Of a stretch of DNA of 64,000 nt, positions 1-64,000 are shown piece after piece. The notes beneath the pieces are model-generated. The model did not search any database and was not told the origin of the DNA. It worked only from the letters and a program-made list of their open reading frames with translations. This stretch comes from Acidobacteriota bacterium (lineage in GTDB: Bacteria > Acidobacteriota > UBA6911 > RPQK01 > JAJDTT01). The stretch is from positions 5,504,001 through 5,568,000 of the forward strand of contig OZ242374.1 in the NCBI GenBank assembly GCA_965209055.1. The letters are read 5' to 3'. The stretch's first letter is position 1. Every line of letters begins with the position of its first letter. The position numbers and the translations under genes were made by a program.

Positions 1-1
1 G

Positions 2-205
2 ATCCGCAACGACGATCCCACGATCTGCAACGCCGAAATCCTCGAGGCACACAAGAGCACTCTCATGTGCCACCTGGGCAACATCGCTCACCGCACGGGC
101 CGGAACCTCAAGTGCGACTCCAGCAACGGCCATATCCTGGGCGACGATGAGGCCAAGGGCTACTGGTCCAAGGAATACGCCAAGGGCTGGGAACCCAAGG
201 TCTAG
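2..205 (+). CDS. 3' end (partial) of a Gfo/Idh/MocA-family oxidoreductase
   Basis: Frame 2 reads ...AHKSTLMCHLGNIAHRTGRNLKCD...YWSKEYAKGWEPKV*, the typical C-terminus of this family; runs off the window start. Confidence 0.7.
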   Translation: MRNDDPTICNAEILEAHKSTLMCHLGNIAHRTGRNLKCDSSNGHILGDDEAKGYWSKEYAKGWEPKV

Positions 206-225
206 TTCGAGTTCGAGTTTCTTAC

Positions 226-253
226 CGGGGGGGCTGTCAAGCTCCCCCGTTTA
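226..253 (+). terminator. Probable Rho-independent terminator
   Basis: G-run/C-run hairpin (CGGGGGGGCT-GTCA-AGCTCCCCCG) followed by TTT, between convergent genes. Confidence 0.5.
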
Positions 254-301
254 TCCCGGCTCAACACGTAAACGAAATCAGGGCGCTCGGACCAGATCTG
301 T

Positions 302-1024
302 TCAGGGTTGGTACGGCAGCCGCCGGATCCAGATGTTCCGGAATTGAACCGGGCTGCCATGGGCCTGCAGCTTCAGCGGCCCCTCCGAAACCATGGGGTT
401 GCGCCGGCCCGCGCCCGTCCCCTCCCACAGGGTGCGCTCGTACTGCACCAGGACTCCGTTGTGAAGGATGGTGAACCGGGCCGGTTTCACCACTCGTCCC
501 GATCTCCGGTCCAGCCGGGCGGCGCGAAACAGGATGTCGTAGGTCTGCCATTGGCCCGGCGCCCGGGTCACATTGACCATGGGGGCGTAAAGGTTGAAGA
601 ACGAGGCGCACTGCTGTTTCGCAGTGAATCGGTTGGGGTTGTGGGAGTCCAGGATCTGGACCTCGTAAAGGTGGTGGAAGTAGAGACCGCTGTTGCCGTG
701 GGCCGGGTCGTCCGAGGGGAGATTGAACTCGACGTGAACCTGGGCGTCGCGGAACCAATCCTTGGTGATGATGTCGTGATCCCCGGCAATCAGGACGCCT
801 TCCTCAACCTTCCAGTCCGCCGGACTGCCATCCGTGCGGGTGAAGCGGAAATTGCCCGAGCCGTCGAACAGAACCAGGGCGTCGGCGGGCGGACGGCCCC
901 CGGCATCGGTCTCCACGACCGGCAGTACCGGCACGTACTTCTGGGCCGGGGCCTCCGTGAGGTTGGACAATGGCAAGAAACTCAGAATGCACGCAAACAG
1001 CAGCAGGCGTTGTGGAAGCATCAA
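302..1024 (-). CDS. DUF1080 (3-keto-disaccharide hydrolase family) secreted protein
   Basis: Signal peptide; LFDG, GNSGLY, YEVQILDS, GQWQTYDI and LQAHGSPVQFRNIWIR motifs. Confidence 0.85.
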   Translation of the reverse strand: MMLPQRLLLFACILSFLPLSNLTEAPAQKYVPVLPVVETDAGGRPPADALVLFDGSGNFRFTRTDGSPADWKVEEGVLIAGDHDIITKDWFRDAQVHVEFNLPSDDPAHGNSGLYFHHLYEVQILDSHNPNRFTAKQQCASFFNLYAPMVNVTRAPGQWQTYDILFRAARLDRRSGRVVKPARFTILHNGVLVQYERTLWEGTGAGRRNPMVSEGPLKLQAHGSPVQFRNIWIRRLPYQP

Positions 1025-1156
1025 CCCGAGTATTCCAGTCCCGGACCACTTGAATCAAGGCCCGGCAGTGGAGTGAGCTACGAAGAGACTCGATGGCAGC
1101 CTCCTTTGTGCTCCCGTTTCCGTAGTAGACTTGGGCCTGCCGAAACAAACGACGCC

Positions 1157-1585
1157 ATGATGATCCGAGACCGTGTCACCGAAACCCGATTCCGGGTGCG
1201 CTACGCCGAAACGGATCAGATGGGGTTCGCTCACCACTCCAACCACCTGGTCTGGTTCGAAGTCGCGCGGCTCGAGTTCTTTCGGGATCTGGGCCTGAGT
1301 TACGACCGGCTGGAACGGGAATCGGAGACGTTCCTTCCAGTCGTGGAAGTCCACTGCCGCTACATGAAGCCGCTGTTTTACGACCGGGAATTTGTGATTC
1401 GAACCCGTCTGAAGCGCCTGGGCCGACGGGGCATGACCTTCGGCTACCGGATCGTGGATCCCGAGGGAAACGTGAACTACGCCCGGGGAGAGAGCCGGCA
1501 CATCGCCACCAACCGGCACGGCCGTCCCTGCACCTTTCCCGACTACTTTCTGACAGCCTGCCGCCTCGATGATGGGACCCAATGA
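1157..1585 (+). CDS. Acyl-CoA thioesterase (YbgC/FadM hotdog fold)
   Basis: RVRYAETDQMGFAHHSNHLVWFEVAR motif; start moved to ATG 1157 within ORF 308..1585. Confidence 0.85.
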   Translation: MMIRDRVTETRFRVRYAETDQMGFAHHSNHLVWFEVARLEFFRDLGLSYDRLERESETFLPVVEVHCRYMKPLFYDREFVIRTRLKRLGRRGMTFGYRIVDPEGNVNYARGESRHIATNRHGRPCTFPDYFLTACRLDDGTQ

Positions 1586-2324
1586 CATCGCCCCTTGGCA
1601 CCGCCGAATGGTGAACCGGCTTCCCCGATGGGTGCGCCGGCTGATCCTTCGGTTCGAGACCCTGATCGAAGACCGGGTGGCCGATTTCGGCCGCTCGCTG
1701 CCCGCCGGGACCCGGGTGCTGGACGCCGGCGCCGGCGAGTGCCGGTACGCCCGCGAATTCTCCCATTGCCGCTACGTGGCCGTGGACCTGGCCGTGGGAG
1801 ACGCCGACTGGGACTATTCGCGCCTCGACGGTGTGGCGGACCTGGCGCGGCTGCCGTTTCGGGACGGCTCCTTCGGGGCGGCCATCAACATCGTGGTCCT
1901 GGAGCACGTCCGGGACCCCCGGGCGGTGCTGGAAGAGCTGGGCCGGGTGTTGGCTCCGGGCGCCCGGTTGCTCCTGGCGGCGCCCCAGGAATGGGGAGTC
2001 CATCAGGCGCCCCACGACTATTTTCGCTATACGCGCCCCGGCCTCCAATGGCTGCTGGAGCGGGCCGGATTTGCCGGCATTGAAATCGAAGCCGGCGGTG
2101 GATTCTTCACGCTGCTGGGAAGGCGCCTGCTGGATTCGATACTCTACTTCCAGGGAGGATGGCGGTGGCTGCTGTTCCCGCCCGTCGCCGCCGTGTGCGG
2201 AGTGCTGGGGGTCCTCCTGCCCATGTTCGACTTCCTGGACCCAACCCGCAACACGACACTGGGCTACGTCTGCACCGCCAGAAAGCCGGGCCCGGTAGTC
2301 ACATCAGTGGAGCCGAATCGATGA
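1569..2324 (+). CDS. Class I SAM-dependent methyltransferase
   Basis: VLDAGAGE motif I; VLEHV...RVLAPGARL; PHDYFRYT. Confidence 0.8.
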   Translation: MMGPNDIAPWHRRMVNRLPRWVRRLILRFETLIEDRVADFGRSLPAGTRVLDAGAGECRYAREFSHCRYVAVDLAVGDADWDYSRLDGVADLARLPFRDGSFGAAINIVVLEHVRDPRAVLEELGRVLAPGARLLLAAPQEWGVHQAPHDYFRYTRPGLQWLLERAGFAGIEIEAGGGFFTLLGRRLLDSILYFQGGWRWLLFPPVAAVCGVLGVLLPMFDFLDPTRNTTLGYVCTARKPGPVVTSVEPNR

Positions 2325-2740
2325 GCCGCAAGAAACGAACCGTCATCAACCCGCCGGGGATGTTTCCCCCGGGCGGAGAATACTCCTACGCCGTGGGCGC
2401 CGGAGGCCTGCTCTTCATCGCCGGGCAGACCGCCTTCTCGCCCGAAGGAGAGCTGGTGGGAGAGGGCGACGCCGCCGCGCAGACGCGCCAGGTCTTCGAA
2501 AACATCGGCCGGGTCCTCCAAGGCGCCGGAGCCTCCTTTTCCGACGTGGTGGAATTCACCACCTATCTGGTGGGCGTGGATTCGGTGGCGCCCTTTCTGG
2601 CGGCCAGGCGGGAGTTGTTCCCTTCCCTCTATCCGGACGGGGACTACCCCACCAACACCCTGATCAACATCGAGTCCCTGGCCGGTTCCAAGGCCCTGGT
2701 AGAGATCAAGACCGTGGCGGTCCTGCCCGAACCGGACTGA
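2321..2740 (+). CDS. RidA/YjgF family protein
   Basis: YSYAV, LFIAGQ, QTRQVFENI, LVEIK motifs; ATGA overlap with the upstream gene. Confidence 0.85.
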   Translation: MSRKKRTVINPPGMFPPGGEYSYAVGAGGLLFIAGQTAFSPEGELVGEGDAAAQTRQVFENIGRVLQGAGASFSDVVEFTTYLVGVDSVAPFLAARRELFPSLYPDGDYPTNTLINIESLAGSKALVEIKTVAVLPEPD

Positions 2741-4355
2741 CCGCAGAAAGAGGCCGTCCGGAATCCAACCCTTCCGGAGGTCCGGACGGAAGCCAGAGAA
2801 GCGCCTCGGTCCCGTCGGGCAGGGACCAGCGCCGGGTGACGCGCCAACCGCTTTGCTCCAGCCGTTCGTAGACCGCCTGATTGAAGGTGGTGAGGTAACT
2901 GATCCCCTGGTGCCCGGTCTTCCCCACCACGGCCTGCACGCGGTCCAACAGTTCCAGTGACGCGGCCGACTGGCCCACCCGGACGACCTCCAGTTCCCTT
3001 CCCGACTCCAGGGCCTGAAGCCGCAGGGCCAGCATGTGATAGTGGGCCAGATCGGGGACGAAGCCGATTCTGGCTCCCTCGGGAATCTGCTCCAGGATCT
3101 CCCGGTGGCGCCAGTTCTCCCGACGCGGCGGACCGGCCACGTCGAAGTATCCCGGCGCGAACCAGACCCACTCCCGGCCGGCGCCCCGGTAGTCTCCGTC
3201 CTCCGGCACCTGGAAGAGAGCCAGCTTCCCGGGAACCAGAGGCAGGGAGAACGACACGGCCAGAAACTGGAGGAACGCCAGCGCCGCCGCCAGCCGGACG
3301 ACCCACTGGCGCCGGTCCCAAGGCAGCAGAATCAGGATGGCCAGCGGTCCGGCCAGCGGGAGGACATACCTGGGATCCTTTGCCTCCAACATCGTCAGCA
3401 GAAAGAGTCCGCCCCAGAACGTCCACCGGATCAGGCTCGCCTCCGGAGGCCGGTCCCGGTTCCGCTCGGACTTGAGGAACGACCCCAGGACGAAGAGCGC
3501 GGTGAGGGGAAGGAACAGGTAGTAACTGGCCAGCGACCTGGGATAGTAGAGCCAGCCCAGCAGGGTTTCCAGGCCCGGGTCCTGTTCCCATCCGGCCGCC
3601 TGCATGGTGAGAGCGAACCGCTCCATCAGGTTCCGGGCGTTGGGCAGGTACCACCAGAAGACCAGAGGAGCCGCCACCAGCCCGGCGTCGACCAGATTCA
3701 GGAGCGAGCGCTTCCGGTCCCGGGAACGGACCAGCGCCCATACCAGCGGAAACGCCAGAAACAGGATGAAGGTCCACTTGGTCAACATCCCCGCCGCGAT
3801 GACCAGACCCAGCAGCAGGCTATAGCCCTTTCGTTCCAGATGCCGGCTCTTGGCCACCAGGCAGAGGGCCAGCATGACCCACCCGCCGAGCGCCACGTCC
3901 AGGAGGGAGAAACGGCTGGTCCAGGCCACCAGGGGAAAGCACCAGGCCAGCAGCGCCGCCCAGGGAGCCGCCCCCCGGGTCAGGCACCGGGAGGCCAGCC
4001 ACCAGACGCCGCCGAAAAGCATGACCAGTCCCGGGAGATTGGACAGGAAGACGAGCGCGTCCCGGTTGGGCCACAGGGACAGAACCACCATCTCCTGGAG
4101 GTAGTAGAGGGGAGGGTAGTAGGAGGAGAGCGAGGAGAAGTCTTCCGGCAGCCTCCCGGCGTTCAGGGCCTGGAGGGACTCCCAGCCCCGGATCTGATGG
4201 TGAGCCATGTCCCAGACCTGGGGTTGCTCATCCAGCGCCAGCCAGACCACGTGCAGCGCCAGGACGCCCAGTCCCAGGAAGAGAACCGCGAATCGATCCG
4301 GCGTCCGCCGGAATCGCTCACCAGTGGGTTGCAGGCTCGGGGACGGGACCGTCAT
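2706..4355 (-). CDS. GT-C fold (ArnT/GT39, PMT-like) membrane glycosyltransferase
   Basis: Multi-TM protein; WD...YYPPLYY early loop; GMLTKW motif; soluble C-terminal domain. Confidence 0.7.
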   Translation of the reverse strand: MTVPSPSLQPTGERFRRTPDRFAVLFLGLGVLALHVVWLALDEQPQVWDMAHHQIRGWESLQALNAGRLPEDFSSLSSYYPPLYYLQEMVVLSLWPNRDALVFLSNLPGLVMLFGGVWWLASRCLTRGAAPWAALLAWCFPLVAWTSRFSLLDVALGGWVMLALCLVAKSRHLERKGYSLLLGLVIAAGMLTKWTFILFLAFPLVWALVRSRDRKRSLLNLVDAGLVAAPLVFWWYLPNARNLMERFALTMQAAGWEQDPGLETLLGWLYYPRSLASYYLFLPLTALFVLGSFLKSERNRDRPPEASLIRWTFWGGLFLLTMLEAKDPRYVLPLAGPLAILILLPWDRRQWVVRLAAALAFLQFLAVSFSLPLVPGKLALFQVPEDGDYRGAGREWVWFAPGYFDVAGPPRRENWRHREILEQIPEGARIGFVPDLAHYHMLALRLQALESGRELEVVRVGQSAASLELLDRVQAVVGKTGHQGISYLTTFNQAVYERLEQSGWRVTRRWSLPDGTEALLWLPSGPPEGLDSGRPLSAVSPVRAGPPRS

Positions 4356-5988
4356 AGGACTTCTTGACGCGGAAGATATTGAACCACTCCCAAGGCTTCC
4401 CCCCGGTAATGCTGACCGGGAGCATCCCCCAACCGGTGCTGTAGAACCCGGCGTGGGAGGAGGGGTCCAGAATGCGCCACGGAGTGTTCATCGGGGCCGG
4501 GCGCTGCTCCAGCAGGTCGAGGTATTCGTCGGAATCGTAGAGGGTCACCCAGGGGGAAGCCAGGACCGGCTTGACCAGGATATCTCCGGCCTCGGGACCG
4601 ACTTCGGTGCGCTCCAGAATCCTGGCTCCCTCCCGCTCCAGGTAGTGGCGGAAACCCCACTCGGCAGTGAACCAGAGCGTTTTCCCCTCGTTTCCGTAAT
4701 CCTGCGCGATCTCCTGGGCCGCCCGCTGGTAGCTCCGGGCGAAACGGTAGTCGGCGTGGGCGATGGTCAGGGAGTAGGCGGCGGTCAGCACCACCCCGAG
4801 CCAGACCAGGTTCCGGAGCAGATAGGCCTCCTTGACCCGTTGCTCCAGGGTGGCGATCCAGAGCAGGATCACCGGGCCCGCCACCAGCGTCGAGTAACGC
4901 ACCGATCCCGAGTAGTACATGAGGAGGCATGCCAGGCACCCCCCGAAAAACCAGAGCCAGACGGGAAGCCAGCGCCAGTCCCGCCGGGAGAGGAGGTCGG
5001 TCCCGCAGCCGGACAGAAAGCGCCAGAAGACGGCGACGCCGCTGGAGAGAAACAGGGAAAACAGGAACGCCTGGATCCAGGTCCAATCCTCCCGCCACAG
5101 ATAGAAGGGGACGAAGGAGAGCAGGAACAGGACGGCCAGAATTCGGGCGCCGACGCGGCCGGCCAATCCGTACCAGAGGGCCACGGGAAAGATCACCGTT
5201 CCCCCCAGGTTCAACAGGAGAGAGAGAGTCTTCTCCCCCATGATCCAACCCGAATAGATGTCCCGTCCGAGTGCGTGGAGAGCCGTGTTGAGCAGCAGGA
5301 ATCGATCGTAGTGCAGATACGCGCGCAGGTACCACAGGCCCCACAACAGCAGCGGCGATGCCAGAACCAGCAGCGCCTTGCCCCGGGAAATCCGGGGAGC
5401 CCCGGACTCGCGCAGGAAGAGACAGACCAGCATCAACAGCATCAAGCCGGCCCCCAGGACGGAGATGAAACAGGTCCCCAGCAACGACGCTCCCCAGATC
5501 AGCCAGTCCCACCGCGAGGCGGTCCCGTCCCTGACCCGCAGGAAACGGGACAGGGCCACAATCCACAAGGACCAGAAGGGGACATCGGTCATGATCGTGT
5601 GGCTGGAGACGAGAAACCCGGGCGCCGTGACCAGGAGGCAGGAGGCAGCCAGGGGAAATCGGACATAGCGGCGAGCCAGATCGTGAAACCCCCAAGCCGC
5701 CAGGAGGGGAAAGACCAGAAAGCCGAGATGGTAGACCCATTCCGACTCGCTGTTGGCGACCCACTTCAGCAGCGCCAGGTAATAGCTGACCAGGGGCAGG
5801 TGGCTGTGACTGGCGCCGTCGGGCGCCCCCATGCCCTCGAAGCTGATGCGGAAGTCATAAGGGTAGAGGGGCTTCTGCAGAATGTTGTCGGCCACCCGCA
5901 GATAGATGCGGTCGTCGATGTGGAAGGCCTGGAAGAGGAAAGGGAGCTGAATCCCCAGAATCAGCAGGATCAGGACTCTGGCCCGCAT
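4318..5988 (-). CDS. GT-C fold (ArnT/GT39-like) membrane glycosyltransferase
   Basis: FHIDD acidic motif after TM1, H-x-P motif, MTDVP, many TM helices. Confidence 0.7.
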   Translation of the reverse strand: MRARVLILLILGIQLPFLFQAFHIDDRIYLRVADNILQKPLYPYDFRISFEGMGAPDGASHSHLPLVSYYLALLKWVANSESEWVYHLGFLVFPLLAAWGFHDLARRYVRFPLAASCLLVTAPGFLVSSHTIMTDVPFWSLWIVALSRFLRVRDGTASRWDWLIWGASLLGTCFISVLGAGLMLLMLVCLFLRESGAPRISRGKALLVLASPLLLWGLWYLRAYLHYDRFLLLNTALHALGRDIYSGWIMGEKTLSLLLNLGGTVIFPVALWYGLAGRVGARILAVLFLLSFVPFYLWREDWTWIQAFLFSLFLSSGVAVFWRFLSGCGTDLLSRRDWRWLPVWLWFFGGCLACLLMYYSGSVRYSTLVAGPVILLWIATLEQRVKEAYLLRNLVWLGVVLTAAYSLTIAHADYRFARSYQRAAQEIAQDYGNEGKTLWFTAEWGFRHYLEREGARILERTEVGPEAGDILVKPVLASPWVTLYDSDEYLDLLEQRPAPMNTPWRILDPSSHAGFYSTGWGMLPVSITGGKPWEWFNIFRVKKSYDGPVPEPATHW

Positions 5989-5994
5989 TTCGGG

Positions 5995-7011
5995 CTAGTG
6001 ATCCCTGAATATCGGCATCTTGTAGAAGATGGCCAGCTTCTCCATCCTGGGAATCCAGCGGCGGACCTTCAGCGTGTCCACCATGAAGCTGCCCAGGATG
6101 ATTGGAAGACGCGGATTGGGCGCGTGGCAGTCCTGGCACTCGGGGTAGTCGGTCAGGTCGCCCTTCAGATGAGCCTCGCGCATGCGGTTCATCCTCTCCG
6201 AATTCCAGAGGTCGTGGATGGAGGAGTCCCGGACGTTGCCGATGGGTTCGGACTGCCAGGTATGGCAACAGGGGAAGAATTCTCCCTTGTAGTTGACCAT
6301 GGCCGGCCCCTGCCAGAGCTGATAGCAGGGATGCCGCCGCCGGGTGTGCTGGACCCTTTCCTCCAACGCCACGTCCGGAATGACGATCTCGTCTTCCTTG
6401 ATGCGGACTTCGTCGACCCCGTCGATGGACCACATCCGCTGAAAGTCCCGGACCTGATGCTGGTTTTCGGGCAGGCGGACCATCTGTAGGACCACGAACA
6501 GATCGGGACGCTGGACCCTCTTCATCTCCAGAAAGCTCAGGATGTTGGCCCTGACCTTCTCGAAATCGGCCCCCTTGCGGTACTTCTCGTAAGTTTCGGG
6601 AGTGGTTCCGTCGAAGGCGATGATGAGACTGTCCAGACCCGACTCCAGGAGTTCCTGGCTCCGGCGTTGATCCAACAGGGTGGCGTTGGTCGAGACCACC
6701 GTGTAGATGTCGGCGTCCTTGCAGTACCGGACCATGCGGAAAATGTCGGGATTCATGAGAGGCTCGCCGCCTCCCCAAGGGAACACCAATTCGGTCTTCT
6801 GGCTGATTTCATCGATGATCTGCTGGAAGAGGCCGAAATCGAAGTCTTCAGGAGGATAGTAGCCCAGCTCCCGCGGACACATGGGGCACTTGAGGTTGCA
6901 TTTCCCAGTGTTCTCGATGATGAGGGTGATGGGGTAGGCTTCCAGGTCGGCGCGTCCCGTCAGGTATCCCGAGAGCAACTTCCACCGATTCCGTGCCTGA
7001 GTCAGCCGCAT
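5995..7011 (-). CDS. Radical SAM protein with SPASM/twitch domain
   Basis: CNLKCPMC (CX3CX2C), GGGEP; C-terminal HPC...PCC...IGN...CQDC. Confidence 0.85.
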   Translation of the reverse strand: MRLTQARNRWKLLSGYLTGRADLEAYPITLIIENTGKCNLKCPMCPRELGYYPPEDFDFGLFQQIIDEISQKTELVFPWGGGEPLMNPDIFRMVRYCKDADIYTVVSTNATLLDQRRSQELLESGLDSLIIAFDGTTPETYEKYRKGADFEKVRANILSFLEMKRVQRPDLFVVLQMVRLPENQHQVRDFQRMWSIDGVDEVRIKEDEIVIPDVALEERVQHTRRRHPCYQLWQGPAMVNYKGEFFPCCHTWQSEPIGNVRDSSIHDLWNSERMNRMREAHLKGDLTDYPECQDCHAPNPRLPIILGSFMVDTLKVRRWIPRMEKLAIFYKMPIFRDH

Positions 7012-7085
7012 AGGTCTCTACCCGGGATATGCGGTGCTCATCTTAGCAGAATCACCACTCCAGAACTGATTTGACGGAATGGAGA

Positions 7086-9803
7086 TCAGAGGATCTGCCC
7101 CTCGGCGAAGAGGGGGGCCGCCCGGATGGCCGCCTGGGCCGCCGCCAGACGGGCCACGGGAACCCGAAACGGCGAACAGCTCACGTAGTCCATCTTGATC
7201 CGATGACAGAAATCGATGGATGCGGTGTCCCCGCCGTGTTCCCCGCAGATCCCGATCTCCAGGTTGGGACGCCGGGACCGGCCTTCCCGGACCGCTATCC
7301 GAATCAGCTTCCCGACGCCCTCCTGGTCCAGGGTCTGGAATGGGTTCGACGGCAGGATGCCCTCGTCCACGTAGCGCAACAGGAAGTGCGTTTCGGCGTC
7401 GTCCCGGGAGTAGCCCAGGGTCATCTGGGTCAGGTCGTTGGTGCCGAAAGAGAAAAACTCGGCAACCTCGGCCAATTGACTCGCGGTGATGGCGGCCCGG
7501 GGCACTTCGATCATGGTCCCGAACCTGTACTCGAGCCGGCATCCTCGCTCCCGCATGACCTCCACGGCCACCCGCTCCAGGACCGGCTGGATCACCTTCA
7601 ACTCGTTGACGTGCCCTACGAGAGGGATCAGGACCTTGGGCCGGACCGTTCCCCCCTCCTGAGCCACGTCGCAAGCCGCCTCGAAGACGGCCCTCACCTG
7701 CATGCTCACGATTCCCGGCATCACGATACTGAGCCGAATTCCCCGCAGCCCCATCATGGGATTGCTCTCGTGCAGCTTCCTCAGCGTCGCCAGTGTCCGC
7801 TGCAACTCGCCCACCTCCTGTGTCCGCCCTTCGGTTCGGCACACCTGCAGGCGCTCCCGGATCTCCTCCTCCGTGGGCAGGAACTCGTGCAGCGGCGGAT
7901 CGATGAGCCGGATCACTACGGGACGCCCGTCCATCACCCGGAAGAGGCCTTCAAAATCTCCCCGTTGCAGGGGCAGAAGACGATCCAGAGCCTGTTTCCG
8001 CTCGACCTCGTTACTCGAGAGGATCATCTGGCGGACGATGGGCAGGCGGCTGGTCTCGAAGAACATGTGCTCGGTCCGGCACAAGCCCACCCCTTCGGCG
8101 CCGTAGGCCAACGCACGAACCGCATCCTGGGGGTGGTCCGCGTTGGCCAGGACACCCAGATGACGACGGCTGTCGGCCCAGGAAAGGAGCGTCTGCAGGT
8201 CGTTTTGCTCTTCCAGCTTGGATTCGACGGTCGGAATCTTTCCCAGAAAAATTTCTCCCGAGGTCCCGTCGAGGGAGATCCAATCCCCCTCCTGAACCAG
8301 ATGCCCGTTGGCCCTGAGCCAACGTTTCGTCTCTCGAAGTTCCATCCCTCCGGCTCCGACCACGCAGGGCACCCCGAACTGACGAGCCACCACGGCGGCA
8401 TGGCTCGTCGCCCCACCTTCGATGGTCAGGATGCCTCGCGACGCCAGCATGCCGTGAACGTCGTCGGGCCGGGTAAAGGGGCGCACCATGACCACGTCGG
8501 TTCCCTCTTTTCCCCATCTCTCGGCCGTGTCGGCGTCGAAGGCCGCCCGTCCCACCGCGGCCCCCGGAGAAGCGTTGACTCCTCTGCCCAAAAGGTTCCC
8601 GGCGGTCCTCGCCTCTCCCTTGGCTCGAGGCGCGAAAGCAGGGTGCAGGAAGACGTCGACGTCTTCGGGACGGACGCGGAGCAGCGCCTCGTCCCGAGTG
8701 ATGCGTCCCTCCTTGCAAAGATCCACGGCAATTCGAATGGCCGCCCTGGCCGTTCTCTGCCCGGACCGCGTCTGCAGGATCCAGAGCTTGTTCCGCTCGA
8801 CGGTGAACTCCACGTCCTGCATGTCGCCATAGTGCTGTTCCAGTTTCCGGCAGATTCGAGTCAGCTCCCGGGCGACTCCCGGCATCCGGGTCCCGAGGTC
8901 GGCGATCGTCTCCGTATTGCGGATTCCGGCCACAACGTCCTCTCCCTGGGCGTTGGTGAGGTAATCGCCGTAGAGCGCCGGGGCTCCGGTCACCGGATTC
9001 CGCGTAAAGACCACGCCGGTGCCGGAATCGAGGCCCATGTTCCCGAAGACCATGGAAACGACGTTGACCGCCGTCCCCAGGTCGTGGGGAATGCCCGAGG
9101 CGTTGCGATAGTCGACGGCGCGCTTGCCGTTCCAGCTCCCAAAGACCGCCTGAACCGCCATCCGAAGCTGTTCCAAGGGGTCCTGCGGAAACTCGCCGCG
9201 GGCCTTCACCCGGATAATGCGTTTGAATTCTGCCGTCAACTCCTTCCAGTCCGAAGCCGTCAGATCTGCGTCCGACGACGCCCGCCGGCTGCGTTTTGAC
9301 CGCGCCAGATGCGACTCGAACGCTTCGTCGTCCAACTCCAGCACCACACTGCCGAACATCTGGACCAGGCGGCGATAGGCGTCGGCCGCGAACCGGTGGT
9401 CTCCGGAGCCGGCAGCGAGCCCCGCAGCCGTCTCGTCGTTGAGCCCCACGTTGAGCACCGTATCCATCATTCCGGGCATGGAGTGCATGGCCCCGGAACG
9501 GCAGGAGACGAGCAGCGGGTTCCGGGCATTGCCGAAGCCCTTGCCCGTCGCCTCCTCCATCCAGGCCATGGCCTCCAGCACCTGGTCCCACAACCCCTCG
9601 GGGAAGACACCTCCCGAGTTCAGGTATTCCACGCACGCTTCCGTGGTGATGACGAAACCGGGCGGCACAGGCAGGCCGCTGCGGCTGATCTCGGCCAGGC
9701 TTGCACCCTTCCCGCCGAGAAGCGCCCGCAAAGACTCCTTCTCGTGATGAGTCTCGCCAGGAGACACTTCGTCGAACCGGAACACCCATTTTCCGCTGTT
9801 CAT
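7086..9803 (-). CDS. ppdK: Pyruvate, phosphate dikinase
   Basis: LLGGKGA, SMPGMMDTVLN, GGATSHAAVVAR phospho-His, GLCRTEHMF, FSFGTNDLTQ, GICGEHGG; start at ATG 9803. Confidence 0.95.
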   Translation of the reverse strand: MNSGKWVFRFDEVSPGETHHEKESLRALLGGKGASLAEISRSGLPVPPGFVITTEACVEYLNSGGVFPEGLWDQVLEAMAWMEEATGKGFGNARNPLLVSCRSGAMHSMPGMMDTVLNVGLNDETAAGLAAGSGDHRFAADAYRRLVQMFGSVVLELDDEAFESHLARSKRSRRASSDADLTASDWKELTAEFKRIIRVKARGEFPQDPLEQLRMAVQAVFGSWNGKRAVDYRNASGIPHDLGTAVNVVSMVFGNMGLDSGTGVVFTRNPVTGAPALYGDYLTNAQGEDVVAGIRNTETIADLGTRMPGVARELTRICRKLEQHYGDMQDVEFTVERNKLWILQTRSGQRTARAAIRIAVDLCKEGRITRDEALLRVRPEDVDVFLHPAFAPRAKGEARTAGNLLGRGVNASPGAAVGRAAFDADTAERWGKEGTDVVMVRPFTRPDDVHGMLASRGILTIEGGATSHAAVVARQFGVPCVVGAGGMELRETKRWLRANGHLVQEGDWISLDGTSGEIFLGKIPTVESKLEEQNDLQTLLSWADSRRHLGVLANADHPQDAVRALAYGAEGVGLCRTEHMFFETSRLPIVRQMILSSNEVERKQALDRLLPLQRGDFEGLFRVMDGRPVVIRLIDPPLHEFLPTEEEIRERLQVCRTEGRTQEVGELQRTLATLRKLHESNPMMGLRGIRLSIVMPGIVSMQVRAVFEAACDVAQEGGTVRPKVLIPLVGHVNELKVIQPVLERVAVEVMRERGCRLEYRFGTMIEVPRAAITASQLAEVAEFFSFGTNDLTQMTLGYSRDDAETHFLLRYVDEGILPSNPFQTLDQEGVGKLIRIAVREGRSRRPNLEIGICGEHGGDTASIDFCHRIKMDYVSCSPFRVPVARLAAAQAAIRAAPLFAEGQIL

Positions 9804-9907
9804 TTGAGCCGCCCCAAACGGAGATTCGAATAGAACGATCCGAGAAGGAAATCCCGCGGGAACCCGGAGACGTGCGGGAGCCGGTCCCGCGTCACCGGCG
9901 ATACGGG

Positions 9908-11233
<1,326 letters not shown>

Positions 11234-11293
11234 TCACCTCGAATTCATGCCGCCACGGGCACCGCATGAGTTTTTCGCCGTCCGCCCGTCGAA

Positions 11294-13345
11294 TTATGTC
11301 CTCGCGACCATGGAAATGTCCGCGTAGGACAAGAAAAGCTGTGAGATCTCATGGAGGATTCGCAATCGGTTCCGGCGCAGATCTTCTTCGTGCGACATGA
11401 CGAGCACGTCGTCGAAGAAACGGTCGACGGGCCCGCGCAAGCGGGCCATCTGCTTCAGCGCTTCCAGAAACTCCCCCTTCTCCAACCTGGCGGCGACCTG
11501 GGGGCGCGTCTCCTGGACCGCCCGGTTCAATGTCCGTTCCGCCGGTTCTCTCAAATCGCCGGCGCGGACCTGATCCAGCTCGATGGCCTGGCCCGCCAGA
11601 ATATTCTTGATCCTCTTGTAGGCCGTTGCCAACACTTCGAAATCCGCTTCGTTCCTCATCTCCTCCAGCGCGACCGCCTTCCGGAACCGGAGATGCAGAC
11701 TCTGACGAGAGTCTACCGCTTGTACGGCCTGGATGACGTCGTCGGACACGCCCCGGTTCTGAAACACATGCCGGACCCGCCGCTCCAGGAAGGCCAGGAT
11801 CCGGCCTTCCGGTTCCGGACCGGCCTCGTCTTCCGGGAGCGACTGCCGCGCCATCCGGGCCAGGTCTTCGAGCGGATAGTCGAGACGAAACTCCAGCAAT
11901 ATCTTAACGATGCCCAGGGCCTGACGGCGGAGCGCGAAAGGATCGCTGGAGCCTGTGGGAACGATTCCACCGGCGATACACGTGCTGACGGTATCCAGCT
12001 TGTCCGCCAGGGCCAACAGGGCCCCGCCCGGCGTGGAGGGAGGGGCATCGCTGAGAGAGACCGGCTTGTAGTGCTCCAGGACGGCCTTCCAGACCGCAGC
12101 GGGATAACCCTCCCGGCGCGCGTAGAGGCCCCCCATGACCCCCTGCAACTCCGGAAGCTCGCGGACCATCTCGGAAGTGAGATCGGCCTTGGAGAAAAGG
12201 GCCGCCCGCTCCAGGTGAGGGTCGGACTTCAATCGGGCACAGAGCGCCTTCACCCGGTTCACCTTGTCCAGGTAACTTCCCAGCCGCTGGTGAAAGACGA
12301 TGCCGGCCAGCTTTTCGCACCGCTTCTCCATGCTGGTCTTGAGATCGGTCCGCCAGAAAAACGCCGCGTCTTCGAGGCGGGCTCTCAATACCCTCTCGTG
12401 CCCTTGGAGGATCCGGCCATCCGAGTCGGCGTCGGTGTTGACCACGGTCAGGAAGTGGGGCCGGAGCTGCCCTTCCCCGTCAATCACCGAGAAGTATTTC
12501 TGGTGGTGGCGCATGACCGTCACCAGCACCTGCCGGGGGATATCCAGAAAGCCCTCGTCGAAGCCTCCGCACAGGACGCTGGGATACTCGTTGAGCTGGA
12601 CGACCGTTTCCAGAAGGCGTGCGTCTTCCACCGGAGTCAGCCCGCGGGGAACCTTCCGGACCAGCTCCCCGGCGATCTTGCGGCGCCGCTCGTCCATGCC
12701 GACCAGGACGTAGTTCCGGCGCATCCGGTCAGGGTACTCCTCTGCATGAGCCAACCGGATCTCATCCTTCCCCAGGAACCGGTGGCCACGCGTGATCCTT
12801 CCCGAGTCGATTCCTTCGAATCGAAAGGAGACGACCTGTGAATCCCACAGCGAGACGCACCAGCGAAGGGGCCGGATAAATCGAAACCGGCTCTCCCGCC
12901 AGACCATGCCGCGCGGCCAGGAGAGGCCGGCCACCAGCCGGGGGATCTCTTCCTGGAGTATTTCCGGGAGGGAACGGCCCGGAATCCTCTTCCGGTATCC
13001 CAGGTAATCGCCCTTGGGAGTCTCGACCCGCTCCAACATTTGCACGTTCAGCCCCTGGCTGCGAGCGAATCCGACAGCAGCCCTCCCGGGTTCCCCATCG
13101 GGTCCCAAGGCGACGCGGACTGGAGGACCCAGGACAAGCTCTTCCCTCCCCGGCTGGCGCCCCGGCAGCCCGCCGGCCAGCAGGGCCAGTCTCCTGGGAG
13201 TGCCGTAGGACCGAACCGGGACCGGGGACACTCCTTCCCGGGCCATCAACTCTTCCAGATTTCGGCCAAGCCCGGCCAGAGCCGGAGAGATGACGTCGGC
13301 AGGCATCTCCTCCAGGCCCAACTCAAGCAGATAGCTGTGACCCAT
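11294..13345 (-). CDS. glyS: Glycine-tRNA ligase beta subunit
   Basis: [44 protein letters not shown]. Confidence 0.95.
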
Positions 13346-14228
13346 GATCTTCCAGGTAAAGCCGTGCGGTCGCCACTGCCAGGGCGCGCACCCGGGCAAT
13401 CAGGGCGACGCGCTCGGTGACACTGATGGCGCCCCGGCTGTCCAGCAGGTTGAAGGTGTGGGAGCACTTCAGACAATAGTCGTACGCCGGGAGGACGCAT
13501 CTGGCCTCGTGGCAACGCCGGCATTCCTCCTCGTAGAGTCGAAACAGGTTGAAAAGCAGATCCGTGTCGGCAACCTCGAAGCTGTAACGGGAGAACTCGG
13601 CCTCTTCCAGCCAACGAATCTGCCCGTACGTCTTCTCCCGGTTCCACAGGAGTTGGTAAACGCTGTCCTCGCCTGAGATGAAGGCTGCGATCCTCTCCAG
13701 CCCGTAGGTCAGCTCCACCGGGACCGGCATCAATTCGATACCGCCGGCCTGCTGAAAATAGGTGAACTGCGTGATCTCGAGCCCGTCCAGGAGCACTTGC
13801 CAGCCCACGCCCCAGGCGCCCAGGGTGGGACTCTCCCAATTGTCCTCTTCGAAACGGATGTCGTGACGCTTCAGATCCACGCCGATGCTCCCAAGGCTCT
13901 CGAGGTAAAGGTCCTGAATGTCCTCCGGCGACGGCTTGAGAATGACCTGCAACTGGTGGTGGCGATAGAGTCGATTCGGATTCTGTCCGTACCGTCCGTC
14001 GGCCGGCCGGCGGCTGGGCTGGACGTAGACGACGCTGTAGGGTTCAGGGCCCAGAACCCGCAAAAAGGTTTCCGGGTGCATGGTCCCGGCGCCGACCTCG
14101 GTGTCGTAGGGCTGTTGCGCCACACAACCCGCGTCCATCCAGAATTCGAGCAGACGGTGCACGATGTCCTGAAAAGTCTGCGGAGCTTCGGCTCCATCCC
14201 TGGATGCTGCACGGTCGGATTCGTTCAT
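13323..14228 (-). CDS. glyQ: Glycine-tRNA ligase alpha subunit
   Basis: [41 protein letters not shown]. Confidence 0.97.
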
Positions 14229-14237
14229 TGCCGGGTT

Positions 14238-14879
14238 TCAGAGGAGTTCCTTCAGCAGTTTCCGTGTCTTCAGCGGTTTTTCGAGGTGGTATTCTAACAA
14301 CTTCTCCGAAAAGCGCGCTAACGTTTTGTCCTCCTCAAGGGTCAGGCACTCCGCCTCCAGCGAGGCCGGCGGCACCCGCATGAAAGACTTGGCCCTGGCC
14401 GCCAGTGGGCGGGACAGTTCGCCGTCAAGGTCGGGAAGAACCCCTTCCAACCTGAGGGTCCAGAGTTCCAGGTAACGAGACAACAGGGAGATGGGGACCG
14501 AACCGACGGCCGCAAGAACGGCCAGGGCCAGGCGGAAGAGATGCTCGCTCTCCTCCTGTTCCCGGCTGAACTCGAGGAGAAGCTCGGCAAAATAGCTCAG
14601 ATGCAGTGTGGACTCCAACGTGGTGCTTCCCCGCGGAAAGACCCGCAACACCTCGCAACTCCGGATCACCGCCAGTTCCTGGTGCTCCTTGCGATGAAAG
14701 CTTAACTTCACGTAGTTCAGGGGCTCCAGGCTGCCCCCGAATCTGCCGCCTGACTTGCGGGCGCCGTGGGCGATGCCCCGCAATTTTCCGAAACTCCGGG
14801 TAAAGAAGACGGCAATCTTGTGCGATTCGGAGAAAGGATAGGTTCTGAGGGTGATCGCCTCGGATTGGTGGCGGCTCAT
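14238..14879 (-). CDS. recO: DNA repair protein RecO
   Basis: N-terminal OB fold (SESHKIAVFFTRSFGKLRGIAHGARKS...LEP); located upstream of glyQ. Confidence 0.85.
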   Translation of the reverse strand: MSRHQSEAITLRTYPFSESHKIAVFFTRSFGKLRGIAHGARKSGGRFGGSLEPLNYVKLSFHRKEHQELAVIRSCEVLRVFPRGSTTLESTLHLSYFAELLLEFSREQEESEHLFRLALAVLAAVGSVPISLLSRYLELWTLRLEGVLPDLDGELSRPLAARAKSFMRVPPASLEAECLTLEEDKTLARFSEKLLEYHLEKPLKTRKLLKELL

Positions 14880-16243
14880 GAGGAGGAGACGACGGTCAGG
14901 AAATACGTCGCCAATCCCAGGAAGGAAAGAAAACCGACCATGTCCGTGAAGGTGGTCAGAATGATGCTCGAAGCGACGGCGGGGTCGACGTTGATTTTGA
15001 TCAGAAACAGGGGAATCAATGTGCCGACGATGCCGGCCACGAGAATGTTGATGATGAGCGCCCCGCCCAAAACGAATCCCAACTCAAAGCTGCCCTTCCA
15101 GGCGAAAGCCACGGCCCCGCACAACAATCCCAAGACGACTCCATTGGTAAGGGCGACCGCCAGTTCCTTTCCCAACGCCGCTCGACTGCTCTTCCAGGTC
15201 ACCTCTCCCAGGGCGAGTCCGCGGACGATCACAGTCAAGGTCTGGGTCCCCGAATTGCCCCCCATCCCGGCCACCACCGGCAGAAAGACGGCCAGATACG
15301 AAAACTTGGCGATGGTGGGTTCGAAAAAGGCGACGATCGTGGCCGCCAGCAGAGCCGTCACCAGATTGATGAGCAGCCACGGCAGCCGTTTTCTCACCGA
15401 TTTCCGAGGCGGCGTGTAGATCCGATCGTCACTCTCCACGCCCGCCATGTAGAAGATGTCCTCGGTGGCCTCTTCCTTGATGACGTCGATCACGTCGTCC
15501 ACGGTGATCACGCCCACGAGCTTGTTCTCCTCGTCCACCACCGGGATGGCCAGGAGGTCGTAGAGGGCCACTTGCCGTGCCACTTCTTCCTGGTCCGTAT
15601 CGGTCCGCACCGAGAGGATGTCGGTGGTCATGATCTTTCTCAGCGGCGTGCTGGGAGGAACCATGATCAGTCCCCGCAGGGAGACGATCCCGACCAGATG
15701 AGACCGTTTGTCCACCACATAGACATAGAAGGACATTTCCAGATCTTCAGCGGTCTGGATCGTGTGGATGGCCTCTCCCACCGTCACCACCTCTTGGAAG
15801 GCCAGCACGTTGGGAGTCATGATCCGGCCGGCGGTTTCCGCCTTATGCTCCAGCAGGCCCTGGACTTCGGCCGATTCCTCCGTGGCCATCAGATCCAGGA
15901 TTGCCGCGGCCCGGTCTTCGGGCAGGGCCGAGATGAATTGGGCGGCGTCGTCGCTCTCCAGCTCCTGGAGGACCGCGGCCGCCTCGTCGGCGGAAAAGTG
16001 GGCCAGAAGCGCGATGGCCGGATCGAGACCCATCCCGGTGAGAGTCTGTCCCGCCAGGTCCTTGTCCTTCTTGATGAGCAGCGAGAAGACCCGCCGCTGC
16101 TGCAGCTCACCCAGCTCCAGCATGATGTGGGAGATGTCTCCGGGGCGCAGCTTGGACAGAAGGTTGGCGACGTGCTCGAACGCACTCCGCCTCAGGAGGC
16201 GGCGGACGGATTGTGCCAGCAGATGAATCTTATGCGTCTGCAT
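14876..16243 (-). CDS. mgtE: Magnesium transporter MgtE
   Basis: CBS pair (TAGRIMT, TDQEEVA, GVITVDD); RLPWL, GMGGNSGTQ, DPAVAS, TTFTD. Confidence 0.95.
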   Translation of the reverse strand: MQTHKIHLLAQSVRRLLRRSAFEHVANLLSKLRPGDISHIMLELGELQQRRVFSLLIKKDKDLAGQTLTGMGLDPAIALLAHFSADEAAAVLQELESDDAAQFISALPEDRAAAILDLMATEESAEVQGLLEHKAETAGRIMTPNVLAFQEVVTVGEAIHTIQTAEDLEMSFYVYVVDKRSHLVGIVSLRGLIMVPPSTPLRKIMTTDILSVRTDTDQEEVARQVALYDLLAIPVVDEENKLVGVITVDDVIDVIKEEATEDIFYMAGVESDDRIYTPPRKSVRKRLPWLLINLVTALLAATIVAFFEPTIAKFSYLAVFLPVVAGMGGNSGTQTLTVIVRGLALGEVTWKSSRAALGKELAVALTNGVVLGLLCGAVAFAWKGSFELGFVLGGALIINILVAGIVGTLIPLFLIKINVDPAVASSIILTTFTDMVGFLSFLGLATYFLTVVSSS

Positions 16244-16507
16244 ACTCTCACCCCCGGCGCAAGCGGCTCAGTTCAGTCCCGCTGCGGCGGTTGGACACGG
16301 GACAGGTTCGTTCGGCGCCATCGTAACCCAGAACTCTCGTCGGGTCGCCGCATGACCACGAAAAAAATCACGTTGCGGGGCATTTGTTCGTCCTCGTCGG
16401 GGATCGAGGTTTTCCGGTTCCGGACCGTGCCGGGTGCATCTGAGCGAGAAATGCGTGCCCGCCGCCGAAAACTTCCTGTTTCGTGAAACGGAGCAGCGAA
16501 TGGGCAC

Positions 16508-17305
16508 TCAGTCCGGACGAACTTCCTGTTCCTCCAAAGAGGCCGGCTCCTTGAGTCGAAAACGCACGAACTGGTAACCCCTGAGCACAACGCCGCTGAG
16601 AAGGTAACCGGAAGCCATGGCCATCAAGGACTGCCGCGAATAGAAGAACACGGCGGCCACCATCAAGGCCAGAATCACAACCAGCAGATGAGACTTCCTG
16701 CCTCCCAGATTGAGCCGTTTGAACGACGGATAGCGGACCGTGCTCACCATGAGACAGGCCACCGCATAGTTCATGGCGACCAGTGAGACCTTGAAGAAGA
16801 CCGTGTCGGGAGGGGTATCGAAGTAGTGGATGATCGCCGCCACGAAGGCCGCCGCCGCCGGGATGGGCAGTCCGGCGAAATACTTCATCTCCTTCAACTG
16901 GACGTTGAACCGGGCGAGGCGCACCGCCCCGCAGATAAAGAAGAAGAAGGCCGAAAAACGGGCGAAATTGCCCAAGTCGGCCAGTCCCCAGGAGTAAATG
17001 AGCACCGCCGGAGCGATTCCGAAGCTGACAACGTCGGCCAGGGAGTCCAACTGAACGCCGAAATCGCTGGTGGCATTGGCCATTCGCGCCACCCGGCCGT
17101 CCAATCCGTCCAGGACGACGGCGATCCCGATGGCGACCGCCGCCGCCTGGTAGTGCTCGTTGAGTATGGATACCAGGGCGAAGAAGCCCGCGAACATGTT
17201 CCCCACGGTGAAGAGCGAAGGCAGGATGAAGACGCTGCGGCGAAATCGCTTCCTGGGGCCCCTGGGAGCTGTGAATCGCCGTTCGTTACGTCTCAACTTT
17301 TTCAC
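16508..17305 (-). CDS. pssA: CDP-diacylglycerol-serine O-phosphatidyltransferase
   Basis: DGLDGRVAR...FGVQLDSLADVVSFG, RLARFN; GTGA overlap with psd. Confidence 0.92.
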   Translation of the reverse strand: MKKLRRNERRFTAPRGPRKRFRRSVFILPSLFTVGNMFAGFFALVSILNEHYQAAAVAIGIAVVLDGLDGRVARMANATSDFGVQLDSLADVVSFGIAPAVLIYSWGLADLGNFARFSAFFFFICGAVRLARFNVQLKEMKYFAGLPIPAAAAFVAAIIHYFDTPPDTVFFKVSLVAMNYAVACLMVSTVRYPSFKRLNLGGRKSHLLVVILALMVAAVFFYSRQSLMAMASGYLLSGVVLRGYQFVRFRLKEPASLEEQEVRPD

Positions 17306-17907
17306 GGCCCGGAGTTCCAATACGCCAGGACGGTGCTGCCGCCGTAGACTCGATCGCCTTCACTGACCACCAGGTCGCAATTCCCCGGAAAGAACAGATC
17401 GACGCGGCTGCCGAATCGAATAAGGCCTATTCTATCACCCCTGCCGAGGAGGTCTCCCTCATTCTTCCAGACCCGGATTCGGCGCGCCAATACCCCCGCC
17501 ACCAGAGCGAAGGTCAGGGGCCGGTCGCCTGAAACGGTCAGTATGACCCGCTCGTTCTCAACCGAAGCCCGGTCGTCCCAGGCGAGATGAAACCGTCCGG
17601 AGCGGTGTTCCTTCCGGACCAGGATACCTTCCACCGGTGAACGATTGACGTGAACGTTCCAAATCGAAAGAAAAATACTGACCTCGGTGCCCTCCTCAAA
17701 CGATCTCACGCGAACGATCTTTCCGTCCGCCGGGCTGACCACGGCGTCGGGATCATCGGGAACGGAGCGGTTCGGATCACGGAAAAACCAGGCGACGAAC
17801 GCCGCCAGGATGAGGGTGACCACGCCCAGGGCCATGACCTGTAGCCACGCCAGGACCAGGGTCAACGCCACCAGGGGAAGAAAGAAATAATAGCCGTCTC
17901 GGGCCAT
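17302..17907 (-). CDS. psd: Phosphatidylserine decarboxylase proenzyme
   Basis: FFRDP, SPADG, HVNRSP, NER, IRFGSRVD cleavage motif. Confidence 0.92.
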   Translation of the reverse strand: MARDGYYFFLPLVALTLVLAWLQVMALGVVTLILAAFVAWFFRDPNRSVPDDPDAVVSPADGKIVRVRSFEEGTEVSIFLSIWNVHVNRSPVEGILVRKEHRSGRFHLAWDDRASVENERVILTVSGDRPLTFALVAGVLARRIRVWKNEGDLLGRGDRIGLIRFGSRVDLFFPGNCDLVVSEGDRVYGGSTVLAYWNSGP

Positions 17908-18068
17908 GGCGGATGCTCCGAACTTTGGCCGGGAGCCGAACCCGAATTGGGGTCCCGGGCAAGACAATGGACTCCTTCCAGGAGGGCATCCCCAGCCTGG
18001 ACCAGGAGCCGGTGGGAATCAAGGGAAGTACGAACGAAAGCCCGGATTCGCCGCAGGCGGACGAAATT

Positions 18069-18299
18069 CTAGCCGGTCTGCGCCTCCATCCGGTGTCGAT
18101 GGATGATCACCTGCATCTGATCCTTCAGGGCCAGCTTCTTTTTCTTGATGACGCTCTCACGCAACTTCTCTTCCGGGTTCAGGTAGACCCGGCGAACAAG
18201 CTCCTCCAGTTGGCGCTCGTAGCCCTGGTGCTCCAAGGCGAGCCGGGAAAACTCCTTGTCCGTCTCCATCAGATGACTTTTAAGAGCGGCCTCATCCAT
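18069..18299 (-). CDS. DUF465/YdcH-family small coiled-coil protein
   Basis: 76 aa, H...KKKKLALKDQM pattern. Confidence 0.75.
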   Translation of the reverse strand: MDEAALKSHLMETDKEFSRLALEHQGYERQLEELVRRVYLNPEEKLRESVIKKKKLALKDQMQVIIHRHRMEAQTG

Positions 18300-18448
18300 C
18301 GCGCGCTTCCTCCCGGGGCTTGGACCACGGCACGCAGCACCTCGTACCGACGCATGAATTTAGCAAACGGGTCCCGGACCTTCAAGAAGAGTACCGGGAA
18401 CGCGAGACAGGGGTTCGACGCCTGCGATGAGCTTGCTCGGCAATGATT

Positions 18449-19528
18449 TCAGCGCTCGACCGAGAGTCCCTGCCGGGCTCGATGCCGCTTCAAACCCAGA
18501 TCGATGAGCTTTTCGATGAGGCCGGGATAGCTCAATCCGGAAGCCTGCCAGAGCTTGGGATACATGCTGATCTGGGTGAATCCCGGAATGGTGTTGGCTT
18601 CGTTGATCCAGAGCCGGTGGCTGTCCTTCTCCAGCAGGAAATCGACCCGGGCCATGCCCTCCACTCCCAGCGTCCGGCAGGTCTCCAGGGCCAGCCGCCG
18701 CACTTCGTCCATCCGTTCCCGGGAGAGGGGCGCCGGGATCAGCAACCGGCTGGACCCGTCCAGGTACTTGGCGGCGTAGTCGTAGAATTCCCCGGAGGGA
18801 ACGATCTCGCCCGCGATGGAGGCCCTGGGATGTTCATTCCCCAGGACCGAAACTTCGATCTCCCGGGCGTCGACGCCCTGCTCGGCTAAAACCAGCAGGT
18901 CAAATCTCAGGGCTTCCTCCAGATGGCGCCGGAGTTCCCCGGAGTCGCGGCTCTTGCCGACCCCGACGGACGAACCCATGTTGGCCGGCTTCACGAATAC
19001 GGGGTATGCGAGGTCGTTCTCGATCCTCGCCACGACCCGGCCGGGGTCCTCCTCCCATCCCGCTCTGGTCGTGCTCACGAAGGGCAGGACCGGCAGCCCG
19101 GCGTGGGCCAGCACCTGTTTGCACCAGACCTTGTTCATGGCCAGGGACGAGCCCAGTACGCCGGCTCCCACGTAGGGCAGCCCCAACACCTCCAATGCTC
19201 CCTGTACGGTGCCGTCCTCTCCGAACGGTCCGTGCAGCACCGGGAACACGACGGGCGGTGGGGGCGGCAGTGCGGCCAGAACCGCGAGCCAGTGCTCCGA
19301 TCCGGTGGGAAACTCCCAGGGTCCGTCCGGCGAGAGCTCCAACTTCCGGCGCAGAACCTGAGGATCGTAGCTTCCGCCCTGCCGGTTCAGACCCATGACC
19401 GAGATCCGGTGCCGTCCCGGGTCCAGGTGGTTCAGAATCGACCGGGTCGAGACGAGGGAGACGTCATGCTCGGCGGAGCGTCCCCCGCAGAGGACCACCA
19501 CGTGAATCCTGCTGTCCGTCATCGGCAT
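18449..19528 (-). CDS. ddl: D-alanine-D-alanine ligase
   Basis: GGRSAEHDVS, LHGPFGEDG, KPANMGSSVG, FYDYAAKY, EANTIPGFT. Confidence 0.95.
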   Translation of the reverse strand: MPMTDSRIHVVVLCGGRSAEHDVSLVSTRSILNHLDPGRHRISVMGLNRQGGSYDPQVLRRKLELSPDGPWEFPTGSEHWLAVLAALPPPPPVVFPVLHGPFGEDGTVQGALEVLGLPYVGAGVLGSSLAMNKVWCKQVLAHAGLPVLPFVSTTRAGWEEDPGRVVARIENDLAYPVFVKPANMGSSVGVGKSRDSGELRRHLEEALRFDLLVLAEQGVDAREIEVSVLGNEHPRASIAGEIVPSGEFYDYAAKYLDGSSRLLIPAPLSRERMDEVRRLALETCRTLGVEGMARVDFLLEKDSHRLWINEANTIPGFTQISMYPKLWQASGLSYPGLIEKLIDLGLKRHRARQGLSVER

Positions 19529-19609
19529 CGAATATCCGGGCCCGGGACCTGGAAGCCAACCGCGGCGATCTCACCGAAAAACATCCGGCGAGGGAGCTCC
19601 CGTCCCCCC

Positions 19610-20581
19610 TCACGACCCACTTCTCGCACCTCTCTTGGCCCTCGGGTCCATGGACTCGTAGGCTTGGATGATTCGCTTGACGAGCCGGTGGCGCACCACG
19701 TCCCGGCGATCGAACTCACAGATCGAGATCCCCTGCAAGCCCTTGAGCAACCCGCGGGCCTCCACCAGGCCCGACGTTTGACCTGGGGGAAGATCGATCT
19801 GAGTAATGTCCCCGGTGACGACCGCCCTGGAATTGAGACCGATTCGAGTGAGGAACATCTTCATCTGCTCCGAGGTGCAGTTCTGGGCCTCGTCCAGAAT
19901 GATGAACGAGTCGCCCAGGGTTCTCCCCCGCATGAAGGCCAGAGGAGCGATCTCGATGATCTCCCGGTCCATGAGCTTTTGCACCCTCTCCGCCCCGATC
20001 ACGTGGATCAAGGCGTCCGACAGGGGCCTCAAGTAGGGGTTGACCTTTTCCTGGAGGTCCCCCGGGAGGAACCCGAGCCGTTCGCCCGCTTCCACCGCGG
20101 GACGGGACAACACGATCCTCTGGACTCTTTTGTCCTGGAGAAACGAAACCGCCGTCGCCACCGCAAGGTAGGTCTTTCCCGTGCCGGCCGGACCGATGCC
20201 GAAGACCAGATCGTTGCGGTGAATGGCCTGGACGTAACGGGACTGGTTCAGACTCCGTGGCGACACTTCCCGTATGGGAGTCTTCAGGACCAGAGCCTTG
20301 GGAAAGAAATCGTGGAGACTCCCGCCCGCCCCTTCGGCGATCTGTTGGAACGCTTCCCTCAGCTCGCCGTTGGAGAAGGAGCATCCATTGGAGACCAAAG
20401 ACGAAAATTCCGTGAGGAGATTCTCCAGGACCTTCTCGTGTTTCTCATCCCCCTCGATGAAGACGCGCGGGCCCCGGGCGCCGATCCGTACCTGGAACAG
20501 TGACTCCAGCAACCGCACGTTCCGGTCCCGGAGGTCGAAGAGAATTTCAGCGCACTGGTCCGGGAGGAGAACCTTCTTCAA
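19610..20581 (-). CDS. PhoH-family ATPase (YbeZ-like)
   Basis: GPAGTGKT, RPAVEAGERLGFLPGD, APLAFMRGRT, DEAQN, GDITQIDL. Confidence 0.93.
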   Translation of the reverse strand: MKKVLLPDQCAEILFDLRDRNVRLLESLFQVRIGARGPRVFIEGDEKHEKVLENLLTEFSSLVSNGCSFSNGELREAFQQIAEGAGGSLHDFFPKALVLKTPIREVSPRSLNQSRYVQAIHRNDLVFGIGPAGTGKTYLAVATAVSFLQDKRVQRIVLSRPAVEAGERLGFLPGDLQEKVNPYLRPLSDALIHVIGAERVQKLMDREIIEIAPLAFMRGRTLGDSFIILDEAQNCTSEQMKMFLTRIGLNSRAVVTGDITQIDLPPGQTSGLVEARGLLKGLQGISICEFDRRDVVRHRLVKRIIQAYESMDPRAKRGARSGS

Positions 20582-20645
20582 GAGTGGGGATCTTGCAGCC
20601 GTGCAAATGGAGACATGTATGGGGTCGGGGTCCAGGCAACCACTG

Positions 20646-20924
20646 CTAGCCCGCTTTTCTCACCAGGGTTCGATTCAACGAGTGGGTCAGCCGGGATTTG
20701 TAGCGTGCGGCGGTCCGGCGATGAATGACGCCCTTCTGGGCGGTGTGGTCAATGACGGTGTAGATCTTGGGGAGATGGCCCTCGGCGTCTGCGGACCGGC
20801 CCTCCTCCACCATGCGGCGGAAGCGCTTGATTTCGGTCCTCATCCGGCTCAGATAGTGACGGTTTCGCATCCTGCGCCTTCGGCTCTGACGCATGCGCTT
20901 GTCCGCCGACTTGATATTTGGCAT
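20646..20924 (-). CDS. rpsT: 30S ribosomal protein S20
   Basis: MPNIKSADKR...KGVIHRRTAARYKSRL. Confidence 0.95.
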   Translation of the reverse strand: MPNIKSADKRMRQSRRRRMRNRHYLSRMRTEIKRFRRMVEEGRSADAEGHLPKIYTVIDHTAQKGVIHRRTAARYKSRLTHSLNRTLVRKAG

Positions 20925-20949
20925 ATGGACTCCCGCGAAACAGCGCGCA

Positions 20950-21897
20950 TTATAGTTGTCCCCGGCGACAGGTGTCAACGAGCAGGCGCTCCAGGTGAAA
21001 CCGGGGTTCGGAGACGCCGCTCTTGCAGGCGCGGTCCGTTTCTCGAATCCGGATCAGGACTTGCCGGATCCAATCGGGCGAGTAGCGGCGCACCTCCCCT
21101 TCCCGGCCGCGATAGCTCCAGATCTTGAGCTTGCGGAGAACCTCCTGAAAGGACCGTCCCCGCTCGAGCATCTCCCGGGCCACCAACAACCGTCTGAAGG
21201 TCCAGTAGAGCATGGCCAGGATCTGGGGGAAGCCGACGCCCTTCTCGAAGAGCCGGTTGAGAATCAGGAGCGCCGCCGGGGACTGCCCCTTGGCCATGGC
21301 GCCGATGAGGTTGAACACGTCGTATTCCCGACTCTCCAGCGTCATTTCGGCGACGGACTCGGAAGTGATTTTCCGGCTTTCCCATTGGGCCAGAAACTGT
21401 TTCTCCAACTCCATTCTGAGGCGGCCCAGGTCGTCCCCCACCAACTCGACCAGGGCCCGCGCGGCCGCCGGTTCCAGGACATAGTCCTCCCGCTTGGCCC
21501 AGGCCCGCAGCCACCGGGCCGGCCCCACCTTCTTGTCGAACTCGACCAGGGGTAGGCGCGACAAGGCCCTGGAGCGTTTCTTCATCTCCAGAATCAGCAC
21601 GGTCCGGGGCGCCGGGCGAGCCACATAGTCCTTCAGCCCGGATCCGGATCCGGCGTGGTCCCGCACGTACACCCATCGCCGCTTGGAGACCCACGGCAGC
21701 GTGCGCGCGGCCTGGACCACCTCTCCGGCCGGATCCTTCTCCAGGTCGAAAACGGACCAATCGAAATCCCGGGCCGACTCCGCCACCTGTTCCCGGCAGA
21801 GATCGTAGACGCGCTTGAGAAAGAGGTCCTGGGTCGAAACCACGACGTAGACGGAATGAGGCTGGGCCAGGGACTTCCTAAACTCAGTGAAACGCAT
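20950..21897 (-). CDS. holA: DNA polymerase III delta subunit
   Basis: ELEK motif region; conserved leuS-lptE-holA-rpsT order. Confidence 0.85.
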   Translation of the reverse strand: MRFTEFRKSLAQPHSVYVVVSTQDLFLKRVYDLCREQVAESARDFDWSVFDLEKDPAGEVVQAARTLPWVSKRRWVYVRDHAGSGSGLKDYVARPAPRTVLILEMKKRSRALSRLPLVEFDKKVGPARWLRAWAKREDYVLEPAAARALVELVGDDLGRLRMELEKQFLAQWESRKITSESVAEMTLESREYDVFNLIGAMAKGQSPAALLILNRLFEKGVGFPQILAMLYWTFRRLLVAREMLERGRSFQEVLRKLKIWSYRGREGEVRRYSPDWIRQVLIRIRETDRACKSGVSEPRFHLERLLVDTCRRGQL

Positions 21898-21933
21898 TTT
21901 CCGGAAAGCGGATCGCCCGGGAACGGGCGGCCA

Positions 21934-22464
21934 TCAGAACCCCTCCATCAGAGTCGTGACCACACTGGAGGAGAAATCCCTCGCCACGCGCTCCAGGGCC
22001 GGGCTCAGTTCGGAGAAGAAGTTGCGGACGTCGACGTTGATGACGTACTGCTCCCGAAAGAGGTATTGGTCGTTTTGGTAGAGAACTCGTCCGTCCCGCC
22101 GGTCCTGGAGCTTGACGCGGGCCTGGAGCGTGACCAGGAAGGTGGAGCCGAAAGCCCTCTGACGGAATATGACGGGGTTGGCGGTGGTGGAGAAGATGAC
22201 TCCGCTGAATACGGCGTCGGCCTGCGAAGGGTCGTGGACCAGACGGTACGAAGACCTCTCCACAAAGGCGTGAATCAACGATCGCGTGAAGATCTGCTCC
22301 ACTTGAAACGTGGTGGTTTCATTCTCCAGGGGAAGAACGGCCAGAGTCCGGAGCTGGGGAGCCAAGCGGTTCTTGGACGCGACCCGATAACCGCATCCGG
22401 CGAGGACTACCAGGACCAGACCCGGCAGAAGGGAAGACAGCAGCGCGGCGCGGATCCGCTTCAT
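21934..22464 (-). CDS. lptE: LPS assembly lipoprotein LptE-like
   Basis: Lipobox LAGCGY; located between leuS and holA. Confidence 0.8.
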
Positions 22465-24941
22465 CGCGCCACCACGTTGACGAGCCGCTTCGGAATCACG
22501 ATCACCTTGACCACGTGCCGGCCCTCGATATGCCCCCGGATCCTCTCATCGGAAAGGGCCAGTTCCTCCATTTTCTCCGACGCCACATTGGCCGGAGCCT
22601 GGATCCGGGAACGGACTCTCCCGTTGACCTGGACCGCGAACTCCACCGTCTCCTCCCGGGCCAGATCGGGGTCGTACCGGGGCCAGGAAGCGGCTGCGAT
22701 CCCGTGACGATGCCCCAGGTTGGAATACATCTCCTCGGCGAAGTGGGGAGCGAAGGGGGCCAGCAGCAGGGCAATATTCGTCAGGGCCTCGTGGAACAGC
22801 TCCCGGTCCGGCCGGCCATGGTCCACATATTCCTGCACCGAATTCAGCAACTCCATGATGGCCGCGATGGCCGTGTTCTGGTGCATCCGCTCCAGGTCGC
22901 TCGTCACCTTCCGGATGGTCTGATGAAGCTTCCGCTGCAGGATGCGCGCCTGGGGAGAGGACTCGGCCGGACCCTTCGCGGCGGCCGCCATGCCGTCTTG
23001 CACCCAGTCGGTACGGTAACGATACAGCAACCTCCAAAGCCGCCCCAGAAAACGCCAGCAGCCCTCCAGTCCACGATCGTTCCAATCCAGGTCCCGGGCG
23101 GGCGGAGCGCAGAACTGGATGAACAGCCGGAGAGTGTCGGCGCCATACTTCCGGACGATCTCGTCCGGCTCGACCACGTTCCCAAGGGACTTGCTCATCT
23201 TGGCGCCGTCCTTGATGACCATGCCCTGAGTGAAGAGGGTGCGCACCGGTTCATCCAGCTCGACGATCCCCAGATCGCGCATCACCTTGGTGAAGAAGCG
23301 CATGTAGATCAGGTGGAGGATGGCGTGCTCCACGCCCCCGATGTAGATGTCGACCGGAAACCAGTAGCGCACCGCCTCCGGGCGAATCGCTGCATCCGAA
23401 TTGCGGGCGTCGGTATAGCGGTAGAAGTACCAGGAACTGTCCACGAAGGTGTCCATGGTGTCGGTTTCCCGCCGGGCCGCGCCGCCGCAGGCAGGGCAGA
23501 TCGTCCGGACGAATTCCGGGACCTGCGCCAGCGGGGAGCGCCCCAGGTCGATGCCTTCCATTCGAGGCAGCATCACGGGGAGTTGATCCTCCGGAACCGG
23601 GACCGTCCCGCACCGGGAGCAATAGACGATGGGGATCGGGGTCCCCCAGTAACGCTGGCGGCTCACGCCCCAATCCCGGAGCCGGTAGGAGACGGTGGCC
23701 TCGCCGAAGCCCTTCCGGGCGGCGTACTCGGCCATCTTCCGTTTCGCTTCGCCGGAGGCCAGTCCGGAGAAGGGCCCGCTGTCGACCAGCCTGCCCGGAT
23801 CGACGAAGGCCTGGTCCGGGTGGGCGGAAGGCGCTCCTTCAACCGGTTCGATCACGGTCCGTACCGGCAACCCGTATTTGCGGGCGAACTCCAAGTCTCG
23901 CTGGTCATGGGCCGGGACGGCCATGATGGCGCCGGTCCCGTATTCCATCAGCACGAAATTGGCCACCCAGATGGGAATCAGTTCCCCCCGGAACGGATTC
24001 CAGGCGTAGCGTCCGGTAAAGGCTCCCAGCTTCTCGGCATCCTCTGTGGTGCGATGGCTCCGGTCCTGGCGGCGCACCCGCTCCAACAGCGCCTTCAGCC
24101 GTCTTCCGTCGCTGTCGTCTCCCAACCAGGCCTTCACCATGGGATGCTCGGGAGCCAATACCATGAAGGTCGCTCCGCAGATGGTGTCCAACCGGGTGGT
24201 GAAGATGTCGATCCCCTCTCCGGAAGGGCCTCCGAGCCGGAAACGGACCCGGGCTCCGACCGACTTGCCGATCCAGTTGCGCTGCATGGAGATCACTCGT
24301 TCCGGCCAGTCCTCGAGCTGGTCCAGATCCCGGAGCAACTGCTCGGCGTAATCGGTGGTCCGAAAGTTCCACTGCTCCAGTTCCTTCTGGACCACGGGAC
24401 TGTCGTCGCGCCAGCAGAGGCCGTTGACCACCTGCTCGTTGGCCAGGACCGTCTGGCACTCCTCGCACCAGTTGACGGTCCCCCGGCTCCTGTAGGCCAG
24501 GCCCCGGTCGTACATCCGGAGAAAAAACCATTGGTTCCAGCGGTAGTACTCCGGGGTGCAGGTGGCCAGCTCCCGGCGCCAGTCGTAGGACCAACCCATG
24601 CGCCGGCACTGCTGCTTCATCCGCTCGATGTTCTTCAGCGTCCATGTTTCCGGCGGCACCTGGTGGCGAATGGCGGCGTTCTCGGCGGGAAGTCCGAAGG
24701 CGTCCCAGCCGATGGGATGCAGGACGTTGAAGCCCTGCATCGATCGGAACCGGGCTATGGAATCGCCCAGCGAGTAGTTGCGTACGTGGCCGAGATGGAG
24801 CGCTCCGGAGGGGTACGGAAGCATCTCCAGAACGTAGTATTTGGGCTGGTTCCGGTTCTCGGCGACGACGAATTCGCGGTTCTCCTCCCAGCGTTTCTGC
24901 CACTTGGACTCGATCGTCCGGAAATCGTACTGCTCCTGCAT
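22461..24941 (-). CDS. leuS: Leucine-tRNA ligase
   Basis: [11 protein letters not shown] (HIGH), [18 protein letters not shown]; start at ATG 24941. Confidence 0.97.
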
Positions 24942-24954
24942 TGCGAACCGATCT

Positions 24955-25527
24955 CTATGCCAGGTCCCGGCCGGCCTGCAACCGGGACAGGGTGATTTCC
25001 CGCTGTGCCTGGTACTTGCCTTTCCGGTCGGCGTAGGAAACGCGGCAGACGTCGCGAGCCCGAAGAAAGAGGAGTTGGGCAATGCCCTCTCCCGAATGGA
25101 TCCTCACGGGTACGGGACCGTTGTTGATCACCGACATGGTCAGTCGCCCTTCCCATTCCGGCTCCAGTGGCGTGACGTTGACCGATACTCCACACCGCGC
25201 ATATGTCGATTTGCCGACACAAACGCCCAGGATGTCCCTGGGAATACGAAAGTACTCATAGGACCGGCAGAGGACGAAGCTCCGGGCGGGGATCAGGCAG
25301 GAATCCCCCTCGTAGTCCCGGTAGCAGCGCTCCGACGTCCGCTTGGGATCCAGAACCGGACTTTCACCGTCCTGAAACAATTTGTACTTCCGGTCCACCC
25401 GGAAGTCATAACCGTAGGAGGAGACTCCGTAGGAGATGGTCCCCTGCCCGACCAGGCTCTCTTCGAAAGGATCGATCATCCCGTCAAGCGCCTTGCGAGC
25501 GATCCAGTGGTCCGGCCGTATGCTCAT
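24955..25527 (-). CDS. dcd: dCTP deaminase
   Basis: [38 protein letters not shown]. Confidence 0.93.
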
Positions 25528-25643
25528 GGGCTTCACTCAGCGAATCGCGAAAGTCTACCAGTCTCCCGCCCGGAATTCCCCATCCTGAAAAGTGCGGTCC
25601 CGGCCCGGGAATGACTTCTTCTTCACGGAGCCTGAACCGAACC

Positions 25644-25673
25644 TTGACATCCCGAACCTATGACCAGTATAAG
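25644..25673 (+). promoter_or_regulatory. Sigma70-like promoter for the HU/IHF gene
   Basis: TTGACA (25644) - 18 bp - TATAAG (25668), 35 bp upstream of the start codon. Confidence 0.55.
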
Positions 25674-25708
25674 ACAACGGCTAGCAACTCAGGGGGCATT
25701 TCCAAGCC

Positions 25709-25975
25709 GTGATCAAACAAGACATTGTGTCACGCGTCTCCGAAAGGGTGGGACTGACCAAGGTGAGGTCCGAAGAGGCCGTCGACACCGTGTTGGAGGT
25801 GTTGAAGCGCGCCCTGAAGCATGGGGAACGCATTGAGTTGCGGGGCTTCGGAGTCTTTCTGGTCAAGCCGCGGAAGAGCGGCATCGGCCGCAATCCCAGG
25901 ACGGGCGCCGTGGTCCCCATTCCTCCCGGCAAGACCGTTCGCTTCAAACCCGGGAAAGAAATCCGCTCCGGCTGA
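25709..25975 (+). CDS. HU/IHF-family DNA-binding protein
   Basis: ELRGFGVF, GRNPRTG, VRFKPGK. Confidence 0.93.
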   Translation: MIKQDIVSRVSERVGLTKVRSEEAVDTVLEVLKRALKHGERIELRGFGVFLVKPRKSGIGRNPRTGAVVPIPPGKTVRFKPGKEIRSG

Positions 25976-26006
25976 CCTCCCTGCCTCCGGACGAGTTCCT
26001 AAGTTA

Positions 26007-26945
26007 GTGACGAAACGTTCTCCCCAAGACGGGAACCTGCCGGCGCCGGCGCCGGAGAAGCCCCGTTTCAAGCTGGCCCTTCTGCTGCTCCTCGTCACCC
26101 TCGTCACAACCTTGTGGGCCGGGTCATTCTGGCACATCAGCTTCATGATGGGCACCGGTCAATCCGCGCCCGACACGGTGGGTTTCCTCGTGTGGCCGGA
26201 TCTCCTTCTCGGAATCCCGTACGCGATCAGCGTCCTGGCGATTCTCCTGGCTCACGAATTGGGTCACTATCTCACCTGCCGCTACTACGGAATCCGGGCG
26301 ACGCTTCCGTATGCGATTCCGGCTCCGATACCCTTTCCCTTTGGCACGCTGGGGGCCGTGATCCGGATCAAGTCTCCGTTCCGGGACCGGCGCCAACTGT
26401 TCGACGTGGGCATCGCCGGACCCCTGGCGGGATTCGCGCTCATCGTCCCGGCGCTCATCATCGGGCTGGGATATTCCACCGACTTCACTCCACCCGCTCC
26501 CGGCGGCACAACCTACGAGTTCGGAGAACCCCTTCTCTTCCGCCTGGCGGCGGAACTCTTCGTTCCGGCCGGTGAGGACTGGAACATCAACCTCCATCCC
26601 ATCGGCTGGGCGGCATGGTTCGGGATGCTGGCCACGGGGATGAATCTGCTGCCCATCGGCCAGCTCGACGGAGGCCACATGGTCTACGCCCTGCTGGGGC
26701 GCCGGGGACACCGGACGGTATCCTACGCCACCCTGGGCGGACTGGTGGCGTTGGGAATCTGGTGCTTCTACGGTTACCTGTGTTTCGCGGTGATTCTGGT
26801 CTTCATGGGCCTGAGGCACCCGCCGCCCAGCATACAGACCGGACCGCTGGACCGGCGGCGCATCCTGGCCGCCGTCGCCGGCCTTCTGCTGCTGATCCTC
26901 ACGTTCATTCCGACGCCGGTCAGGGTCATCGACGCGCCGTTGTAG
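26007..26945 (+). CDS. Site-2 protease (peptidase M50)
   Basis: HELGH, GIAGPLAG, NLLPIGQLDGGH; start (GTG 26007) uncertain. Confidence 0.88.
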   Translation: MTKRSPQDGNLPAPAPEKPRFKLALLLLLVTLVTTLWAGSFWHISFMMGTGQSAPDTVGFLVWPDLLLGIPYAISVLAILLAHELGHYLTCRYYGIRATLPYAIPAPIPFPFGTLGAVIRIKSPFRDRRQLFDVGIAGPLAGFALIVPALIIGLGYSTDFTPPAPGGTTYEFGEPLLFRLAAELFVPAGEDWNINLHPIGWAAWFGMLATGMNLLPIGQLDGGHMVYALLGRRGHRTVSYATLGGLVALGIWCFYGYLCFAVILVFMGLRHPPPSIQTGPLDRRRILAAVAGLLLLILTFIPTPVRVIDAPL

Positions 26946-26967
26946 CGATCCTGGCCGGCTGCGGCGG

Positions 26968-27747
26968 TCAGGATCGGAAAGTCTCCGTGAATTCCTTCCA
27001 GATCCGGGAATAACCTTGCTGCAGAATGATGATGGCCGCCCCGCAGACGAAGAAACGGGCTCCCTTCTCGTAGTAGGGCTTCGCCGCCTCCGGACTCGCC
27101 ACCGGAATGCCCCACCATTTGCCGTGACGGCGGCAGGCCTCGGCGACCCGGTCCACGGCCTGCAGGATGAGGGGGTGCCCTCCCTGGGTGGGGACGCCAT
27201 AGCTCTGGGTCAGATCGCCGGGCCCCACCATGACCCCGTCCAAACCCTCGACCGCCAGGATTTCATCGATGTCCTCGACTCCTTCCTTGTCTTCGATCTG
27301 GATCGAGACCAGGGTCTCCTCGTTGGCGGACGCCATATATTCGGGCATCGGCTCCATGCCGTAGTTGGAGGCGACCTCCACGCCGTCCATGCCCCGCTGT
27401 CCCAGGGGATGGAAGCGGCTGTTGCGAACCACGTCCCGGGCCTCCGCCGCCGAGCAGACGTGTGGAACCATGATGCCGTTCGCCCCCGCCTCGAGGCAGC
27501 GGAAATAACTCCAATAGGGACCCTTCCTCATGCGGACCAGCGGGTCCATCCCGGAGGCCCGGCAGGCCAGCCCCATGGCGAAGAGCTGGTCGTAGTCGTA
27601 GTCCTGATGCTCCATGTCGATCCAGACGCCGTCGAATCCGATGAGCCCGATCATTTCGATGAGCTTGGGCGAAGAATAGGGAGTGGGACAGGCCAGCATG
27701 ACCGCCTCACCCCGCCTCAGTTTGTGCAAAATTTCGTTCTTTCTCAT
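26968..27747 (-). CDS. HpcH/HpaI aldolase family protein
   Basis: GFDGVWIDMEH, GIMVPHV, QIE, VGPGDL. Confidence 0.88.
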   Translation of the reverse strand: MRKNEILHKLRRGEAVMLACPTPYSSPKLIEMIGLIGFDGVWIDMEHQDYDYDQLFAMGLACRASGMDPLVRMRKGPYWSYFRCLEAGANGIMVPHVCSAAEARDVVRNSRFHPLGQRGMDGVEVASNYGMEPMPEYMASANEETLVSIQIEDKEGVEDIDEILAVEGLDGVMVGPGDLTQSYGVPTQGGHPLILQAVDRVAEACRRHGKWWGIPVASPEAAKPYYEKGARFFVCGAAIIILQQGYSRIWKEFTETFRS

Positions 27748-27871
27748 GACCTCCTCTTGTCCTCCCTGACTCCGTAACGCCGCCGATGCCGACAAGCCTC
27801 GTAAGGTATCCTCTTGGCCGAATCGACTGCAACTTGCGAGTCGACGCAAAAACCGCTGACGAGGAGAAGAC

Positions 27872-28603
27872 ATGAACGAATCCAGTTCCTTGCCGCAGGA
27901 TGTCCTGGAGATGCTGAGGCAATTTGACACCCCGACCATCTGCAACGTGATCGAGCTCTTCGACGTGCGTCCCAGGACCTCCGGCTACATGGACCAGAGA
28001 ATCAAGGCCCACTTCCCCGAGATGCCCCCCATGGTGGGGTACGCGACCACCGCCACCTATCGTTCCTCGGCGCCGCCGCAGGGAGCGGACGTCTACGACG
28101 CCATGGAGAAACAACTCTCCGTTCTCAAGCAACGCCCCGGACCCCACGTCATCGTTTTTCAGGATCTGGACGATCCGTCGACGGCGGCCACCTTCGGCGA
28201 GGTGATGTGCACCTCCTACCAAACCTTCGGCGCGGTCGGGCTTGTGACCAGCGGGACCGGCCGCGACCTGGACCAGGTCCGGCAAATCGGTTTCCCCGTC
28301 TTCAGCAGCGGCACCAACTGCTCCCACGGCTATTGCCACACCCTCCACGTGGATGTCCCGGTGCACGTCGGCGGGCTCACCGTGCGGCCGGGCGATCTGC
28401 TCCACGGCGACGCCAACGGCGTGACGAACATACCCGGGGAAATCGCCGCGGAAGTGGCTCGTCTCTGCCCGGAATTCGTTGCGGCCGAAGAGGTGGTGCT
28501 GGACTGTCTTCGCACCCACGGGCCCGATCTGTCCAGACTCCAGGAGGCCCGGAGGGAGTGCCGGAGGCGCATCGCCCGGCTCGCCGAGCGGCTCACCGGC
28601 TGA
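27872..28603 (+). CDS. RraA-like / HMG aldolase family protein
   Basis: FGEVM, GTGRDLDQV, VRPGDLLHGDANGV. Confidence 0.85.
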   Translation: MNESSSLPQDVLEMLRQFDTPTICNVIELFDVRPRTSGYMDQRIKAHFPEMPPMVGYATTATYRSSAPPQGADVYDAMEKQLSVLKQRPGPHVIVFQDLDDPSTAATFGEVMCTSYQTFGAVGLVTSGTGRDLDQVRQIGFPVFSSGTNCSHGYCHTLHVDVPVHVGGLTVRPGDLLHGDANGVTNIPGEIAAEVARLCPEFVAAEEVVLDCLRTHGPDLSRLQEARRECRRRIARLAERLTG

Positions 28604-28609
28604 GATTCT

Positions 28610-29479
28610 TCAGATTCGGACCAGAGACTCCGCCATTCCCCGCACCAGAAGCTCCATGGACCGGTAGTTCAAGGTCTCGGGAAGGTCCGAGGAACGGTGG
28701 TAGTGCCGATTCCGGAAGAAGGCGGTGTCGGTCACCATCAGGGCCGGATAGCCCTCCTGCCAGAAGGACCAGTTGTCCGAGAGGTCGACGCCGGGAACGA
28801 AGGGGAGGGCGATTTGCTCCACCGGCAGGTCCCCGCGGGCCGAGAGGAGACGGGACAGGCGCCGGACCAGATGCCGGGACGCGTAGTTTCCCGCCACGGC
28901 GATGAAGTTCCCCCGGTCGGGATAGAACCAGCGCATCAACGAAATGGGATGGCCCTGGGAACCGCGGGCATCGCTGTAGTAGCCCACCATCTCCAGCGAG
29001 ATCATGCCCCGGATCGAATCACCCCGCCGCCGGCAGCGCCGGGCGTAGACCCGGCTCCCCATGGATTCGGTCTTGAAATGGGGAGACTCCTCCAGCGTGA
29101 ACGCCACCCAACGGATCGAACCGGCGGCGGGTTCGTCCCTCAGGACCCGGGCCAGCTCCAGGAGAACCGCCACGCCGCTGGCGTTGTCGTCGGCGCCCGG
29201 GGAACCCAACGCCGTGTCGTAGTGGGCGCCGACCACCAGGACAGGATCGCTGGAGGACGCTCCGGGAACCGTGGCGACGACGTTTCGATACTCCTTTCCG
29301 CCGTATTCGTACTGGTCGTGGCCGATCCGGTATCCGGACTGCGTGAAGACTTCTTCGATGTACTCCCTGGCCCGCTCCAGGCGGCGGTAGCGGTGGGAAT
29401 TCCTCTCTCCCACGACTCCGGCCAGGAACCGGACGTGCCCTCTCAACCTGAATTGAAGCTCACCCGTCAGGTCCGGCAT
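28610..29479 (-). CDS. Peptidase M28 family protein
   Basis: VGAHYD, GADDNASG, LEE, SD, TDTAFFRN-HYH; start uncertain (29479 or 29521). Confidence 0.85.
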   Translation of the reverse strand: MPDLTGELQFRLRGHVRFLAGVVGERNSHRYRRLERAREYIEEVFTQSGYRIGHDQYEYGGKEYRNVVATVPGASSSDPVLVVGAHYDTALGSPGADDNASGVAVLLELARVLRDEPAAGSIRWVAFTLEESPHFKTESMGSRVYARRCRRRGDSIRGMISLEMVGYYSDARGSQGHPISLMRWFYPDRGNFIAVAGNYASRHLVRRLSRLLSARGDLPVEQIALPFVPGVDLSDNWSFWQEGYPALMVTDTAFFRNRHYHRSSDLPETLNYRSMELLVRGMAESLVRI

Positions 29480-29568
29480 CCGGGATCCATTATAGAGAAC
29501 CCGGATCCGGCGGCTTGCCATCGGCGGCGCCGGGAGGTCAGAATGTCGCCGGCTGCACGGTAATCGAC

Positions 29569-30888
29569 ATGAAAGAATCAGAGACTCCCCGCCCCGTCCG
29601 ACTCATCATCTTGAATCCAGGTCACTTCCACGCGACCCTGGTGCTGAAGACCTCCTACCCCCAGGTGTCGCCGGAAGTGCACGTCTTTGCTCCCGATGGT
29701 CCGGAGGCTGTGGACCATGTCCAGAGAGTCGAGGGATTCAACCGTCGGAAGCAGGACCCGACCCGCTGGCGGCAGGAGGTCTACAAGGGACCCGACTACC
29801 TGGAACGCATGTTGAGACGCCGTCCGGGCAACGTGGTGGTGGTGGCGGGAAACAACCGGCGAAAGGCCCAGTACATCCACGAGAGCGTTCAATCGGGGCT
29901 CAACGTCCTCTCGGACAAACCCATGTGCGTCAGTCATGAGGCATGGAAGGTTCTGGAAACGGCCTTCTCGACAGCGGAAGAGAAGGGACTCCTGATCTAC
30001 GACATCATGACCGAGCGCTTCGAGATCACGACGATCCTGCAACGGGAACTCGCCCAATGTCCGCACGTCATCGGCGCGCCGGTCGGCGGAGACTCCCGGG
30101 ATCCGGGAATCGTCAAGGACAGCGTCCACCATCTCTTCAAGGAGGTCGCCGGACAGACTCTGATTCGCCCGGAGTGGTATTTCGACGTCGAACAGCAGGG
30201 CGAGGGGATCGTGGACGTGTCCACCCACCTGGTGGACCTGGTGTTCTGGCAGGGGTTCCCCGGCGAAGCGGTCGACCGTTCCCGGATCCAGGTGCTGGCG
30301 GCCCGCCATTGGCCCACGGTCCTGAGCCGGGAGCAATACGGACAGATCACGGGCAAGAAGGACTTTGCCCCCTTCCTGCGCAAGAACCTGGACCGGGACG
30401 GGCGCCTTGCCTATTTCTGCAATGGAGAGTTCCTTTTGCGGGTGGACGACCTTCACGCCAGGATCTCCGTGGCCTGGGACTTCGAGGCGCCCCCAGGAGG
30501 CGGCGACACCCACTTTTCGGTGATTCGCGGCACCCGGGCGCATCTCTGCATCCTCCAGGGGAAGGAGCAGGGATACCGGCCCGAGTTGACGATCCGGCCC
30601 GCGCCGGGAGCCGATGCCGGATTGCTGGAGCGGGGACTTCGGCGTTTTATCGAGGAAATCTCCGACCGGTATCCGGGCCTGGCCCTGGAACCATGGGAAT
30701 CGGGTTGGCAGGTGTCGATTCCCGACCGCTACCGTGTCGGACACGAGGCGCACTTCGGAGAAGTCACCAGCAAATACCTCGGTTTCCTGGAATCGGGTTC
30801 CATGCCCCAATGGGAGATCACCAACATGATCTCCAAGTACTACGTGACCACCCGGGCCCTGGAGATGGCCCGCGCGGATTCATCCTGA
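29569..30888 (+). CDS. Putative oxidoreductase (Gfo/Idh/MocA-related)
   Basis: PGHFHATLV, NVLSDKPM, YDIMTERFE, GHEAHF motifs. Confidence 0.7.
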   Translation: MKESETPRPVRLIILNPGHFHATLVLKTSYPQVSPEVHVFAPDGPEAVDHVQRVEGFNRRKQDPTRWRQEVYKGPDYLERMLRRRPGNVVVVAGNNRRKAQYIHESVQSGLNVLSDKPMCVSHEAWKVLETAFSTAEEKGLLIYDIMTERFEITTILQRELAQCPHVIGAPVGGDSRDPGIVKDSVHHLFKEVAGQTLIRPEWYFDVEQQGEGIVDVSTHLVDLVFWQGFPGEAVDRSRIQVLAARHWPTVLSREQYGQITGKKDFAPFLRKNLDRDGRLAYFCNGEFLLRVDDLHARISVAWDFEAPPGGGDTHFSVIRGTRAHLCILQGKEQGYRPELTIRPAPGADAGLLERGLRRFIEEISDRYPGLALEPWESGWQVSIPDRYRVGHEAHFGEVTSKYLGFLESGSMPQWEITNMISKYYVTTRALEMARADSS

Positions 30889-30910
30889 TACCGATTCGCC
30901 CGGGAGCGAG

Positions 30911-32665
30911 TCATCCCCTGCGGTGGGTCGCAATCAGGTAGGCCGCCGCCCCCCAGACGGCCAGCACCACAACAACGCCTGCATTGGCCAAGCCGCGTTC
31001 GGCGGTCCAAAGAATCGAATATCCCAGGGCTCCCGGAAAGAGCGCGTAGTAGGCAAACGGAATCAGCGTCCTGCGCAACACCAGGCCCTCGCGGCCCACC
31101 AGCCCCACGACGGCCGAAGCCGCCACCACGTTGTGCACGCAGATCATGTTGCCGGCGGCGCCGCCGACGACCTGGAGCGCAACAACCCACGTGGGATCGA
31201 CGCCGACCCTCTCCCCGACCCCAAACTGGAACAAGGAGAACATCATGTTGCTCACCGTATTGCTGCCGGCCACGAACGCCCCCAGGCCCCCGATCAGCGG
31301 GGAGAAAAAGGGCCAGGCCGAGCCGGCCACGGCGGCCACACCGTCAGCCAGAACGATGGGCATCTTCTCCAAACCCGAGTCCCCGCCCCCGCTGTGGATG
31401 AAGACCTGGACCATGGGCACCGTGAAGACCAGAGCGGCGGACGCCGTCAGCATGGTCCGGGCGGATTTGCTCCAGGCCCTCCTGAAACGAGTCCATTCCA
31501 TGGAATGCAGAAAGAAGGTCAGGCAACAGACAAGAATGAAGATGGTCCCGGGAAGATAGAGCGGACGCACGGAGGCCGTGATATCGGTCCCGAAGAGTTC
31601 CGGCAGAGTGATGGTCCAGGAATTGACCCAGCCCAGAAACGGCAGTTCCCGGAGACGAGTCAAGACCAGAAGCACCGCCACCAGCAGATAAGGAAGCCAT
31701 GACCGCAGTGCACCCAATTCCACCCGGGCGCCTCCGGAGCCCCCGACCTGCACGGTGCCGGACCACTCCGCCGGCCAGCGCGTCCGGTCGTCGAACTCCC
31801 AGTATTCCTCCCGCGCGGGCATGAGAAAGCCCTTTTTGGCCGCCCCGGCGACCACGGCCAGTCCGAACAAGCCTCCGAACATGGAGGGGAATTCGGGCCC
31901 CAGCAGCCACGCCGCCAGCAGGTACGGGAGCGTCATGGCGAAAGCGGAGAAAAGGGCGAACTTCCAGACCTGGAGGCCTTCCCGGTAGGAACGATTCCGG
32001 CCGAAGAACCGGGTCAGGAGCGCGAGCACAAAGAGGGGGACGAGAGTGCCTGTCACCGTGTGGAGCAAGGCAACCTTGGTTCCGATCATGATCAGGAACT
32101 GCGACCAGTCCGCAAAGCCGGCTTGGGAGGAGAAGGAAACCACGGCGGGGTCCGCCGAGAGTCCCGTGTTCACACCCACCAGGATCGGGGTCCCGACGGC
32201 TCCGAAGGAAACCGGAGTGCTCTGAATGATCATTCCCGCCATCACCGCGCCCAGGGCGGGAAAACCGAGCGCGACCAGGAGGGGCACGGCCACCGCCGCC
32301 GGCGTCCCGAAACCGGCCGCCCCCTCGATGAAGGAGCCGAAGAGCCAGGCGATGATGATGACCTGGATCCGGCGGTCCGGCGTGATATCGGTGAAGATGC
32401 GGCGAATGGTGCCCAGAGCTCCACTCTCCTCCAGGGTATTCAGGAGCAGGATGGCCCCGAACACGATGTAGAGCAGGGAGAGCGCAACCACCAGGCCGTT
32501 CACGGAGGCGGCCGCCACCTGAGCCGGAGGAACCTTCCAGACCAGGAGAGCCAGTCCCGCCGCGGTGACGTAGGAAATGGGCATGGCCCGGCTGGCCGGC
32601 CAACGGAGGCCGACCAGGAAGAGACCGACGACGGCAATGGGGAGCAGGGACAGCAGTGCCAACAC
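30911..32665 (-). CDS. L-lactate/glycolate permease (LctP family)
   Basis: [38 protein letters not shown]. Confidence 0.9.
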
Positions 32666-32706
32666 GATTTATTTATTTCGATACGCAAGCGGGCGCCGGC
32701 CGCCGG

Positions 32707-34380
32707 TTAGAAGGCATCCGGTCCGGCGGCAATCCTGGCCAGGTCGCCGCGCGTGTAGGAGCCCAGACTCCTGAAGTCCAGTTCCGTATAGTTCCTGACC
32801 CACTGCAGAGCGATCTTGTAGGAATCCCGATAGCGGCCGGCTGCGCCGGTCCCGGACGAGGCCGCCCCACTCAACTCCAGGATGCTCTCCAACTCCTCCC
32901 CCAGCAGCCTCTTGACCAGAGCGAAATCGTGCCTCCGGCCGGTTTCGGCATCCTGGGCTTCGTGGAGCACTCTCTGGGCAATCTGGGCCACCGAGATCCG
33001 GGCCGTGGCCAGGTCCTCCATCAGGGCCGGCCTCTTGCCCGGCTGCCCCGCCAGACTGTCGATTCCCTTGGCGCCCCGCCCGTTGAGCCACCCCTCCAGG
33101 TACTCCAGCAGCATGCGCGCGTTCCGGCGCGTCCCCGCCTCGGTGATGGGACCCTCGGGGACGGTGATCTCGATGGGGTAGTTCTCGGGCCGCGCCATTT
33201 CCGGCGATGGCGTCCAGCCCGAACCCCTCAATTTCCGAAAGGGATCCGCCGCCGTCTTCATGTGAAAGATATGGGCCACCCATCCCCGGAGAAATCCCTG
33301 CTCGGCCTCCCATTGTTTGTCGGCCCGAATCGCTTCCGCCGCCACCTGGTTCACCTCGGCGTCGCGGCTCGGCAACGCCGTGGCCATGCCGCCGATGGGC
33401 ACGGCGCCGCGCTTGAGACAGATGGCCACCAGGCGGCGAAAGATCCGCGTCAGAAAATCGGTGGTCTTGATGTCCACGTCGAAACGGTCGGGCCAAACCG
33501 AATCCGGGTCCGCCATCACGTACTCCAGGATGCTGGCCTTGAAGTCCCAGCGCGCCGCGTTGAGCCCGGCCGCGTACTCTCCCAGCGCGTAAAGTATCTC
33601 TTCCATCTGGAAGGCGGCGGGAACCGACTCCACCAGGGCAATGGCCCGGATCGTGGCGCTCCGGAGACCCGGCAGAAGATCCTGGCTCGCGGCGAAGAAA
33701 TCTCTCCAAAAAGCCGCTTCCCCGGCCGACTCCATCTTGGGAAGGTAGAAGTAGATCCCCTGACCCCTTTGGGCCTGGGCCTGACCGGCATGAAAGAGAG
33801 TCAGCGCCGTTCCCAGGATGCTGGCGGAAACAGGCGCTCCGTCCACCAGGACCTCCGGCTCGTCCAGGTGGAGCCCCCGCTCCCGGTGCATGAAGAAGGG
33901 AAGGTCCCCGTCCGCGAGCTCGTACTTCTTTCCCTTGGCGGCGTTGTAGAAGGTCAGCGTGCGATCCACGGCGCCCTTCCGGTTGGCTGCCGCCTGCAGG
34001 GTGTCCACCAAGCGGTGGCCTGCCGAGTCCTCGTCGTCGTCCAGATCGCCCTGGGCGCGGAATCCATCCGGACCCGGATTCAGGGCATTGATGAACATGC
34101 TGGTAATGGAAGCGGGACCCGAGATTTCGATCCCCGGTTCGCGGAGTTCCTCGGGCACTTCGGGAACGCTCCAATCGCCGGTGGTGGCGTCGCTCGGAGG
34201 CAGGTGCGCCGGTCCGACGCCGTCGTGGAGGGCTCGTTTCACCACCTGAGCGCGCTTCGCTCGAAGTTCCAGGACGCGGCCTGCGAACTGATCGTGAAGG
34301 GCCAGCAGATAGTCCTGGAATTCAGGACTCATCAACTCGGCTGCGCCTGGAACCGGAGCACATTGGATTCGACTGCTCAT
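32707..34380 (-). CDS. Malate synthase (divergent, A-type size)
   Basis: EISGP, NALN, RERGLHL, YFYLPKME, GLNAARWD, IGGM, LMEDLATARIS. Confidence 0.82.
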   Translation of the reverse strand: MSSRIQCAPVPGAAELMSPEFQDYLLALHDQFAGRVLELRAKRAQVVKRALHDGVGPAHLPPSDATTGDWSVPEVPEELREPGIEISGPASITSMFINALNPGPDGFRAQGDLDDDEDSAGHRLVDTLQAAANRKGAVDRTLTFYNAAKGKKYELADGDLPFFMHRERGLHLDEPEVLVDGAPVSASILGTALTLFHAGQAQAQRGQGIYFYLPKMESAGEAAFWRDFFAASQDLLPGLRSATIRAIALVESVPAAFQMEEILYALGEYAAGLNAARWDFKASILEYVMADPDSVWPDRFDVDIKTTDFLTRIFRRLVAICLKRGAVPIGGMATALPSRDAEVNQVAAEAIRADKQWEAEQGFLRGWVAHIFHMKTAADPFRKLRGSGWTPSPEMARPENYPIEITVPEGPITEAGTRRNARMLLEYLEGWLNGRGAKGIDSLAGQPGKRPALMEDLATARISVAQIAQRVLHEAQDAETGRRHDFALVKRLLGEELESILELSGAASSGTGAAGRYRDSYKIALQWVRNYTELDFRSLGSYTRGDLARIAAGPDAF

Positions 34381-34406
34381 TCTCTTCCCTCCTCCTGAAT
34401 GCAATC

Positions 34407-35273
34407 TCAAGCGACCGGTCTGGGACGAGGCTTCCGGGGCTGGCAATTCGGACAGAAATGACTGCCTCGCTGGCTGATGACCGTCTTCTGAATCGTGAAC
34501 CCGCATTGGGTGCAGGACTGCCCGTCACGCCCGTACACTTTGAGCAAAGACTGATATTCTCCCGGATTTCCGCGGCTCCTCCGATAATCCTGAAGGGTCG
34601 TCCCGCCATGGTGTACGGCCCTTTCCAACACTCGGGGAATCGCTTCGAACAGCTTCACCTTCTCCCATCGGCGAATGTACCGGACTCTTCTGGCCGGATG
34701 CACGCCGGCTTCGAAGAGGGCCTCGTCGGCATAGATGTTTCCGACCCCGGCCACCACCTTCTGATCCAGTAGCAACGACTTGATCCGCGCCTTCCTCTTG
34801 CCGAGTCTGCCCAGAAAGTCCTCCAGGAGATAGCCGGTGTCCAAGGGCTCGGGACCCAGGGAGCCGAGGCGGGAGCCCAAGCCGCCCCCGTCCCGGGAGA
34901 GCAGCATGACCCGGCCGAATTTTCTGACGTCCCGGAACACCAGAATCCGGCCCCGGGACAGGCGGGCCACGAAAGCGATGTGGGCGTCCCCGCCCGGACT
35001 CGATCCGTTGCTCTTCCCGAACCGGTCCGGGACCGTGAGCTGGCCGGTCATGCCCAGGTGAATGATCCAGTACCAGCGGTCGAGCTTGAAGATGAGGAAC
35101 TTCGCCCGGCGGGACACGGCGTGGATGGTCTGTCCGGCGACGGCCGCCTCCAGGAAGGCGGGGTCCAATTGGAAGACCCGCGATGGAAACGTGCTCAGCG
35201 ATCGGATGACCCGCCCCCGGAGACGCGGCTCCAGTTCCCGGCGCAGGGTTTCGACTTCGGGAAGTTCAGGCAA
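34407..35273 (-). CDS. mutM: Formamidopyrimidine-DNA glycosylase
   Basis: PELPEVET N-terminus (implies a TTG start at 35273), HLGMTG, GVGNIYADE, C4 zinc finger. Confidence 0.95.
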   Translation of the reverse strand: MPELPEVETLRRELEPRLRGRVIRSLSTFPSRVFQLDPAFLEAAVAGQTIHAVSRRAKFLIFKLDRWYWIIHLGMTGQLTVPDRFGKSNGSSPGGDAHIAFVARLSRGRILVFRDVRKFGRVMLLSRDGGGLGSRLGSLGPEPLDTGYLLEDFLGRLGKRKARIKSLLLDQKVVAGVGNIYADEALFEAGVHPARRVRYIRRWEKVKLFEAIPRVLERAVHHGGTTLQDYRRSRGNPGEYQSLLKVYGRDGQSCTQCGFTIQKTVISQRGSHFCPNCQPRKPRPRPVA

Positions 35274-35379
35274 GCTTGCGCCCCCCGACGACGGCCCCGC
35301 CTCGCTCCTCACAAGTGTTGTGCGAGAAGGAGAAATCTCCTGCAGCCCGATGCATGACGGCCATCATATATAGCAATTG

Positions 35380-35407
35380 GAGGAGTGAGAAGTGAGGAGT
35401 GGGAAGT
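35380..35407. repeat. 4x heptamer tandem repeat (GRGRAGT)
   Basis: GAGGAGT GAGAAGT GAGGAGT GGGAAGT in the mutM/cupin intergenic region. Confidence 0.7.
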
Positions 35408-35520
35408 CAAAGATAAACAGTTGTCCCGCACAACCGCACGGCGGCCGGCTTCCAATGACAGCGTCCGGCGCGACCCTGTACCATGTAGACTGAGTGGAAC
35501 GGATGGAAAGGGGCGGACGC

Positions 35521-35871
35521 ATGCCTTTTTTGGAACTGGATCAGATCGAGGCCCGGGAGATCTTTCCCGGGATCCGGATCAGGGCGCCTCACGGCGAGAA
35601 TCTCATGCTGTCCATCGTGGACTTCGAACCCGGTGGCCATGTTCCCCTCCACAGTCATCCTCATGAACAGGGAGGCGTGATGCTGGAGGGCCGTATGGAG
35701 CTGCAGATCGGTTCCGAGTCGAGAGTCCTGGAGCCGGGAGAGTATTACATCATTCCTCCCGACACCCCTCATCAGGCAAGGGCCGTGGGGGGACCTGCAC
35801 GCGCCCTGGACATCTTCAGTCCCATCCGGGAGGACTACGCCGCCTTGTGGGCGGACGGAGGGGCCGAATGA
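35521..35871 (+). CDS. Cupin domain protein
   Basis: PLHSHPHEQ...IPPDTPH, DIFSPIREDY. Confidence 0.88.
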   Translation: MPFLELDQIEAREIFPGIRIRAPHGENLMLSIVDFEPGGHVPLHSHPHEQGGVMLEGRMELQIGSESRVLEPGEYYIIPPDTPHQARAVGGPARALDIFSPIREDYAALWADGGAE

Positions 35872-37160
35872 AGCCTTCGCGAAACGTGCACCTGATCGGG
35901 GGCGCCCACAGCGGATTCATCGGGAAATTCCATCCCGACTTCATCTGGAAAGGGCATCCCGACTATGGACGGAGGACCAACCCGTCGCTGGAAGAGCACC
36001 TGAAACGGGCCGTCACCGGGGCCTTGGAGGACACCGGGGTTTCGGACCACCAGGTCCAGCGGGGCTACGTGGGCAACTTCACCGGTGAGCTCTTCTCCAA
36101 GCAGGGACATCTTGGATCACTCCTGGCCGGTGTCCGGCCGGGTTTCAGGAACAAGGCCTTCTCCCGGGTCGAGGGAGCCTGCGCGTCGGGCGGGCTGGCG
36201 CTGATCGCGGGAATCGACGCCATTTCCGCAGGTTGCGACTTCGTCCTGGTGGCCGGGGTCGAGGTGCAGACTACGGTCAGCGCCAAGAAGGGCGCCGACT
36301 ACCTGGCCCGGGCCGCCCATTACGAGACCCAGCGAAGCTGCGATCCCTTCACCTTCCCCTGCCTTTTCGCCCGCCGCTCCAAGGCCTACCGGAAGGAGTA
36401 CGGCGTGGGGGAAGAAGACCTGGCCCGGGTCGTGGTCAAGGCCTACTCGAATGCCAACCGGAATCCGAACGCCCACATGCAGGCCGTCCGGTTGACCCTC
36501 GAAGAGGCGGCGACTCCCTCCGACCGCAACCCCCGGTTTCTCAGTCATCCCGAGTTCCGCGACTACATGAAGGTGAGCGACTGCTCCCAGGTTTCCGACG
36601 GCGCCTCGGCCCTGGTCCTGGTTTCGGACCGGGGCTTGAAGGCACTGGGCAAGTCCCCGGTCCGGGACGCCGTCCAGATCCTCTCCTACGGGCACGCGAC
36701 CGCTCCCCTGGACGAAATTCCGGATCCCCTGAGGCTTCCCACGGCCCAAAGGGCCGCCCGGGAAGCCTATGAGGATGGGCAGGTCGAACCCGGACAGATC
36801 GGCGTGGCCGAGGTGCACGACTGCTTCAGCGTCACCGAACTGCTCCTCTATGAGGCTCTGGGATTTTGCCGGCCGGGGGAAGCACCGGATCTGGTCCGAA
36901 ACCGCACCACGACCATCGAGGGAGATCTGCCGGTGAACACGGGGGGCGGCCTCATGGGTTTCGGCCATCCGGTGGGCGCCACGGGCGTCAAGCAGGCCCT
37001 GGAGATCTTCAAGCAGTTGAAGGGCCGATGCGGCGGTTACCAGATCACACACCGTCCCGAATTCGGTCTGGCGGCGAATCTGGGCGGCGACGATCGGACC
37101 GGAGTCGTGACCATCTACGGGAATCCCCGGCCGGGGAATGGGACGTCCGGCGACGCCTGA
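35868..37160 (+). CDS. SCP2-type thiolase (acetyl-CoA acyltransferase)
   Basis: EGACASG, DCSQVSDG, EVHDCF, GHPVGATG; HDCF loop of SCP2-thiolases. Confidence 0.88.
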   Translation: MKPSRNVHLIGGAHSGFIGKFHPDFIWKGHPDYGRRTNPSLEEHLKRAVTGALEDTGVSDHQVQRGYVGNFTGELFSKQGHLGSLLAGVRPGFRNKAFSRVEGACASGGLALIAGIDAISAGCDFVLVAGVEVQTTVSAKKGADYLARAAHYETQRSCDPFTFPCLFARRSKAYRKEYGVGEEDLARVVVKAYSNANRNPNAHMQAVRLTLEEAATPSDRNPRFLSHPEFRDYMKVSDCSQVSDGASALVLVSDRGLKALGKSPVRDAVQILSYGHATAPLDEIPDPLRLPTAQRAAREAYEDGQVEPGQIGVAEVHDCFSVTELLLYEALGFCRPGEAPDLVRNRTTTIEGDLPVNTGGGLMGFGHPVGATGVKQALEIFKQLKGRCGGYQITHRPEFGLAANLGGDDRTGVVTIYGNPRPGNGTSGDA

Positions 37161-37175
37161 ACAAGACTCGAAGAA

Positions 37176-37874
37176 TCACGCGGTTCCGAGGGGACTCCGG
37201 TTCATGACGTAGTCGATGGCCTCCTGCGGGACCTCGTATTCGGTGCGGTAATGGTTGCCCTTGTAGTCCACGTCTTCGTACCCGATGGGGCTGGTGTAGA
37301 AGGCATCCACGATGAGGCGGCGCGCCCACACGAAGAAACGGGCGCCGGGCCCCAGCCGCCCGCCGGGACGGGCGGTGTAATCCTGAAAGCCGGCATATTC
37401 CGGGGCGGAATGAAAATCGATCAGCATCCCCGCTGACCGGTCCGCAACGGCGGCCAGGTCGTCCAAGAGCCGAATCTGCTCCTCCTCGGTGGCCTCCGCG
37501 AAACGGCGGGCCCGGCGGCGCCCCATCTCCCGGTCGAGCCAGAAGATTCCGGAGATGAAGATCTCCGCCAACTCCTCGTTCTGGTTGGCGAGCACGTCGA
37601 TGAATTCGGGGGCTCCGGCGTCCAGAGCGCTGCCGGATCGGCCGTCGGCCGGAATGATCAATTCGCTCAACCGCTGCAGCGTCTGGTATTCGCCCCCGTT
37701 GAAGCATTGGGGCGTGTACTCGCCGGTCCGCTGCTTCTTCTGGGACACCGCTTTGTGGACATGCCGGCCGGCCTTCAGATCCAGCACGCCCGCCGATGCC
37801 ACGGCCAGGGCAATACGCTGCAGGAGCACCCGGCGGGAAACTTCATTGCCTTGTCGGCCGTCTGGTTCAGACAT
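37176..37874 (-). CDS. Gluconate 2-dehydrogenase subunit 3 family protein (Tat substrate)
   Basis: SRR Tat-like motif, IIPAD..SGSA.DAG, FYTSPIG; coupled to the GMC gene. Confidence 0.8.
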   Translation of the reverse strand: MSEPDGRQGNEVSRRVLLQRIALAVASAGVLDLKAGRHVHKAVSQKKQRTGEYTPQCFNGGEYQTLQRLSELIIPADGRSGSALDAGAPEFIDVLANQNEELAEIFISGIFWLDREMGRRRARRFAEATEEEQIRLLDDLAAVADRSAGMLIDFHSAPEYAGFQDYTARPGGRLGPGARFFVWARRLIVDAFYTSPIGYEDVDYKGNHYRTEYEVPQEAIDYVMNRSPLGTA

Positions 37875-39579
37875 GGCCTTGCTTCATCTCCTCGGCGATG
37901 TAATCGGACGTGCGCCAAGCCAGCGCCGTGATGGTGAGGGTGGGATTCTTGTCGGGATTACTCACGAACGGTCCGGCATCCGCCACGAAAAGGTTCGGGA
38001 CCTCGTGACCCTGGCAATACTGGTTCAGGGCCGAACTCCGCGGATCGTTCCCCATCCGAACCGTCCCCAACTCATGGATGATGGTGCCGGGGACCGAAAT
38101 GCCCTTCCCGTCCTGGCGGGGGGACCGGCGGCCCAGCACCTGCCCGCCCATGGACTCGATGAGGTCGACGAAGGTTCGCTCCATGTGCCGGGCCTGCTTC
38201 CATTCGTAGTCGCTCCATTTGAAATGGAAGCGCAGCACCGGAATCCCCCACTTGTCCACGGTCACGGGATCCAGTTCACAGTAGCTCAGATTGTTGGGAA
38301 TCATCTCACCGCGCCCGGCGAAGTAGACGAAGGACCCGTATTCCTTCCGGATCCGGTCCTTGAGCTGACGCCCGTAGCCGCCGATCCGGTTCACTTGGCC
38401 CTGAAAGCTGCCGACTCCGGGCATTCCGAAGCCGCCGCCGATCTCGATGTGGTACCCGCGGGGGAATTCCTTGTTCTTCTTGTCCCATTCCCACCACGGC
38501 GAGTAGACATGGCCGCCGCTGAAGCCGTCCGTGTCGTAATGGGGCATGCCCTCCAGGGCCGGCACGTATCCTCCGACGCCCAGACCGACGGTGTCCATCA
38601 AGAACCGGCCCACCACTCCCGAGTTGTTGGCCAGGCCCTGGGGAAAGCGGCTGGACCGGGAGTTGAGCAACAATCGGGCGGACTCGCAGGCGCTGGCCGC
38701 CAACACGACGACCCGGCACCGGATCTGCTGCTCGGTTCGAGTCTTCTTGTCGATGTAGGAGACGGCAGTGACGCGGCCGTTTTCGTCGCTCAGAATCTCC
38801 CTGGCCATGGCCTGATCGAAGATCTTCAGCTTGCCCGTCTTCAGGGCGGGCAGGATCTGGACCTGGCTGGAGGCGTAGTTGGAAGCGGTGATGCAACCGC
38901 GGCCGCACTGCCCGCAATAGTGGCAGGCCGGCCGGCCGTTCAGCGGCTTGGTAATGACCGCCCGCCGCATGGGAATGCAGGGGATGTTCATCCGGCTGCA
39001 CGCCTGCTTGATGAGGTGCTCGTGGGCCTTGGGGGGCGGGCACGGTTGGAAGATGCCGTCGGGCGCGCTCCGGATGCCCTCGATGCTCCCGGTGACCCCG
39101 ATGAAGGCCTCGGCCTTGTCGTAGTAGGGAGCCAGGTCGTCGTAGGTGAGGGGCCAGTCGGTGCCCAGCCCGTCCATGGAGTAGGGCACGAAATCGTAGT
39201 CGGCGAACCGAAGTGAGATCCGGCCGTAGTGGTTGGTGCGTCCACCCAGGATCCGGGACCGGAACCAGCGGAATTCGCTGCCGGGCGCCACCGTGTAGGG
39301 TTCGCCCTCCAGATCCCAGGCTCCGTTGGGCGCCCGGAAGAAGCCCCAGGGCTGCTTTCCGAAGTAATGGGCCCCACCTTCGCCGGCGCCCCGGTGGTCC
39401 ACGTGGTGCGGGAGCATGTGCTCCTTGTAGTCCTTTTCGGGATCCAGCATGGGACCCGCTTCCAGGAGGGCCACCTCGATGCCCTTCCCGGTCAGGACCT
39501 GGACCGCGGCGCCGCCGCCGGCGCCGGAGCCGATGACCACCACGTCGTAAACTTTCGGACTCTTGATGACTTCAAGCAC
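37867..39579 (-). CDS. GMC family oxidoreductase
   Basis: VVIGSGAGG FAD motif, LGGRTNHY, HELGTVRMG, NPTLTITALA; true start GTG ~39579, not the 969-aa ORF start. Confidence 0.88.
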   Translation of the reverse strand: MLEVIKSPKVYDVVVIGSGAGGGAAVQVLTGKGIEVALLEAGPMLDPEKDYKEHMLPHHVDHRGAGEGGAHYFGKQPWGFFRAPNGAWDLEGEPYTVAPGSEFRWFRSRILGGRTNHYGRISLRFADYDFVPYSMDGLGTDWPLTYDDLAPYYDKAEAFIGVTGSIEGIRSAPDGIFQPCPPPKAHEHLIKQACSRMNIPCIPMRRAVITKPLNGRPACHYCGQCGRGCITASNYASSQVQILPALKTGKLKIFDQAMAREILSDENGRVTAVSYIDKKTRTEQQIRCRVVVLAASACESARLLLNSRSSRFPQGLANNSGVVGRFLMDTVGLGVGGYVPALEGMPHYDTDGFSGGHVYSPWWEWDKKNKEFPRGYHIEIGGGFGMPGVGSFQGQVNRIGGYGRQLKDRIRKEYGSFVYFAGRGEMIPNNLSYCELDPVTVDKWGIPVLRFHFKWSDYEWKQARHMERTFVDLIESMGGQVLGRRSPRQDGKGISVPGTIIHELGTVRMGNDPRSSALNQYCQGHEVPNLFVADAGPFVSNPDKNPTLTITALAWRTSDYIAEEMKQGHV

Positions 39580-39683
39580 GTGGCTATTCAAGCACAAGCA
39601 ACCGTCGAGAAAAAGGGGCCTGAGACGGGATCGGGACGCACCCGCCGAGCGAAACCCGAAGTGAAGAATGAGGAATATCCTAA

Positions 39684-40873
39684 GGAAGGTCTGATTAAGT
39701 CGAGTCAGCGTTCTGCACGATAATCCCTTCATCATCACTGCGTGGGGGGAAAGACGATGTCGCAACGGACGTTCGCAGATCTGGAATACGACGCCAAGAA
39801 GCGGGTGACCCGTCGGGAGAAGTTTCTGGTCCGCATGGACGGGTTGATTCCGTGGGAGCAGTTGGAAGCCCGGATTGAGCCGTTTTACCCGAAAGCGGGA
39901 CGGGGCCGGCGTCCCTACCCGCTCTCGGCGATGCTGCGGATCCACTGCGTGCAGTTGTTTTACAACCTGAGCGATCCGGGGATGGAGGATCTGCTTTACG
40001 AGGTGGAGTCGGTGCGGCGGTTCGTGGGTCTGAAGCTCACAGGGCCGCTGCCGGACGAGACGACGATTCTGAAGTTCCGTCATCGGCTGGAGGAGCATGG
40101 TCTGGGGGAGGCGCTGTTCGAGGAGATCGGTTCTCACCTGCAGCGTCAAGGCCTGCGGCTGAGCCGGGGGACGATCGTGGACGCGAGTATCCTGGCGGCG
40201 CCTTCCTCGACGAAAAACAAGGATCGGGCGCGGGATCCGGAGATGCACCAGACGAAAAAGGGAAAACAGTGGTATTTCGGAATGAAGGCCCACCTGGGGG
40301 TGGACGCCCAGACGGGGGTGGCGCACACGGTGGTGACGGCTCCGGCCAACGAGCATGACGTGACGCGGGCCTCCGAATTGCTGCACGGCTCGGAGTCGCA
40401 AGTTTGGGGGGATTCCGGATACCAGGGAGTGCAGAAGCGGTCGGAGAATCGAGATCGGCCGGTGGATTGGCAGGTGATGATGAAGCCCGGGAAGCGTTGG
40501 CAGCTGTCGCCGGAGAGTGAGGCGGCGTTGGCCGAGCGGCGTAAGGCATCGGTACGGGCGAAGGCAGAACATGTGTTCGGGTACCTGAAACGGCATTTCG
40601 GCTACGCCAAGGTGCGCTACCGCGGGCTGGCGAAAAACACCCAACGGATCTATCTGCTGGTGGGATTCGCCAATCTGATGATCGCCGAGCGCTCCGGTGT
40701 GACCGCCTGATCGGAATGCGGCACGGCTGTGTTTGAGGCTGGGGAAACCGTCTCGCAATCGCTTGGTCAAGACCAATTCAGGGTTGCAAATCCCAGGTTA
40801 GAGCGTCTGGATCCGAAAAAGGGAGGGATACAAGGTCTGTTTCGCCCCATATGAGGACTTAATCAGACCTTCC
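39684..40873 (+). mobile_element. IS5-family insertion sequence (IS5 subgroup), 1190 bp
   Basis: Perfect 18-bp IRs GGAAGGTCTGATTAAGTC (39684-39701) and GACTTAATCAGACCTTCC (40856-40873); CTAA duplicated at 39680-39683 and 40874-40877. Confidence 0.95.
39757..40710 (+). CDS. IS5-family DDE transposase
   Basis: TRREKFL, PDETTILKFRH, IVDAS, WYFGMKAH, GDSGY, RAKAEH, VRYRGLAKN. Confidence 0.95.
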   Translation: MSQRTFADLEYDAKKRVTRREKFLVRMDGLIPWEQLEARIEPFYPKAGRGRRPYPLSAMLRIHCVQLFYNLSDPGMEDLLYEVESVRRFVGLKLTGPLPDETTILKFRHRLEEHGLGEALFEEIGSHLQRQGLRLSRGTIVDASILAAPSSTKNKDRARDPEMHQTKKGKQWYFGMKAHLGVDAQTGVAHTVVTAPANEHDVTRASELLHGSESQVWGDSGYQGVQKRSENRDRPVDWQVMMKPGKRWQLSPESEAALAERRKASVRAKAEHVFGYLKRHFGYAKVRYRGLAKNTQRIYLLVGFANLMIAERSGVTA

Positions 40874-42298
40874 CTAAAGCAGCGATCGGGCCTCAGCCAG
40901 AGCCTGGCCGGCCAACACTGCCTGACGCCGGGTGTCGAAGGGGCCGGGACCTGACTCGATCACACGGATCCTTCCGCTACCCCCCGGTCTCCAGCGGCGC
41001 GCAAACAAGGGAGAGGCGTGCCCGCCGAACACGGTGACCAGGTCGAGGTTCAGCGCGCCGGCCAGATGCTGGCCCAGCGAATCGTAGCCGACGTAGATCC
41101 GGCATTGCTCCAGCAGGGCCCCGAACTCATCGACCGGGCCCTGAAACAGAACCAGCCGGACCGGCAATGTGCCCGGGGCGTCCCGCAGCAGCCTCCCTCC
41201 CTCGATTCGGGCCGTTCCATGGCCCCGCTCGCCGATCTCGCGGTGGAGTCGCCGCGCCTGCTCCAGCTCGTCCCGGCCCAAACCGGCATCCAAGACCAGC
41301 GTCGCCCCCTGATCCAGCAAACCGGTCACCAACAGGCGCTCGAAATCGGAGACCGCTTCCCGGTTCCGACGAATTCTCTTGTCCGGATTACCTCCGACTC
41401 CCAGGTTCATGCCCACCAAAACCGGATCCCGGCCCAGGTTCAGGGAGGCCAGCATCTCTTTCGCCCGACGACGGACCGAATCCTCAAGGTGCAGAGACGG
41501 CCCCCGAAGCGGATTCGGGGGATGAGACCGGAACATCTCCCGAAGCCAACGGTTCAGGTCCTCCAACTGGCTGCGCTCCTCCGTCTCCCTCCCGGAAACC
41601 GACGGATCCCAGCCAAAGTAGCTCCCCGCCTCCCGGCCGGGAGGAACCAGCGGCAGGAGTCCGCTCTGCAGGAATCGGGAATCGGGATTGATGACGATGA
41701 GTTCCCGGTCCGCCGACAGTCCGAGGGTCTCCTCGTTGACGGCGTCCATCAGGTCCACCCAGGCGAGCATTCTTTCCAGCAGGGAGCCCCGGCGTGGATA
41801 GGAGAGCTCGCGGATCCGGAAACGGCTTGAGTCCGGCGCGATCAGCCCGGCGTTCTTACGGCTGCCCAGGAACACGATATCCGCATTCGGAAGGGCGTCC
41901 AGGCAGGTGCGGACAATGGGGCCGGTGAGGAGCAGATCGGCGCCGAGGGTCACGCGGGAGGGAATCAGCACCCGTTTGATCCGCCGCGGAAGGGCCGGCG
42001 TTTTCATCCCGGCCAACCGCCGGGCCCGGTCGACGACGGCGTCTTCATCGTCCAACCCCACCTGGTCGAGCCCTTCATGAAACGACTGCGCCTCCGGGAG
42101 CCGGCGGACCCGGGTGACGATCCGAGCCAACAGTTGCTGCTGGAGCCGCCGGTCCCGGACCAGGAAGGAGTCGCCCAATGGTTCGATCAGATCCCGGAAC
42201 AGGCGCCGGGTCCCGGTCCGGGCGCGTCCGGGGTCGGGGGAAAGGGCGGGACCCAGAAAGGAGTCCAAGACTTCCCAGGCCGGAAATCGTGGTGTCAT
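40874..42298 (-). CDS. Glycosyltransferase family 9-like (heptosyltransferase fold) protein
   Basis: LGAD.L..P N-terminal motif and YVGYDSLGQHLAGAL resembling the GT9 DSG..H.A motif. Confidence 0.55.
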   Translation of the reverse strand: MTPRFPAWEVLDSFLGPALSPDPGRARTGTRRLFRDLIEPLGDSFLVRDRRLQQQLLARIVTRVRRLPEAQSFHEGLDQVGLDDEDAVVDRARRLAGMKTPALPRRIKRVLIPSRVTLGADLLLTGPIVRTCLDALPNADIVFLGSRKNAGLIAPDSSRFRIRELSYPRRGSLLERMLAWVDLMDAVNEETLGLSADRELIVINPDSRFLQSGLLPLVPPGREAGSYFGWDPSVSGRETEERSQLEDLNRWLREMFRSHPPNPLRGPSLHLEDSVRRRAKEMLASLNLGRDPVLVGMNLGVGGNPDKRIRRNREAVSDFERLLVTGLLDQGATLVLDAGLGRDELEQARRLHREIGERGHGTARIEGGRLLRDAPGTLPVRLVLFQGPVDEFGALLEQCRIYVGYDSLGQHLAGALNLDLVTVFGGHASPLFARRWRPGGSGRIRVIESGPGPFDTRRQAVLAGQALAEARSLL

Positions 42299-42304
42299 CG
42301 GTTG

Positions 42305-45300
42305 TTAGTTACGGGGGCTCCCGCCCTTCACCGGAGCAGCGATCAGAGTCGGAGGTTCCGGTTCCTGCACGGGGGGGCGCCCCAGGAGCCACCGGGCGGC
42401 TCGTCCCAGGTCCTCCAGAATCATGTAGGTGCACGGCACCAGAACCAGGATGACCGGAGACGAGAACACGACGCCGAACGCCAGGGAAACCGCCATGGGA
42501 ATCAGGAACTGGGCCTGGAGGCTCGTTTCCATGAGCAATGGGGTCAGGCCGGCGAAAGTGGTCACCGAGGTGAGGAATATGGGTCGGAACCGAGCCGACC
42601 CGGCCGTCAGGATCGACTCCTGGAGAGGGACTCCGGCACGCCGTTGCCGGTTGACGTAATCGACCAGGATCAGGCTGTCGTTCACCACCACTCCCGCCAG
42701 GGCCACGATTCCGAATATCGAGAGGATGCTCAGATCCATACCCAGGATCCTGTGTCCCCAAAAGGCGCCCACCAGGCCGAAGGGAATTGCGCTCATGATG
42801 AGCAGGGGCTGGAAATAGGACCGGAGAGGTATGGCCAACAATCCGAATATGGCAGCCAGCGCTATGCCGAAGCCTTGGAGCAGGCCGTCGATCGTCTCGC
42901 TTTGCTGTTCCTGCTCGCCCTCCAGCGAATAGGTCAGGCCTGGAAACTGCCGCAACATGGAGGGAAGGTAGCCGCTCTCCAGTTCCGCCAGGATCTCGTT
43001 GGAGTTGGCCCGTTGAGTGTCCACTTCCGCAGTCACGCTGACGGAGCGATTCCGGTCCACCCGGCGGATGGTTGCAAAGCCGCGGCTCAGCTCCGAATCG
43101 GCCACCACCGAAAAAGGAACCTCTCCGCCCTCCGGAGTCCGGATCCGCATCTCCTCCATCTGCCCCAGGGAACGGCGCCGGTCCGAGGGGTACCGGACCA
43201 TGATCTTGACCTCGTCACGGCCCCGCTGAATCCGCTGGACCTCTTCTCCGTAGAAGGCTTGCCGAATCTGTCTAGCCAGGTCCGCCTGCGTCAGGCCCAG
43301 GGATTCGGCGGCTGGACGAATCTTGAGCTTGACCTCCTGCTTTCCGGCCCGGAAGGAATCGGCGATGTCGTAGACCCCGGCATATTCGTTCAATTTCAGC
43401 TTGAACCGGCGCGCGGCCTCCTGCAGTTGGTCCAGGTCGGGGCCGGAGAACTGAACGTTGATGGGAGCCCCCGCGGCGAAGATCGAGGCCGAGTAGGTGA
43501 GTTCCACGGCATCCGGGATGGTCCCCGTCAGTTCCCGCCAGCGGTTGGCGATCTCGGTGCTGCTGATGAGTCTGCCGTCTCGTGCCCGGGGCCGTTCCTC
43601 GGACGGCGCCAATTCGATGTTCACCGATCCCAGGTGTGCACCGCTAAACTGGGACACGTTTCCGCTTTGCCGGTTTTGAAGGACCCGGGCGGGTTGTTCC
43701 CCTACGGAAGCCAGCACGTGGCGGAAGACGCTGGCCGAGCCGCCTCCCTGGCTGGGAGAGTCGAGCTCCTCCCGAAGCAGCAATGCGGCCCGCTCCACTC
43801 TCTGCAAGGCGCGGCCCGTGACCTCGGCCGAAGTGCCCTGAGGCATGGTCAGGAAGGCCATGACGTTGTCCGCCTCCACCGGAGGGAAGAAATTGAACTT
43901 GATTCTTCCGCCCAGAATCAGGCCGACGACCATTACCAGGGTGGCAACGCCCAGGGCCGCCGTCAGATAGCGCCACTCGACGGCCACGCGCAGGAACGGT
44001 TCGTAGACTCGCTTGACGAATCGTTTGAGCTGGCGCGAGATCAGGTCCTGGAAGCGGTTCCACAACCCGGACAATCCCCGTTTCCGCAGCCTCTCGGAGC
44101 GTCTCAGGTGGGAGAGGTGATGGGGCAGGATGAGCAGGGACTCGACCAGTGAAAAGACCAGTGTGGGCAGGACCACCAGCGGAATGACCCGCATGATCTT
44201 CCCGGTGGAGCCTTCGATCATCAGCATCGGAGAGAAAGCGGCTACCGTGGTCGCCACCGCAAAGAACACGGGAATCATCATCTCCTGTGTCCCATCGATG
44301 ACCGCCCGCAGCTTGGGCTTCCCCTGTTCGTATTGGGAAAAGATGTTCTCGCCGACGACGATGGCGTCGTCCACCACGATTCCCAGCACGACGATGAAGG
44401 CGAACAGGGAGATCAGGCTGATGGAGACGTCCAGAAGGGGCAATGCCAGCAGGCAGCCCATAAACGAAATGGGGATGCCCAGGCTGACCCAGAACGCCAG
44501 GCCGACCCTCAGAAACAACGTCAGAGTCAGAACGACCAGCGCCAACCCAGCCAAACCGTTCTTGATCAGCAAGTTGAGCCGGCTCCGCAGGATGCGGGAG
44601 TCGTCCTTCCAAGTGGTCAGCGTCAGGCCTTCCGGCAACTGGAGCTGTTTCTGCTTGACGTACTCCCGCACGGCGGCGGCAATCTCCAGAGCGCTCTGCC
44701 TCCCGACCCGGAAGACCTGGACCAGGATGGCCGGCTGACCGTCGAACCGGGCCACCTGGTCGGTCTCGGCGAATCCGTCCACGACCCGGGCGACGTCTCC
44801 CAGCAGGACCCGCGTGCCGTCCGGTCGCGAGAGCAGAGTCAACTGCCGGAATTCCTCCCCCACGTAGGCCTGACTCTTGGTTCTCAGCAGGATCTCACCC
44901 GCTTCGGTCCTCACCGAGCCCCCGGGCAGGTCGAGGGAGGATCGGCGGACGGCCCGCGCCACCTCATCGAAGGTCAGACCGTGGCGGAGCAGGGCGTCCT
45001 CCGAAACTTCGATGGAGACTTCATAGGGGCGGGCGCTGGAAAGCTCAACCTGGGTGATCCCGGGCAGAGAGGCGACCTCATCCCGAACCTGCTCGGCGAC
45101 CCGCTTGAGGGTCCGTTCGTCGGCTGGTCCCGAGACGGCTATGTTAATGACCTGGTTGCGGACGATGAACTCCTGGATGACCGGCTGTTCGGCCTCCTCC
45201 GGAAAGGTGCTGATGGCGTCCACACGGCCCTTGACGTCGTCCAGAAGTTCCCGGGCGTCGGTTCCCTCCAGGATTGCCACGTTCACGATGCCCATGCCCT

Positions 45301-45559
45301 CGGAAGCCGTCGACGTGACCTGCTTGACCCCGGCAAGGCTTTGAACGGACTCCTCGATCCGGATACAGATTCCCTCCTCGACCTCCTCCGGCGCAGCGCC
45401 CGGATAGGCCACCGACACGCTGATCAGGTCCGTGGAGAACTCCGGGAAGACCTCTTTTCGAATCTCGGTAATGGAGAGGGCGCCGCCCACCAGGATCACG
45501 ACCATCAACAGGTTGGCCACGACCCCGTTGGATGCGAACCAGGCGACGAGTCCCTTCAT
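42305..45559 (-). CDS. RND efflux permease (AcrB-like), resident operon
   Basis: NGVVANLLM, GIVVDDAIVVGENI, RFRPIFLTS; start ATG 45559 with upstream GAGGTG. Confidence 0.92.
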   Translation of the reverse strand: MKGLVAWFASNGVVANLLMVVILVGGALSITEIRKEVFPEFSTDLISVSVAYPGAAPEEVEEGICIRIEESVQSLAGVKQVTSTASEGMGIVNVAILEGTDARELLDDVKGRVDAISTFPEEAEQPVIQEFIVRNQVINIAVSGPADERTLKRVAEQVRDEVASLPGITQVELSSARPYEVSIEVSEDALLRHGLTFDEVARAVRRSSLDLPGGSVRTEAGEILLRTKSQAYVGEEFRQLTLLSRPDGTRVLLGDVARVVDGFAETDQVARFDGQPAILVQVFRVGRQSALEIAAAVREYVKQKQLQLPEGLTLTTWKDDSRILRSRLNLLIKNGLAGLALVVLTLTLFLRVGLAFWVSLGIPISFMGCLLALPLLDVSISLISLFAFIVVLGIVVDDAIVVGENIFSQYEQGKPKLRAVIDGTQEMMIPVFFAVATTVAAFSPMLMIEGSTGKIMRVIPLVVLPTLVFSLVESLLILPHHLSHLRRSERLRKRGLSGLWNRFQDLISRQLKRFVKRVYEPFLRVAVEWRYLTAALGVATLVMVVGLILGGRIKFNFFPPVEADNVMAFLTMPQGTSAEVTGRALQRVERAALLLREELDSPSQGGGSASVFRHVLASVGEQPARVLQNRQSGNVSQFSGAHLGSVNIELAPSEERPRARDGRLISSTEIANRWRELTGTIPDAVELTYSASIFAAGAPINVQFSGPDLDQLQEAARRFKLKLNEYAGVYDIADSFRAGKQEVKLKIRPAAESLGLTQADLARQIRQAFYGEEVQRIQRGRDEVKIMVRYPSDRRRSLGQMEEMRIRTPEGGEVPFSVVADSELSRGFATIRRVDRNRSVSVTAEVDTQRANSNEILAELESGYLPSMLRQFPGLTYSLEGEQEQQSETIDGLLQGFGIALAAIFGLLAIPLRSYFQPLLIMSAIPFGLVGAFWGHRILGMDLSILSIFGIVALAGVVVNDSLILVDYVNRQRRAGVPLQESILTAGSARFRPIFLTSVTTFAGLTPLLMETSLQAQFLIPMAVSLAFGVVFSSPVILVLVPCTYMILEDLGRAARWLLGRPPVQEPEPPTLIAAPVKGGSPRN

Positions 45560-45563
45560 GGTG
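45549..45563. repeat. Left copy of the direct repeat flanking the insert
   Basis: AGTCCCTTCATGGTG; 13/15 identical to 56314-56328, exact core TCATGGTG. Confidence 0.7.
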
Positions 45564-45934
45564 ACACCTCGGAGCCGGAATCCGACTGAATCTGGTCCGC
45601 CACGCCGCCGGTAAGGGGCGCTGGAGTTTCGAGTTGTCGCGCCTTCACGAAGCGAAGACTCCCTTTGCCTGGCCGCAATGCACATCCAATCGTCCCGAAT
45701 CGAATTCGTTGCCTCCGATTCGTGACCACCATGGCGTTTGCTCCGATTTCGATATTCTACCTGTTTGCAGACGATGAGGGGTCGGGGGCTTGAGGCGCCC
45801 AACGCCGACGGCGCAAGGGCCGGCGCGGGCAGAGCCGGCAGACGCGTCGCCCCGGAATCTTGGAATCGGACGGCTCCGTCCCCGGGGAGAACACCGTTTC
45901 GGATCGCCGCCGGCGAAATGGCGACGGCTGTCGA

Positions 45935-47005
45935 CTATGGATTGACCGGACGCTGGTTGCGCTGGACGCCGCCGTCCCGGGGTTCCGGATAGAACTGCTT
46001 GCAATAGCGTCGAAAGGTTCCGATCTCGCCGTCGGACCGGCACAGTCTGGGGCGGGACAGGTACCGCTTCCGGCTCCAGATCTCCACATCCTGCAGCACG
46101 TCCCGCTTTTGTTGCCACAACATGAACCGGTTCATGAATTTGTTGCGCAGGCCCGGAGGAAGGAAACTCAGGCCCATGATCGGCCGTTTCGGTTTCCGCA
46201 TTTCCCGCACCTGCGCGGCGAGCACGACCTCGACAAACTTCCCGTCAACGGGCGTTGCGAGTACCCACAGGCGCATGTCCAGGGGGACGGATCGCTCGCG
46301 GATCTCGACGAACGAGTAGCCCAGTCCAAAGATGCGGGTGAAGGCGGAAATATCGACCGACATGTCCATGATCCCGCCAATGGTCTGGACCCGCTTGAAG
46401 TCAAAGTGGCCTTCGAGACAGGCGCCGTCGACGGTCACCCGCCCGATTCGGCTGACATTGTCATAGCCGTGCACGTACCGCAGGTGCGCCAAGTCCACGG
46501 CGTTCTCCGTCGTTTCCTGGGGATGGCCGGGAAACCGGACGGTCCGGAAGCCCAATTCGCTCCAGTCCGCTCCCGACGGCGGATCCTCGGGAAGGCTCCA
46601 TTGCGGCGGACGTCCGTCGATGCCCCACCAGGCGAACACCATGCCGAGAACCTCACGGATCTCGAATACCTTCAGCTTCGCGGCCTTCGGCGGCGGCGCA
46701 AAGGGAGTCGCGACACATTGGCCGCCGGCGTCGAACTCGTAGCCGTGAAACGGACAGACGAGACAGCCGTCGCGTACCCGGCCTCCGGCATCGGGCCCCA
46801 ATTCGGCCCCCAGGTGCGGACAGACCGCCTCGGCCACGCAGACGCGTCCTTCACCGTCGCACCAGGCGACGATTTCCTCGCCCATCCAGGTCTTCTGGAT
46901 CAGCTTTGCCCTGAGAATGGCCTCACGGCTGGAAACGAAGTACCAACCCTCGGGAAACGGAAGCAGCGAGGAGGCTTTGTCAGGCTCGAAATGTCGTTTT
47001 GCCAT
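45935..47005 (-). CDS. Rieske non-heme iron oxygenase, KshA/Neverland (cholesterol 7-desaturase)-like
   Basis: FPEGWY, CPHLGA...CPFHG Rieske ligands, ENAVDLAHLRYVH iron motif, C-terminal QDVEIW.RK.Y...P.L...DG....RR...QFY. Confidence 0.82.
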   Translation of the reverse strand: MAKRHFEPDKASSLLPFPEGWYFVSSREAILRAKLIQKTWMGEEIVAWCDGEGRVCVAEAVCPHLGAELGPDAGGRVRDGCLVCPFHGYEFDAGGQCVATPFAPPPKAAKLKVFEIREVLGMVFAWWGIDGRPPQWSLPEDPPSGADWSELGFRTVRFPGHPQETTENAVDLAHLRYVHGYDNVSRIGRVTVDGACLEGHFDFKRVQTIGGIMDMSVDISAFTRIFGLGYSFVEIRERSVPLDMRLWVLATPVDGKFVEVVLAAQVREMRKPKRPIMGLSFLPPGLRNKFMNRFMLWQQKRDVLQDVEIWSRKRYLSRPRLCRSDGEIGTFRRYCKQFYPEPRDGGVQRNQRPVNP

Positions 47006-47402
47006 TTTCCACCGAAGTTTCGTCGTCTGATGGCACCGATAGCCTCCAAGCCAAGTGGGAGAAAACGAAGCTACAATTCCATTCTATCCGTCATCGACGA
47101 CCCCATTTTTACTTCGGCCCGGTGACGCATCACACGCGGCTCGCAAATCTCCTGTCGCGACCCAGGCGATTTCACGTGGACCGAACCTCAGACTTGTCTA
47201 GGCAGCCATTTTTGCCAATGGTAGGATATAACGTCCTTTTTGCCGGAATTTAGTCACAGGCTTCTGCTTGCCTCAGTTCATGGATTCCCTCAAATCAGCC
47301 GTCCTCTTACAGCGTGCCTGTCGGCCGGCGAGACCTGGGATCAGCTTCGCGAAGCGGCCGGCGAATTCCCGGGCCGGGTCAGCTTCCGGCGGGTAGATCA
47401 CC

Positions 47403-48611
47403 ATGAGGAAGATACTCGGCTACCTGGTTGCGGTTGCCATTCTTGCAGGCTCCGTCTACCTGGCCTATTACCTGGTGTCGCTGGCGCCCGAACCGGAACG
47501 CACCGAGCCGCCTCCCCAGATTCCCTTTGCCCAGACCGGCCGGGTTGCGGCCGGCACCGGAGCCATCCCCGTCTATGGCGCCGGCACCGTACGGCCCAGC
47601 GCGGAAGTCGACATCGCTCCGCTCGTCAGCGGCAGCGTCGTCTGGTTGGAACCGGGTTTCCAGAGCGGCGGGCGGATCGAGTCCGGTCAGCCGATCCTGC
47701 GTATCGACAACGCCGACTATCTGCAACGCCTGCGCGAGGCGGAGGCCGAGCTCGAAGCCCGTCGGGTGGCCCTCGATTTGGCCCGGGAAAAAGGGACGTT
47801 CGCCCGCGCCGAATTCGAGGAGTACTCGCGCCAGCAACTCGAGGCGGGAGCTCCGGTGGGCGAACCGGGGCCCTTGGCGTTGGGGGAACCGGAAATCAAG
47901 GCGGCTCGGGCCGCGCTGCACCGTGTGGAGGTCCAGATCGCCGGCGCCGAGCTGGCCCTGTCCCGAACCGAACTGCGGGCGCCGTTTGACGGCTATGTGC
48001 GCAACGAATCGGTGGATACCGGGCAGTTCGTGTCCGCAGGCCAGACCGTTGGGCGGCTGATGGCGGCCGAGGCCGTCGAGGTGGCCGTGCCCCTGTCCGA
48101 CGCCAACGCCGCCATGATTCCAGGGCTTTGGAAGCTTCGCGCGGGAGACGCCGAACGGCGGGTGGCCGCCCGGGTGACCGCCAGGTTCGACGACGCCAGC
48201 TATGTTTGGAAGGGCTATGTCGACCGGGCTGAAGTCTCAGTCGACGAGCAGACGCGAACCATCGACGCGATTGTACGGGTGCCCAACCCTTTTTCGGCGG
48301 GTGTTCCGGCGGACGGGTCCGGCGATGCACCCCCGCTCCTGGTAGGCAAGTTCGTGGAGGTAAAGATTCAAGGTCTTGTACCGGAGAGCTATTTCCGGGT
48401 GCCGCGGGCTGCACTGCAAACCGGCGACGAGGTCTGGACAGTTGGTGAAGACCAGACGGTGAGTATTGTCCCGGTCCGCGTCTTGCAGCGGGCCAACGAC
48501 GAAGCCGTGGTGGTCGGCGCCCTGGAAGACGGGCAGTTGGCCATCACAGGCGGCATTCAATTCGTCACCGAAGGCATGGTGGTACAAACAGCGGCCGGTT
48601 CGGCGGAATGA
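47403..48611 (+). CDS. RND efflux membrane fusion protein (islet)
   Basis: N-terminal TM, lipoyl-like halves, RAPFDG, VD.QTRT, GKFVEV. Confidence 0.88.
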   Translation: MRKILGYLVAVAILAGSVYLAYYLVSLAPEPERTEPPPQIPFAQTGRVAAGTGAIPVYGAGTVRPSAEVDIAPLVSGSVVWLEPGFQSGGRIESGQPILRIDNADYLQRLREAEAELEARRVALDLAREKGTFARAEFEEYSRQQLEAGAPVGEPGPLALGEPEIKAARAALHRVEVQIAGAELALSRTELRAPFDGYVRNESVDTGQFVSAGQTVGRLMAAEAVEVAVPLSDANAAMIPGLWKLRAGDAERRVAARVTARFDDASYVWKGYVDRAEVSVDEQTRTIDAIVRVPNPFSAGVPADGSGDAPPLLVGKFVEVKIQGLVPESYFRVPRAALQTGDEVWTVGEDQTVSIVPVRVLQRANDEAVVVGALEDGQLAITGGIQFVTEGMVVQTAAGSAE

Positions 48612-51600
48612 GCCAAAACGAACAACAACCGGCGGAACCCGGCGGGCCAATCGCCTATATGGCGGGCAGCAGCGTCGCGGCCAACCTGCTGATGTTCGGC
48701 ATCCTCGCTGCGGGCCTCGTGTCTCTGACCGGCCTCGAGCAGGAAGCGTGGCCCGAGGTGCCCTTCTATCAGTTCGAAATCTCCGTGACGCTCCCTGGGG
48801 CAACGCCCGACGAGGTGGAGGAGGCCATCGTCGTCAAGATCGAGGATGAGGTCCGTGGACTGGCGGACGTGAAGGCGGTCAGGTCCGTAGCGGCCCCGGG
48901 AATGGCGTCCGTCAGGGTCGAATTCAGATCGGGTACGGACATGGGCGCGAAGAGGGATGAAATCGAGTCGGCGGTCGGGCGTATTCAGACGTTCCCGGGC
49001 GGAGCCGAGCGGCCCCGAATCCGGGAAATGACCAACGCCCAGAGCATGATGCGCCTCATCCTCTACGGCGACGTTCCCGAGCGCTCGCTGAAAGAACTCG
49101 CCTATCGTATCGAGGACGATCTCGCTTCCCTCCCGAACGTGTCCCAGGTCGAGACCAACGGTGTGCGCAACTACGAGATCTCCATCGAAGTGCCACTGCG
49201 GTGGCTACGGGCCGTTGGGCTAACTCTGACCGATGTCGCCAATACGATTCGTCGCGGTTCGCTGGACCTGTCTGCGGGCAGCATCAATACCGAGCAGTCC
49301 CAGGTGCGGATTCGGACCCTCGGTCAGAGCTACGATCAGCAGGATTTCGAGGAGATCGTCATCCTCGGCCGCGACGACGGCACAGCGGTGCGCTTGGGTG
49401 ATATTGCCGAGGTGCGCGACAGCTTCGAGGACTCGGATTTGATCGTGCGGCACCAGGGCCATCCCGCCGTGTTCGTTGAGGTTTCGCGAGCCGACGGCGA
49501 GAGGGTGATGGATGTGGCGCGCGCCGTTCGGGACCATGTTGCGAACGAGATAGCGCCCTCGCTCCCCGACGGCGTGGGCATCACTATCTGGAGCGACGAC
49601 TCTTCGGTATTCGTGGAGCGGGGCCTCCTTCTCCTCAAAAACGGATCCTTGGGGTTGTTGCTGGTCTTGTTCGCGCTTGGCCTTTTTCTCGAAGTCCGGT
49701 TGGCGTTTTGGGTCGCCGTCGGTCTCGGCGTTTCCGCGATCGGCGCCCTGGCCGCCATGATGATGTTCGACATCCCGCTCCATGAGATTTCGCTCTTCGC
49801 TTTCGTGCTCGCCATCGGAATCATCGTAGACGATGCGATCGTCGTGTCCGAGCACATTCACCTGGAGCGAATGCGCGGCACGCCGGGGGTTGTCGCGGCG
49901 ATCCGGGGTGCGCGACGAATCAAGGTGCCACTGATCTTCGCCGTGCTGACTACGGTCGTGGCGTTCGTTCCGCTGCTCTTCATACCCGCGGGCTTCGGAG
50001 AGGTCTGGAAGGCACTGCCCATCGTCGTCATTGCCACGCTGCTGTTTTCGCTGGTCGAATCGCTGCTGGTGCTGCCCAACCATCTGTCCCATCATCTGCA
50101 CGGCCCGGATTGGGTGCCCGGCACGAGCATCGAACGATTCGTCTCCCGGATCCAGAATCGTGTCGATTCCTGGTTGAACAGCTTTGTACAGGGGCCCCTG
50201 GATCGTGGGATACAGTTCGCGACGGACTGGCCTGAGGTGACGGTCTCGGGGGCGGTCGCGCTGCTCATCCTGAGCATTTCCCTCATTCCGGCCGGCATCG
50301 TCCCCACCACCTTCGCAACAGCGGTCGAAGGCGACTTCGCAATCGCCACCCTCGAGATGCCGGACGGAACGACCGCGGAGCAGACGTACGCAGTGGCGCA
50401 ACAGCTGGAATCAGCCGGTCGCCGGGCCATCGAGCGGCTTTCTGAAGGCCGGCCCGCGGATGCGCCTCCTCTGCTGTCCGGAGTTACAGTCGTCGTCGGT
50501 CAGCGTTCGCGGATCGAAACCGGGGGCCTCAATCCCTCGCCCACCCTGAACCCGGAAGCCAATGTCGCCACCATCGAGTTCAAGCTCCTGGGCGCGCAGC
50601 AACGGCGCATCACTTCGGGAGAAGTCGTGCAGGCATGGCGCGAGGAGGTGGGTGTCCTGCCTCATGCGCGCGCGGTCACCTACATCAGTGAGATCTACAC
50701 ACTGGGCAACCCGGTCGAGGTCGCGCTGTCCCACCCGGATCCGGAACGCCTGGTCGAGATCGCATCTTCCGCAGTCGCTGGCCTTGGCGGAGTCGGAGGC
50801 GTCTTCGACATACGCTCTGATCACACTCGCAGTATCCCGGAAGTTCAGGTGGGATTGCGTCCCGAAGCGCGCACCCTCGGCCTCACGCTTGATGATCTTG
50901 CCGGGCAGACGAGAGCCGCCTTCTTTGGCGTGGAGGCCGTGCGGGTGCAGCGAGGACGTGAAGAAGTTCGGGTTTATGTGCGGCTACCCGAGGAGCAGCG
51001 TAATGCGATCACCGACGTCGAGAGATACTGGCTCCGTACGCCAACCGGTGCCGACGTGCCGTTAAGCCGCGTGGCTTCGCTGAGTTCTGGCACATCGCCG
51101 CCGGCCATCCGGCGCCAAGACGGCCATCGCATTGTCACGGTTTCCGCTGATGTGGATGCCAGTGTGATTTCCGCCGCGACCGCCAATGACATTCTGGAGA
51201 ACACTATCCTCGCGGAACTCATCGAGGAAAACCCGGAACTCACGTACACCTTCGGAGGTGAACAGCAGCAGCAGCTCGACTCTTTGGGCGGTCTCTTCCG
51301 CGGATTCGTGATCGCGTTGCTCATGATCTTCGCGCTGCTGGCCATTCCGTTGCGCTCCTACACCAAACCGTTCATCATCATGGCCATCATCCCGTTTGGG
51401 TTCATCGGCGTGATCCTGGGTCACTGGGTCCTGGGGGTGGCGTTGAGCGCGGAATCCTTTGTCGGGATATTCGGCCTCGCCGGCGTGGTGGTGAACGATT
51501 CCCTGGTGATGATCGATTTTATCGATCAGAAGCTCAGGGAAAACACTCCGGTGCGAACCGCGATCATCGAGGGTGCGAAGGGACGATTTCGCCCGATCAT

Positions 51601-51787
51601 GCTGACTTCCTTGACCACCTTCCTCGGCTTCACCCCCCTTATTCTCGAAGACGCCATTCAGGCGCAGTTCTTTGTTCCCTTCGCCGCCTCGATCGGCTGC
51701 GGCATCCTCTTCACCACGACAATCATCATGTTTCTGGTGCCGGCGCTTTCCTCGTTCCATCTGCGCCTGACCTCGACGCGGGGCTGA
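48608..51787 (+). CDS. RND permease (AcrB-like, islet)
   Basis: VAANLLM, GIIVDDAIVVSEHI, RFRPIMLTS; ATGA overlap with the MFP. Confidence 0.92.
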   Translation: MSQNEQQPAEPGGPIAYMAGSSVAANLLMFGILAAGLVSLTGLEQEAWPEVPFYQFEISVTLPGATPDEVEEAIVVKIEDEVRGLADVKAVRSVAAPGMASVRVEFRSGTDMGAKRDEIESAVGRIQTFPGGAERPRIREMTNAQSMMRLILYGDVPERSLKELAYRIEDDLASLPNVSQVETNGVRNYEISIEVPLRWLRAVGLTLTDVANTIRRGSLDLSAGSINTEQSQVRIRTLGQSYDQQDFEEIVILGRDDGTAVRLGDIAEVRDSFEDSDLIVRHQGHPAVFVEVSRADGERVMDVARAVRDHVANEIAPSLPDGVGITIWSDDSSVFVERGLLLLKNGSLGLLLVLFALGLFLEVRLAFWVAVGLGVSAIGALAAMMMFDIPLHEISLFAFVLAIGIIVDDAIVVSEHIHLERMRGTPGVVAAIRGARRIKVPLIFAVLTTVVAFVPLLFIPAGFGEVWKALPIVVIATLLFSLVESLLVLPNHLSHHLHGPDWVPGTSIERFVSRIQNRVDSWLNSFVQGPLDRGIQFATDWPEVTVSGAVALLILSISLIPAGIVPTTFATAVEGDFAIATLEMPDGTTAEQTYAVAQQLESAGRRAIERLSEGRPADAPPLLSGVTVVVGQRSRIETGGLNPSPTLNPEANVATIEFKLLGAQQRRITSGEVVQAWREEVGVLPHARAVTYISEIYTLGNPVEVALSHPDPERLVEIASSAVAGLGGVGGVFDIRSDHTRSIPEVQVGLRPEARTLGLTLDDLAGQTRAAFFGVEAVRVQRGREEVRVYVRLPEEQRNAITDVERYWLRTPTGADVPLSRVASLSSGTSPPAIRRQDGHRIVTVSADVDASVISAATANDILENTILAELIEENPELTYTFGGEQQQQLDSLGGLFRGFVIALLMIFALLAIPLRSYTKPFIIMAIIPFGFIGVILGHWVLGVALSAESFVGIFGLAGVVVNDSLVMIDFIDQKLRENTPVRTAIIEGAKGRFRPIMLTSLTTFLGFTPLILEDAIQAQFFVPFAASIGCGILFTTTIIMFLVPALSSFHLRLTSTRG

Positions 51788-52005
51788 CGGCCGGTGGGGA
51801 AAGTGGCGCGCGCACCGAGGCCACACCGGAAGAACTGGCCTGCGAGGTTCCCGGTTGACAGGGCGAGTGGGGGAGGAGCGCCCACCGGAAGATCGGCCCG
51901 GGCGTAATCCAACCGAAACTCAACGATGGGAGCTGCGAAGCGACGCGTTCTCGCCGGGATGCATCACCCGTCGAATGCCACACTACCGTGTCTGCAGGCC
52001 GCCAA

Positions 52006-53058
52006 TTACCCCCGAAGAGGCCGCCGCGCCACGAAACAGTAGAGCGGTGTGAAAATACCGGCCCTGCCCCCGGCAACATAGGCGTTTGCGGTCCGATCCA
52101 GTAGCCCGACGACCTCCGTCGAGCCTTTCGGGAACGTACCGAGAAACTCGGCCATCCTGGATCCCCTCCTCACAACCTTGCGACCCATCGGGGTCCGGCG
52201 TAAAGCGCCGCCGAGCAGTCCGCCCCGGGTTTCCATGGGCTGATACCACGGCCTGACCGGACCGTGCTGGTCGCTGGCGAGGTCCAACCCTTCCATGACT
52301 TCGAATCCCGCGGTTTCGAGCGCCCGGTTGACCTCCCGGAACGTCGCGATTTCCTTGAGCGCGATGCCGTGCATGAGTTCTCGCTTGATGGCGCGATGCC
52401 GATCGTCGCCGGGATCGAACAGGTCCGTCATGCACATTTCCTGGCCCCAGAAGAGAGCTCCGGGTTTCAGGACACGGTAGATTTCGGCGAACGCAGCCAC
52501 CTTGTCGGCCGCGTGGCAGGTCGATTCGATCGCGTAGCCACGATCAAACGTCTTGTCCTTGATGGCGCTCATCTCCATGAAGCTGCACACCTGGCAGTCG
52601 GTCATGTGATCGAGCCCCGCAGCGGCGTTCAGCCGCTGGGCGTTGTTGCACTGGACTTCACTGACGTTGATTCCGACGACCCTTACATCGGCCTCGCGGG
52701 CGACCCGGCGCATCGGACCGCCGATCCCGCAGCCGATGTCGACTACCGTCATGCCCGGGCGCAGTTCGAGCTTGGAGATCATGAGTCGCTGGTGCCGGAT
52801 CTTGGAGTCCTCCAAGCTCTCGCCAGACGACAGCGGCGCGAAGTGCAGGGATTCTCCCCAACCGAAGACCATGAACTCGCTGCAAAGGTCGTAGTATTCC
52901 TTCACGGTCAGCGTGTGGTCGTAGAGCGCTTCGGAATCCTGGCGGGACTCCCTGTCGGTCCATCCTTCGAAGTCGTGCACGCGGCGGACGACGTTCGACC
53001 CGTCGAATGCGGCCTTCAGCGCATTGGATAGTTCGCGGAATCGCCTCACGGGCCTCAA
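52006..53058 (-). CDS. Sterol 24-C-methyltransferase (ERG6/SMT)-like
   Basis: YYDL...GWGESLHFAP, DIGCGIGGPMR, YAIESTCHA, EIYRVLKPG, C-terminal GG..GIFTP; likely TTG start 53058 after GGAGAG. Confidence 0.85.
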   Translation of the reverse strand: MRPVRRFRELSNALKAAFDGSNVVRRVHDFEGWTDRESRQDSEALYDHTLTVKEYYDLCSEFMVFGWGESLHFAPLSSGESLEDSKIRHQRLMISKLELRPGMTVVDIGCGIGGPMRRVAREADVRVVGINVSEVQCNNAQRLNAAAGLDHMTDCQVCSFMEMSAIKDKTFDRGYAIESTCHAADKVAAFAEIYRVLKPGALFWGQEMCMTDLFDPGDDRHRAIKRELMHGIALKEIATFREVNRALETAGFEVMEGLDLASDQHGPVRPWYQPMETRGGLLGGALRRTPMGRKVVRRGSRMAEFLGTFPKGSTEVVGLLDRTANAYVAGGRAGIFTPLYCFVARRPLRG

Positions 53059-53349
53059 GGCAGGCTCTCCAGTCGATCCAAGACGGCTAGGCGGGCAAGT
53101 GACGTGCTTACCCCGCATAGCTCAGCAAAGGGCGTGGCATGGGGCATGAAATCGTAGTAACAAGTTTGTTATTAGCAATTTACATGCTGGCCAACAATAC
53201 ACCCTGTGCCCCCACACTGTATCACAGCCGATCTCCCCAATCAGGCACCAAAGTTGGTGAATCATGCAGGCTGGCCCTTCCCCGGGGGACTTGGAATCGT
53301 AGCGCATGAACCAGGCAGGGACTTCCGGCAGCGGCGCGGAGGATTGCCT

Positions 53350-53544
53350 GCGGTCTCGGATCGGGTTTGTGACCTCAGCAACGCGGAACTTCAGCTTCTT
53401 GCCGGGATCAGCTGTCGGAAATGGATTGATGACGGGCTTGTGGTCTTTCGGCAATACTTCCAGCTTCAGGTGGTGCGCGATAAGCAGGAGATTGACGCCC
53501 AACTGAAGCTCCACCCGCCGATTCCCCAGGCACATGTGCGTGCC
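53350..53544 (-). pseudogene. C-terminal remnant of a second cytochrome P450
   Basis: GTHMCLG..VELQ..VNLLLIAHH...INPFPTA.P.KKLK.RV..VTNP parallels the C-terminus of 54122..56236. Confidence 0.8.
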
Positions 53545-53605
53545 TGGCACCCAATAACACTTAAAGGTGCGGATACAGACTCTTCAGCTTGGTCCGTGCA
53601 TCGCC

Positions 53606-54172
53606 TTCACCTTCGGAGGCGAACAGCAGCACCAGTTGGAGTCTCTGGACGCTCTCTACCGCAGCTTCGTGCTCGCCATGCTGGCGATTTTCGCGCTCCT
53701 TGCCCTTTCCCAGGGTTCCTATGTCAGACCGTTCCTCGTGATGGCCATCATTCCCTTCGGCCTGGTCGGCGTGGTCCTAGGCCACTACGTGTTGGGAGTC
53801 CCCATCAGTGCGGCATCGTTCATGGGCTTCTTCGGGCTCAGCGGCGTCACCATCAACGACTCGCTGGTCAGGAAGAATCTCATCGATCAGCGCCGCCGGG
53901 AGGGCTCCGATGGTAAGACTGCAATCATCGATGGCGCCAAGGGACGCTTCCGGCCCATCATCCTGACCTCGGTGACGACCTTTCTCGGCTTCACGCCCCT
54001 CATTCTCGAACGGGCCATCCAGGCGCAATTCCTGGTCCCCTTCGCCGCATCCCTCGGGGTCGGGATCATGATTACGACCGGGATCTTGTTGTTGCTTGTG
54101 CCGGCGCTGCTGGCCGTCAATCTACGCGCGAATTCCCGTCACCGGGCAGCGGGGGCCGTTCCGGTTCCCTAG
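53606..54172 (+). pseudogene. C-terminal remnant of a second islet-type RND permease
   Basis: FTFGGEQQ.QL...GAKGRFRPIILTS...AIQAQFLVPFAAS parallels the last ~180 aa of 48608..51787. Confidence 0.85.
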
Positions 54173-56236
54173 CCCGTCCGGTTCCTGCGGCGGTGCCGGC
54201 GCGTGCTTTCTTGCAGAGACCGGATTCGTGACTCTAACGACGCGGAGCTTGAGCTTCTTGTTGGGGGCGGCGGTCGGGAACGGATTGATGCCGAGCTTAT
54301 AGCTTGCCGGAGACACTTTCAGGTTCACGTGGTATGCGATGAGCAGAAGATTGACGGCCATCTGAAGCTCCACCCACGGCCGCCCCAAGCAGACGTGCGT
54401 ACCCAGGCCATAGGGAGCGTAGGCCCCCGGCTGCAAATGCTCTGCCCGATCCGGCAGGTATCGGTCGATGTCGAATTTCAGCGGATCCTTGAACAAGTCG
54501 CCGGAGTAGTGTGACGCGGTCTGAGAGATCAGAAGCCGCGTCCCGGGAGGTATCTCGAAGCCACTGACGATGCACGGGTTCATGACTGTTCTCAACTGCC
54601 ACGGAATCACGGGATACAGGCGTCCGGTTTCCAGCAGGAGCCGCTGTGTGACGTCGATGGTTTCGCGAGTGAAGTCCTCCGGCTTCGGTTCACGCCCGTC
54701 ACCAAAAAGCGCCTCGGCTTCTCGACGGATCCCCGAGTACACATCCGGGTTTCGAACCATGCAATAGACGGCGAAGCCGAGCGCGCTCCCCAGGTAGATA
54801 CTGGCGACCATCGCCGCGACGAACGGAAAGGTGAGGTCCGTTTCGGGCAGGAACTGCGGGTCGTTTCGATGGAGTTCGAGGATGGCATCGGCAATATCCA
54901 GTGGCTTCCCCTTCCTCTGCGCCGGGGTGTGCGATGCGATGATCTCCTCTTGGAGTTGAACGACCCTCTGGGCCCCCTGCTTCATCCTGGGCGTGGACAG
55001 CATGAATTTCGGCAACAGGCCCTGAACCCCAATGACCAGCGCACGATGTTCGTACTCAAGCAGTTCGTCGACGTAGTGGCTGCAATCCACTCCCATCGTC
55101 AGGCTCGAGACCTGACGGCTGATATGGGTCTGGAGGGTCCCGGTTGCGCGGAAAACGTCGCCTTCGTTCCAGGAGCCGATCGATTGCCGGCAATGGTGGA
55201 TCAACTCCGGAAGCCGCCGTGCAAGCGTGGCACGGGAATAGGCACCGTGCAGGGACTTGCGCATCTTGAAGTGTTCGGCGCCATCCATGCCGGGAAGTGT
55301 TCGGGACGCGCCGAACAAACGCTCCAGCCCCTCGATGTAGTCCTTCGACCGGAGATAGAATCGGCCGTGCCGGTTGACCCACTGATTCGTGTCCGGCCCC
55401 ATCAAGGCGACGACGGGTTGCTTGTTCATCTTGAAGGGAACCCGGACGACCGGTCCGTGCTTCCGGAAGATTTCGTGCATCGCCTTGGCCATATTCCCGG
55501 AACGGAAGTCACGCACCCGCAGGAGGTCGACGATCCCGAGCTTCGGAATCGGTTTGGCTTGGAGAACCCGGCGGGTCTTCGGGTTGACGCTGCTCTGCTT
55601 CACCGCCTCGGCAACCGACCGCCCCACCAGATCCAACTGGGCGATGATCTCGATCCGATTGAGCTTTTCCTCGTAGTCTTCGGGCGAAAGCACCAGCTTG
55701 AATCCGTCGCAGGTATGCATCAATGCAACGAGAATGGCGTCGTGGGGATCCGGAATGGCGTCGGTCAAGATGGCGTCCAGGACTCTTGCCCTGGCTTCCT
55801 GACGGATCTTGTTGTCGGACGCCGAATAGCTTCCCGAGCGCGAAACGTCGCGCGAGAGCATCCAGAATCCGCCGCTTCGATACTCGAGAATTCCCCTCTC
55901 CACCAAGCGGTCCAGCGTGGCCGTTACGATTTCCTCGGAACGGGCCGCGTTCCGTTCAATCCAATACTGTGCCTCGAAGAGTTCCTTGGACTCGGCGATT
56001 TCGCTGAGCGTCGGATCGAGCAGGTTGTCTCCCGTTGGAGTCGAATCTGTGATGTACAGCACTTGCAGATCGGTGTCGATGCGATTTGCCAGCGCGAGAT
56101 CTGCGATTACGGCGCCCGCCATGACGCAGGAGAAGTTCCAGCCTGGAACCATCTCCAAATAGCCGCTCCGTTCGTTGAGCATCAGGAGGATCAGTTCTTC
56201 GGAAAGGCGAATTGGGATCTCGTCGACTTTGTTCAT
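54122..56236 (-). CDS. GOLPH3/GPP34-domain-cytochrome P450 fusion protein
   Basis: N-terminal ~210 aa GPP34 pattern (LSEELILL, AGAVIADLAL..RI, PTGD.LLD, LVERGIL); P450 ETGR (ExxR), FDIDRY, heme motif YGLGTHVCLG. Confidence 0.82.
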   Translation of the reverse strand: MNKVDEIPIRLSEELILLMLNERSGYLEMVPGWNFSCVMAGAVIADLALANRIDTDLQVLYITDSTPTGDNLLDPTLSEIAESKELFEAQYWIERNAARSEEIVTATLDRLVERGILEYRSGGFWMLSRDVSRSGSYSASDNKIRQEARARVLDAILTDAIPDPHDAILVALMHTCDGFKLVLSPEDYEEKLNRIEIIAQLDLVGRSVAEAVKQSSVNPKTRRVLQAKPIPKLGIVDLLRVRDFRSGNMAKAMHEIFRKHGPVVRVPFKMNKQPVVALMGPDTNQWVNRHGRFYLRSKDYIEGLERLFGASRTLPGMDGAEHFKMRKSLHGAYSRATLARRLPELIHHCRQSIGSWNEGDVFRATGTLQTHISRQVSSLTMGVDCSHYVDELLEYEHRALVIGVQGLLPKFMLSTPRMKQGAQRVVQLQEEIIASHTPAQRKGKPLDIADAILELHRNDPQFLPETDLTFPFVAAMVASIYLGSALGFAVYCMVRNPDVYSGIRREAEALFGDGREPKPEDFTRETIDVTQRLLLETGRLYPVIPWQLRTVMNPCIVSGFEIPPGTRLLISQTASHYSGDLFKDPLKFDIDRYLPDRAEHLQPGAYAPYGLGTHVCLGRPWVELQMAVNLLLIAYHVNLKVSPASYKLGINPFPTAAPNKKLKLRVVRVTNPVSARKHAPAPPQEPDGLGNRNGPRCPVTGIRA

Positions 56237-56313
56237 GATCTTCCAATCCTGATCGGTTGCCGCAATAGCAGTGTGTCCGCCTGACGCCGGCCAGTTACGA
56301 AACCGTACGATGC

Positions 56314-56328
56314 AGCCCCGTCATGGTG
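56314..56328. repeat. Right copy of the direct repeat flanking the insert
   Basis: AGCCCCGTCATGGTG, includes the MFP stop codon. Confidence 0.7.
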
Positions 56329-57508
56329 CCTCCTGGGGGCTGGAATCCTGCTGAACCTGGACCTTCATGCCGTCGACGACCGTGGTCAGCGTGGCCAGAG
56401 AGACCAGTTCACCCTCCTTGAGACCGGAATCGATGAGCACTCTCTCCCGTTCCAGGCGCACGACGTTGACGCGGCGGAAACGGAGCTTGGATTCCGGGTC
56501 CACGACCAGCACCTGGTCCTCGCCTCGAAGGGCCGCCCGGGGCAACGCGACGACATCCCGCATCAAACGGCCCTGGATTTCAGCTTCCACGAACATGCCC
56601 ACGGCGAGAGGGGGACGATCCGGATCGGGCCCCCGGCCATAAGGATCGGCAACCTGCGCGATGGCGTGGATCATCCGGGTCTGAGGATCGATGGTCCCAT
56701 CGGTCCGCACGATTCTCCCGGCCCAGGAGTGGTTCCGCTGGCCGAACTCGGACCGCAACCGGACGACGGGTTGGCGCTTCTGCGAGGCGTCGCCGCGGTA
56801 GCTGAGGGGCAGATCCACATACGCCAGCTCCTCGTCGGGAAGCGGTAGCCGAATCTCCGCATAGTCCACGGAATAGATGGTGGCCATGGGAGTCCCCGGG
56901 GTCACGTATTGCCCGATATCCACGTTTTTTCGAAGGACCCGCCCCGCGAACGGAGCGCTGATCCGGGTCTTTTCCAGGTTCCGTTCGGCCTGGGCCAAAG
57001 CGGCCTGAGCGGATGACAGTGCGGCCCGGGCCCGGGCGATCTGGGGCACTCGCCGCAACAGGGGACTGGCCTCCCCTTTTCCCAGACTCTGCCACTCCTT
57101 CCGGGCGACCTCGGCCTGCGCCTCTTCCGTCTCCAGGGAGAGTTGCGCCTGCGCGATCTGGGCTTCGGCCTGAACCACCTGGAGTTGGTAGTCCGTGGAG
57201 TCGATCCTGAGAAGTTCAGCGCCCGCCTCGAAGAAGCCCCCGTCCGCGAGAGAGGGGGAGACTTGCAGGACCCGGCCCGCTATCTCGGGGAACAACGTGG
57301 TCTGGGTTCGAGGAGCCACAGTCCCCTGGGACCTGACCGTCAGGCGGAGTGTTTGAAGCTCTGCGGGAACGGCTCGGATCACCGGAACCGGAACCTCCGG
57401 AGGTCGAGTCTCGACCACAGGCCGATCATTGAATATCTTCCAGGCCCACGCCGAGGCAACCGCCAAAGTCGCCACGGGCAGCAATACCTTCAGCAGAAGC
57501 TTGATCAA
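56321..57508 (-). CDS. RND efflux membrane fusion protein (resident operon)
   Basis: SQGTV.P, ISAPFAG, ID.QTRM, VGMFVEA; TTGA overlap with the OMF. Confidence 0.9.
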   Translation of the reverse strand: MIKLLLKVLLPVATLAVASAWAWKIFNDRPVVETRPPEVPVPVIRAVPAELQTLRLTVRSQGTVAPRTQTTLFPEIAGRVLQVSPSLADGGFFEAGAELLRIDSTDYQLQVVQAEAQIAQAQLSLETEEAQAEVARKEWQSLGKGEASPLLRRVPQIARARAALSSAQAALAQAERNLEKTRISAPFAGRVLRKNVDIGQYVTPGTPMATIYSVDYAEIRLPLPDEELAYVDLPLSYRGDASQKRQPVVRLRSEFGQRNHSWAGRIVRTDGTIDPQTRMIHAIAQVADPYGRGPDPDRPPLAVGMFVEAEIQGRLMRDVVALPRAALRGEDQVLVVDPESKLRFRRVNVVRLERERVLIDSGLKEGELVSLATLTTVVDGMKVQVQQDSSPQEAP

Positions 57509-58971
57509 TTTCCATTCTCTCCGGCAAAAGTCACCGGGAGGAGCGCTCCCGGCGCGCCCGGCGGGGCGCCGGGGTCAAAGCCGCCTCCCAGCGCCAAGTG
57601 CAGATCGATCCGATTTTCGAGGAGGAGTCGTTGAAGAGAGAGGATCTGACTCCTGGAGTTGAGGATGCGACGGTCCGTCTGCAACACCACCAGCATGTCC
57701 CCAAGACCGTGGCGATAGCGAAACCGGGCCTGTTCGCGGGCCGTTGCGGCCTCGGCGACTGATTCCTCCAGTTCGCGCAACCGATCTCTTAGAAAACTCT
57801 CGACCGACAGGGCCGTCTCGACCTCTCCGAAGGCCTGCAGCACCGCACCGGCGTAGGTTTCCAGGATTTCCTGGGACCGGCCTTGGGCAATGTCGACCTG
57901 ACGCTTGAGACGCCCTCCCTGAAAAATGGGCTGGACCAGGTTGCCCAGCAGGCTCCAGACGGCGAAGTCCGCGTTCAACAGGCTCAACAGACCTTTGGTG
58001 GCCGTTCCGCCGGCCGTGGTGAGACTCAGGCGGGGGTGCAGAGCCGATTGAGCCTGAACGATTCCCACATCGGAGGCCAGCAGACGCCGCTGCGCCGCGA
58101 TGAGATCGGGCCGGCGCGTCAGGAGCTGCGAGGGGACACCGGCCGGAACACCGGAGGCAACCTCGGGAAGGCTTTTTCCAGCTTGAAGATCCCCGTCGGG
58201 ATAGCGTCCCGCCAGGAGTTCGACTTGGCGAATACCGCGGTCCAACTGCTCGCGGCGGAGATGGATGGCGGATTCGGCGGCAGAAATGTCCGCCTCCACA
58301 AGACTGATTTCCAGGGCCGGCCCCAGACCCGCCTCAAAGCGGTTGCGGAGCCAACGAGAGGTCGCCTCGAAACTGGCCACCATCTCGCGGGCCAGAGCCA
58401 GTTGAAGATTCGCCTCCGAACAGGCGAACCAAGCCTTGGCCGTCTGGCCCGCCAACGAATGCCTCGCCGCCGCAAGATCCGCCGCATGCGCGGAGGCGAC
58501 AGCACCGGCCAGGATTTCGCCGCTGCGGATTCTGCCCCAAAGGTCCGCTTCCCAGTTGATGTCCAGGGAGGCGCCCAGGTTGGTGAACGTGGCCCGAGGC
58601 ACCCGGCCTTCGAAACCCGGTATGGGAAAACCGATGAAGTTCTGCCGCTGACGGCGCCCGTTCAAGCTGAGTCCAACCGACGGCATCCGGTCGGCGCCGG
58701 CGAGCTCGGCCTCGATCAGGGCCGTCTCCAAGCGGGCGGCGACGGCCCGCAGTTGAGAATTGTGGCGGAGCGTTTCCTTGATCAACGCATCCAATTGCGG
58801 ATCCCGAAACTGTTTCCACCAATGGACATCCACCTGCCCCTCCGTTGCCGTCCCCGAATCCCACGCCTCTGGAATCGGCAGACTCGGCTGCCTTTCGGGG
58901 GGTGCGGCGGTCCGGACGCAGGCGGCTCCCGAAAGCAGCATGGCCAGCAAGAGAAAGTGAGTGGATCTCAT
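57505..58971 (-). CDS. Outer membrane efflux lipoprotein (OprM/NodT family)
   Basis: Lipobox-like GAAC, WWKQF.D, WEADLWG, RRPDL, LALGGG; start ATG 58971. Confidence 0.9.
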   Translation of the reverse strand: MRSTHFLLLAMLLSGAACVRTAAPPERQPSLPIPEAWDSGTATEGQVDVHWWKQFRDPQLDALIKETLRHNSQLRAVAARLETALIEAELAGADRMPSVGLSLNGRRQRQNFIGFPIPGFEGRVPRATFTNLGASLDINWEADLWGRIRSGEILAGAVASAHAADLAAARHSLAGQTAKAWFACSEANLQLALAREMVASFEATSRWLRNRFEAGLGPALEISLVEADISAAESAIHLRREQLDRGIRQVELLAGRYPDGDLQAGKSLPEVASGVPAGVPSQLLTRRPDLIAAQRRLLASDVGIVQAQSALHPRLSLTTAGGTATKGLLSLLNADFAVWSLLGNLVQPIFQGGRLKRQVDIAQGRSQEILETYAGAVLQAFGEVETALSVESFLRDRLRELEESVAEAATAREQARFRYRHGLGDMLVVLQTDRRILNSRSQILSLQRLLLENRIDLHLALGGGFDPGAPPGAPGALLPVTFAGENGN

Positions 58972-59624
58972 CTGCAGTTTTCCCGTGATGGAATCGGAGT
59001 CCGAAAGCCGGCTGCCAGAAACGAAACCAGTCGGTCGACGACCTCGTCCACCTGGGACGGTTCCGGAACATCCAGAAAAAGGTTCTCCAGATTCTTCCAG
59101 TCGGCGATCACGTGAAGCGTATGGGACATGGCCCCTACCATGAAATGGAATCTCCAGAACGCTTCTTCCCTGGAAAGATGGGGCAGCCTTGGACCCAACG
59201 CGCCGGAAAAACGCTCGATCACTTCGGCGAACTGTCCATAAATCATCTCCCGAATCGCTCCGTCGGGCGAGTTGAAGGCCCGGGAGAGAAGCTGCATGAA
59301 ACGCATGCCGCCCCTCTCCGGATCCCGGATCAGTTGTACCGGAGGTCGTACGAACGCCTCCAGGATCTGTTCCAGGGAGGGCTCCCCCGCACCGCCGCCT
59401 GCCTGGCAACGGTCCAGGAGCGCCAGGCGCTGCCGATTGAGAGGAGACAGCCGAAGGGCGAAGAGTTCCTGGATCAGTTGATCCTTGGAACCGAAATGAT
59501 AGTGCATGGCGGCCAGATTCACTTTGGCCCGGGAGGTGATCATCCGAACCGAGGTCGCAGAGAATCCCCGATCCGCAAAGAGCCCTTCCGCCGCATTCAG
59601 GATCCTGGACCTGGTGGCCAGCAT
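58968..59624 (-). CDS. TetR/AcrR family transcriptional regulator
   Basis: TRSRILNAAEGLFA..GF..TSVR.I...A.VNLAAMHYHFGSK HTH. Confidence 0.92.
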   Translation of the reverse strand: MLATRSRILNAAEGLFADRGFSATSVRMITSRAKVNLAAMHYHFGSKDQLIQELFALRLSPLNRQRLALLDRCQAGGGAGEPSLEQILEAFVRPPVQLIRDPERGGMRFMQLLSRAFNSPDGAIREMIYGQFAEVIERFSGALGPRLPHLSREEAFWRFHFMVGAMSHTLHVIADWKNLENLFLDVPEPSQVDEVVDRLVSFLAAGFRTPIPSRENCR

Positions 59625-59636
59625 GGTTCTCCCGGT

Positions 59637-59663
59637 AAAACAATCGTTTTAAACGTACGATGG
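59637..59663. promoter_or_regulatory. Putative TetR operator
   Basis: AT-rich near-palindrome AAAACAATCGTTTT followed by a similar AAACGTACGAT, just upstream of tetR. Confidence 0.45.
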
Positions 59664-59863
59664 TTCTACACAAAACGCGATACGCCTGTCAATTGGATGC
59701 CGGCCGGGACGCTTCGATCCGGGCGGACCGCCGGAAAAACCTCCCGGAGTCGAAACCATGCTCGTTTCGTGGCCGAAAACGCTCGGCGCGGTTGGCGCCC
59801 TTTTCGACCGTTCCGAGTCCGCCGTTCGACGGGGCTGCAGCGTGGCGCAAGGACGCCAGGGCG

Positions 59864-60110
59864 CTACCTCCGGTGGATCGTCAGCTGGTCGAGCAGGAAA
59901 TCTTCCAGAAGTTCGTCGTCACCGGCCAAGTCCTGCACCCGCTCCCAGGGCAACTCCAGGCGGAAGCTTTTCACACGAAGATGGCTGATCTCTACCGAGA
60001 GCCCGCCTTCGCCCGATCCGACTTCGACCCGGGCGTCCGATCCCAGATGGAAGAGAACGAAATTGTCCAACTCTTCCAGGAATTTGCGCTTCGCCGTATC
60101 CCGGGGATCT
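59864..60110 (-). CDS. Small hypothetical protein (start unclear)
   Basis: C-terminal ~80 codons of ORF 59864..60472 look protein-like (KRKFLEELDNFVLFHLG...); no clear start codon. Confidence 0.3.
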
Positions 60111-60126
60111 CCTCCGAGAGCTGCGA

Positions 60127-60432
60127 TCAGACGAGCGCTCCCACTCCGGGAGGGATCTCGCCGGCCGGAGTCTCCGGAAAGGCCGCCAGGTCCTTCCGTT
60201 CCTGCGAGAAATTCTTGTCGTCGTCGAGGCCGCGGCCCAGGGAGTTGGACTCGACCGTCGGCGGGTTGTCTGCGGGAAAGTGGACGGGGGGTAACTCCGG
60301 GGGCGCCTGAATCTGGAAGGGTTCGCCGATGGGCATGGAGCCGGCAGCCTGCCCGGCAGGGGTAAGGGCGTAGCCGCTCGAGAGCGGCAGGCAGGCGGCG
60401 GAGGCCACTGCGGTGAGACAACGAAAATTCAT
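60127..60432 (-). pseudogene. Internally deleted di-heme cytochrome c peroxidase (CCP/MauG) remnant
   Basis: Signal peptide + P.LPPV..PADNPPT....LGR.L..DK..S joined directly to ERKDL.AF.E...GE.PP; no CxxCH. Confidence 0.55.
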
Positions 60433-60567
60433 GACGGACCTGTCTCCTCCAGAAAAAAACCGTGAGCGCCAACCACAGCGTTCGAAAGTAGTTTAACCCG
60501 AATCTCTGATGCTGTGCCTGGATCTACGGCGTATTTGAGCTCACCGGTACCGGAAACCGGGCGCGGA

Positions 60568-61599
60568 TTACGGCATATGCTCGACCAACTCCACAAGCAG
60601 TTCGCGGATTCGAGGAACCTGCGGCTCATCGATCTTCAGATGCCGATGGCGCCCGTGGCCACCCGGCTCGAAACGGGTCCGGCCTACCGGATCGAGGATC
60701 ACCTCCCCCGGTTCCGAGACCCGGAAGTCATCGCGTCCGGGGCGCACCCCGTATAGGACGCTGGTCAGATCCCACGTGGGCCGGTCCGGAAGGTTCGGGA
60801 CGTACAACTCGTAGGCCTCGCGGACGGGATGGCCCCCGGCGGCGCCGGCCTCTCGCCGCATGCGCTCTCCTGGGTAACGGATGGCCATCCCCACCTCGTA
60901 GGCGCTCACGACGATGGGCGTGGGCCAGGCGTCGAAGAGCTTTCGTGCGGACGGCAGATCCTTGTAGACATTGTACTCCCGCCCATCCTTCGGCCCGGGT
61001 TGACCGAAGCTGCCCGCCACCATGGAGAGCAGGCGGATCTTCCTGGCCGCCAGATCTCTTCCTTGAAGCGGGGAGTACCGGTCGGGTGGAGAATCGAGGA
61101 GACGGGCCAGGTTGGTGGAGAAACCCACCTGGAGCATGACCACCGATTGATCGGGCTGACCCGCCAATGTCCGCCGCAGCAAGGGGGTGGCCTCCTCCAC
61201 CTCGCCGGGACGAGTCAGAGATCGAGCATACCGCAGCCTGCCTTGATTCCCGGCTTCGCAGATTTGGCGAACATACCGGCCATCCAACGGCGTGGGACCA
61301 TTTCGGACGATCCCTATGGGGATTCCGGGTCTTCCGTAGTAGTGGTTGAGCAGATCGCAGTAGGCGGCCGCATAGAAGTTGTCCTTGCTGACGGTCACGG
61401 CCAGAAGCCGGCATTCTCCCCGGTCCTGAAGCGCGTGAATGACGGCGAGCGCCATGGCGTCGTCGACGTCGTTCCCCATGTCGGTGTCGTAGATCAGCCG
61501 CACCGGGCCGTCGGTCTCCTGCTCCACCGGTGCGCCAGAGACATCCCCATGGAGCCGGACAGCAACTGCCAGGAGAAGAATAAAGACTCCACGCATCAT
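60568..61599 (-). CDS. Nucleoside hydrolase (IU-NH) family protein, exported
   Basis: IYDTDMGNDVDDAMAL, GFSTNLA, EYNV, WDL; N-terminal signal peptide. Confidence 0.82.
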   Translation of the reverse strand: MMRGVFILLLAVAVRLHGDVSGAPVEQETDGPVRLIYDTDMGNDVDDAMALAVIHALQDRGECRLLAVTVSKDNFYAAAYCDLLNHYYGRPGIPIGIVRNGPTPLDGRYVRQICEAGNQGRLRYARSLTRPGEVEEATPLLRRTLAGQPDQSVVMLQVGFSTNLARLLDSPPDRYSPLQGRDLAARKIRLLSMVAGSFGQPGPKDGREYNVYKDLPSARKLFDAWPTPIVVSAYEVGMAIRYPGERMRREAGAAGGHPVREAYELYVPNLPDRPTWDLTSVLYGVRPGRDDFRVSEPGEVILDPVGRTRFEPGGHGRHRHLKIDEPQVPRIRELLVELVEHMP

Positions 61600-61909
61600 C
61601 GGATTCCCTTCCCGGCACTGACCGTTACAGCATGCGCCACTTGGCAGATTCGGTTTACTCGCGTTCAGGACTCTCCGGTTCTCGTACCAACCGGTTCGCC
61701 ATCCCAAGCGGCCGCGTGACCATTTCTCAATATCAATGGCCGACCAATTTACGACTTGCATCGTACGTCCGCAATCCACGTCGCCACTTACGAACCCACA
61801 TCCGGCCTCGACGCTTGCCGATGGCCGCCGTGGCAGGAGAGTGCACCCGGCCCAGTGATGGCTCCCTTCGACCAATCAATGATCAATATTCGACGCAATC
61901 CTGCACGAC

Positions 61910-61993
61910 ACTTTCAATCTGCCGCAGGTGAAAGTTACAATCTGCCGTGCCTGAAACTTTCAATCTGCCGCAGGTGAAAGTTACAATCTGCCG
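61910..61993 (+). repeat. Tandem direct repeat, 4 x 23-bp period (2 x 46 bp)
   Basis: CAATCTGCCG at 61915, 61938, 61961, 61984; 38-bp exact duplicate at 61910-61947 and 61956-61993. Confidence 0.92.
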
Positions 61994-63331
61994 ATGGTCG
62001 AACCTGCATTCTATCCACGTCATGCCGAGCGATTGCTGACCGAAGCGCTGGAGGATTCGCCCGTCGTCCTGATCCAAGGCCCGCGCCAGTGCGGCAAGAC
62101 GACGCTCGCCCAGAGGGTGTGTGCTCCGAAACATCTGGCTTTGCACGGTCGTCCAAAGAGTATCCTGGTCCCCGGACGGCGGGACTACACTTATGTCAAC
62201 TTCGACGACGACGATGCCCGCGCCGGCGCTCAGGCTGACCCCATCGGCTTTGTCGCTGATCTTCCCGAACGCGTCATCCTGGACGAGATACAACGGGTCC
62301 CCGCACTCTTTACCGCTTTGAAGATGGAGGTCGATCGCAGACGGATTCCGGGCCGTTTCGTTTTGACAGGCTCGACCAATGTACTCCAGGTTCCGACGAT
62401 CCAGGACTCTTTGGCGGGCCGGTTGGAAGTGGTCCGTTTGCATCCGCTGGCTCAATCTGAAATCGAAGGACGATCTGCTGCCGGTTTTACCGTGGACAGG
62501 TCTCCCGGGTTCCTTGACACCCTGTTCGGAGGACGGTTCACGATCCGGCCGATCGAACGGCTGGGCCGGAAATTGGCCGAACGCATCGTTTCCGGGGGAT
62601 ATCCTGCCGCGCTGGCTCGGCCGACCGGACGTCGGCGGACAAACTGGTACAGCAACTTCCTCGATGCGCAAACGCAGCGAGATGTCCCTGACCTGGCCCG
62701 TATCAGCACGCTGGAAGCGCTTCCGAGGCTGCTTACTTTGGCAGCCGTGCAAACGGCACAACTGTTCAACGTGAGCAACCTGGCCGCTCCGTTCCAGCTC
62801 AGCCGGCCGACCATACGAAACTACGTTGCACTGCTTGAAAGAGTATTCCTGTTGGAGAGGCTTTCGGCGTGGTACAGCAATCGTCTGAGCCGACTGATCA
62901 AGACACCGAAGCTCCATATCGGAGACACGGGTCTTGCCTGTGCGCTTCTTGGCGCGGACCCGGTCTCGCTCTCGGCCGACCGGACACTGCTGGGTCAACT
63001 GCTTGAGACTTTCGTCTTCCAGGAATTGAGGCGGCAAGCCAGTTGGCATCCGGTTCCCCTGCAGTTCTTCCACTACCGGGACAGAGACCAGGTCGAGGTG
63101 GACATCGTCATCGAGCGCGGGGCAATGGCAGTTGCGGCCGTGGAGATCAAGGCCGGAGCAACCGTCACCCAAGCAGACTTCCGAGGTCTCCGCAAGCTGA
63201 AAGCGGTACTGGGCAACCGTTTCGCCGGAGGTGTGGTCGTGTACGACGGAGAGATGTGCACCCGGTTTGGTGACCGTCTCTACGCCGTGCCGATCCGACT
63301 ACTCTGGGAAACACCGGTAGAGAGCGGCTGA
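61994..63331 (+). CDS. AAA+ ATPase with DUF4143 C-terminal domain
   Basis: GPRQCGKT, ILDEIQ, LTGS, SLAGR, GGYP, KTPK...DTGL, EVD...VEIK nuclease-like motif. Confidence 0.9.
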   Translation: MVEPAFYPRHAERLLTEALEDSPVVLIQGPRQCGKTTLAQRVCAPKHLALHGRPKSILVPGRRDYTYVNFDDDDARAGAQADPIGFVADLPERVILDEIQRVPALFTALKMEVDRRRIPGRFVLTGSTNVLQVPTIQDSLAGRLEVVRLHPLAQSEIEGRSAAGFTVDRSPGFLDTLFGGRFTIRPIERLGRKLAERIVSGGYPAALARPTGRRRTNWYSNFLDAQTQRDVPDLARISTLEALPRLLTLAAVQTAQLFNVSNLAAPFQLSRPTIRNYVALLERVFLLERLSAWYSNRLSRLIKTPKLHIGDTGLACALLGADPVSLSADRTLLGQLLETFVFQELRRQASWHPVPLQFFHYRDRDQVEVDIVIERGAMAVAAVEIKAGATVTQADFRGLRKLKAVLGNRFAGGVVVYDGEMCTRFGDRLYAVPIRLLWETPVESG

Positions 63332-63416
63332 CTCTTCATCGAATACCGATTCTTGGCGTGATTTCCGCCTGGTGGGTCGTAGTAGACTGGGCGCTCAAAA
63401 GGCAAGAGGAAAAAGC

Positions 63417-64000
63417 ATGCGAATTGTTGGGAAATTGCTGATCCTGCTCGGTCTGCTGGCGACTTCCGCCTGCTCGCCGACACCGGAGGTCCGGGAACCG
63501 CTCGACGTGGGAAACCGCCGCCAGCTGCTGCTGGACGAGTCGTGGTTCGACCACAGCGAGGGCGTTGAGCTGACCCTGCACCGGCCGGTTCCCCGCGAAT
63601 CCGTGATTCGGTGCGAACGTCCCTGGGAGGGGAAGAGCCTCCACTACACGTCCGTTCTGGAGGACGGCGACCGGTTTCGCATTTGGTACCGGGTCTCCAT
63701 CGGAGATCCTCGCGTCGACACTCCCGGGGACACGGTGCTGACCTGCTATGCCGAGAGCCGGGACGGGATCGTCTGGGAGAAACCGAATCTGGGGCGATTT
63801 GAATTCGAGGGCTCCACGGACAACAACATCCTGGGGGCGCCCGAGGACTTCACCAACATCAGCGTCCTGCTGGACCCGAATCAGGATCCGGGGAGCAGCA
63901 CCCGCTACAAGATGATCTCCCGGGTCAACGGCATCTCCGGGTTCGTCTCTCCCGACGGCATCCGATGGACGCCGGTGGCAACGAATCCCCTGTTGTCCAA
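63417..64000 (+). CDS. 5' part of a lipoprotein, putative beta-propeller glycoside hydrolase-like
   Basis: MRIVGKLLILLGLLATSAC lipobox; RQLLLD, PWEG, CYAESRDG..WEKPNLG, SPDG..W; runs off the window end. Confidence 0.65.
   Translation, partial: MRIVGKLLILLGLLATSACSPTPEVREPLDVGNRRQLLLDESWFDHSEGVELTLHRPVPRESVIRCERPWEGKSLHYTSVLEDGDRFRIWYRVSIGDPRVDTPGDTVLTCYAESRDGIVWEKPNLGRFEFEGSTDNNILGAPEDFTNISVLLDPNQDPGSSTRYKMISRVNGISGFVSPDGIRWTPVATNPLLS

Follow-up and report, generated by a model that had tools for sequence, protein, structure and literature searches.

Introduction

Parts of the locus reported here have described counterparts. The GPP34_L group of sponge symbionts (Microbiome 2025, PMC11706023) shows the same two-domain architecture, host phyla and sponge habitat as the GPP34-P450 fusion protein of this locus, which is a member of it. 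In the available part of that paper PI4P binding and phagocytosis escape were proposed, and the words sterol, methyltransferase and efflux are absent from the portion of its main text at hand; in contrast, the fusion gene studied here is linked to SMT, Rieske and RND genes and its product misses three of the four PI4P-contact residues.

The SMTs and sterol clusters of sponge symbionts (Brown et al. 2023, PMC10070321; Ircinia, PMC9531527) are related by the same Sterol_MT_C family, by symbiont origin and, as far as the accessible sections of both papers go, by evidence of horizontal spread. According to the accessible text of PMC10070321, desmosterol was methylated in vitro by eight of ten sponge-symbiont SMTs tested, and an active SMT is carried by a Chlamydiae MAG that lacks a sterol pathway, for which methylation of acquired sterols by some bacteria was suggested. 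In these clusters the SMT is paired with a cyclase, CYP51, ERG24 and sdmA/sdmB, a combination indicative of de novo synthesis, and P450, Rieske and transporters go unmentioned in the sections of the two main texts at hand. Conversely, the cassette described below contains a different SMT subtype (M81, L89) together with a GPP34-P450, a KshA-like Rieske protein and an AcrB-type pump, and is found for the most part in genomes that lack a cyclase.

KshA, the oxygenase of 3-ketosteroid 9-alpha-hydroxylase, shares the Rieske and KshA_C domains with the cassette oxygenase and aligns with it over nearly the full length. However, the score is only 90.7 bits, a KshB-type reductase and ring-degradation genes are absent nearby, and the setting is one of tailoring and export instead of catabolism. 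Like the permease RND2 of the cassette, BstABC and HpnN include RND-superfamily transporters, for which a role in carrying polycyclic triterpenoids towards the outer membrane was proposed in the part of PMC10942540 at hand; BstA and HpnN are MMPL-family proteins (PF03176) that lack an AcrA-type adaptor, whereas RND2, of the AcrB family (PF00873), is served by an adaptor of its own. Elsewhere in the genome there is also a separate MMPL gene of the type of BstA and HpnN. Finally, triterpene methyltransferases of Botryococcus braunii methylate squalene, and their products are later oxidised, as stated in the accessible part of PMC3533583. These enzymes are SMT-like, eukaryotic and not pump-linked, and the likeness to the cassette is one of description.

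Results

From the window, a stretch of 64,000 nucleotides of an Acidobacteriota genome, 57 open reading frames were scanned against Pfam. The scan confirmed at their coordinates all five gene types named in the preliminary description (Rieske, adaptor, RND, methyltransferase and GPP34-P450), hereafter the cassette, and each showed a coding-type GC3 of 0.76-0.78. It also revealed what that gene list had missed, namely MFP1, the NodT-type outer-membrane factor, the TetR gene, RND1 and an RND remnant. As had been claimed, cyclase, epoxidase and steroid-ring degradation genes were not found among the 57 frames. The features are as follows.

37176-42298, minus strand: possible operon extension, three genes (Pfam and NCBIfam)
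37176-37874, minus strand: gluconate-2-dehydrogenase subunit-3-like protein, in the possible extension
37867-40776, minus strand: 969-aa GMC oxidoreductase, in the possible extension
40874-42298, minus strand: 474-aa protein without family, in the possible extension
42305-45802, minus strand: second AcrB-type RND permease, RND1 (ACR_tran 543.6 bits)
45935-47005, minus strand: KshA-like Rieske non-heme iron oxygenase, 356 aa (Pfam Rieske 56.8 bits, KshA_C 91.9 bits)
47403-48611, plus strand: periplasmic adaptor MFP2, HlyD-type (TIGR01730 145.5 bits, cut-off 94.9)
48608-51787, plus strand: AcrB-type RND permease RND2 (Pfam ACR_tran 520 bits)
52006-53118, minus strand: SMT-family C-methyltransferase, cassette subtype (class I methyltransferase and Sterol_MT_C, 59.6 bits, cut-off 21.7)
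53567-54172, plus strand: remnant of an older RND gene, C-terminal 200 aa (ACR_tran profile positions 838-1017 of 1021)
54122-56236, minus strand: GPP34(GOLPH3)-cytochrome P450 fusion, 704 aa, one frame (Pfam GPP34 118 bits, P450 122 bits)
56321-57508, minus strand: periplasmic adaptor MFP1 (TIGR01730 159.8 bits, cut-off 94.9; HlyD_3 match)
57505-58950, start approximate, minus strand: outer-membrane factor, NodT/TolC type (Pfam OEP 102.9 bits; TIGR01845 264.6, cut-off 210)
58968-59624, minus strand: TetR-family regulator, head of the minus-strand pump operon (TetR_N 56 bits, TetR_C_30 109 bits)

The end of MFP2 overlaps the start of RND2 by 4 nt, and an overlap of the same length joins MFP1 to the end of the outer-membrane factor gene, the start of which is approximate, the listed frame extending to 59673 and the family match beginning at residue 242. 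RND1, located 132 nt downstream of the Rieske gene and likewise following it in loci L002-L004, L007 and L008, probably works together with MFP1 and the outer-membrane factor. The TetR gene is kept upstream of the outer-membrane factor gene in L001, L002, L007 and L008 (87-97% identity). The genes at 37176-42298 possibly extend the operon: the 474-aa gene lies 6 nt after RND1 and 97 nt before the GMC oxidoreductase gene, which overlaps the subunit-3-like gene by 8 nt; only the 474-aa gene was met again, in L002-L004.

We compared 23 related loci from MAGs of Acidobacteriota, Bryobacterales, Gammaproteobacteria, Rhodothermales and Nitrospirales. In 16 loci both RND2 and MFP2 lie no farther than 10 kb from the fusion gene (16/19 among those with at least 5 kb of downstream sequence); the same holds for the SMT gene in ten loci and for the Rieske gene in 12. 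In the Pseudomonadales loci the SMT gene begins 4 nt downstream of RND2 in the same orientation. Thus, the co-occurrence elsewhere for which the preliminary description had proposed a search is present, the genes forming a recurrent unit that is linked in loci of several phyla, and this recurrence places the grouping far beyond chance. Moreover, the presence of the same three enzyme types together in at least four phyla suggests one defined substrate. A sponge symbiont had been guessed as the host organism, and this guess proved correct: DNA of the window is present in runs labelled as sponge metagenomes from at least four studies, in line with MAG titles and PMC11706023. The cassette belongs to sponge-associated bacteria of several phyla.

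The distribution is restricted, and the DNA identities point to horizontal exchange. The fusion gene is found in six of eight genomes of the same genus, but in 0/52 genomes of the order's other genera. The segment 47370-53245, comprising part of MFP2, RND2 and the SMT gene, shows 89.1% DNA identity to a Bryobacterales locus, as compared to 79.5% for the P450 gene and 76.8% for the Rieske gene; RND2 shows 92% identity to the Bryobacterales copy and the flanking genes 70-76%. In L002-L004 an RND gene adjoins the fusion gene; the RND remnant shares 89.5% identity with the C-terminus of that gene, but only 65% with the intact RND2. By these comparisons, the methyltransferase gene was transferred jointly with the pump, the displaced RND gene persisting as the remnant.

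In the fusion protein, GPP34 spans approximately residues 11-214 and P450 approximately residues 239-652, a pairing shared by over 120 protein clusters with an identity of at least 69%. The ExxR motif (536-539) and the heme Cys616 are invariant, and the usual acid-alcohol pair is absent from the I-helix (470-488). An AlphaFold2 model of the fusion reached pLDDT 76.7 and pTM 0.73. Against CYP51 the P450 reaches only 67 bits, and its fold matches are generic, with CYP184A1, CYP46A1, BM3 and CYP3A4 all near E 1e-14. Hence, by sequence and fold comparison the P450 is close to no sterol P450 family, and the specific chemistry proposed earlier (C7 desaturation, C9 hydroxylation, C22 desaturation and ergosterol-like products) found no support. 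Two further GPP34-P450 genes of the genome directly precede a sulfotransferase gene and an acyltransferase gene, respectively, settings that fit an oxidation with subsequent group transfer on a lipid alcohol.

The PI4P contacts of human GOLPH3 are given as W81, R90, R171 and R174 in the available part of PMC3596250. In a moderate-confidence alignment W81 is kept in the fusion protein, while the other three are A, E and V, positions that carry a basic residue in 0/16 aligned family members. A signal peptide was not seen by visual inspection. Most likely GPP34 would hold the P450 at the membrane, and a role as secreted PI4P-binding effector is unlikely.

Among solved structures, KshA is the best match to the Rieske protein (E 9.6e-25, residues 14-344). 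Both the Cys/His cluster ligands (62-66 and 84-88) and an E-x3-D-x2-H-x4-H motif (167-179) are present, and the SdmA model yields only 29.6 bits at a cut-off of 600. A ferredoxin, reductase or KshB-like partner conserved across the cassette loci was not found.

As homologues of the cassette methyltransferase comprise 345-355 aa, its true start is probably 15-20 codons downstream. It keeps 23 of 25 residues conserved in active SMTs, the other two differing from all SMTs shown to be active: relative to every SMT reported active, T78 is S or H and F89 is L, with M at position 81. Region I reads GWGESLHF, M standing at 81 and L at 89, and is less aromatic than in sterol-active SMTs; G86 is also altered in four of ten cassette-linked copies. 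The sterol-binding Region I is thus altered. Deviations at conserved residues were reported for 7/11 inactive SMTs (preprint 10.64898/2025.12.19.695621). Sterol_MT_C is present in 17/23 other cassette genomes as compared to 0/14 control genomes; within the genus of the window, the SMT is carried by only two of seven cassette genomes, the window genome counted.

The window genome is a single contig with 98.4% completeness. When it was checked for sterol synthesis, as had been proposed, neither triterpene cyclase nor squalene epoxidase was found genome-wide (PF13243 at most 26.8 bits; PF13249 and PF08491 without match). A cyclase match of at least 160 bits occurs in only four of the 23 other cassette genomes. 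The genome is unable to cyclise squalene, and consequently any sterol substrate must be external.

A link to sterols was observed in one genome only (1/23), where a full sterol cluster adjoins the cassette. In this Nitrospirales genome (G018), a KshA-like Rieske gene, a cassette-type SMT gene (71% identity), a GPP34-P450 gene (48%) and an MMPL transporter gene lie within approximately 10 kb of a canonical cluster with an epoxidase-cyclase fusion, ERG4/24, a 3-beta-HSD-family gene, a canonical SMT, a CYP51 (347 bits to M. capsulatus CYP51) and an SdmA-like Rieske protein (410.6 bits). Each cassette enzyme is distinct from the cluster's own SdmA-like, CYP51 and methyltransferase genes.

The window genome is further predicted to make squalene, as HpnC (270.5 bits, cut-off 250.45), HpnD (310.9, cut-off 278.6) and HpnE (388.6, cut-off 283.05; all NCBIfam) are encoded. 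They are followed by genes for an MpaB/Lcp-type oxygenase, an MMPL/HAE3 transporter, a LolA-like protein and a DUF1302 protein. An endogenous squalene-derived substrate had been left out of the earlier reading.

Discussion

The linkage of the fusion, SMT, Rieske and pump genes was not found in published literature by searches of main texts. The cassette had been called undescribed, which holds for this linkage, but not for the fusion, published in 2025 (PMC11706023), or the sponge-symbiont SMTs, published in 2023 (PMC10070321).

Since the genome encodes HpnCDE, the main rival to a sterol substrate is an endogenous squalene-derived lipid, which we consider rather unlikely. The triterpene methyltransferases of Botryococcus are SMT homologues. 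By analogy, methylation by the cassette enzyme would target the terminal isopropylidene of squalene or of a cleavage product, the P450 and the Rieske protein would oxidise the lipid and the pump would insert it into the outer membrane. The Hpn genes without a cyclase, the oxygenase and transporter genes that follow them and the less aromatic Region I are in line with this idea. Moreover, HpnD, LolA-like and MMPL genes directly adjoin the cassette in L014 and L021, in the latter together with an MpaB-like gene, and the MMPL gene alone abuts it in L022, so that an endogenous substrate is possible. SQS_PSY is present in 21/23 cassette genomes and an MpaB-like gene in 19/23; however, SQS_PSY is also matched in eight of 14 control genomes, and its co-occurrence is therefore of little weight. 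Besides, in the window genome 5.4 Mb separate the Hpn module, which has its own transporter, from the cassette, steroid rings are the target of those KshA_C-type Rieske enzymes whose function is known (Pfam name, PDB titles), and the Nitrospirales cassette adjoins a complete sterol cluster and not an Hpn cluster.

Alternatively, the cassette might serve generic detoxification of lipophilic sponge or microbial metabolites, sterols having no special role: the P450 and the Rieske protein would oxidise them, the methyltransferase conjugate them and the TetR-controlled RND pump expel them. Within the Acidobacteriota loci the cassette is indeed inserted in a TetR/outer-membrane factor/adaptor/RND operon, between MFP1 and RND1, a layout typical of drug pumps. 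The P450 belongs to no sterol-specific family, and the paralogous fusions next to sulfotransferase and acyltransferase genes resemble phase I/phase II pairs. We nevertheless judge it unlikely, given that Sterol_MT_C is confined to the cassette genomes in the comparison with controls, that its characterised members act on sterols (the part of PMC10070321 at hand; preprint 10.64898/2025.12.19.695621), that the three enzyme types are jointly kept across phyla and that the Nitrospirales cassette lies beside a sterol cluster. The published proposal of a eukaryote-like effector that binds host PI4P, its gene neighbours being unrelated, draws on the PI4P-binding fold of GOLPH3 and Vps74, on the restriction of the long form to sponge symbionts and on GPP34 expression in sponge (available part of PMC11706023), but is very unlikely in view of the lost contact residues, the apparent lack of a signal peptide and, in most loci, the operon linkage of the fusion gene with pump genes and with genes of cytoplasmic SAM- and redox-dependent enzymes.

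Taken together, the sterol-remodelling and transport reading stands as regards the recurrent unit, the logic of an external substrate and the Nitrospirales sterol cluster, but not in its specific chemistry. That the cassette is a horizontally exchanged lipid-tailoring and export unit of sponge-associated bacteria, acting on sterols that are probably external, has in our view an even chance of being correct; we infer the substrate class, the reaction order, the transport direction and what GPP34 does. On this sterol reading, the GPP34-P450, the SMT-family C-methyltransferase and the KshA-like Rieske protein would act as cytoplasmic enzymes on a sterol residing in the inner membrane, with GPP34 most likely anchoring the P450. 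Because the genome lacks squalene epoxidase and triterpene cyclase, the sterol would most probably originate from the host or the surrounding community. The dedicated AcrB-type RND pump with its adaptor would then export the product from the inner membrane, delivering it to the surface of the cell or into its surroundings, in the lineage of the window probably by using the neighbouring TetR-controlled outer-membrane factor.

Gene order of the cassette and its surroundings

The ORFs of the window, which has a G+C content of 63%, were picked by length and codon-position G+C. Domain assignments bore out the genes named in the preliminary description of this DNA, namely a GPP34-P450 fusion, an SMT-type methyltransferase, a KshA-like Rieske gene and a permease-adaptor pair, and revealed more pump genes than had been noted there.

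Features in descending window coordinates (position, strand, feature)
58968-59624, (-), TetR gene
57505 to about 58950, (-), NodT-type outer-membrane factor (TIGR01845 264.6 bits, cut-off 210)
56321-57508, (-), MFP1, adaptor
54122-56236, (-), GPP34-P450 fusion, 704 aa
53567-54172, (+), RND gene remnant, matching profile positions 838-1017 of 1021
52006-53118, (-), SMT-family methyltransferase
48608-51787, (+), RND2, permease
47403-48611, (+), MFP2, adaptor
45935-47005, (-), KshA-like Rieske gene
42305-45802, (-), RND1, permease
downstream of RND1, (-), gene for 474 aa without family assignment
37176-40776, (-), GMC oxidoreductase (969 aa) and a gluconate-2-dehydrogenase subunit-3-like gene

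The RND remnant sits in the 1-kb gap between the fusion and the SMT-family genes. MFP2 and RND2 are convergent with the methyltransferase gene, and the Rieske gene is divergent from MFP2. The first approximately 400 residues of the GMC oxidoreductase have no Pfam family match, and its gene overlaps the subunit-3-like gene by 8 nt; this enzyme might oxidise a hydroxyl of the substrate of the pump. The remaining window genes are housekeeping genes, including those for GlyRS, LeuRS, RecO, PPDK, Ddl and PhoH. Amid them lies a myo-inositol-1-phosphate synthase gene (9908-11233, (-)), a hint of lipids containing inositol in this carrier of three GPP34 domains. Two large Pfam-negative ORFs (2706-7011, (-)), 549 and 556 aa long and coding-type in composition, immediately precede a radical SAM/SPASM gene (5995-7011).

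Recurrence of the cassette and replacement of its pump

Relatives of the fusion fall into more than 120 clusters at an identity of at least 69%, all with the same two-domain content. Scanning a single genome for each species yielded 23 loci, all in MAGs, and the grouping put forward in the preliminary description recurs among them across phyla. According to the MAG titles, the identity of the fusion is 74-95% in Acidobacteriota/Aminicenantes, 76-78% in Bryobacterales, 67-72% in Pseudomonadales/Gammaproteobacteria, 72% in Rhodothermales and 48% in Nitrospirales. In an Azotimanducaceae MAG (locus L023:10001-10597 and 5200-5853) the GPP34 part alone (residues 9-209) is matched at 60% identity, with a KshA-like Rieske gene 4 kb away; the GPP34 gene here may represent a short version that lacks the P450. 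In two further loci the span matched by tblastn (L014:10001-12013 and L020:10001-12055) translates into a stop codon, which could reflect a frameshift, a pseudogene or a coordinate overrun.

Using the window proteins in tblastn searches of the 23 loci, we found RND2 and MFP2 within 10 kb of the fusion gene in 16 loci, the Rieske gene in 12 and the methyltransferase in 10. Of the seven loci that lack RND2, four either stop no further than 1.4 kb from the fusion gene or comprise just 5.8 kb. Pseudomonadales loci carry the fusion, RND2 and SMT in this order on a single strand, with a spacing of 4 nt between the latter two. Clustering of the ORFs of all 23 loci revealed no additional conserved family and no redox partner. 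Genome-wide, a Sterol_MT_C gene is present in 17/23 cassette genomes as compared to 0/14 controls, and a close relative of the Rieske protein is full-length in 16/23 genomes and partial in two more. Among 60 relatives of the window genome, the fusion occurs in 6/8 genomes of the same genus and in 0/52 from other genera of the order.

The RND remnant points to the history of this arrangement. Four congeners devoid of the SMT gene (L002-L004 and L007) have another RND2 allele, with 66-67% identity, immediately next to the fusion gene. The remnant shares 85-90% identity with the C-terminal end of this allele as compared to only 65% with the window's own RND2. Moreover, window positions 47370-53245, comprising part of MFP2, RND2 and the SMT gene, share 89.1% DNA identity over 5.9 kb with a Bryobacterales locus, whereas the P450 gene and the Rieske gene reach only 79.5% and 76.8%, respectively. 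Since the remnant resembles the allele of the congeners and the identity of the block exceeds that of its flanks, the SMT and RND2 block replaced an older pump gene. This replacement is direct evidence that selection treats methyltransferase and pump as a single unit.

The methyltransferase represents a distinct SMT subtype

The methyltransferase comprises the domains Methyltransf_11 (59.9 bits) and Sterol_MT_C (59.6 bits, cut-off 21.7; residues 306-367). SMTs share the SAM-binding Region II motif DxGxGxxGP, and 25 residues are conserved across all SMTs found active (preprint 10.64898/2025.12.19.695621). The window protein carries Region II (yeast residues 125-133) as DIGCGIGGP at residues 127-135. 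By hand mapping from motif offsets, rather than from the alignment of the preprint, it keeps 23 of the 25 residues, including H90, D125, G129, P133, E195 and G217, the exceptions being T78, replaced by S, and F89, replaced by L; the aromatic position 81 is M. Consequently, Region I, constant in active SMTs as GWGxxFHF (yeast residues 84-91), reads GWGESLHF.

Of the 120 closest homologue clusters, 105 have leucine at position 89 (GWG..LHF), the remaining 15 being unmatched by the GWG...HF pattern. The residue is leucine in 10/10 cassette-linked copies, too, four of which, from Gammaproteobacteria, also show an altered G86. SMTs with such deviations frequently lacked activity on desmosterol and 24-methylenecholesterol, and their substrates may be different ones (10.64898/2025.12.19.695621). 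Thus, the cassette enzyme shares domains and Region II with SMT/ERG6 but differs in Region I, and SAM-dependent methylation of a delta-24 sterol is a prediction.

Most cassette genomes encode an SMT without a cyclase

The window genome is a single contig of 6.08 Mb and 98.4% complete. It yielded no match for the triterpene cyclase N-domain, squalene epoxidase or an SdmA-like gene, and the best match for the cyclase C-domain reached only 26.8 bits; an ERG4/24 search gave no match either, but is uninformative as its control also matched in no genome. The lack of cyclase and epoxidase genes noted for the window in the preliminary description therefore extends to the whole genome, and de novo sterol or hopanoid synthesis was rejected. 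Within the set of 23 other cassette genomes, cyclase matches of at least 160 bits are confined to G004, G005, G008 and G018. As 17 of the 23 encode Sterol_MT_C, at least 13 genomes have an SMT without a cyclase, several of these being single-chromosome assemblies.

In the Nitrospirales genome G018, a sterol stretch is contiguous with its cassette locus L022 (1457 nt identical). This stretch encodes a canonical SMT, a second SMT-like protein, a 3-beta-HSD/epimerase-family protein, ERG4/ERG24, a Rieske/VanA_C protein matching the SdmA model over its full length (410.6 bits) and a P450 that scores 347 bits against M. capsulatus CYP51, likewise full length. A single frame of 1152 aa (L039:16514-19972, (+)) combines squalene epoxidase (FAD_binding_3 and SE) with both cyclase domains, which are of the oxidosqualene/squalene-hopene cyclase type. 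Both SMTs of the sterol cluster show the canonical form TDF[Y/W]E[F/Y]GWGQSFHF. The next approximately 10 kb hold an MMPL transporter, a KshA-like Rieske gene, a cassette-type SMT (71% identity) and the GPP34-P450 gene. The Pseudomonadales genome G008 also has a full-length SdmA-like gene (408.6 bits), and its frame of 1144 aa with a cyclase domain (G008:C1:179310-180023) may be an epoxidase-cyclase fusion like that of G018.

Given that the sterol pathway of G018 has Rieske, P450 and SMT genes of its own, the three cassette enzymes are additions to it, not substitutes. Their position beside the sterol cluster, an adjacency seen in only 1/23 genomes, favours a sterol substrate. We consider the odds about even that the cassette serves sterol tailoring and export.

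A squalene-derived substrate as an alternative

The substrate could instead be an endogenous squalene-derived lipid, which we regard as unlikely. HpnC, HpnD and HpnE, the proteins for squalene synthesis, are all encoded in the window genome above the NCBIfam cut-offs, that is, a squalene-making module is present in a genome without any cyclase. The Hpn genes are followed by genes for an MpaB/Lcp-type oxygenase, an MMPL/HAE3 transporter with a match to the sterol-sensing domain, a LolA-like protein and a DUF1302 protein. The module lies in a putative inverted duplication of 15.5 kb (99.46% identity; G000:C1:106500-122000 and 533000-548500, loci L035 and L036), which may be real or an assembly effect, the reported contamination of the genome being 7.4%. 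Relatives of the module occur in most cassette genomes, and parts of it adjoin the cassette in L014, L021 and L022. An MpaB-like gene is present in 19/23 cassette genomes and SQS_PSY in 21/23, but the latter is also found in 8/14 controls, and its co-occurrence is therefore of little weight. The methyltransferases of Botryococcus are SMT homologues, and an SMT-like squalene methyltransferase is conceivable because squalene without a cyclase needs a purpose. The Hpn module may just as well feed squalene into a pathway that the community has in common.

Pump and oxygenases

RND2 matches ACR_tran with 520 bits, and the two adaptors match TIGR01730 with 145.5 and 159.8 bits (cut-off 94.9). Together with the outer-membrane factor, an AcrB-family permease and an adjacent adaptor make up a tripartite system of the AcrAB-TolC type, in which we infer the pairing of permease and adaptor from gene order. 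That the cassette serves generic detoxification is likewise unlikely, slightly more so than a squalene-derived substrate. RND2 matches PF00873 and not PF03176 and hence differs from the sterol and hopanoid transporters BstA and HpnN, which are MMPL proteins, as stated for BstA in PMC10942540.

The Rieske protein has the 2Fe-2S ligands CPHLG (62-66) and CPFHG (84-88) and a KshA_C domain (91.9 bits), and ENAVDLAHLRYVH at 167-179 is what we take to be the mononuclear iron motif. Its best solved relative is KshA (90.7 bits), and the metal ligands are complete. Although ligands and KshA_C domain are shared with KshA, neither a context of steroid ring degradation nor a KshB partner is found at these loci: no reductase or ferredoxin is encoded in the window, and no such family is conserved in the 23 loci. 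The Protein Atlas offers only automatic family-level names such as 'cholesterol 7-desaturase', which are leads only. An identity as SdmA was rejected, since the score on NF052579 is 29.6 bits over the Rieske domain only (cut-off 600); in G018 the SdmA-like gene shares the neighbourhood of the KshA-like Rieske gene.

The P450 retains ExxR, an FDIDRY stretch and the heme cysteine. The canonical I-helix motif of P450s is an acid-alcohol pair. In the cassette orthologues, L022 of the Nitrospirales and a distant second copy in L009, the I-helix reads ASIY-LGS, AAMY-AGT or AGHY-VGS, and therefore the canonical pair is missing in the cassette P450. The solved relatives are distant (at most 21% identity) and generic, and a fold search with the AlphaFold2 model returned generic P450 matches only, without a clue to the substrate. 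An assignment as CYP51 was rejected (67 bits against M. capsulatus CYP51, residues 377-652 only).

The GPP34 domain

The GPP34 fold is supported by Pfam (118.1 bits) and by a match to human GOLPH3 (E 9.5e-8). According to PMC3596250, W81, R90, R171 and R174 of GOLPH3 contact PI4P. In a pairwise alignment of moderate confidence, the window protein shares the fold and keeps W81, but R90, R171 and R174 correspond to A, E and V, and these three positions are never basic across the GPP34-P450 family alignment. A 2025 Microbiome paper (PMC11706023) reports 656 GPP34-P450 proteins that occur in sponge symbionts only and proposes that they bind PI4P and thereby mediate evasion of phagocytosis; such a PI4P-binding effector is highly improbable here in view of the three substituted arginines and the operon link to cytoplasmic enzymes and a pump. 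Since three of the four PI4P residues are absent, no signal peptide is evident in the protein and the gene is linked to these partners, the GPP34 domain is more likely to tether the P450 to the membrane of the bacterium itself, as judged from sequence.

Two more GPP34-P450 genes of the window genome are paralogues that share 33-35% identity with the one in the cassette:

G000:C1:362788-364722, (-), and 2846636-2848663, (+), GPP34-P450 paralogues (loci L029 and L030)

Both keep the canonical I-helix motif, reading GLDTT and GLHTA. Downstream of one, within 13 nt, lies a sulfotransferase gene; downstream of the other lies a membrane acyltransferase gene (Acyl_transf_3). Both paralogous fusions thus have a group-transfer enzyme as partner, which fits oxidation and subsequent derivatisation of a lipid alcohol. 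In the six other fusion-bearing genomes of the same genus no further paralogues were found, each giving a single match (E 1e-30 or better).

Occurrence in sponge metagenomes

The stretch from SMT to P450 was found in 20 of 22 runs among the matches listed, from 10 studies, and several of these are labelled sponge metagenome; the sponge habitat, at first a guess, is thereby confirmed. One sponge-metagenome run yielded a contig of 3346 nt with 39 differences over 52844-56188. An RNA-library run gave contigs of 285-417 nt, 92-95% identical, over the Rieske gene, MFP2, RND2, SMT, P450 and MFP1; they stem from relatives, may include DNA, cannot rank the genes by depth and are no evidence of transcription.

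Implications

Full-text searches of the literature, including the most relevant papers, turned up no account of the linkage of these genes; the supplements of PMC10070321 (cluster tables) and PMC11706023 (flanking-gene figure) may list neighbours, and the SMT alignment that accompanies the 2025 preprint may be relevant to whether the subtype was seen or assayed before. Supplements aside, the term 'undescribed' thus holds for the cassette itself but not for its parts, which had been known before. The novel elements are the cassette, its prevalence among genomes without a cyclase, a distinct subtype of SMT and the reinterpretation of GPP34.

Taken to its full extent, sterol tailoring would mean that a sterol pathway is divided among bacteria, a new alkylase and an unusual P450 take part and edited host sterols are pumped back, a combination that we consider improbable as a whole. 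The divided pathway may consist of portable modules, that is, squalene supply with an MMPL transporter, a core of epoxidase-cyclase, CYP51 and ERG24, and the present cassette for tailoring and export. Its methyltransferase, of the M81 and L89 type, would represent a regiospecific sterol alkylase of a new kind, and could be the missing C-26 methyltransferase or another unusual side-chain methylase of sponge-specific sterols and of the fossil steranes derived from them. The P450 without the acid-alcohol pair might perform unusual chemistry, e.g. the rearrangement of a sterol peroxide. Bacteria without sterol synthesis would edit the sterols of the host and return them by the pump; if true, an AcrB-type pump joins the short list of bacterial sterol-handling transporters.

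The side-chain alkylated steranes 24-isopropylcholestane and 26-methylstigmastane are the oldest chemical evidence used for animals, an argument that hinges on which organisms are able to produce the parent sterols. With a mobile cassette, symbionts of many phyla may alkylate and export sterols that they do not synthesize, which would broaden the possible bacterial source of these biomarkers beyond the few MAGs with a complete pathway, and the defined SMT subtype provides a candidate for testing unassigned alkylations. Likewise, the GPP34-P450 fusions, among the most symbiont-specific proteins of the sponge microbiome, are recast as membrane-lipid enzymes rather than host-cell effectors, two views that make differing, testable predictions.

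Follow-up and report, generated by a model that had tools for sequence, protein, structure and literature searches.

A GOLPH3-fold cytochrome P450 encoded beside an RND pump in an Acidobacteriota bacterium: a possible tailoring enzyme for an exported sterol-like lipid

Results

We lean towards reading the GPP34-P450 fusion protein encoded in the window (the whole stretch of DNA that we analysed, 64,000 nucleotides of contig OZ242374.1 from a sponge-associated Acidobacteriota bacterium) as an enzyme of the cytoplasm that tailors a sterol-like lipid, which a pump encoded with it exports, and not as an effector that acts on PI4P. The class of substrate, the direction of transport, the role of the N-terminal domain and the reaction of the fusion are what we infer from the evidence below.

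A single gene encodes both domains. The fusion gene (P0001) occupies 54122..56236 on the minus strand as an unbroken frame of 704 codons plus a stop, and the plus-strand reading of the same interval is interrupted by stops. Pfam places GPP34 (PF05719) at residues 11-214 (55595..56206, minus strand; profile positions 1-200 of 201, E 6.8e-34, 118.1 bits against a cut-off of 29.1) and p450 (PF00067) at residues 239-652 (54281..55522, minus strand; profile positions 14-447 of 462, E 3.5e-35, 122.1 bits against a cut-off of 22.8). The AlphaFold2 model of the full-length protein had a mean pLDDT of 88.6 and a pTM of 0.85, with disorder confined to residues 1-4 and 676-704. Foldseek gave P450 folds for the protein, and GOLPH3/Vps74 folds for the N-terminal domain modelled alone. 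The ORF and the Pfam matches, both well above their cut-offs, thus confirm what the earlier note had described, one uninterrupted 704-residue frame with an N-terminal GPP34 domain and a complete P450, and the N-terminal region matches GPP34 both as an HMM and as a fold. The note gave no strand for the gene. No NCBIfam equivalog fits the fusion; the top score, 72.7 bits for pentalenene oxygenase, is below the cut-off of 800. Of the aligned homologues, none but the nearest relatives in Acidobacteriota have the disordered C-terminal tail (residues 676-704, 54125..54211, minus strand; pLDDT below 50), whose coding sequence overlaps the remnant of an RND gene on the opposite strand. Homologues among the matches listed are typically 671-675 residues long, versus 704 in the window.

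The fusion is no assembly accident, because both Pfam domains are present in all of the best 120 homologues listed and because a contig from an independent run covers 52844-56188. That contig (3346 bases, with 39 differences) came from a run labelled sponge metagenome, and contigs about 96% identical were found in runs with the same label from two further studies. A search of 1.84 billion cluster representatives gave 345 matches at E <= 1e-30, including dozens of full-length fusions with 27-61% identity.

The window fusion is a member of a published family, GPP34_L, and its architecture is not new. According to the main text of the paper that described the family (Microbiome 2025, PMC11706023), 656 of 663 long GPP34 proteins are GPP34 plus P450 from sponge symbionts, the family occurs in 85.5% of 76 sponge-symbiont Acidobacteriota genomes, it is restricted to sponge and coral symbionts, and it is expressed in 45 of 107 A. 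aerophoba MAGs. The window protein resembles GPP34_L in domain order (GPP34, then P450), in length (about 670-700 residues), in the phyla concerned and in the presence of several copies per genome. The earlier note knew of no characterised fusion of this kind, which holds for biochemistry, since no member has been characterised in that way, but not for the architecture.

The fusion gene lies among genes for a complete tripartite RND pump. Directly upstream on the same strand is the gene for RND periplasmic adaptor 1 (395 aa, 56321..57508, minus strand; TIGR01730, 159.8 bits against a cut-off of 94.9), the start of which is overlapped by 4 bases by the end of the gene for an outer-membrane efflux channel (722 aa, 57505..59673, minus strand; Pfam OEP and, for the NodT-type part at residues 242-698, TIGR01845 with 264.6 bits against a cut-off of 210). 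An AcrB-type RND permease (1059 aa, 48608..51787, plus strand; Pfam ACR_tran, E 1.1e-155) and RND periplasmic adaptor 2 (402 aa, 47403..48611, plus strand; TIGR01730, 145.5 bits against 94.9, with syntenic orthologues) complete the set of permease, two adaptors and channel. The pump falls into the general multidrug class (HAE1-like), and the permease scored under the NCBIfam permease cut-offs. A second RND permease (1165 aa, 42305..45802, minus strand; Pfam, tblastn) is 40% identical to the first and syntenic in acidobacterial relatives; whether it belongs to the module is uncertain.

Two enzymes of sterol or steroid families are encoded in the same cluster. One is a homologue of sterol C-24 methyltransferase (SMT; 370 aa, 52006..53118, minus strand; Pfam CMAS and Sterol_MT_C, E 3.2e-16) and the other a KshA-type Rieske oxygenase (356 aa, 45935..47005, minus strand; KshA_C E 7.9e-26, Rieske E 2.2e-15). 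Each is the single Sterol_MT_C or KshA_C match in its own genome (G000), and both are inside the fusion cluster. A plus-strand ORF at 45860..47125 matched no family and was rejected in favour of the minus-strand Rieske oxygenase gene. No gene for a redox partner was found in the cluster. This gene context supports the lipid-related role suggested in the earlier note, and specifically a sterol-related one.

The SMT homologue has one of two reference motifs in exact form and the other altered. Reference motifs are GWGxxFHF for Region I and DxGxGxxGP for Region II, according to the main text of a preprint (10.64898/2025.12.19.695621), which also reports that some sponge-metagenome SMTs were inactive in vitro. 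The window protein has GWGESLHF in Region I, with Leu for the first Phe, and an exact Region II, DIGCGIGGP. In a manual alignment it departs from residues conserved in functional SMTs at two positions, F89L and T78S (Region I, yeast numbering).

The neighbours of the fusion argue against its secretion into the host. The main text of PMC11706023 proposes that GPP34 proteins are secreted effectors, which bind PI4P of the host and keep phagosomes from maturing, the P450 lending some form of help. The reported restriction to symbionts and expression in A. aerophoba MAGs fit this proposal, as do the truly GOLPH3-like fold, the pocket Trp kept in the window clade, and the outer-membrane channel and adaptor encoded directly upstream of the fusion. 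However, we rejected type I secretion by way of these two proteins, since they are RND-type and encoded with an RND permease, and no type I ABC exporter is present. The fusion has no signal peptide or transmembrane segment; its N-terminus is helix 1 of the fold, and the I-helix, which is buried, gives its sole hydrophobic peak. The conserved neighbouring genes encode lipid-tailoring enzymes, and a 78-kDa heme enzyme that needs electron donors would be an unlikely secreted effector. Given also the pocket residues and charges described below, which point elsewhere, we consider the effector proposal very improbable for the window protein.

The pump and the Rieske oxygenase recur beside related fusions. 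We compared 23 related loci with five phylum-level labels, four of them cut by contig ends. An orthologue of the RND permease (63-97% identity) adjoins the fusion in 18 of the 23, a KshA-type Rieske oxygenase is beside it in 12, and an SMT in 10. Five genomes in which the fusion locus has no SMT were searched for Sterol_MT_C, and four had none anywhere. One Nitrospirales locus (L035) has a fusion with 48% identity within 17 kb of sterol-type genes: an ERG4/24-type reductase, a CYP51 (E 1.5e-102 to 6mcw), a fused squalene epoxidase-oxidosqualene cyclase, a KshA_C protein, an SMT, and an MMPL transporter bearing a sterol-sensing domain. At a Rhodothermales locus (L020), pump and SMT are absent and the surroundings are housekeeping genes, but the genes immediately upstream of the fusion encode an FAD oxidoreductase and a KshA-type Rieske oxygenase.

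These comparisons bear on the possibility of detoxification, in which toxic hydrophobic substances of the sponge holobiont would be oxidised by the P450 and the Rieske oxygenase and expelled by the RND pump, with no more than an incidental link to sterols. In keeping with detoxification, the pump accompanies the fusion more constantly than any other neighbour, the SMT is optional, the permease scored best with multidrug RND subfamilies, and the P450 fold is equally near to fatty-acid and xenobiotic P450s. But all enzymes that recur with the fusion come from sterol or steroid families (KshA_C Rieske oxygenase, Sterol_MT_C methyltransferase), and L035 has a complete sterol synthesis set, including CYP51, with a transporter that has a sterol-sensing domain. 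Moreover, the fusions of Acidobacteriota, Pseudomonadota and Rhodothermota share 67-72% identity, a level of conservation that suggests one defined substrate, not broad detoxification. We regard detoxification as unlikely.

The module appears to be horizontally mobile, based on this identity across phyla, an intermixed tree, and recombination remnants beside the gene. Phyla were intermixed in the fusion tree (a quick IQ-TREE search, with SH-aLRT as the only support); the fusion of locus L023, which contains stop codons, was left out of the alignment (A2). One remnant, at 53604..54116 on the plus strand, is the 3' end of an RND permease gene: the ORF at 53567..54172 matches only positions 838-1017 of ACR_tran, and its DNA is 90-92% identical to the intact permease gene in L002-L004 and 95% in L001. 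The other, at 53246..53545 on the minus strand, is the 3' end of a second GPP34-P450 gene, with 53% identity to fusion residues 612-697 (tblastn); its DNA is 90% identical to the 3' end of the L006 fusion and 71-79% identical to the fusions of the other 20 matching loci.

The genome that carries the window has no recognisable oxidosqualene cyclase. In this assembly (6.08 Mb in one contig, 98.4% complete), TIGR03463 had no match and PF13243 had only a partial match of 26.8 bits in a 432-aa frame. No cyclase was found in three of five other SMT-bearing genomes either. The bacterium would probably draw the substrate from its sponge host or from the host's food. The genome also encodes two paralogous fusions, the second followed by a sulfotransferase gene; no pump or SMT genes were found beside either.

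The N-terminal domain has the GOLPH3 fold and keeps one, or at most two, of the four residues of the PI4P pocket. Modelled alone (pLDDT 86.7), it had eight Foldseek matches in the PDB at E <= 1e-3, all of them GOLPH3 or Vps74 (TM 0.59-0.70, E down to 7e-8), and by sequence its PDB match was GOLPH3 (3kn1, E 8.6e-8, about 21% identity). It shares fold and core motifs with human GOLPH3 and yeast Vps74 (3kn1, 9qpq, 2zih), whereas it is acidic, lacks the N-terminal extension, is fused to an enzyme, and belongs to an organism that has no Golgi. The basic PtdIns4P pocket of GOLPH3 consists of W81, R90, R171 and R174 (PMC2806290). In a HMMER alignment the window keeps the Trp (W33), which is retained across its clade, and has Ala40, Glu and Val in place of the three Arg residues (R90 replaced by Ala, R174 by Val or Glu); at most two of the four residues are kept if the gap beside helix 100-113 is moved. 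With a pI of 4.5 and a net charge of -16, the domain fits binding to anionic lipids poorly, and its net charge was negative in 47 of 47 family members. Targeting to membranes or lipids, one role that the earlier note had proposed for the domain by reference to PI4P binding, is not supported, given pocket and charge; delivery of substrate, the other, may occur.

On the reading of the earlier note, the GPP34 domain might be a membrane or lipid anchor and bring a soluble P450 to a membrane-embedded substrate, much as the N-terminal helix of eukaryotic P450s does. GOLPH3 and Vps74 are peripheral membrane proteins, and the projecting beta3/beta4 hairpin of GOLPH3 has a role in oligomerisation and in PtdIns4P or membrane binding (PMC2806290). 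The models of the window domain predict two beta hairpins, at residues 117-127 and 136-146. An anchor would also suit substrates that are likely to be membrane lipids and a partner pump that sits in the membrane. Against it, the inner membranes of bacteria carry negative charge, and so does the strongly acidic domain; the basic half of the protein is the P450, and the basic pocket for a lipid headgroup is not kept. We find an anchoring role improbable.

The opposite charges of the two domains could also suggest that GPP34 is a redox partner or effector built into the protein, at the proximal face of the P450. The P450 domain is basic (pI 9.4, net charge +12; family median pI 9.17, net positive in 41 of 47 members), and acidic ferredoxins and cytochrome b5 dock on the basic proximal face of P450s. 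The pTM of the full-length model suggests a defined mutual arrangement; complex predictions of one half against the other scored 0.00, 0.38 and 0.00 and have no bearing either way. An analogy to P450-reductase fusions was raised in the main text of PMC11706023. Like P450 BM3-type redox fusions, the window protein joins a P450 and a second domain in one polypeptide, but here the partner is N-terminal, has a GOLPH3 fold and matches no cofactor-binding family. No cofactor motif and no flavin, Fe-S or heme-binding Pfam domain was found in residues 1-238, the domain has two Cys only (0-9 across the family), and its sole structural relatives, GOLPH3 and Vps74, are cofactor-free. On the absence of a cofactor-binding family and the Cys count we rejected a redox role, which would be extremely unlikely. 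GPP34 is also fused to a Rieske domain in two genomes (main text of PMC11706023), and its occurrence with two unrelated types of oxygenase fits a substrate or partner role better than a redox role.

The P450 domain has intact heme motifs and an atypical I-helix. Foldseek matches were P450 folds (TM 0.74-0.85, normalised by target), structurally as near to fatty-acid P450s (CYP184A1, BM3) as to sterol P450s, and the closest solved sequences were CYP51, CYP24A1, CYP120A1 and CYP46A1 (E 1e-18 to 1e-14). The heme thiolate ligand, Cys616 (codon at 54389..54391, minus strand), lies within YGLGTHVCLG, which fits the FxxGxxxCxG loop, and the ExxR motif is E536-x-x-R539; across the 47 family members aligned, E536, R539 and C616 never vary. 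The I-helix (residues 469-495, 54752..54832, minus strand; a helix in the AlphaFold2 model) has the sequence VASI-YLGS, in place of the AG(L)(D/E)T found in most of the family. In the alignments it is one residue shorter and lacks the acid-alcohol pair. This pair is missing in 21 of 21 rows of the window clade (19 with Tyr, 2 with Asn); outside the clade, 26 of 35 rows have D/E-T and 5 have H-T. Replacement of the pair by Tyr and a one-residue deletion suggests that the chemistry of the window clade is probably non-standard, without the usual proton-relay hydroxylation. CYP51 is the best solved-structure match of the domain (6mcw, E 5.5e-18, 20% identity) and has the same overall fold, but the fusion is not a CYP51: the E-value compares with 1.5e-102 for the CYP51 of L035, and ASIYLG aligns opposite AGHHTS of 6mcw (HMMER). 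CYP51 and a fusion coexist in L035.

Discussion

We propose that the fusion is a cytoplasmic heme-thiolate P450 with an N-terminal GOLPH3-fold domain. It would work as part of a horizontally mobile module whose enzymes modify a sterol- or steroid-like lipid, which the tripartite RND pump then exports. The KshA-type Rieske oxygenase would be another tailoring enzyme and the SMT an optional add-on. The GPP34 domain would serve as an acidic accessory to the basic P450, either to manage the hydrophobic substrate or to let the enzyme dock on a partner, and not as a PI4P-binding membrane anchor. Points against the proposal are the optional SMT and its Region I changes, the missing cyclase, the general multidrug type of the pump, the distant likeness of the P450 to sterol P450s, the cluster's lack of a redox-partner gene, and the position of both paralogues away from pump and SMT genes.

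A bolder version of the proposal, which we hold to be doubtful, builds on the atypical I-helix. The window clade would not be hydroxylases but would carry out an unusual transformation of host sterols, the symbiont being unable to make sterols itself; candidate reactions are desaturation, rearrangement, or turnover of a sterol peroxide that needs no redox partner. Together with the Rieske oxygenase and the plug-in methyltransferase, they would tailor sponge sterols that are then pumped back out, and the GOLPH3 fold would be an ancient lipid-handling module and not a reader of PI4P.

Known systems offer partial parallels. RND-superfamily lipid transporters include BstA of Methylococcus for sterols and HpnN for hopanoids. 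Compared by description, these resemble the window in that an RND-superfamily transporter is encoded beside sterol-type enzymes; the window pump differs from them in that it is a complete tripartite exporter of the AcrB type, in which two adaptors join an outer-membrane channel. The main texts on sterol clusters from sponge metagenomes (Brown et al. 2023, PMC10070321; preprint 10.64898/2025.12.19.695621) describe SMTs that share Sterol_MT_C and Regions I and II with the window protein, and the L035 cluster is like the published clusters in having a cyclase, CYP51, a reductase and a Rieske oxygenase. In contrast, the window genome has no cyclase, and its SMT reads GWGESLHF versus GWGxxFHF of functional enzymes. 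In their main texts, these two sources make no mention of P450, GPP34 or efflux, and the words sterol, methyltransferase, efflux, RND and AcrB are all absent from the main text of PMC11706023. Among the open-access main texts searched, we found no paper that ties sterols or efflux to GPP34 or to its fusion with P450.

Few genes of sponge microbiomes are as specific to symbionts as those for GPP34-P450 proteins, and the only published idea of their function is manipulation of the host phagosome. Tailoring and export of a sterol-like lipid would be a different and directly testable function, and would give bacterial GPP34 domains a first concrete context. The P450 clade with the atypical active-site helix is worth enzymological study. 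Our reading touches the dispute over whether unusual sponge sterols, and the 24-isopropylcholestane fossils read as the earliest animal biomarker, come from sponges or from bacteria. A symbiont with an SMT, steroid-type oxygenases and an exporter, and no cyclase, would modify host sterols, which is not considered in the main texts of PMC11706023, PMC10070321 and the preprint 10.64898/2025.12.19.695621. If the non-hydroxylase version were true, a horizontally shared bacterial module would make part of the odd sponge sterols, including side-chain alkylated precursors of the biomarker.

The fusion joins a GOLPH3-fold domain to a complete P450

The GPP34-P450 fusion is a single gene. At 54122..56236 on the minus strand, the window reads as an ORF of 704 codons without interruption; on the plus strand, the same interval has many stops. 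Pfam matched GPP34 at residues 11-214 (E 6.8e-34, with the profile covered almost entirely) and p450 at residues 239-652 (E 3.5e-35). There was no NCBIfam equivalog for the fusion (top match 72.7 bits versus a cut-off of 800). The full-length AlphaFold2 model, based on an alignment of 47 full-length family members, had a mean pLDDT of 88.6 and a pTM of 0.85, with disorder confined to residues 1-4 and 676-704, and Foldseek matched it to the P450 structures CYP184A1, CYP120A1, CYP51, BM3, and CYP46A1 (TM 0.74-0.85, normalised by target). When the N-terminal domain was modelled separately (pLDDT 86.7), all eight PDB matches at E <= 1e-3 were GOLPH3/Vps74, the next match being at E 0.34, and the sequence of the domain also matched GOLPH3 3kn1 (E 8.6e-8). 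An earlier note had described a 704-aa ORF with a GPP34-like N-terminal domain and a complete P450; the ORF, Pfam, and the models confirm that this observation was right, with the gene on the minus strand. The check proposed there, for an N-terminal region that matches neither the GPP34 HMM nor its fold, did not refute it: the Pfam match was to GPP34 and the Foldseek matches were to GOLPH3/Vps74 only.

The fusion belongs to a large family. The earlier note knew of no characterised fusion of this kind, a novelty overtaken by a paper (PMC11706023; Microbiome 2025) that names GPP34+P450 proteins GPP34_L. According to that paper, 656 of 663 long GPP34 proteins have GPP34 and P450, and these are reported from sponge symbionts only; GPP34_L is found in 85.5% of sponge-symbiont Acidobacteriota genomes (n=76), and GPP34 expression was seen for 45 of 107 A. 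aerophoba MAGs. Our own searches agree with this picture. Both domains were present in all 120 of the best homologues listed (69-98% identity), and among 1.84 billion cluster representatives 18,795 matched at E <= 1e-3, of which 345 reached E <= 1e-30, including dozens of full-length fusions (27-61% identity). The main text of PMC11706023 does not mention sterol, methyltransferase, efflux, RND, or AcrB, and our literature search found no paper tying GPP34-P450 to sterol-lipid tailoring or RND export; the supplements of PMC11706023 and PMC10070321, which lay outside that search, might do so.

The GPP34 domain has lost most of the GOLPH3 lipid pocket

We compared the domain with the PtdIns4P pocket of GOLPH3, which is formed by W81, R90, R171, and R174 and in which paired alanine changes abolish binding (PMC2806290). 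In the HMMER alignment (full-length numbering), the corresponding positions are W33, Ala40, Glu, and Val. The Glu and Val positions border a 10-residue gap, and a shifted gap could put Arg99 at R171; one of the four residues is retained, two at most, and R174, the anion-contacting residue (PMC2806290), is not among them. In most other branches of the family, the two paralogues in the same genome among them, the pocket Trp is substituted. The GPP34 domain is acidic (pI 4.5, net charge -16; family net negative in 47 of 47, median pI 4.69) and the P450 domain basic (pI 9.43, net +12; family median 9.17, net positive in 41 of 47). Neither a signal peptide nor a transmembrane segment was predicted in the fusion; the N-terminus forms helix 1 of the modelled fold, and the sole hydropathy peak is the buried I-helix.

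The hypothesis put forward in PMC11706023 is that GPP34 acts as a secreted effector, binding PI4P and blocking the maturation of phagosomes. The loss of the pocket, the charges, and the missing signal and transmembrane segments argue against such an effector and against a simple electrostatic membrane anchor. The membrane targeting by the N-terminal domain suggested in the earlier note fares poorly on the same grounds: most of the PI4P pocket is missing, the domain is strongly acidic, and there is no transmembrane segment. We also considered the domain as a redox partner and rejected this because Pfam gives it no cofactor family and it contains just two Cys. PMC11706023 also records fusions of GPP34 to a Rieske domain, in two genomes, and finds that a short GPP34 gene often has a P450 no more than five genes away (8 of 13 and 17 of 19 genomes). 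These arrangements fit a domain that works with oxygenases acting on hydrophobic substrates; it may bind the substrate, cap the entrance, or dock a partner.

The I-helix of the P450 has a clade-specific change

The heme loop YGLGTHVC616LG and E536xxR539 were invariant in all 47 aligned sequences. The closest solved sequences (CYP51, CYP24A1, CYP120A1, CYP4B1, CYP170A1, and CYP46A1; E 1e-18 to 1e-14) are too distant for a reaction to be assigned. The canonical I-helix A-G-x-(D/E)-T is found in most of the family; the window's protein has V-A-S-I-Y-L-G-S, one residue less, and HMMER aligned its ASIYLG against AGHHTS of CYP51. A quick IQ-TREE analysis of 56 fusions separated 21 rows, including the window's, from 35 others (SH-aLRT 100). 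Each of the 21 shows the one-residue gap and lacks the acid-alcohol pair (19 Tyr, 2 Asn), and the 35 comprise 21 D-T, 5 E-T, 5 H-T, and 4 with Asp but without Thr. The Tyr clade includes all 22 full-length fusions from related loci; the two paralogues in the window's genome are D-T and H-T. In P450s generally, loss of the acid-alcohol pair accompanies oxygen activation assisted by the substrate, substrates of the peroxide type, or chemistry other than hydroxylation. We take the change as a pointer to possibly unusual chemistry, and not as an assignment.

The two paralogues have other neighbours. The one at G000:C1:2846633-2849806 in the window's genome (L030 9633-12806; 35% identity), with a CYP51-like His-Thr in the I-helix, has a sulfotransferase gene (Sulfotransfer_3, E 1.8e-36) 13 bases downstream on the same strand, and an FAD oxidoreductase and an O-methyltransferase beyond it. 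Sulfated sterols are classic sponge metabolites. The other, at G000:C1:362728-364824 (L029 7728-9824, minus strand; 33% identity), has a canonical Asp-Thr I-helix and lies near a peptidase C69 and a luciferase-like monooxygenase; the pump and sterol C-24 methyltransferase (SMT) are absent there.

The fusion recurs with an RND pump and putative lipid-modifying enzymes

Genes for an RND pump flank the fusion in the window. Upstream on the minus strand are an RND adaptor (56321..57508) and a NodT-type outer-membrane channel (57505..59673), both above NCBIfam cut-offs. Downstream is an SMT homologue (52006..53118, minus strand; Pfam CMAS and Sterol_MT_C), and convergent to it on the plus strand are a second adaptor (47403..48611) and an AcrB-type permease (48608..51787). 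These are followed on the minus strand by a KshA-type Rieske oxygenase (45935..47005; KshA_C E 7.9e-26, Rieske E 2.2e-15) and, beyond it, another RND permease at 42305..45802. Both the SMT and the KshA_C gene occur just once in the genome.

The outer-membrane channel has ~240 additional N-terminal residues before its NodT-type part (residues 242-698 match), and loci L003 and L004 align only partly to this extra region. At 37867-40776 the window encodes a protein of 969 aa. A GMC oxidoreductase makes up its C-terminal half, and there is weak likeness to cholesterol oxidase and pyranose oxidase, far under the cut-offs.

We searched 23 related loci by tblastn with the window's proteins and a Rieske oxygenase from the Rhodothermales locus. 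The MAG labels are Acidobacteriota/Bryobacterales, Aminicenantes, Pseudomonadales/Gammaproteobacteria, Rhodothermales, and Nitrospirales. In 22 of the 23 the match spans most of the fusion (48-95% identity), and in L023 it spans the GPP34 part only (60%). An RND permease orthologue lies beside the fusion in 18 of 23 loci (63-97% identity), a KshA-type Rieske oxygenase is nearby in 12 (46-71%), and an SMT in 10 (53-96%), in a set in which contig ends cut L001, L012, L013, and L019.

The most telling loci are the two that lack this pump. In the Rhodothermales locus (L020), the fusion is immediately preceded on its strand by genes for a KshA-type Rieske oxygenase and an FAD oxidoreductase, in housekeeping surroundings (pyrimidine synthesis, PRPP synthesis, ribosomal protein L25). 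In the Nitrospirales locus (L022/L035), within 17 kb of the fusion, are an ERG4/ERG24-type sterol reductase, a KshA_C protein, an SMT, a true CYP51 (E 1.5e-102 to 6mcw), a 1152-aa squalene epoxidase-oxidosqualene cyclase fusion, and an MMPL transporter with a sterol-sensing domain. Because CYP51 is a separate gene there, the GPP34-P450 would be an extra tailoring enzyme, and not the 14-demethylase.

Some loci had features of their own. In L035, the squalene epoxidase-cyclase ORF (2513-5971), which is part of a compact sterol cluster, overlaps the end of the CYP51 gene. Away from the cluster, the window's genome has three homologues of the Nitrospirales MMPL transporter (G000:C1:535565-537847, 117656-119938, 2554337-2556547; 57-63% identity). 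The GPP34 remnant in L023 (8001-8597, Candidatus Azotimanducaceae MAG; residues 9-209, 60%) contains stop codons and looks like a decayed copy, with a KshA-type Rieske homologue ~4 kb upstream. In L005 (10197-13242, Bryobacterales chromosome), the permease beside the fusion aligns as three pieces in different frames and may be frameshifted or degraded, or may reflect assembly errors. In L009 (Pseudomonadales chromosome), the main copy is preceded, ~7 kb upstream and on the other strand, by a further, divergent GPP34-P450 (4-901; 41% identity).

The cluster appears to have exchanged parts

The fusion is 67-72% identical across Acidobacteriota, Pseudomonadota, and Rhodothermota, and an inner clade mixes phyla, with the Rhodothermales protein grouping with Bryobacterales-named proteins at starred support (IQ-TREE). 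Far from the cluster in the window's genome, at G000:C1:3274389-3275783, is an 86%-identical orthologue of the Rhodothermales FAD oxidoreductase (amine-oxidase type), a further sign of module parts crossing phyla.

The ~1-kb spacer between the fusion and SMT (53119-54121) is a mosaic and a recombination scar. Positions 53604-54116 contain a 3' fragment of an RND permease gene, whose intact counterpart in the SMT-less loci L002-L004 (90-92% identity) faces the fusion. Positions 53246-53545 contain a 3' fragment of another GPP34-P450, which is closest to the L006 gene (90% identity, versus 71-79% to the fusions of the 20 other matching loci). Positions 53119-53245 are 98% identical to L008, which has the same arrangement with most of the scar deleted. 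An SMT-bearing cassette (fusion', SMT, permease', adaptor') thus recombined into a resident SMT-less cluster, with the two 3' fragments remaining as stumps. The spacer shows that cassette replacement brought the SMT in, and that SMT moves as a plug-in to a P450-pump core.

The region is present in sponge metagenomes. Positions 52000-59700 were partly present in 20 runs from nine studies. We aligned four (X5, X13, X15, and X19; all contigs), from separate studies and all labelled sponge metagenome. X5 has a 3346-base contig (52844-56188, 39 differences), which includes the scar, and a 6254-base contig (56165-59700, 60 differences). X15 and X19 cover the fusion at ~96% identity, and X13 has short pieces only.

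What the fusion may do

We infer the substrate class, a sterol- or steroid-like lipid, from the recurring enzyme families, and several results speak against a strict sterol version of this reading. Among five genomes with SMT-less fusion loci, Sterol_MT_C is missing altogether from four and lies ~15 kb off in the fifth; SMT is thus an optional partner of the fusion. No oxidosqualene cyclase was found in the window's genome (6.08 Mb, one contig, 98.4% complete, 7.4% contamination), with zero matches to TIGR03463 and one partial match to PF13243 (26.8 bits), and only two of five other SMT-bearing genomes have a cyclase. If the sterol reading is right, the sterol must come from outside the cell. 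The window's permease scored highest with multidrug RND subfamilies, yet under their cut-offs. In the window's SMT, Region II is exact (DIGCGIGGP) and Region I is GWGESLHF; functional SMTs are described with GWGxxFHF in a preprint (10.64898/2025.12.19.695621) that also describes some SMTs from sponge metagenomes as inactive in vitro.

Beyond the published work on GPP34_L, our analysis adds the missing cyclase in a near-complete genome, the optional SMT, the recombination scar, the loss of the PI4P pocket, the pairing of an acidic with a basic domain, and the clade-specific I-helix change. On balance, we lean towards the view that the fusion is a cytoplasmic P450 that would tailor a sterol-like lipid, that the adjacent RND pump would export the tailored lipid, and that the GOLPH3-fold domain may be an accessory that assists in handling the substrate or a partner.
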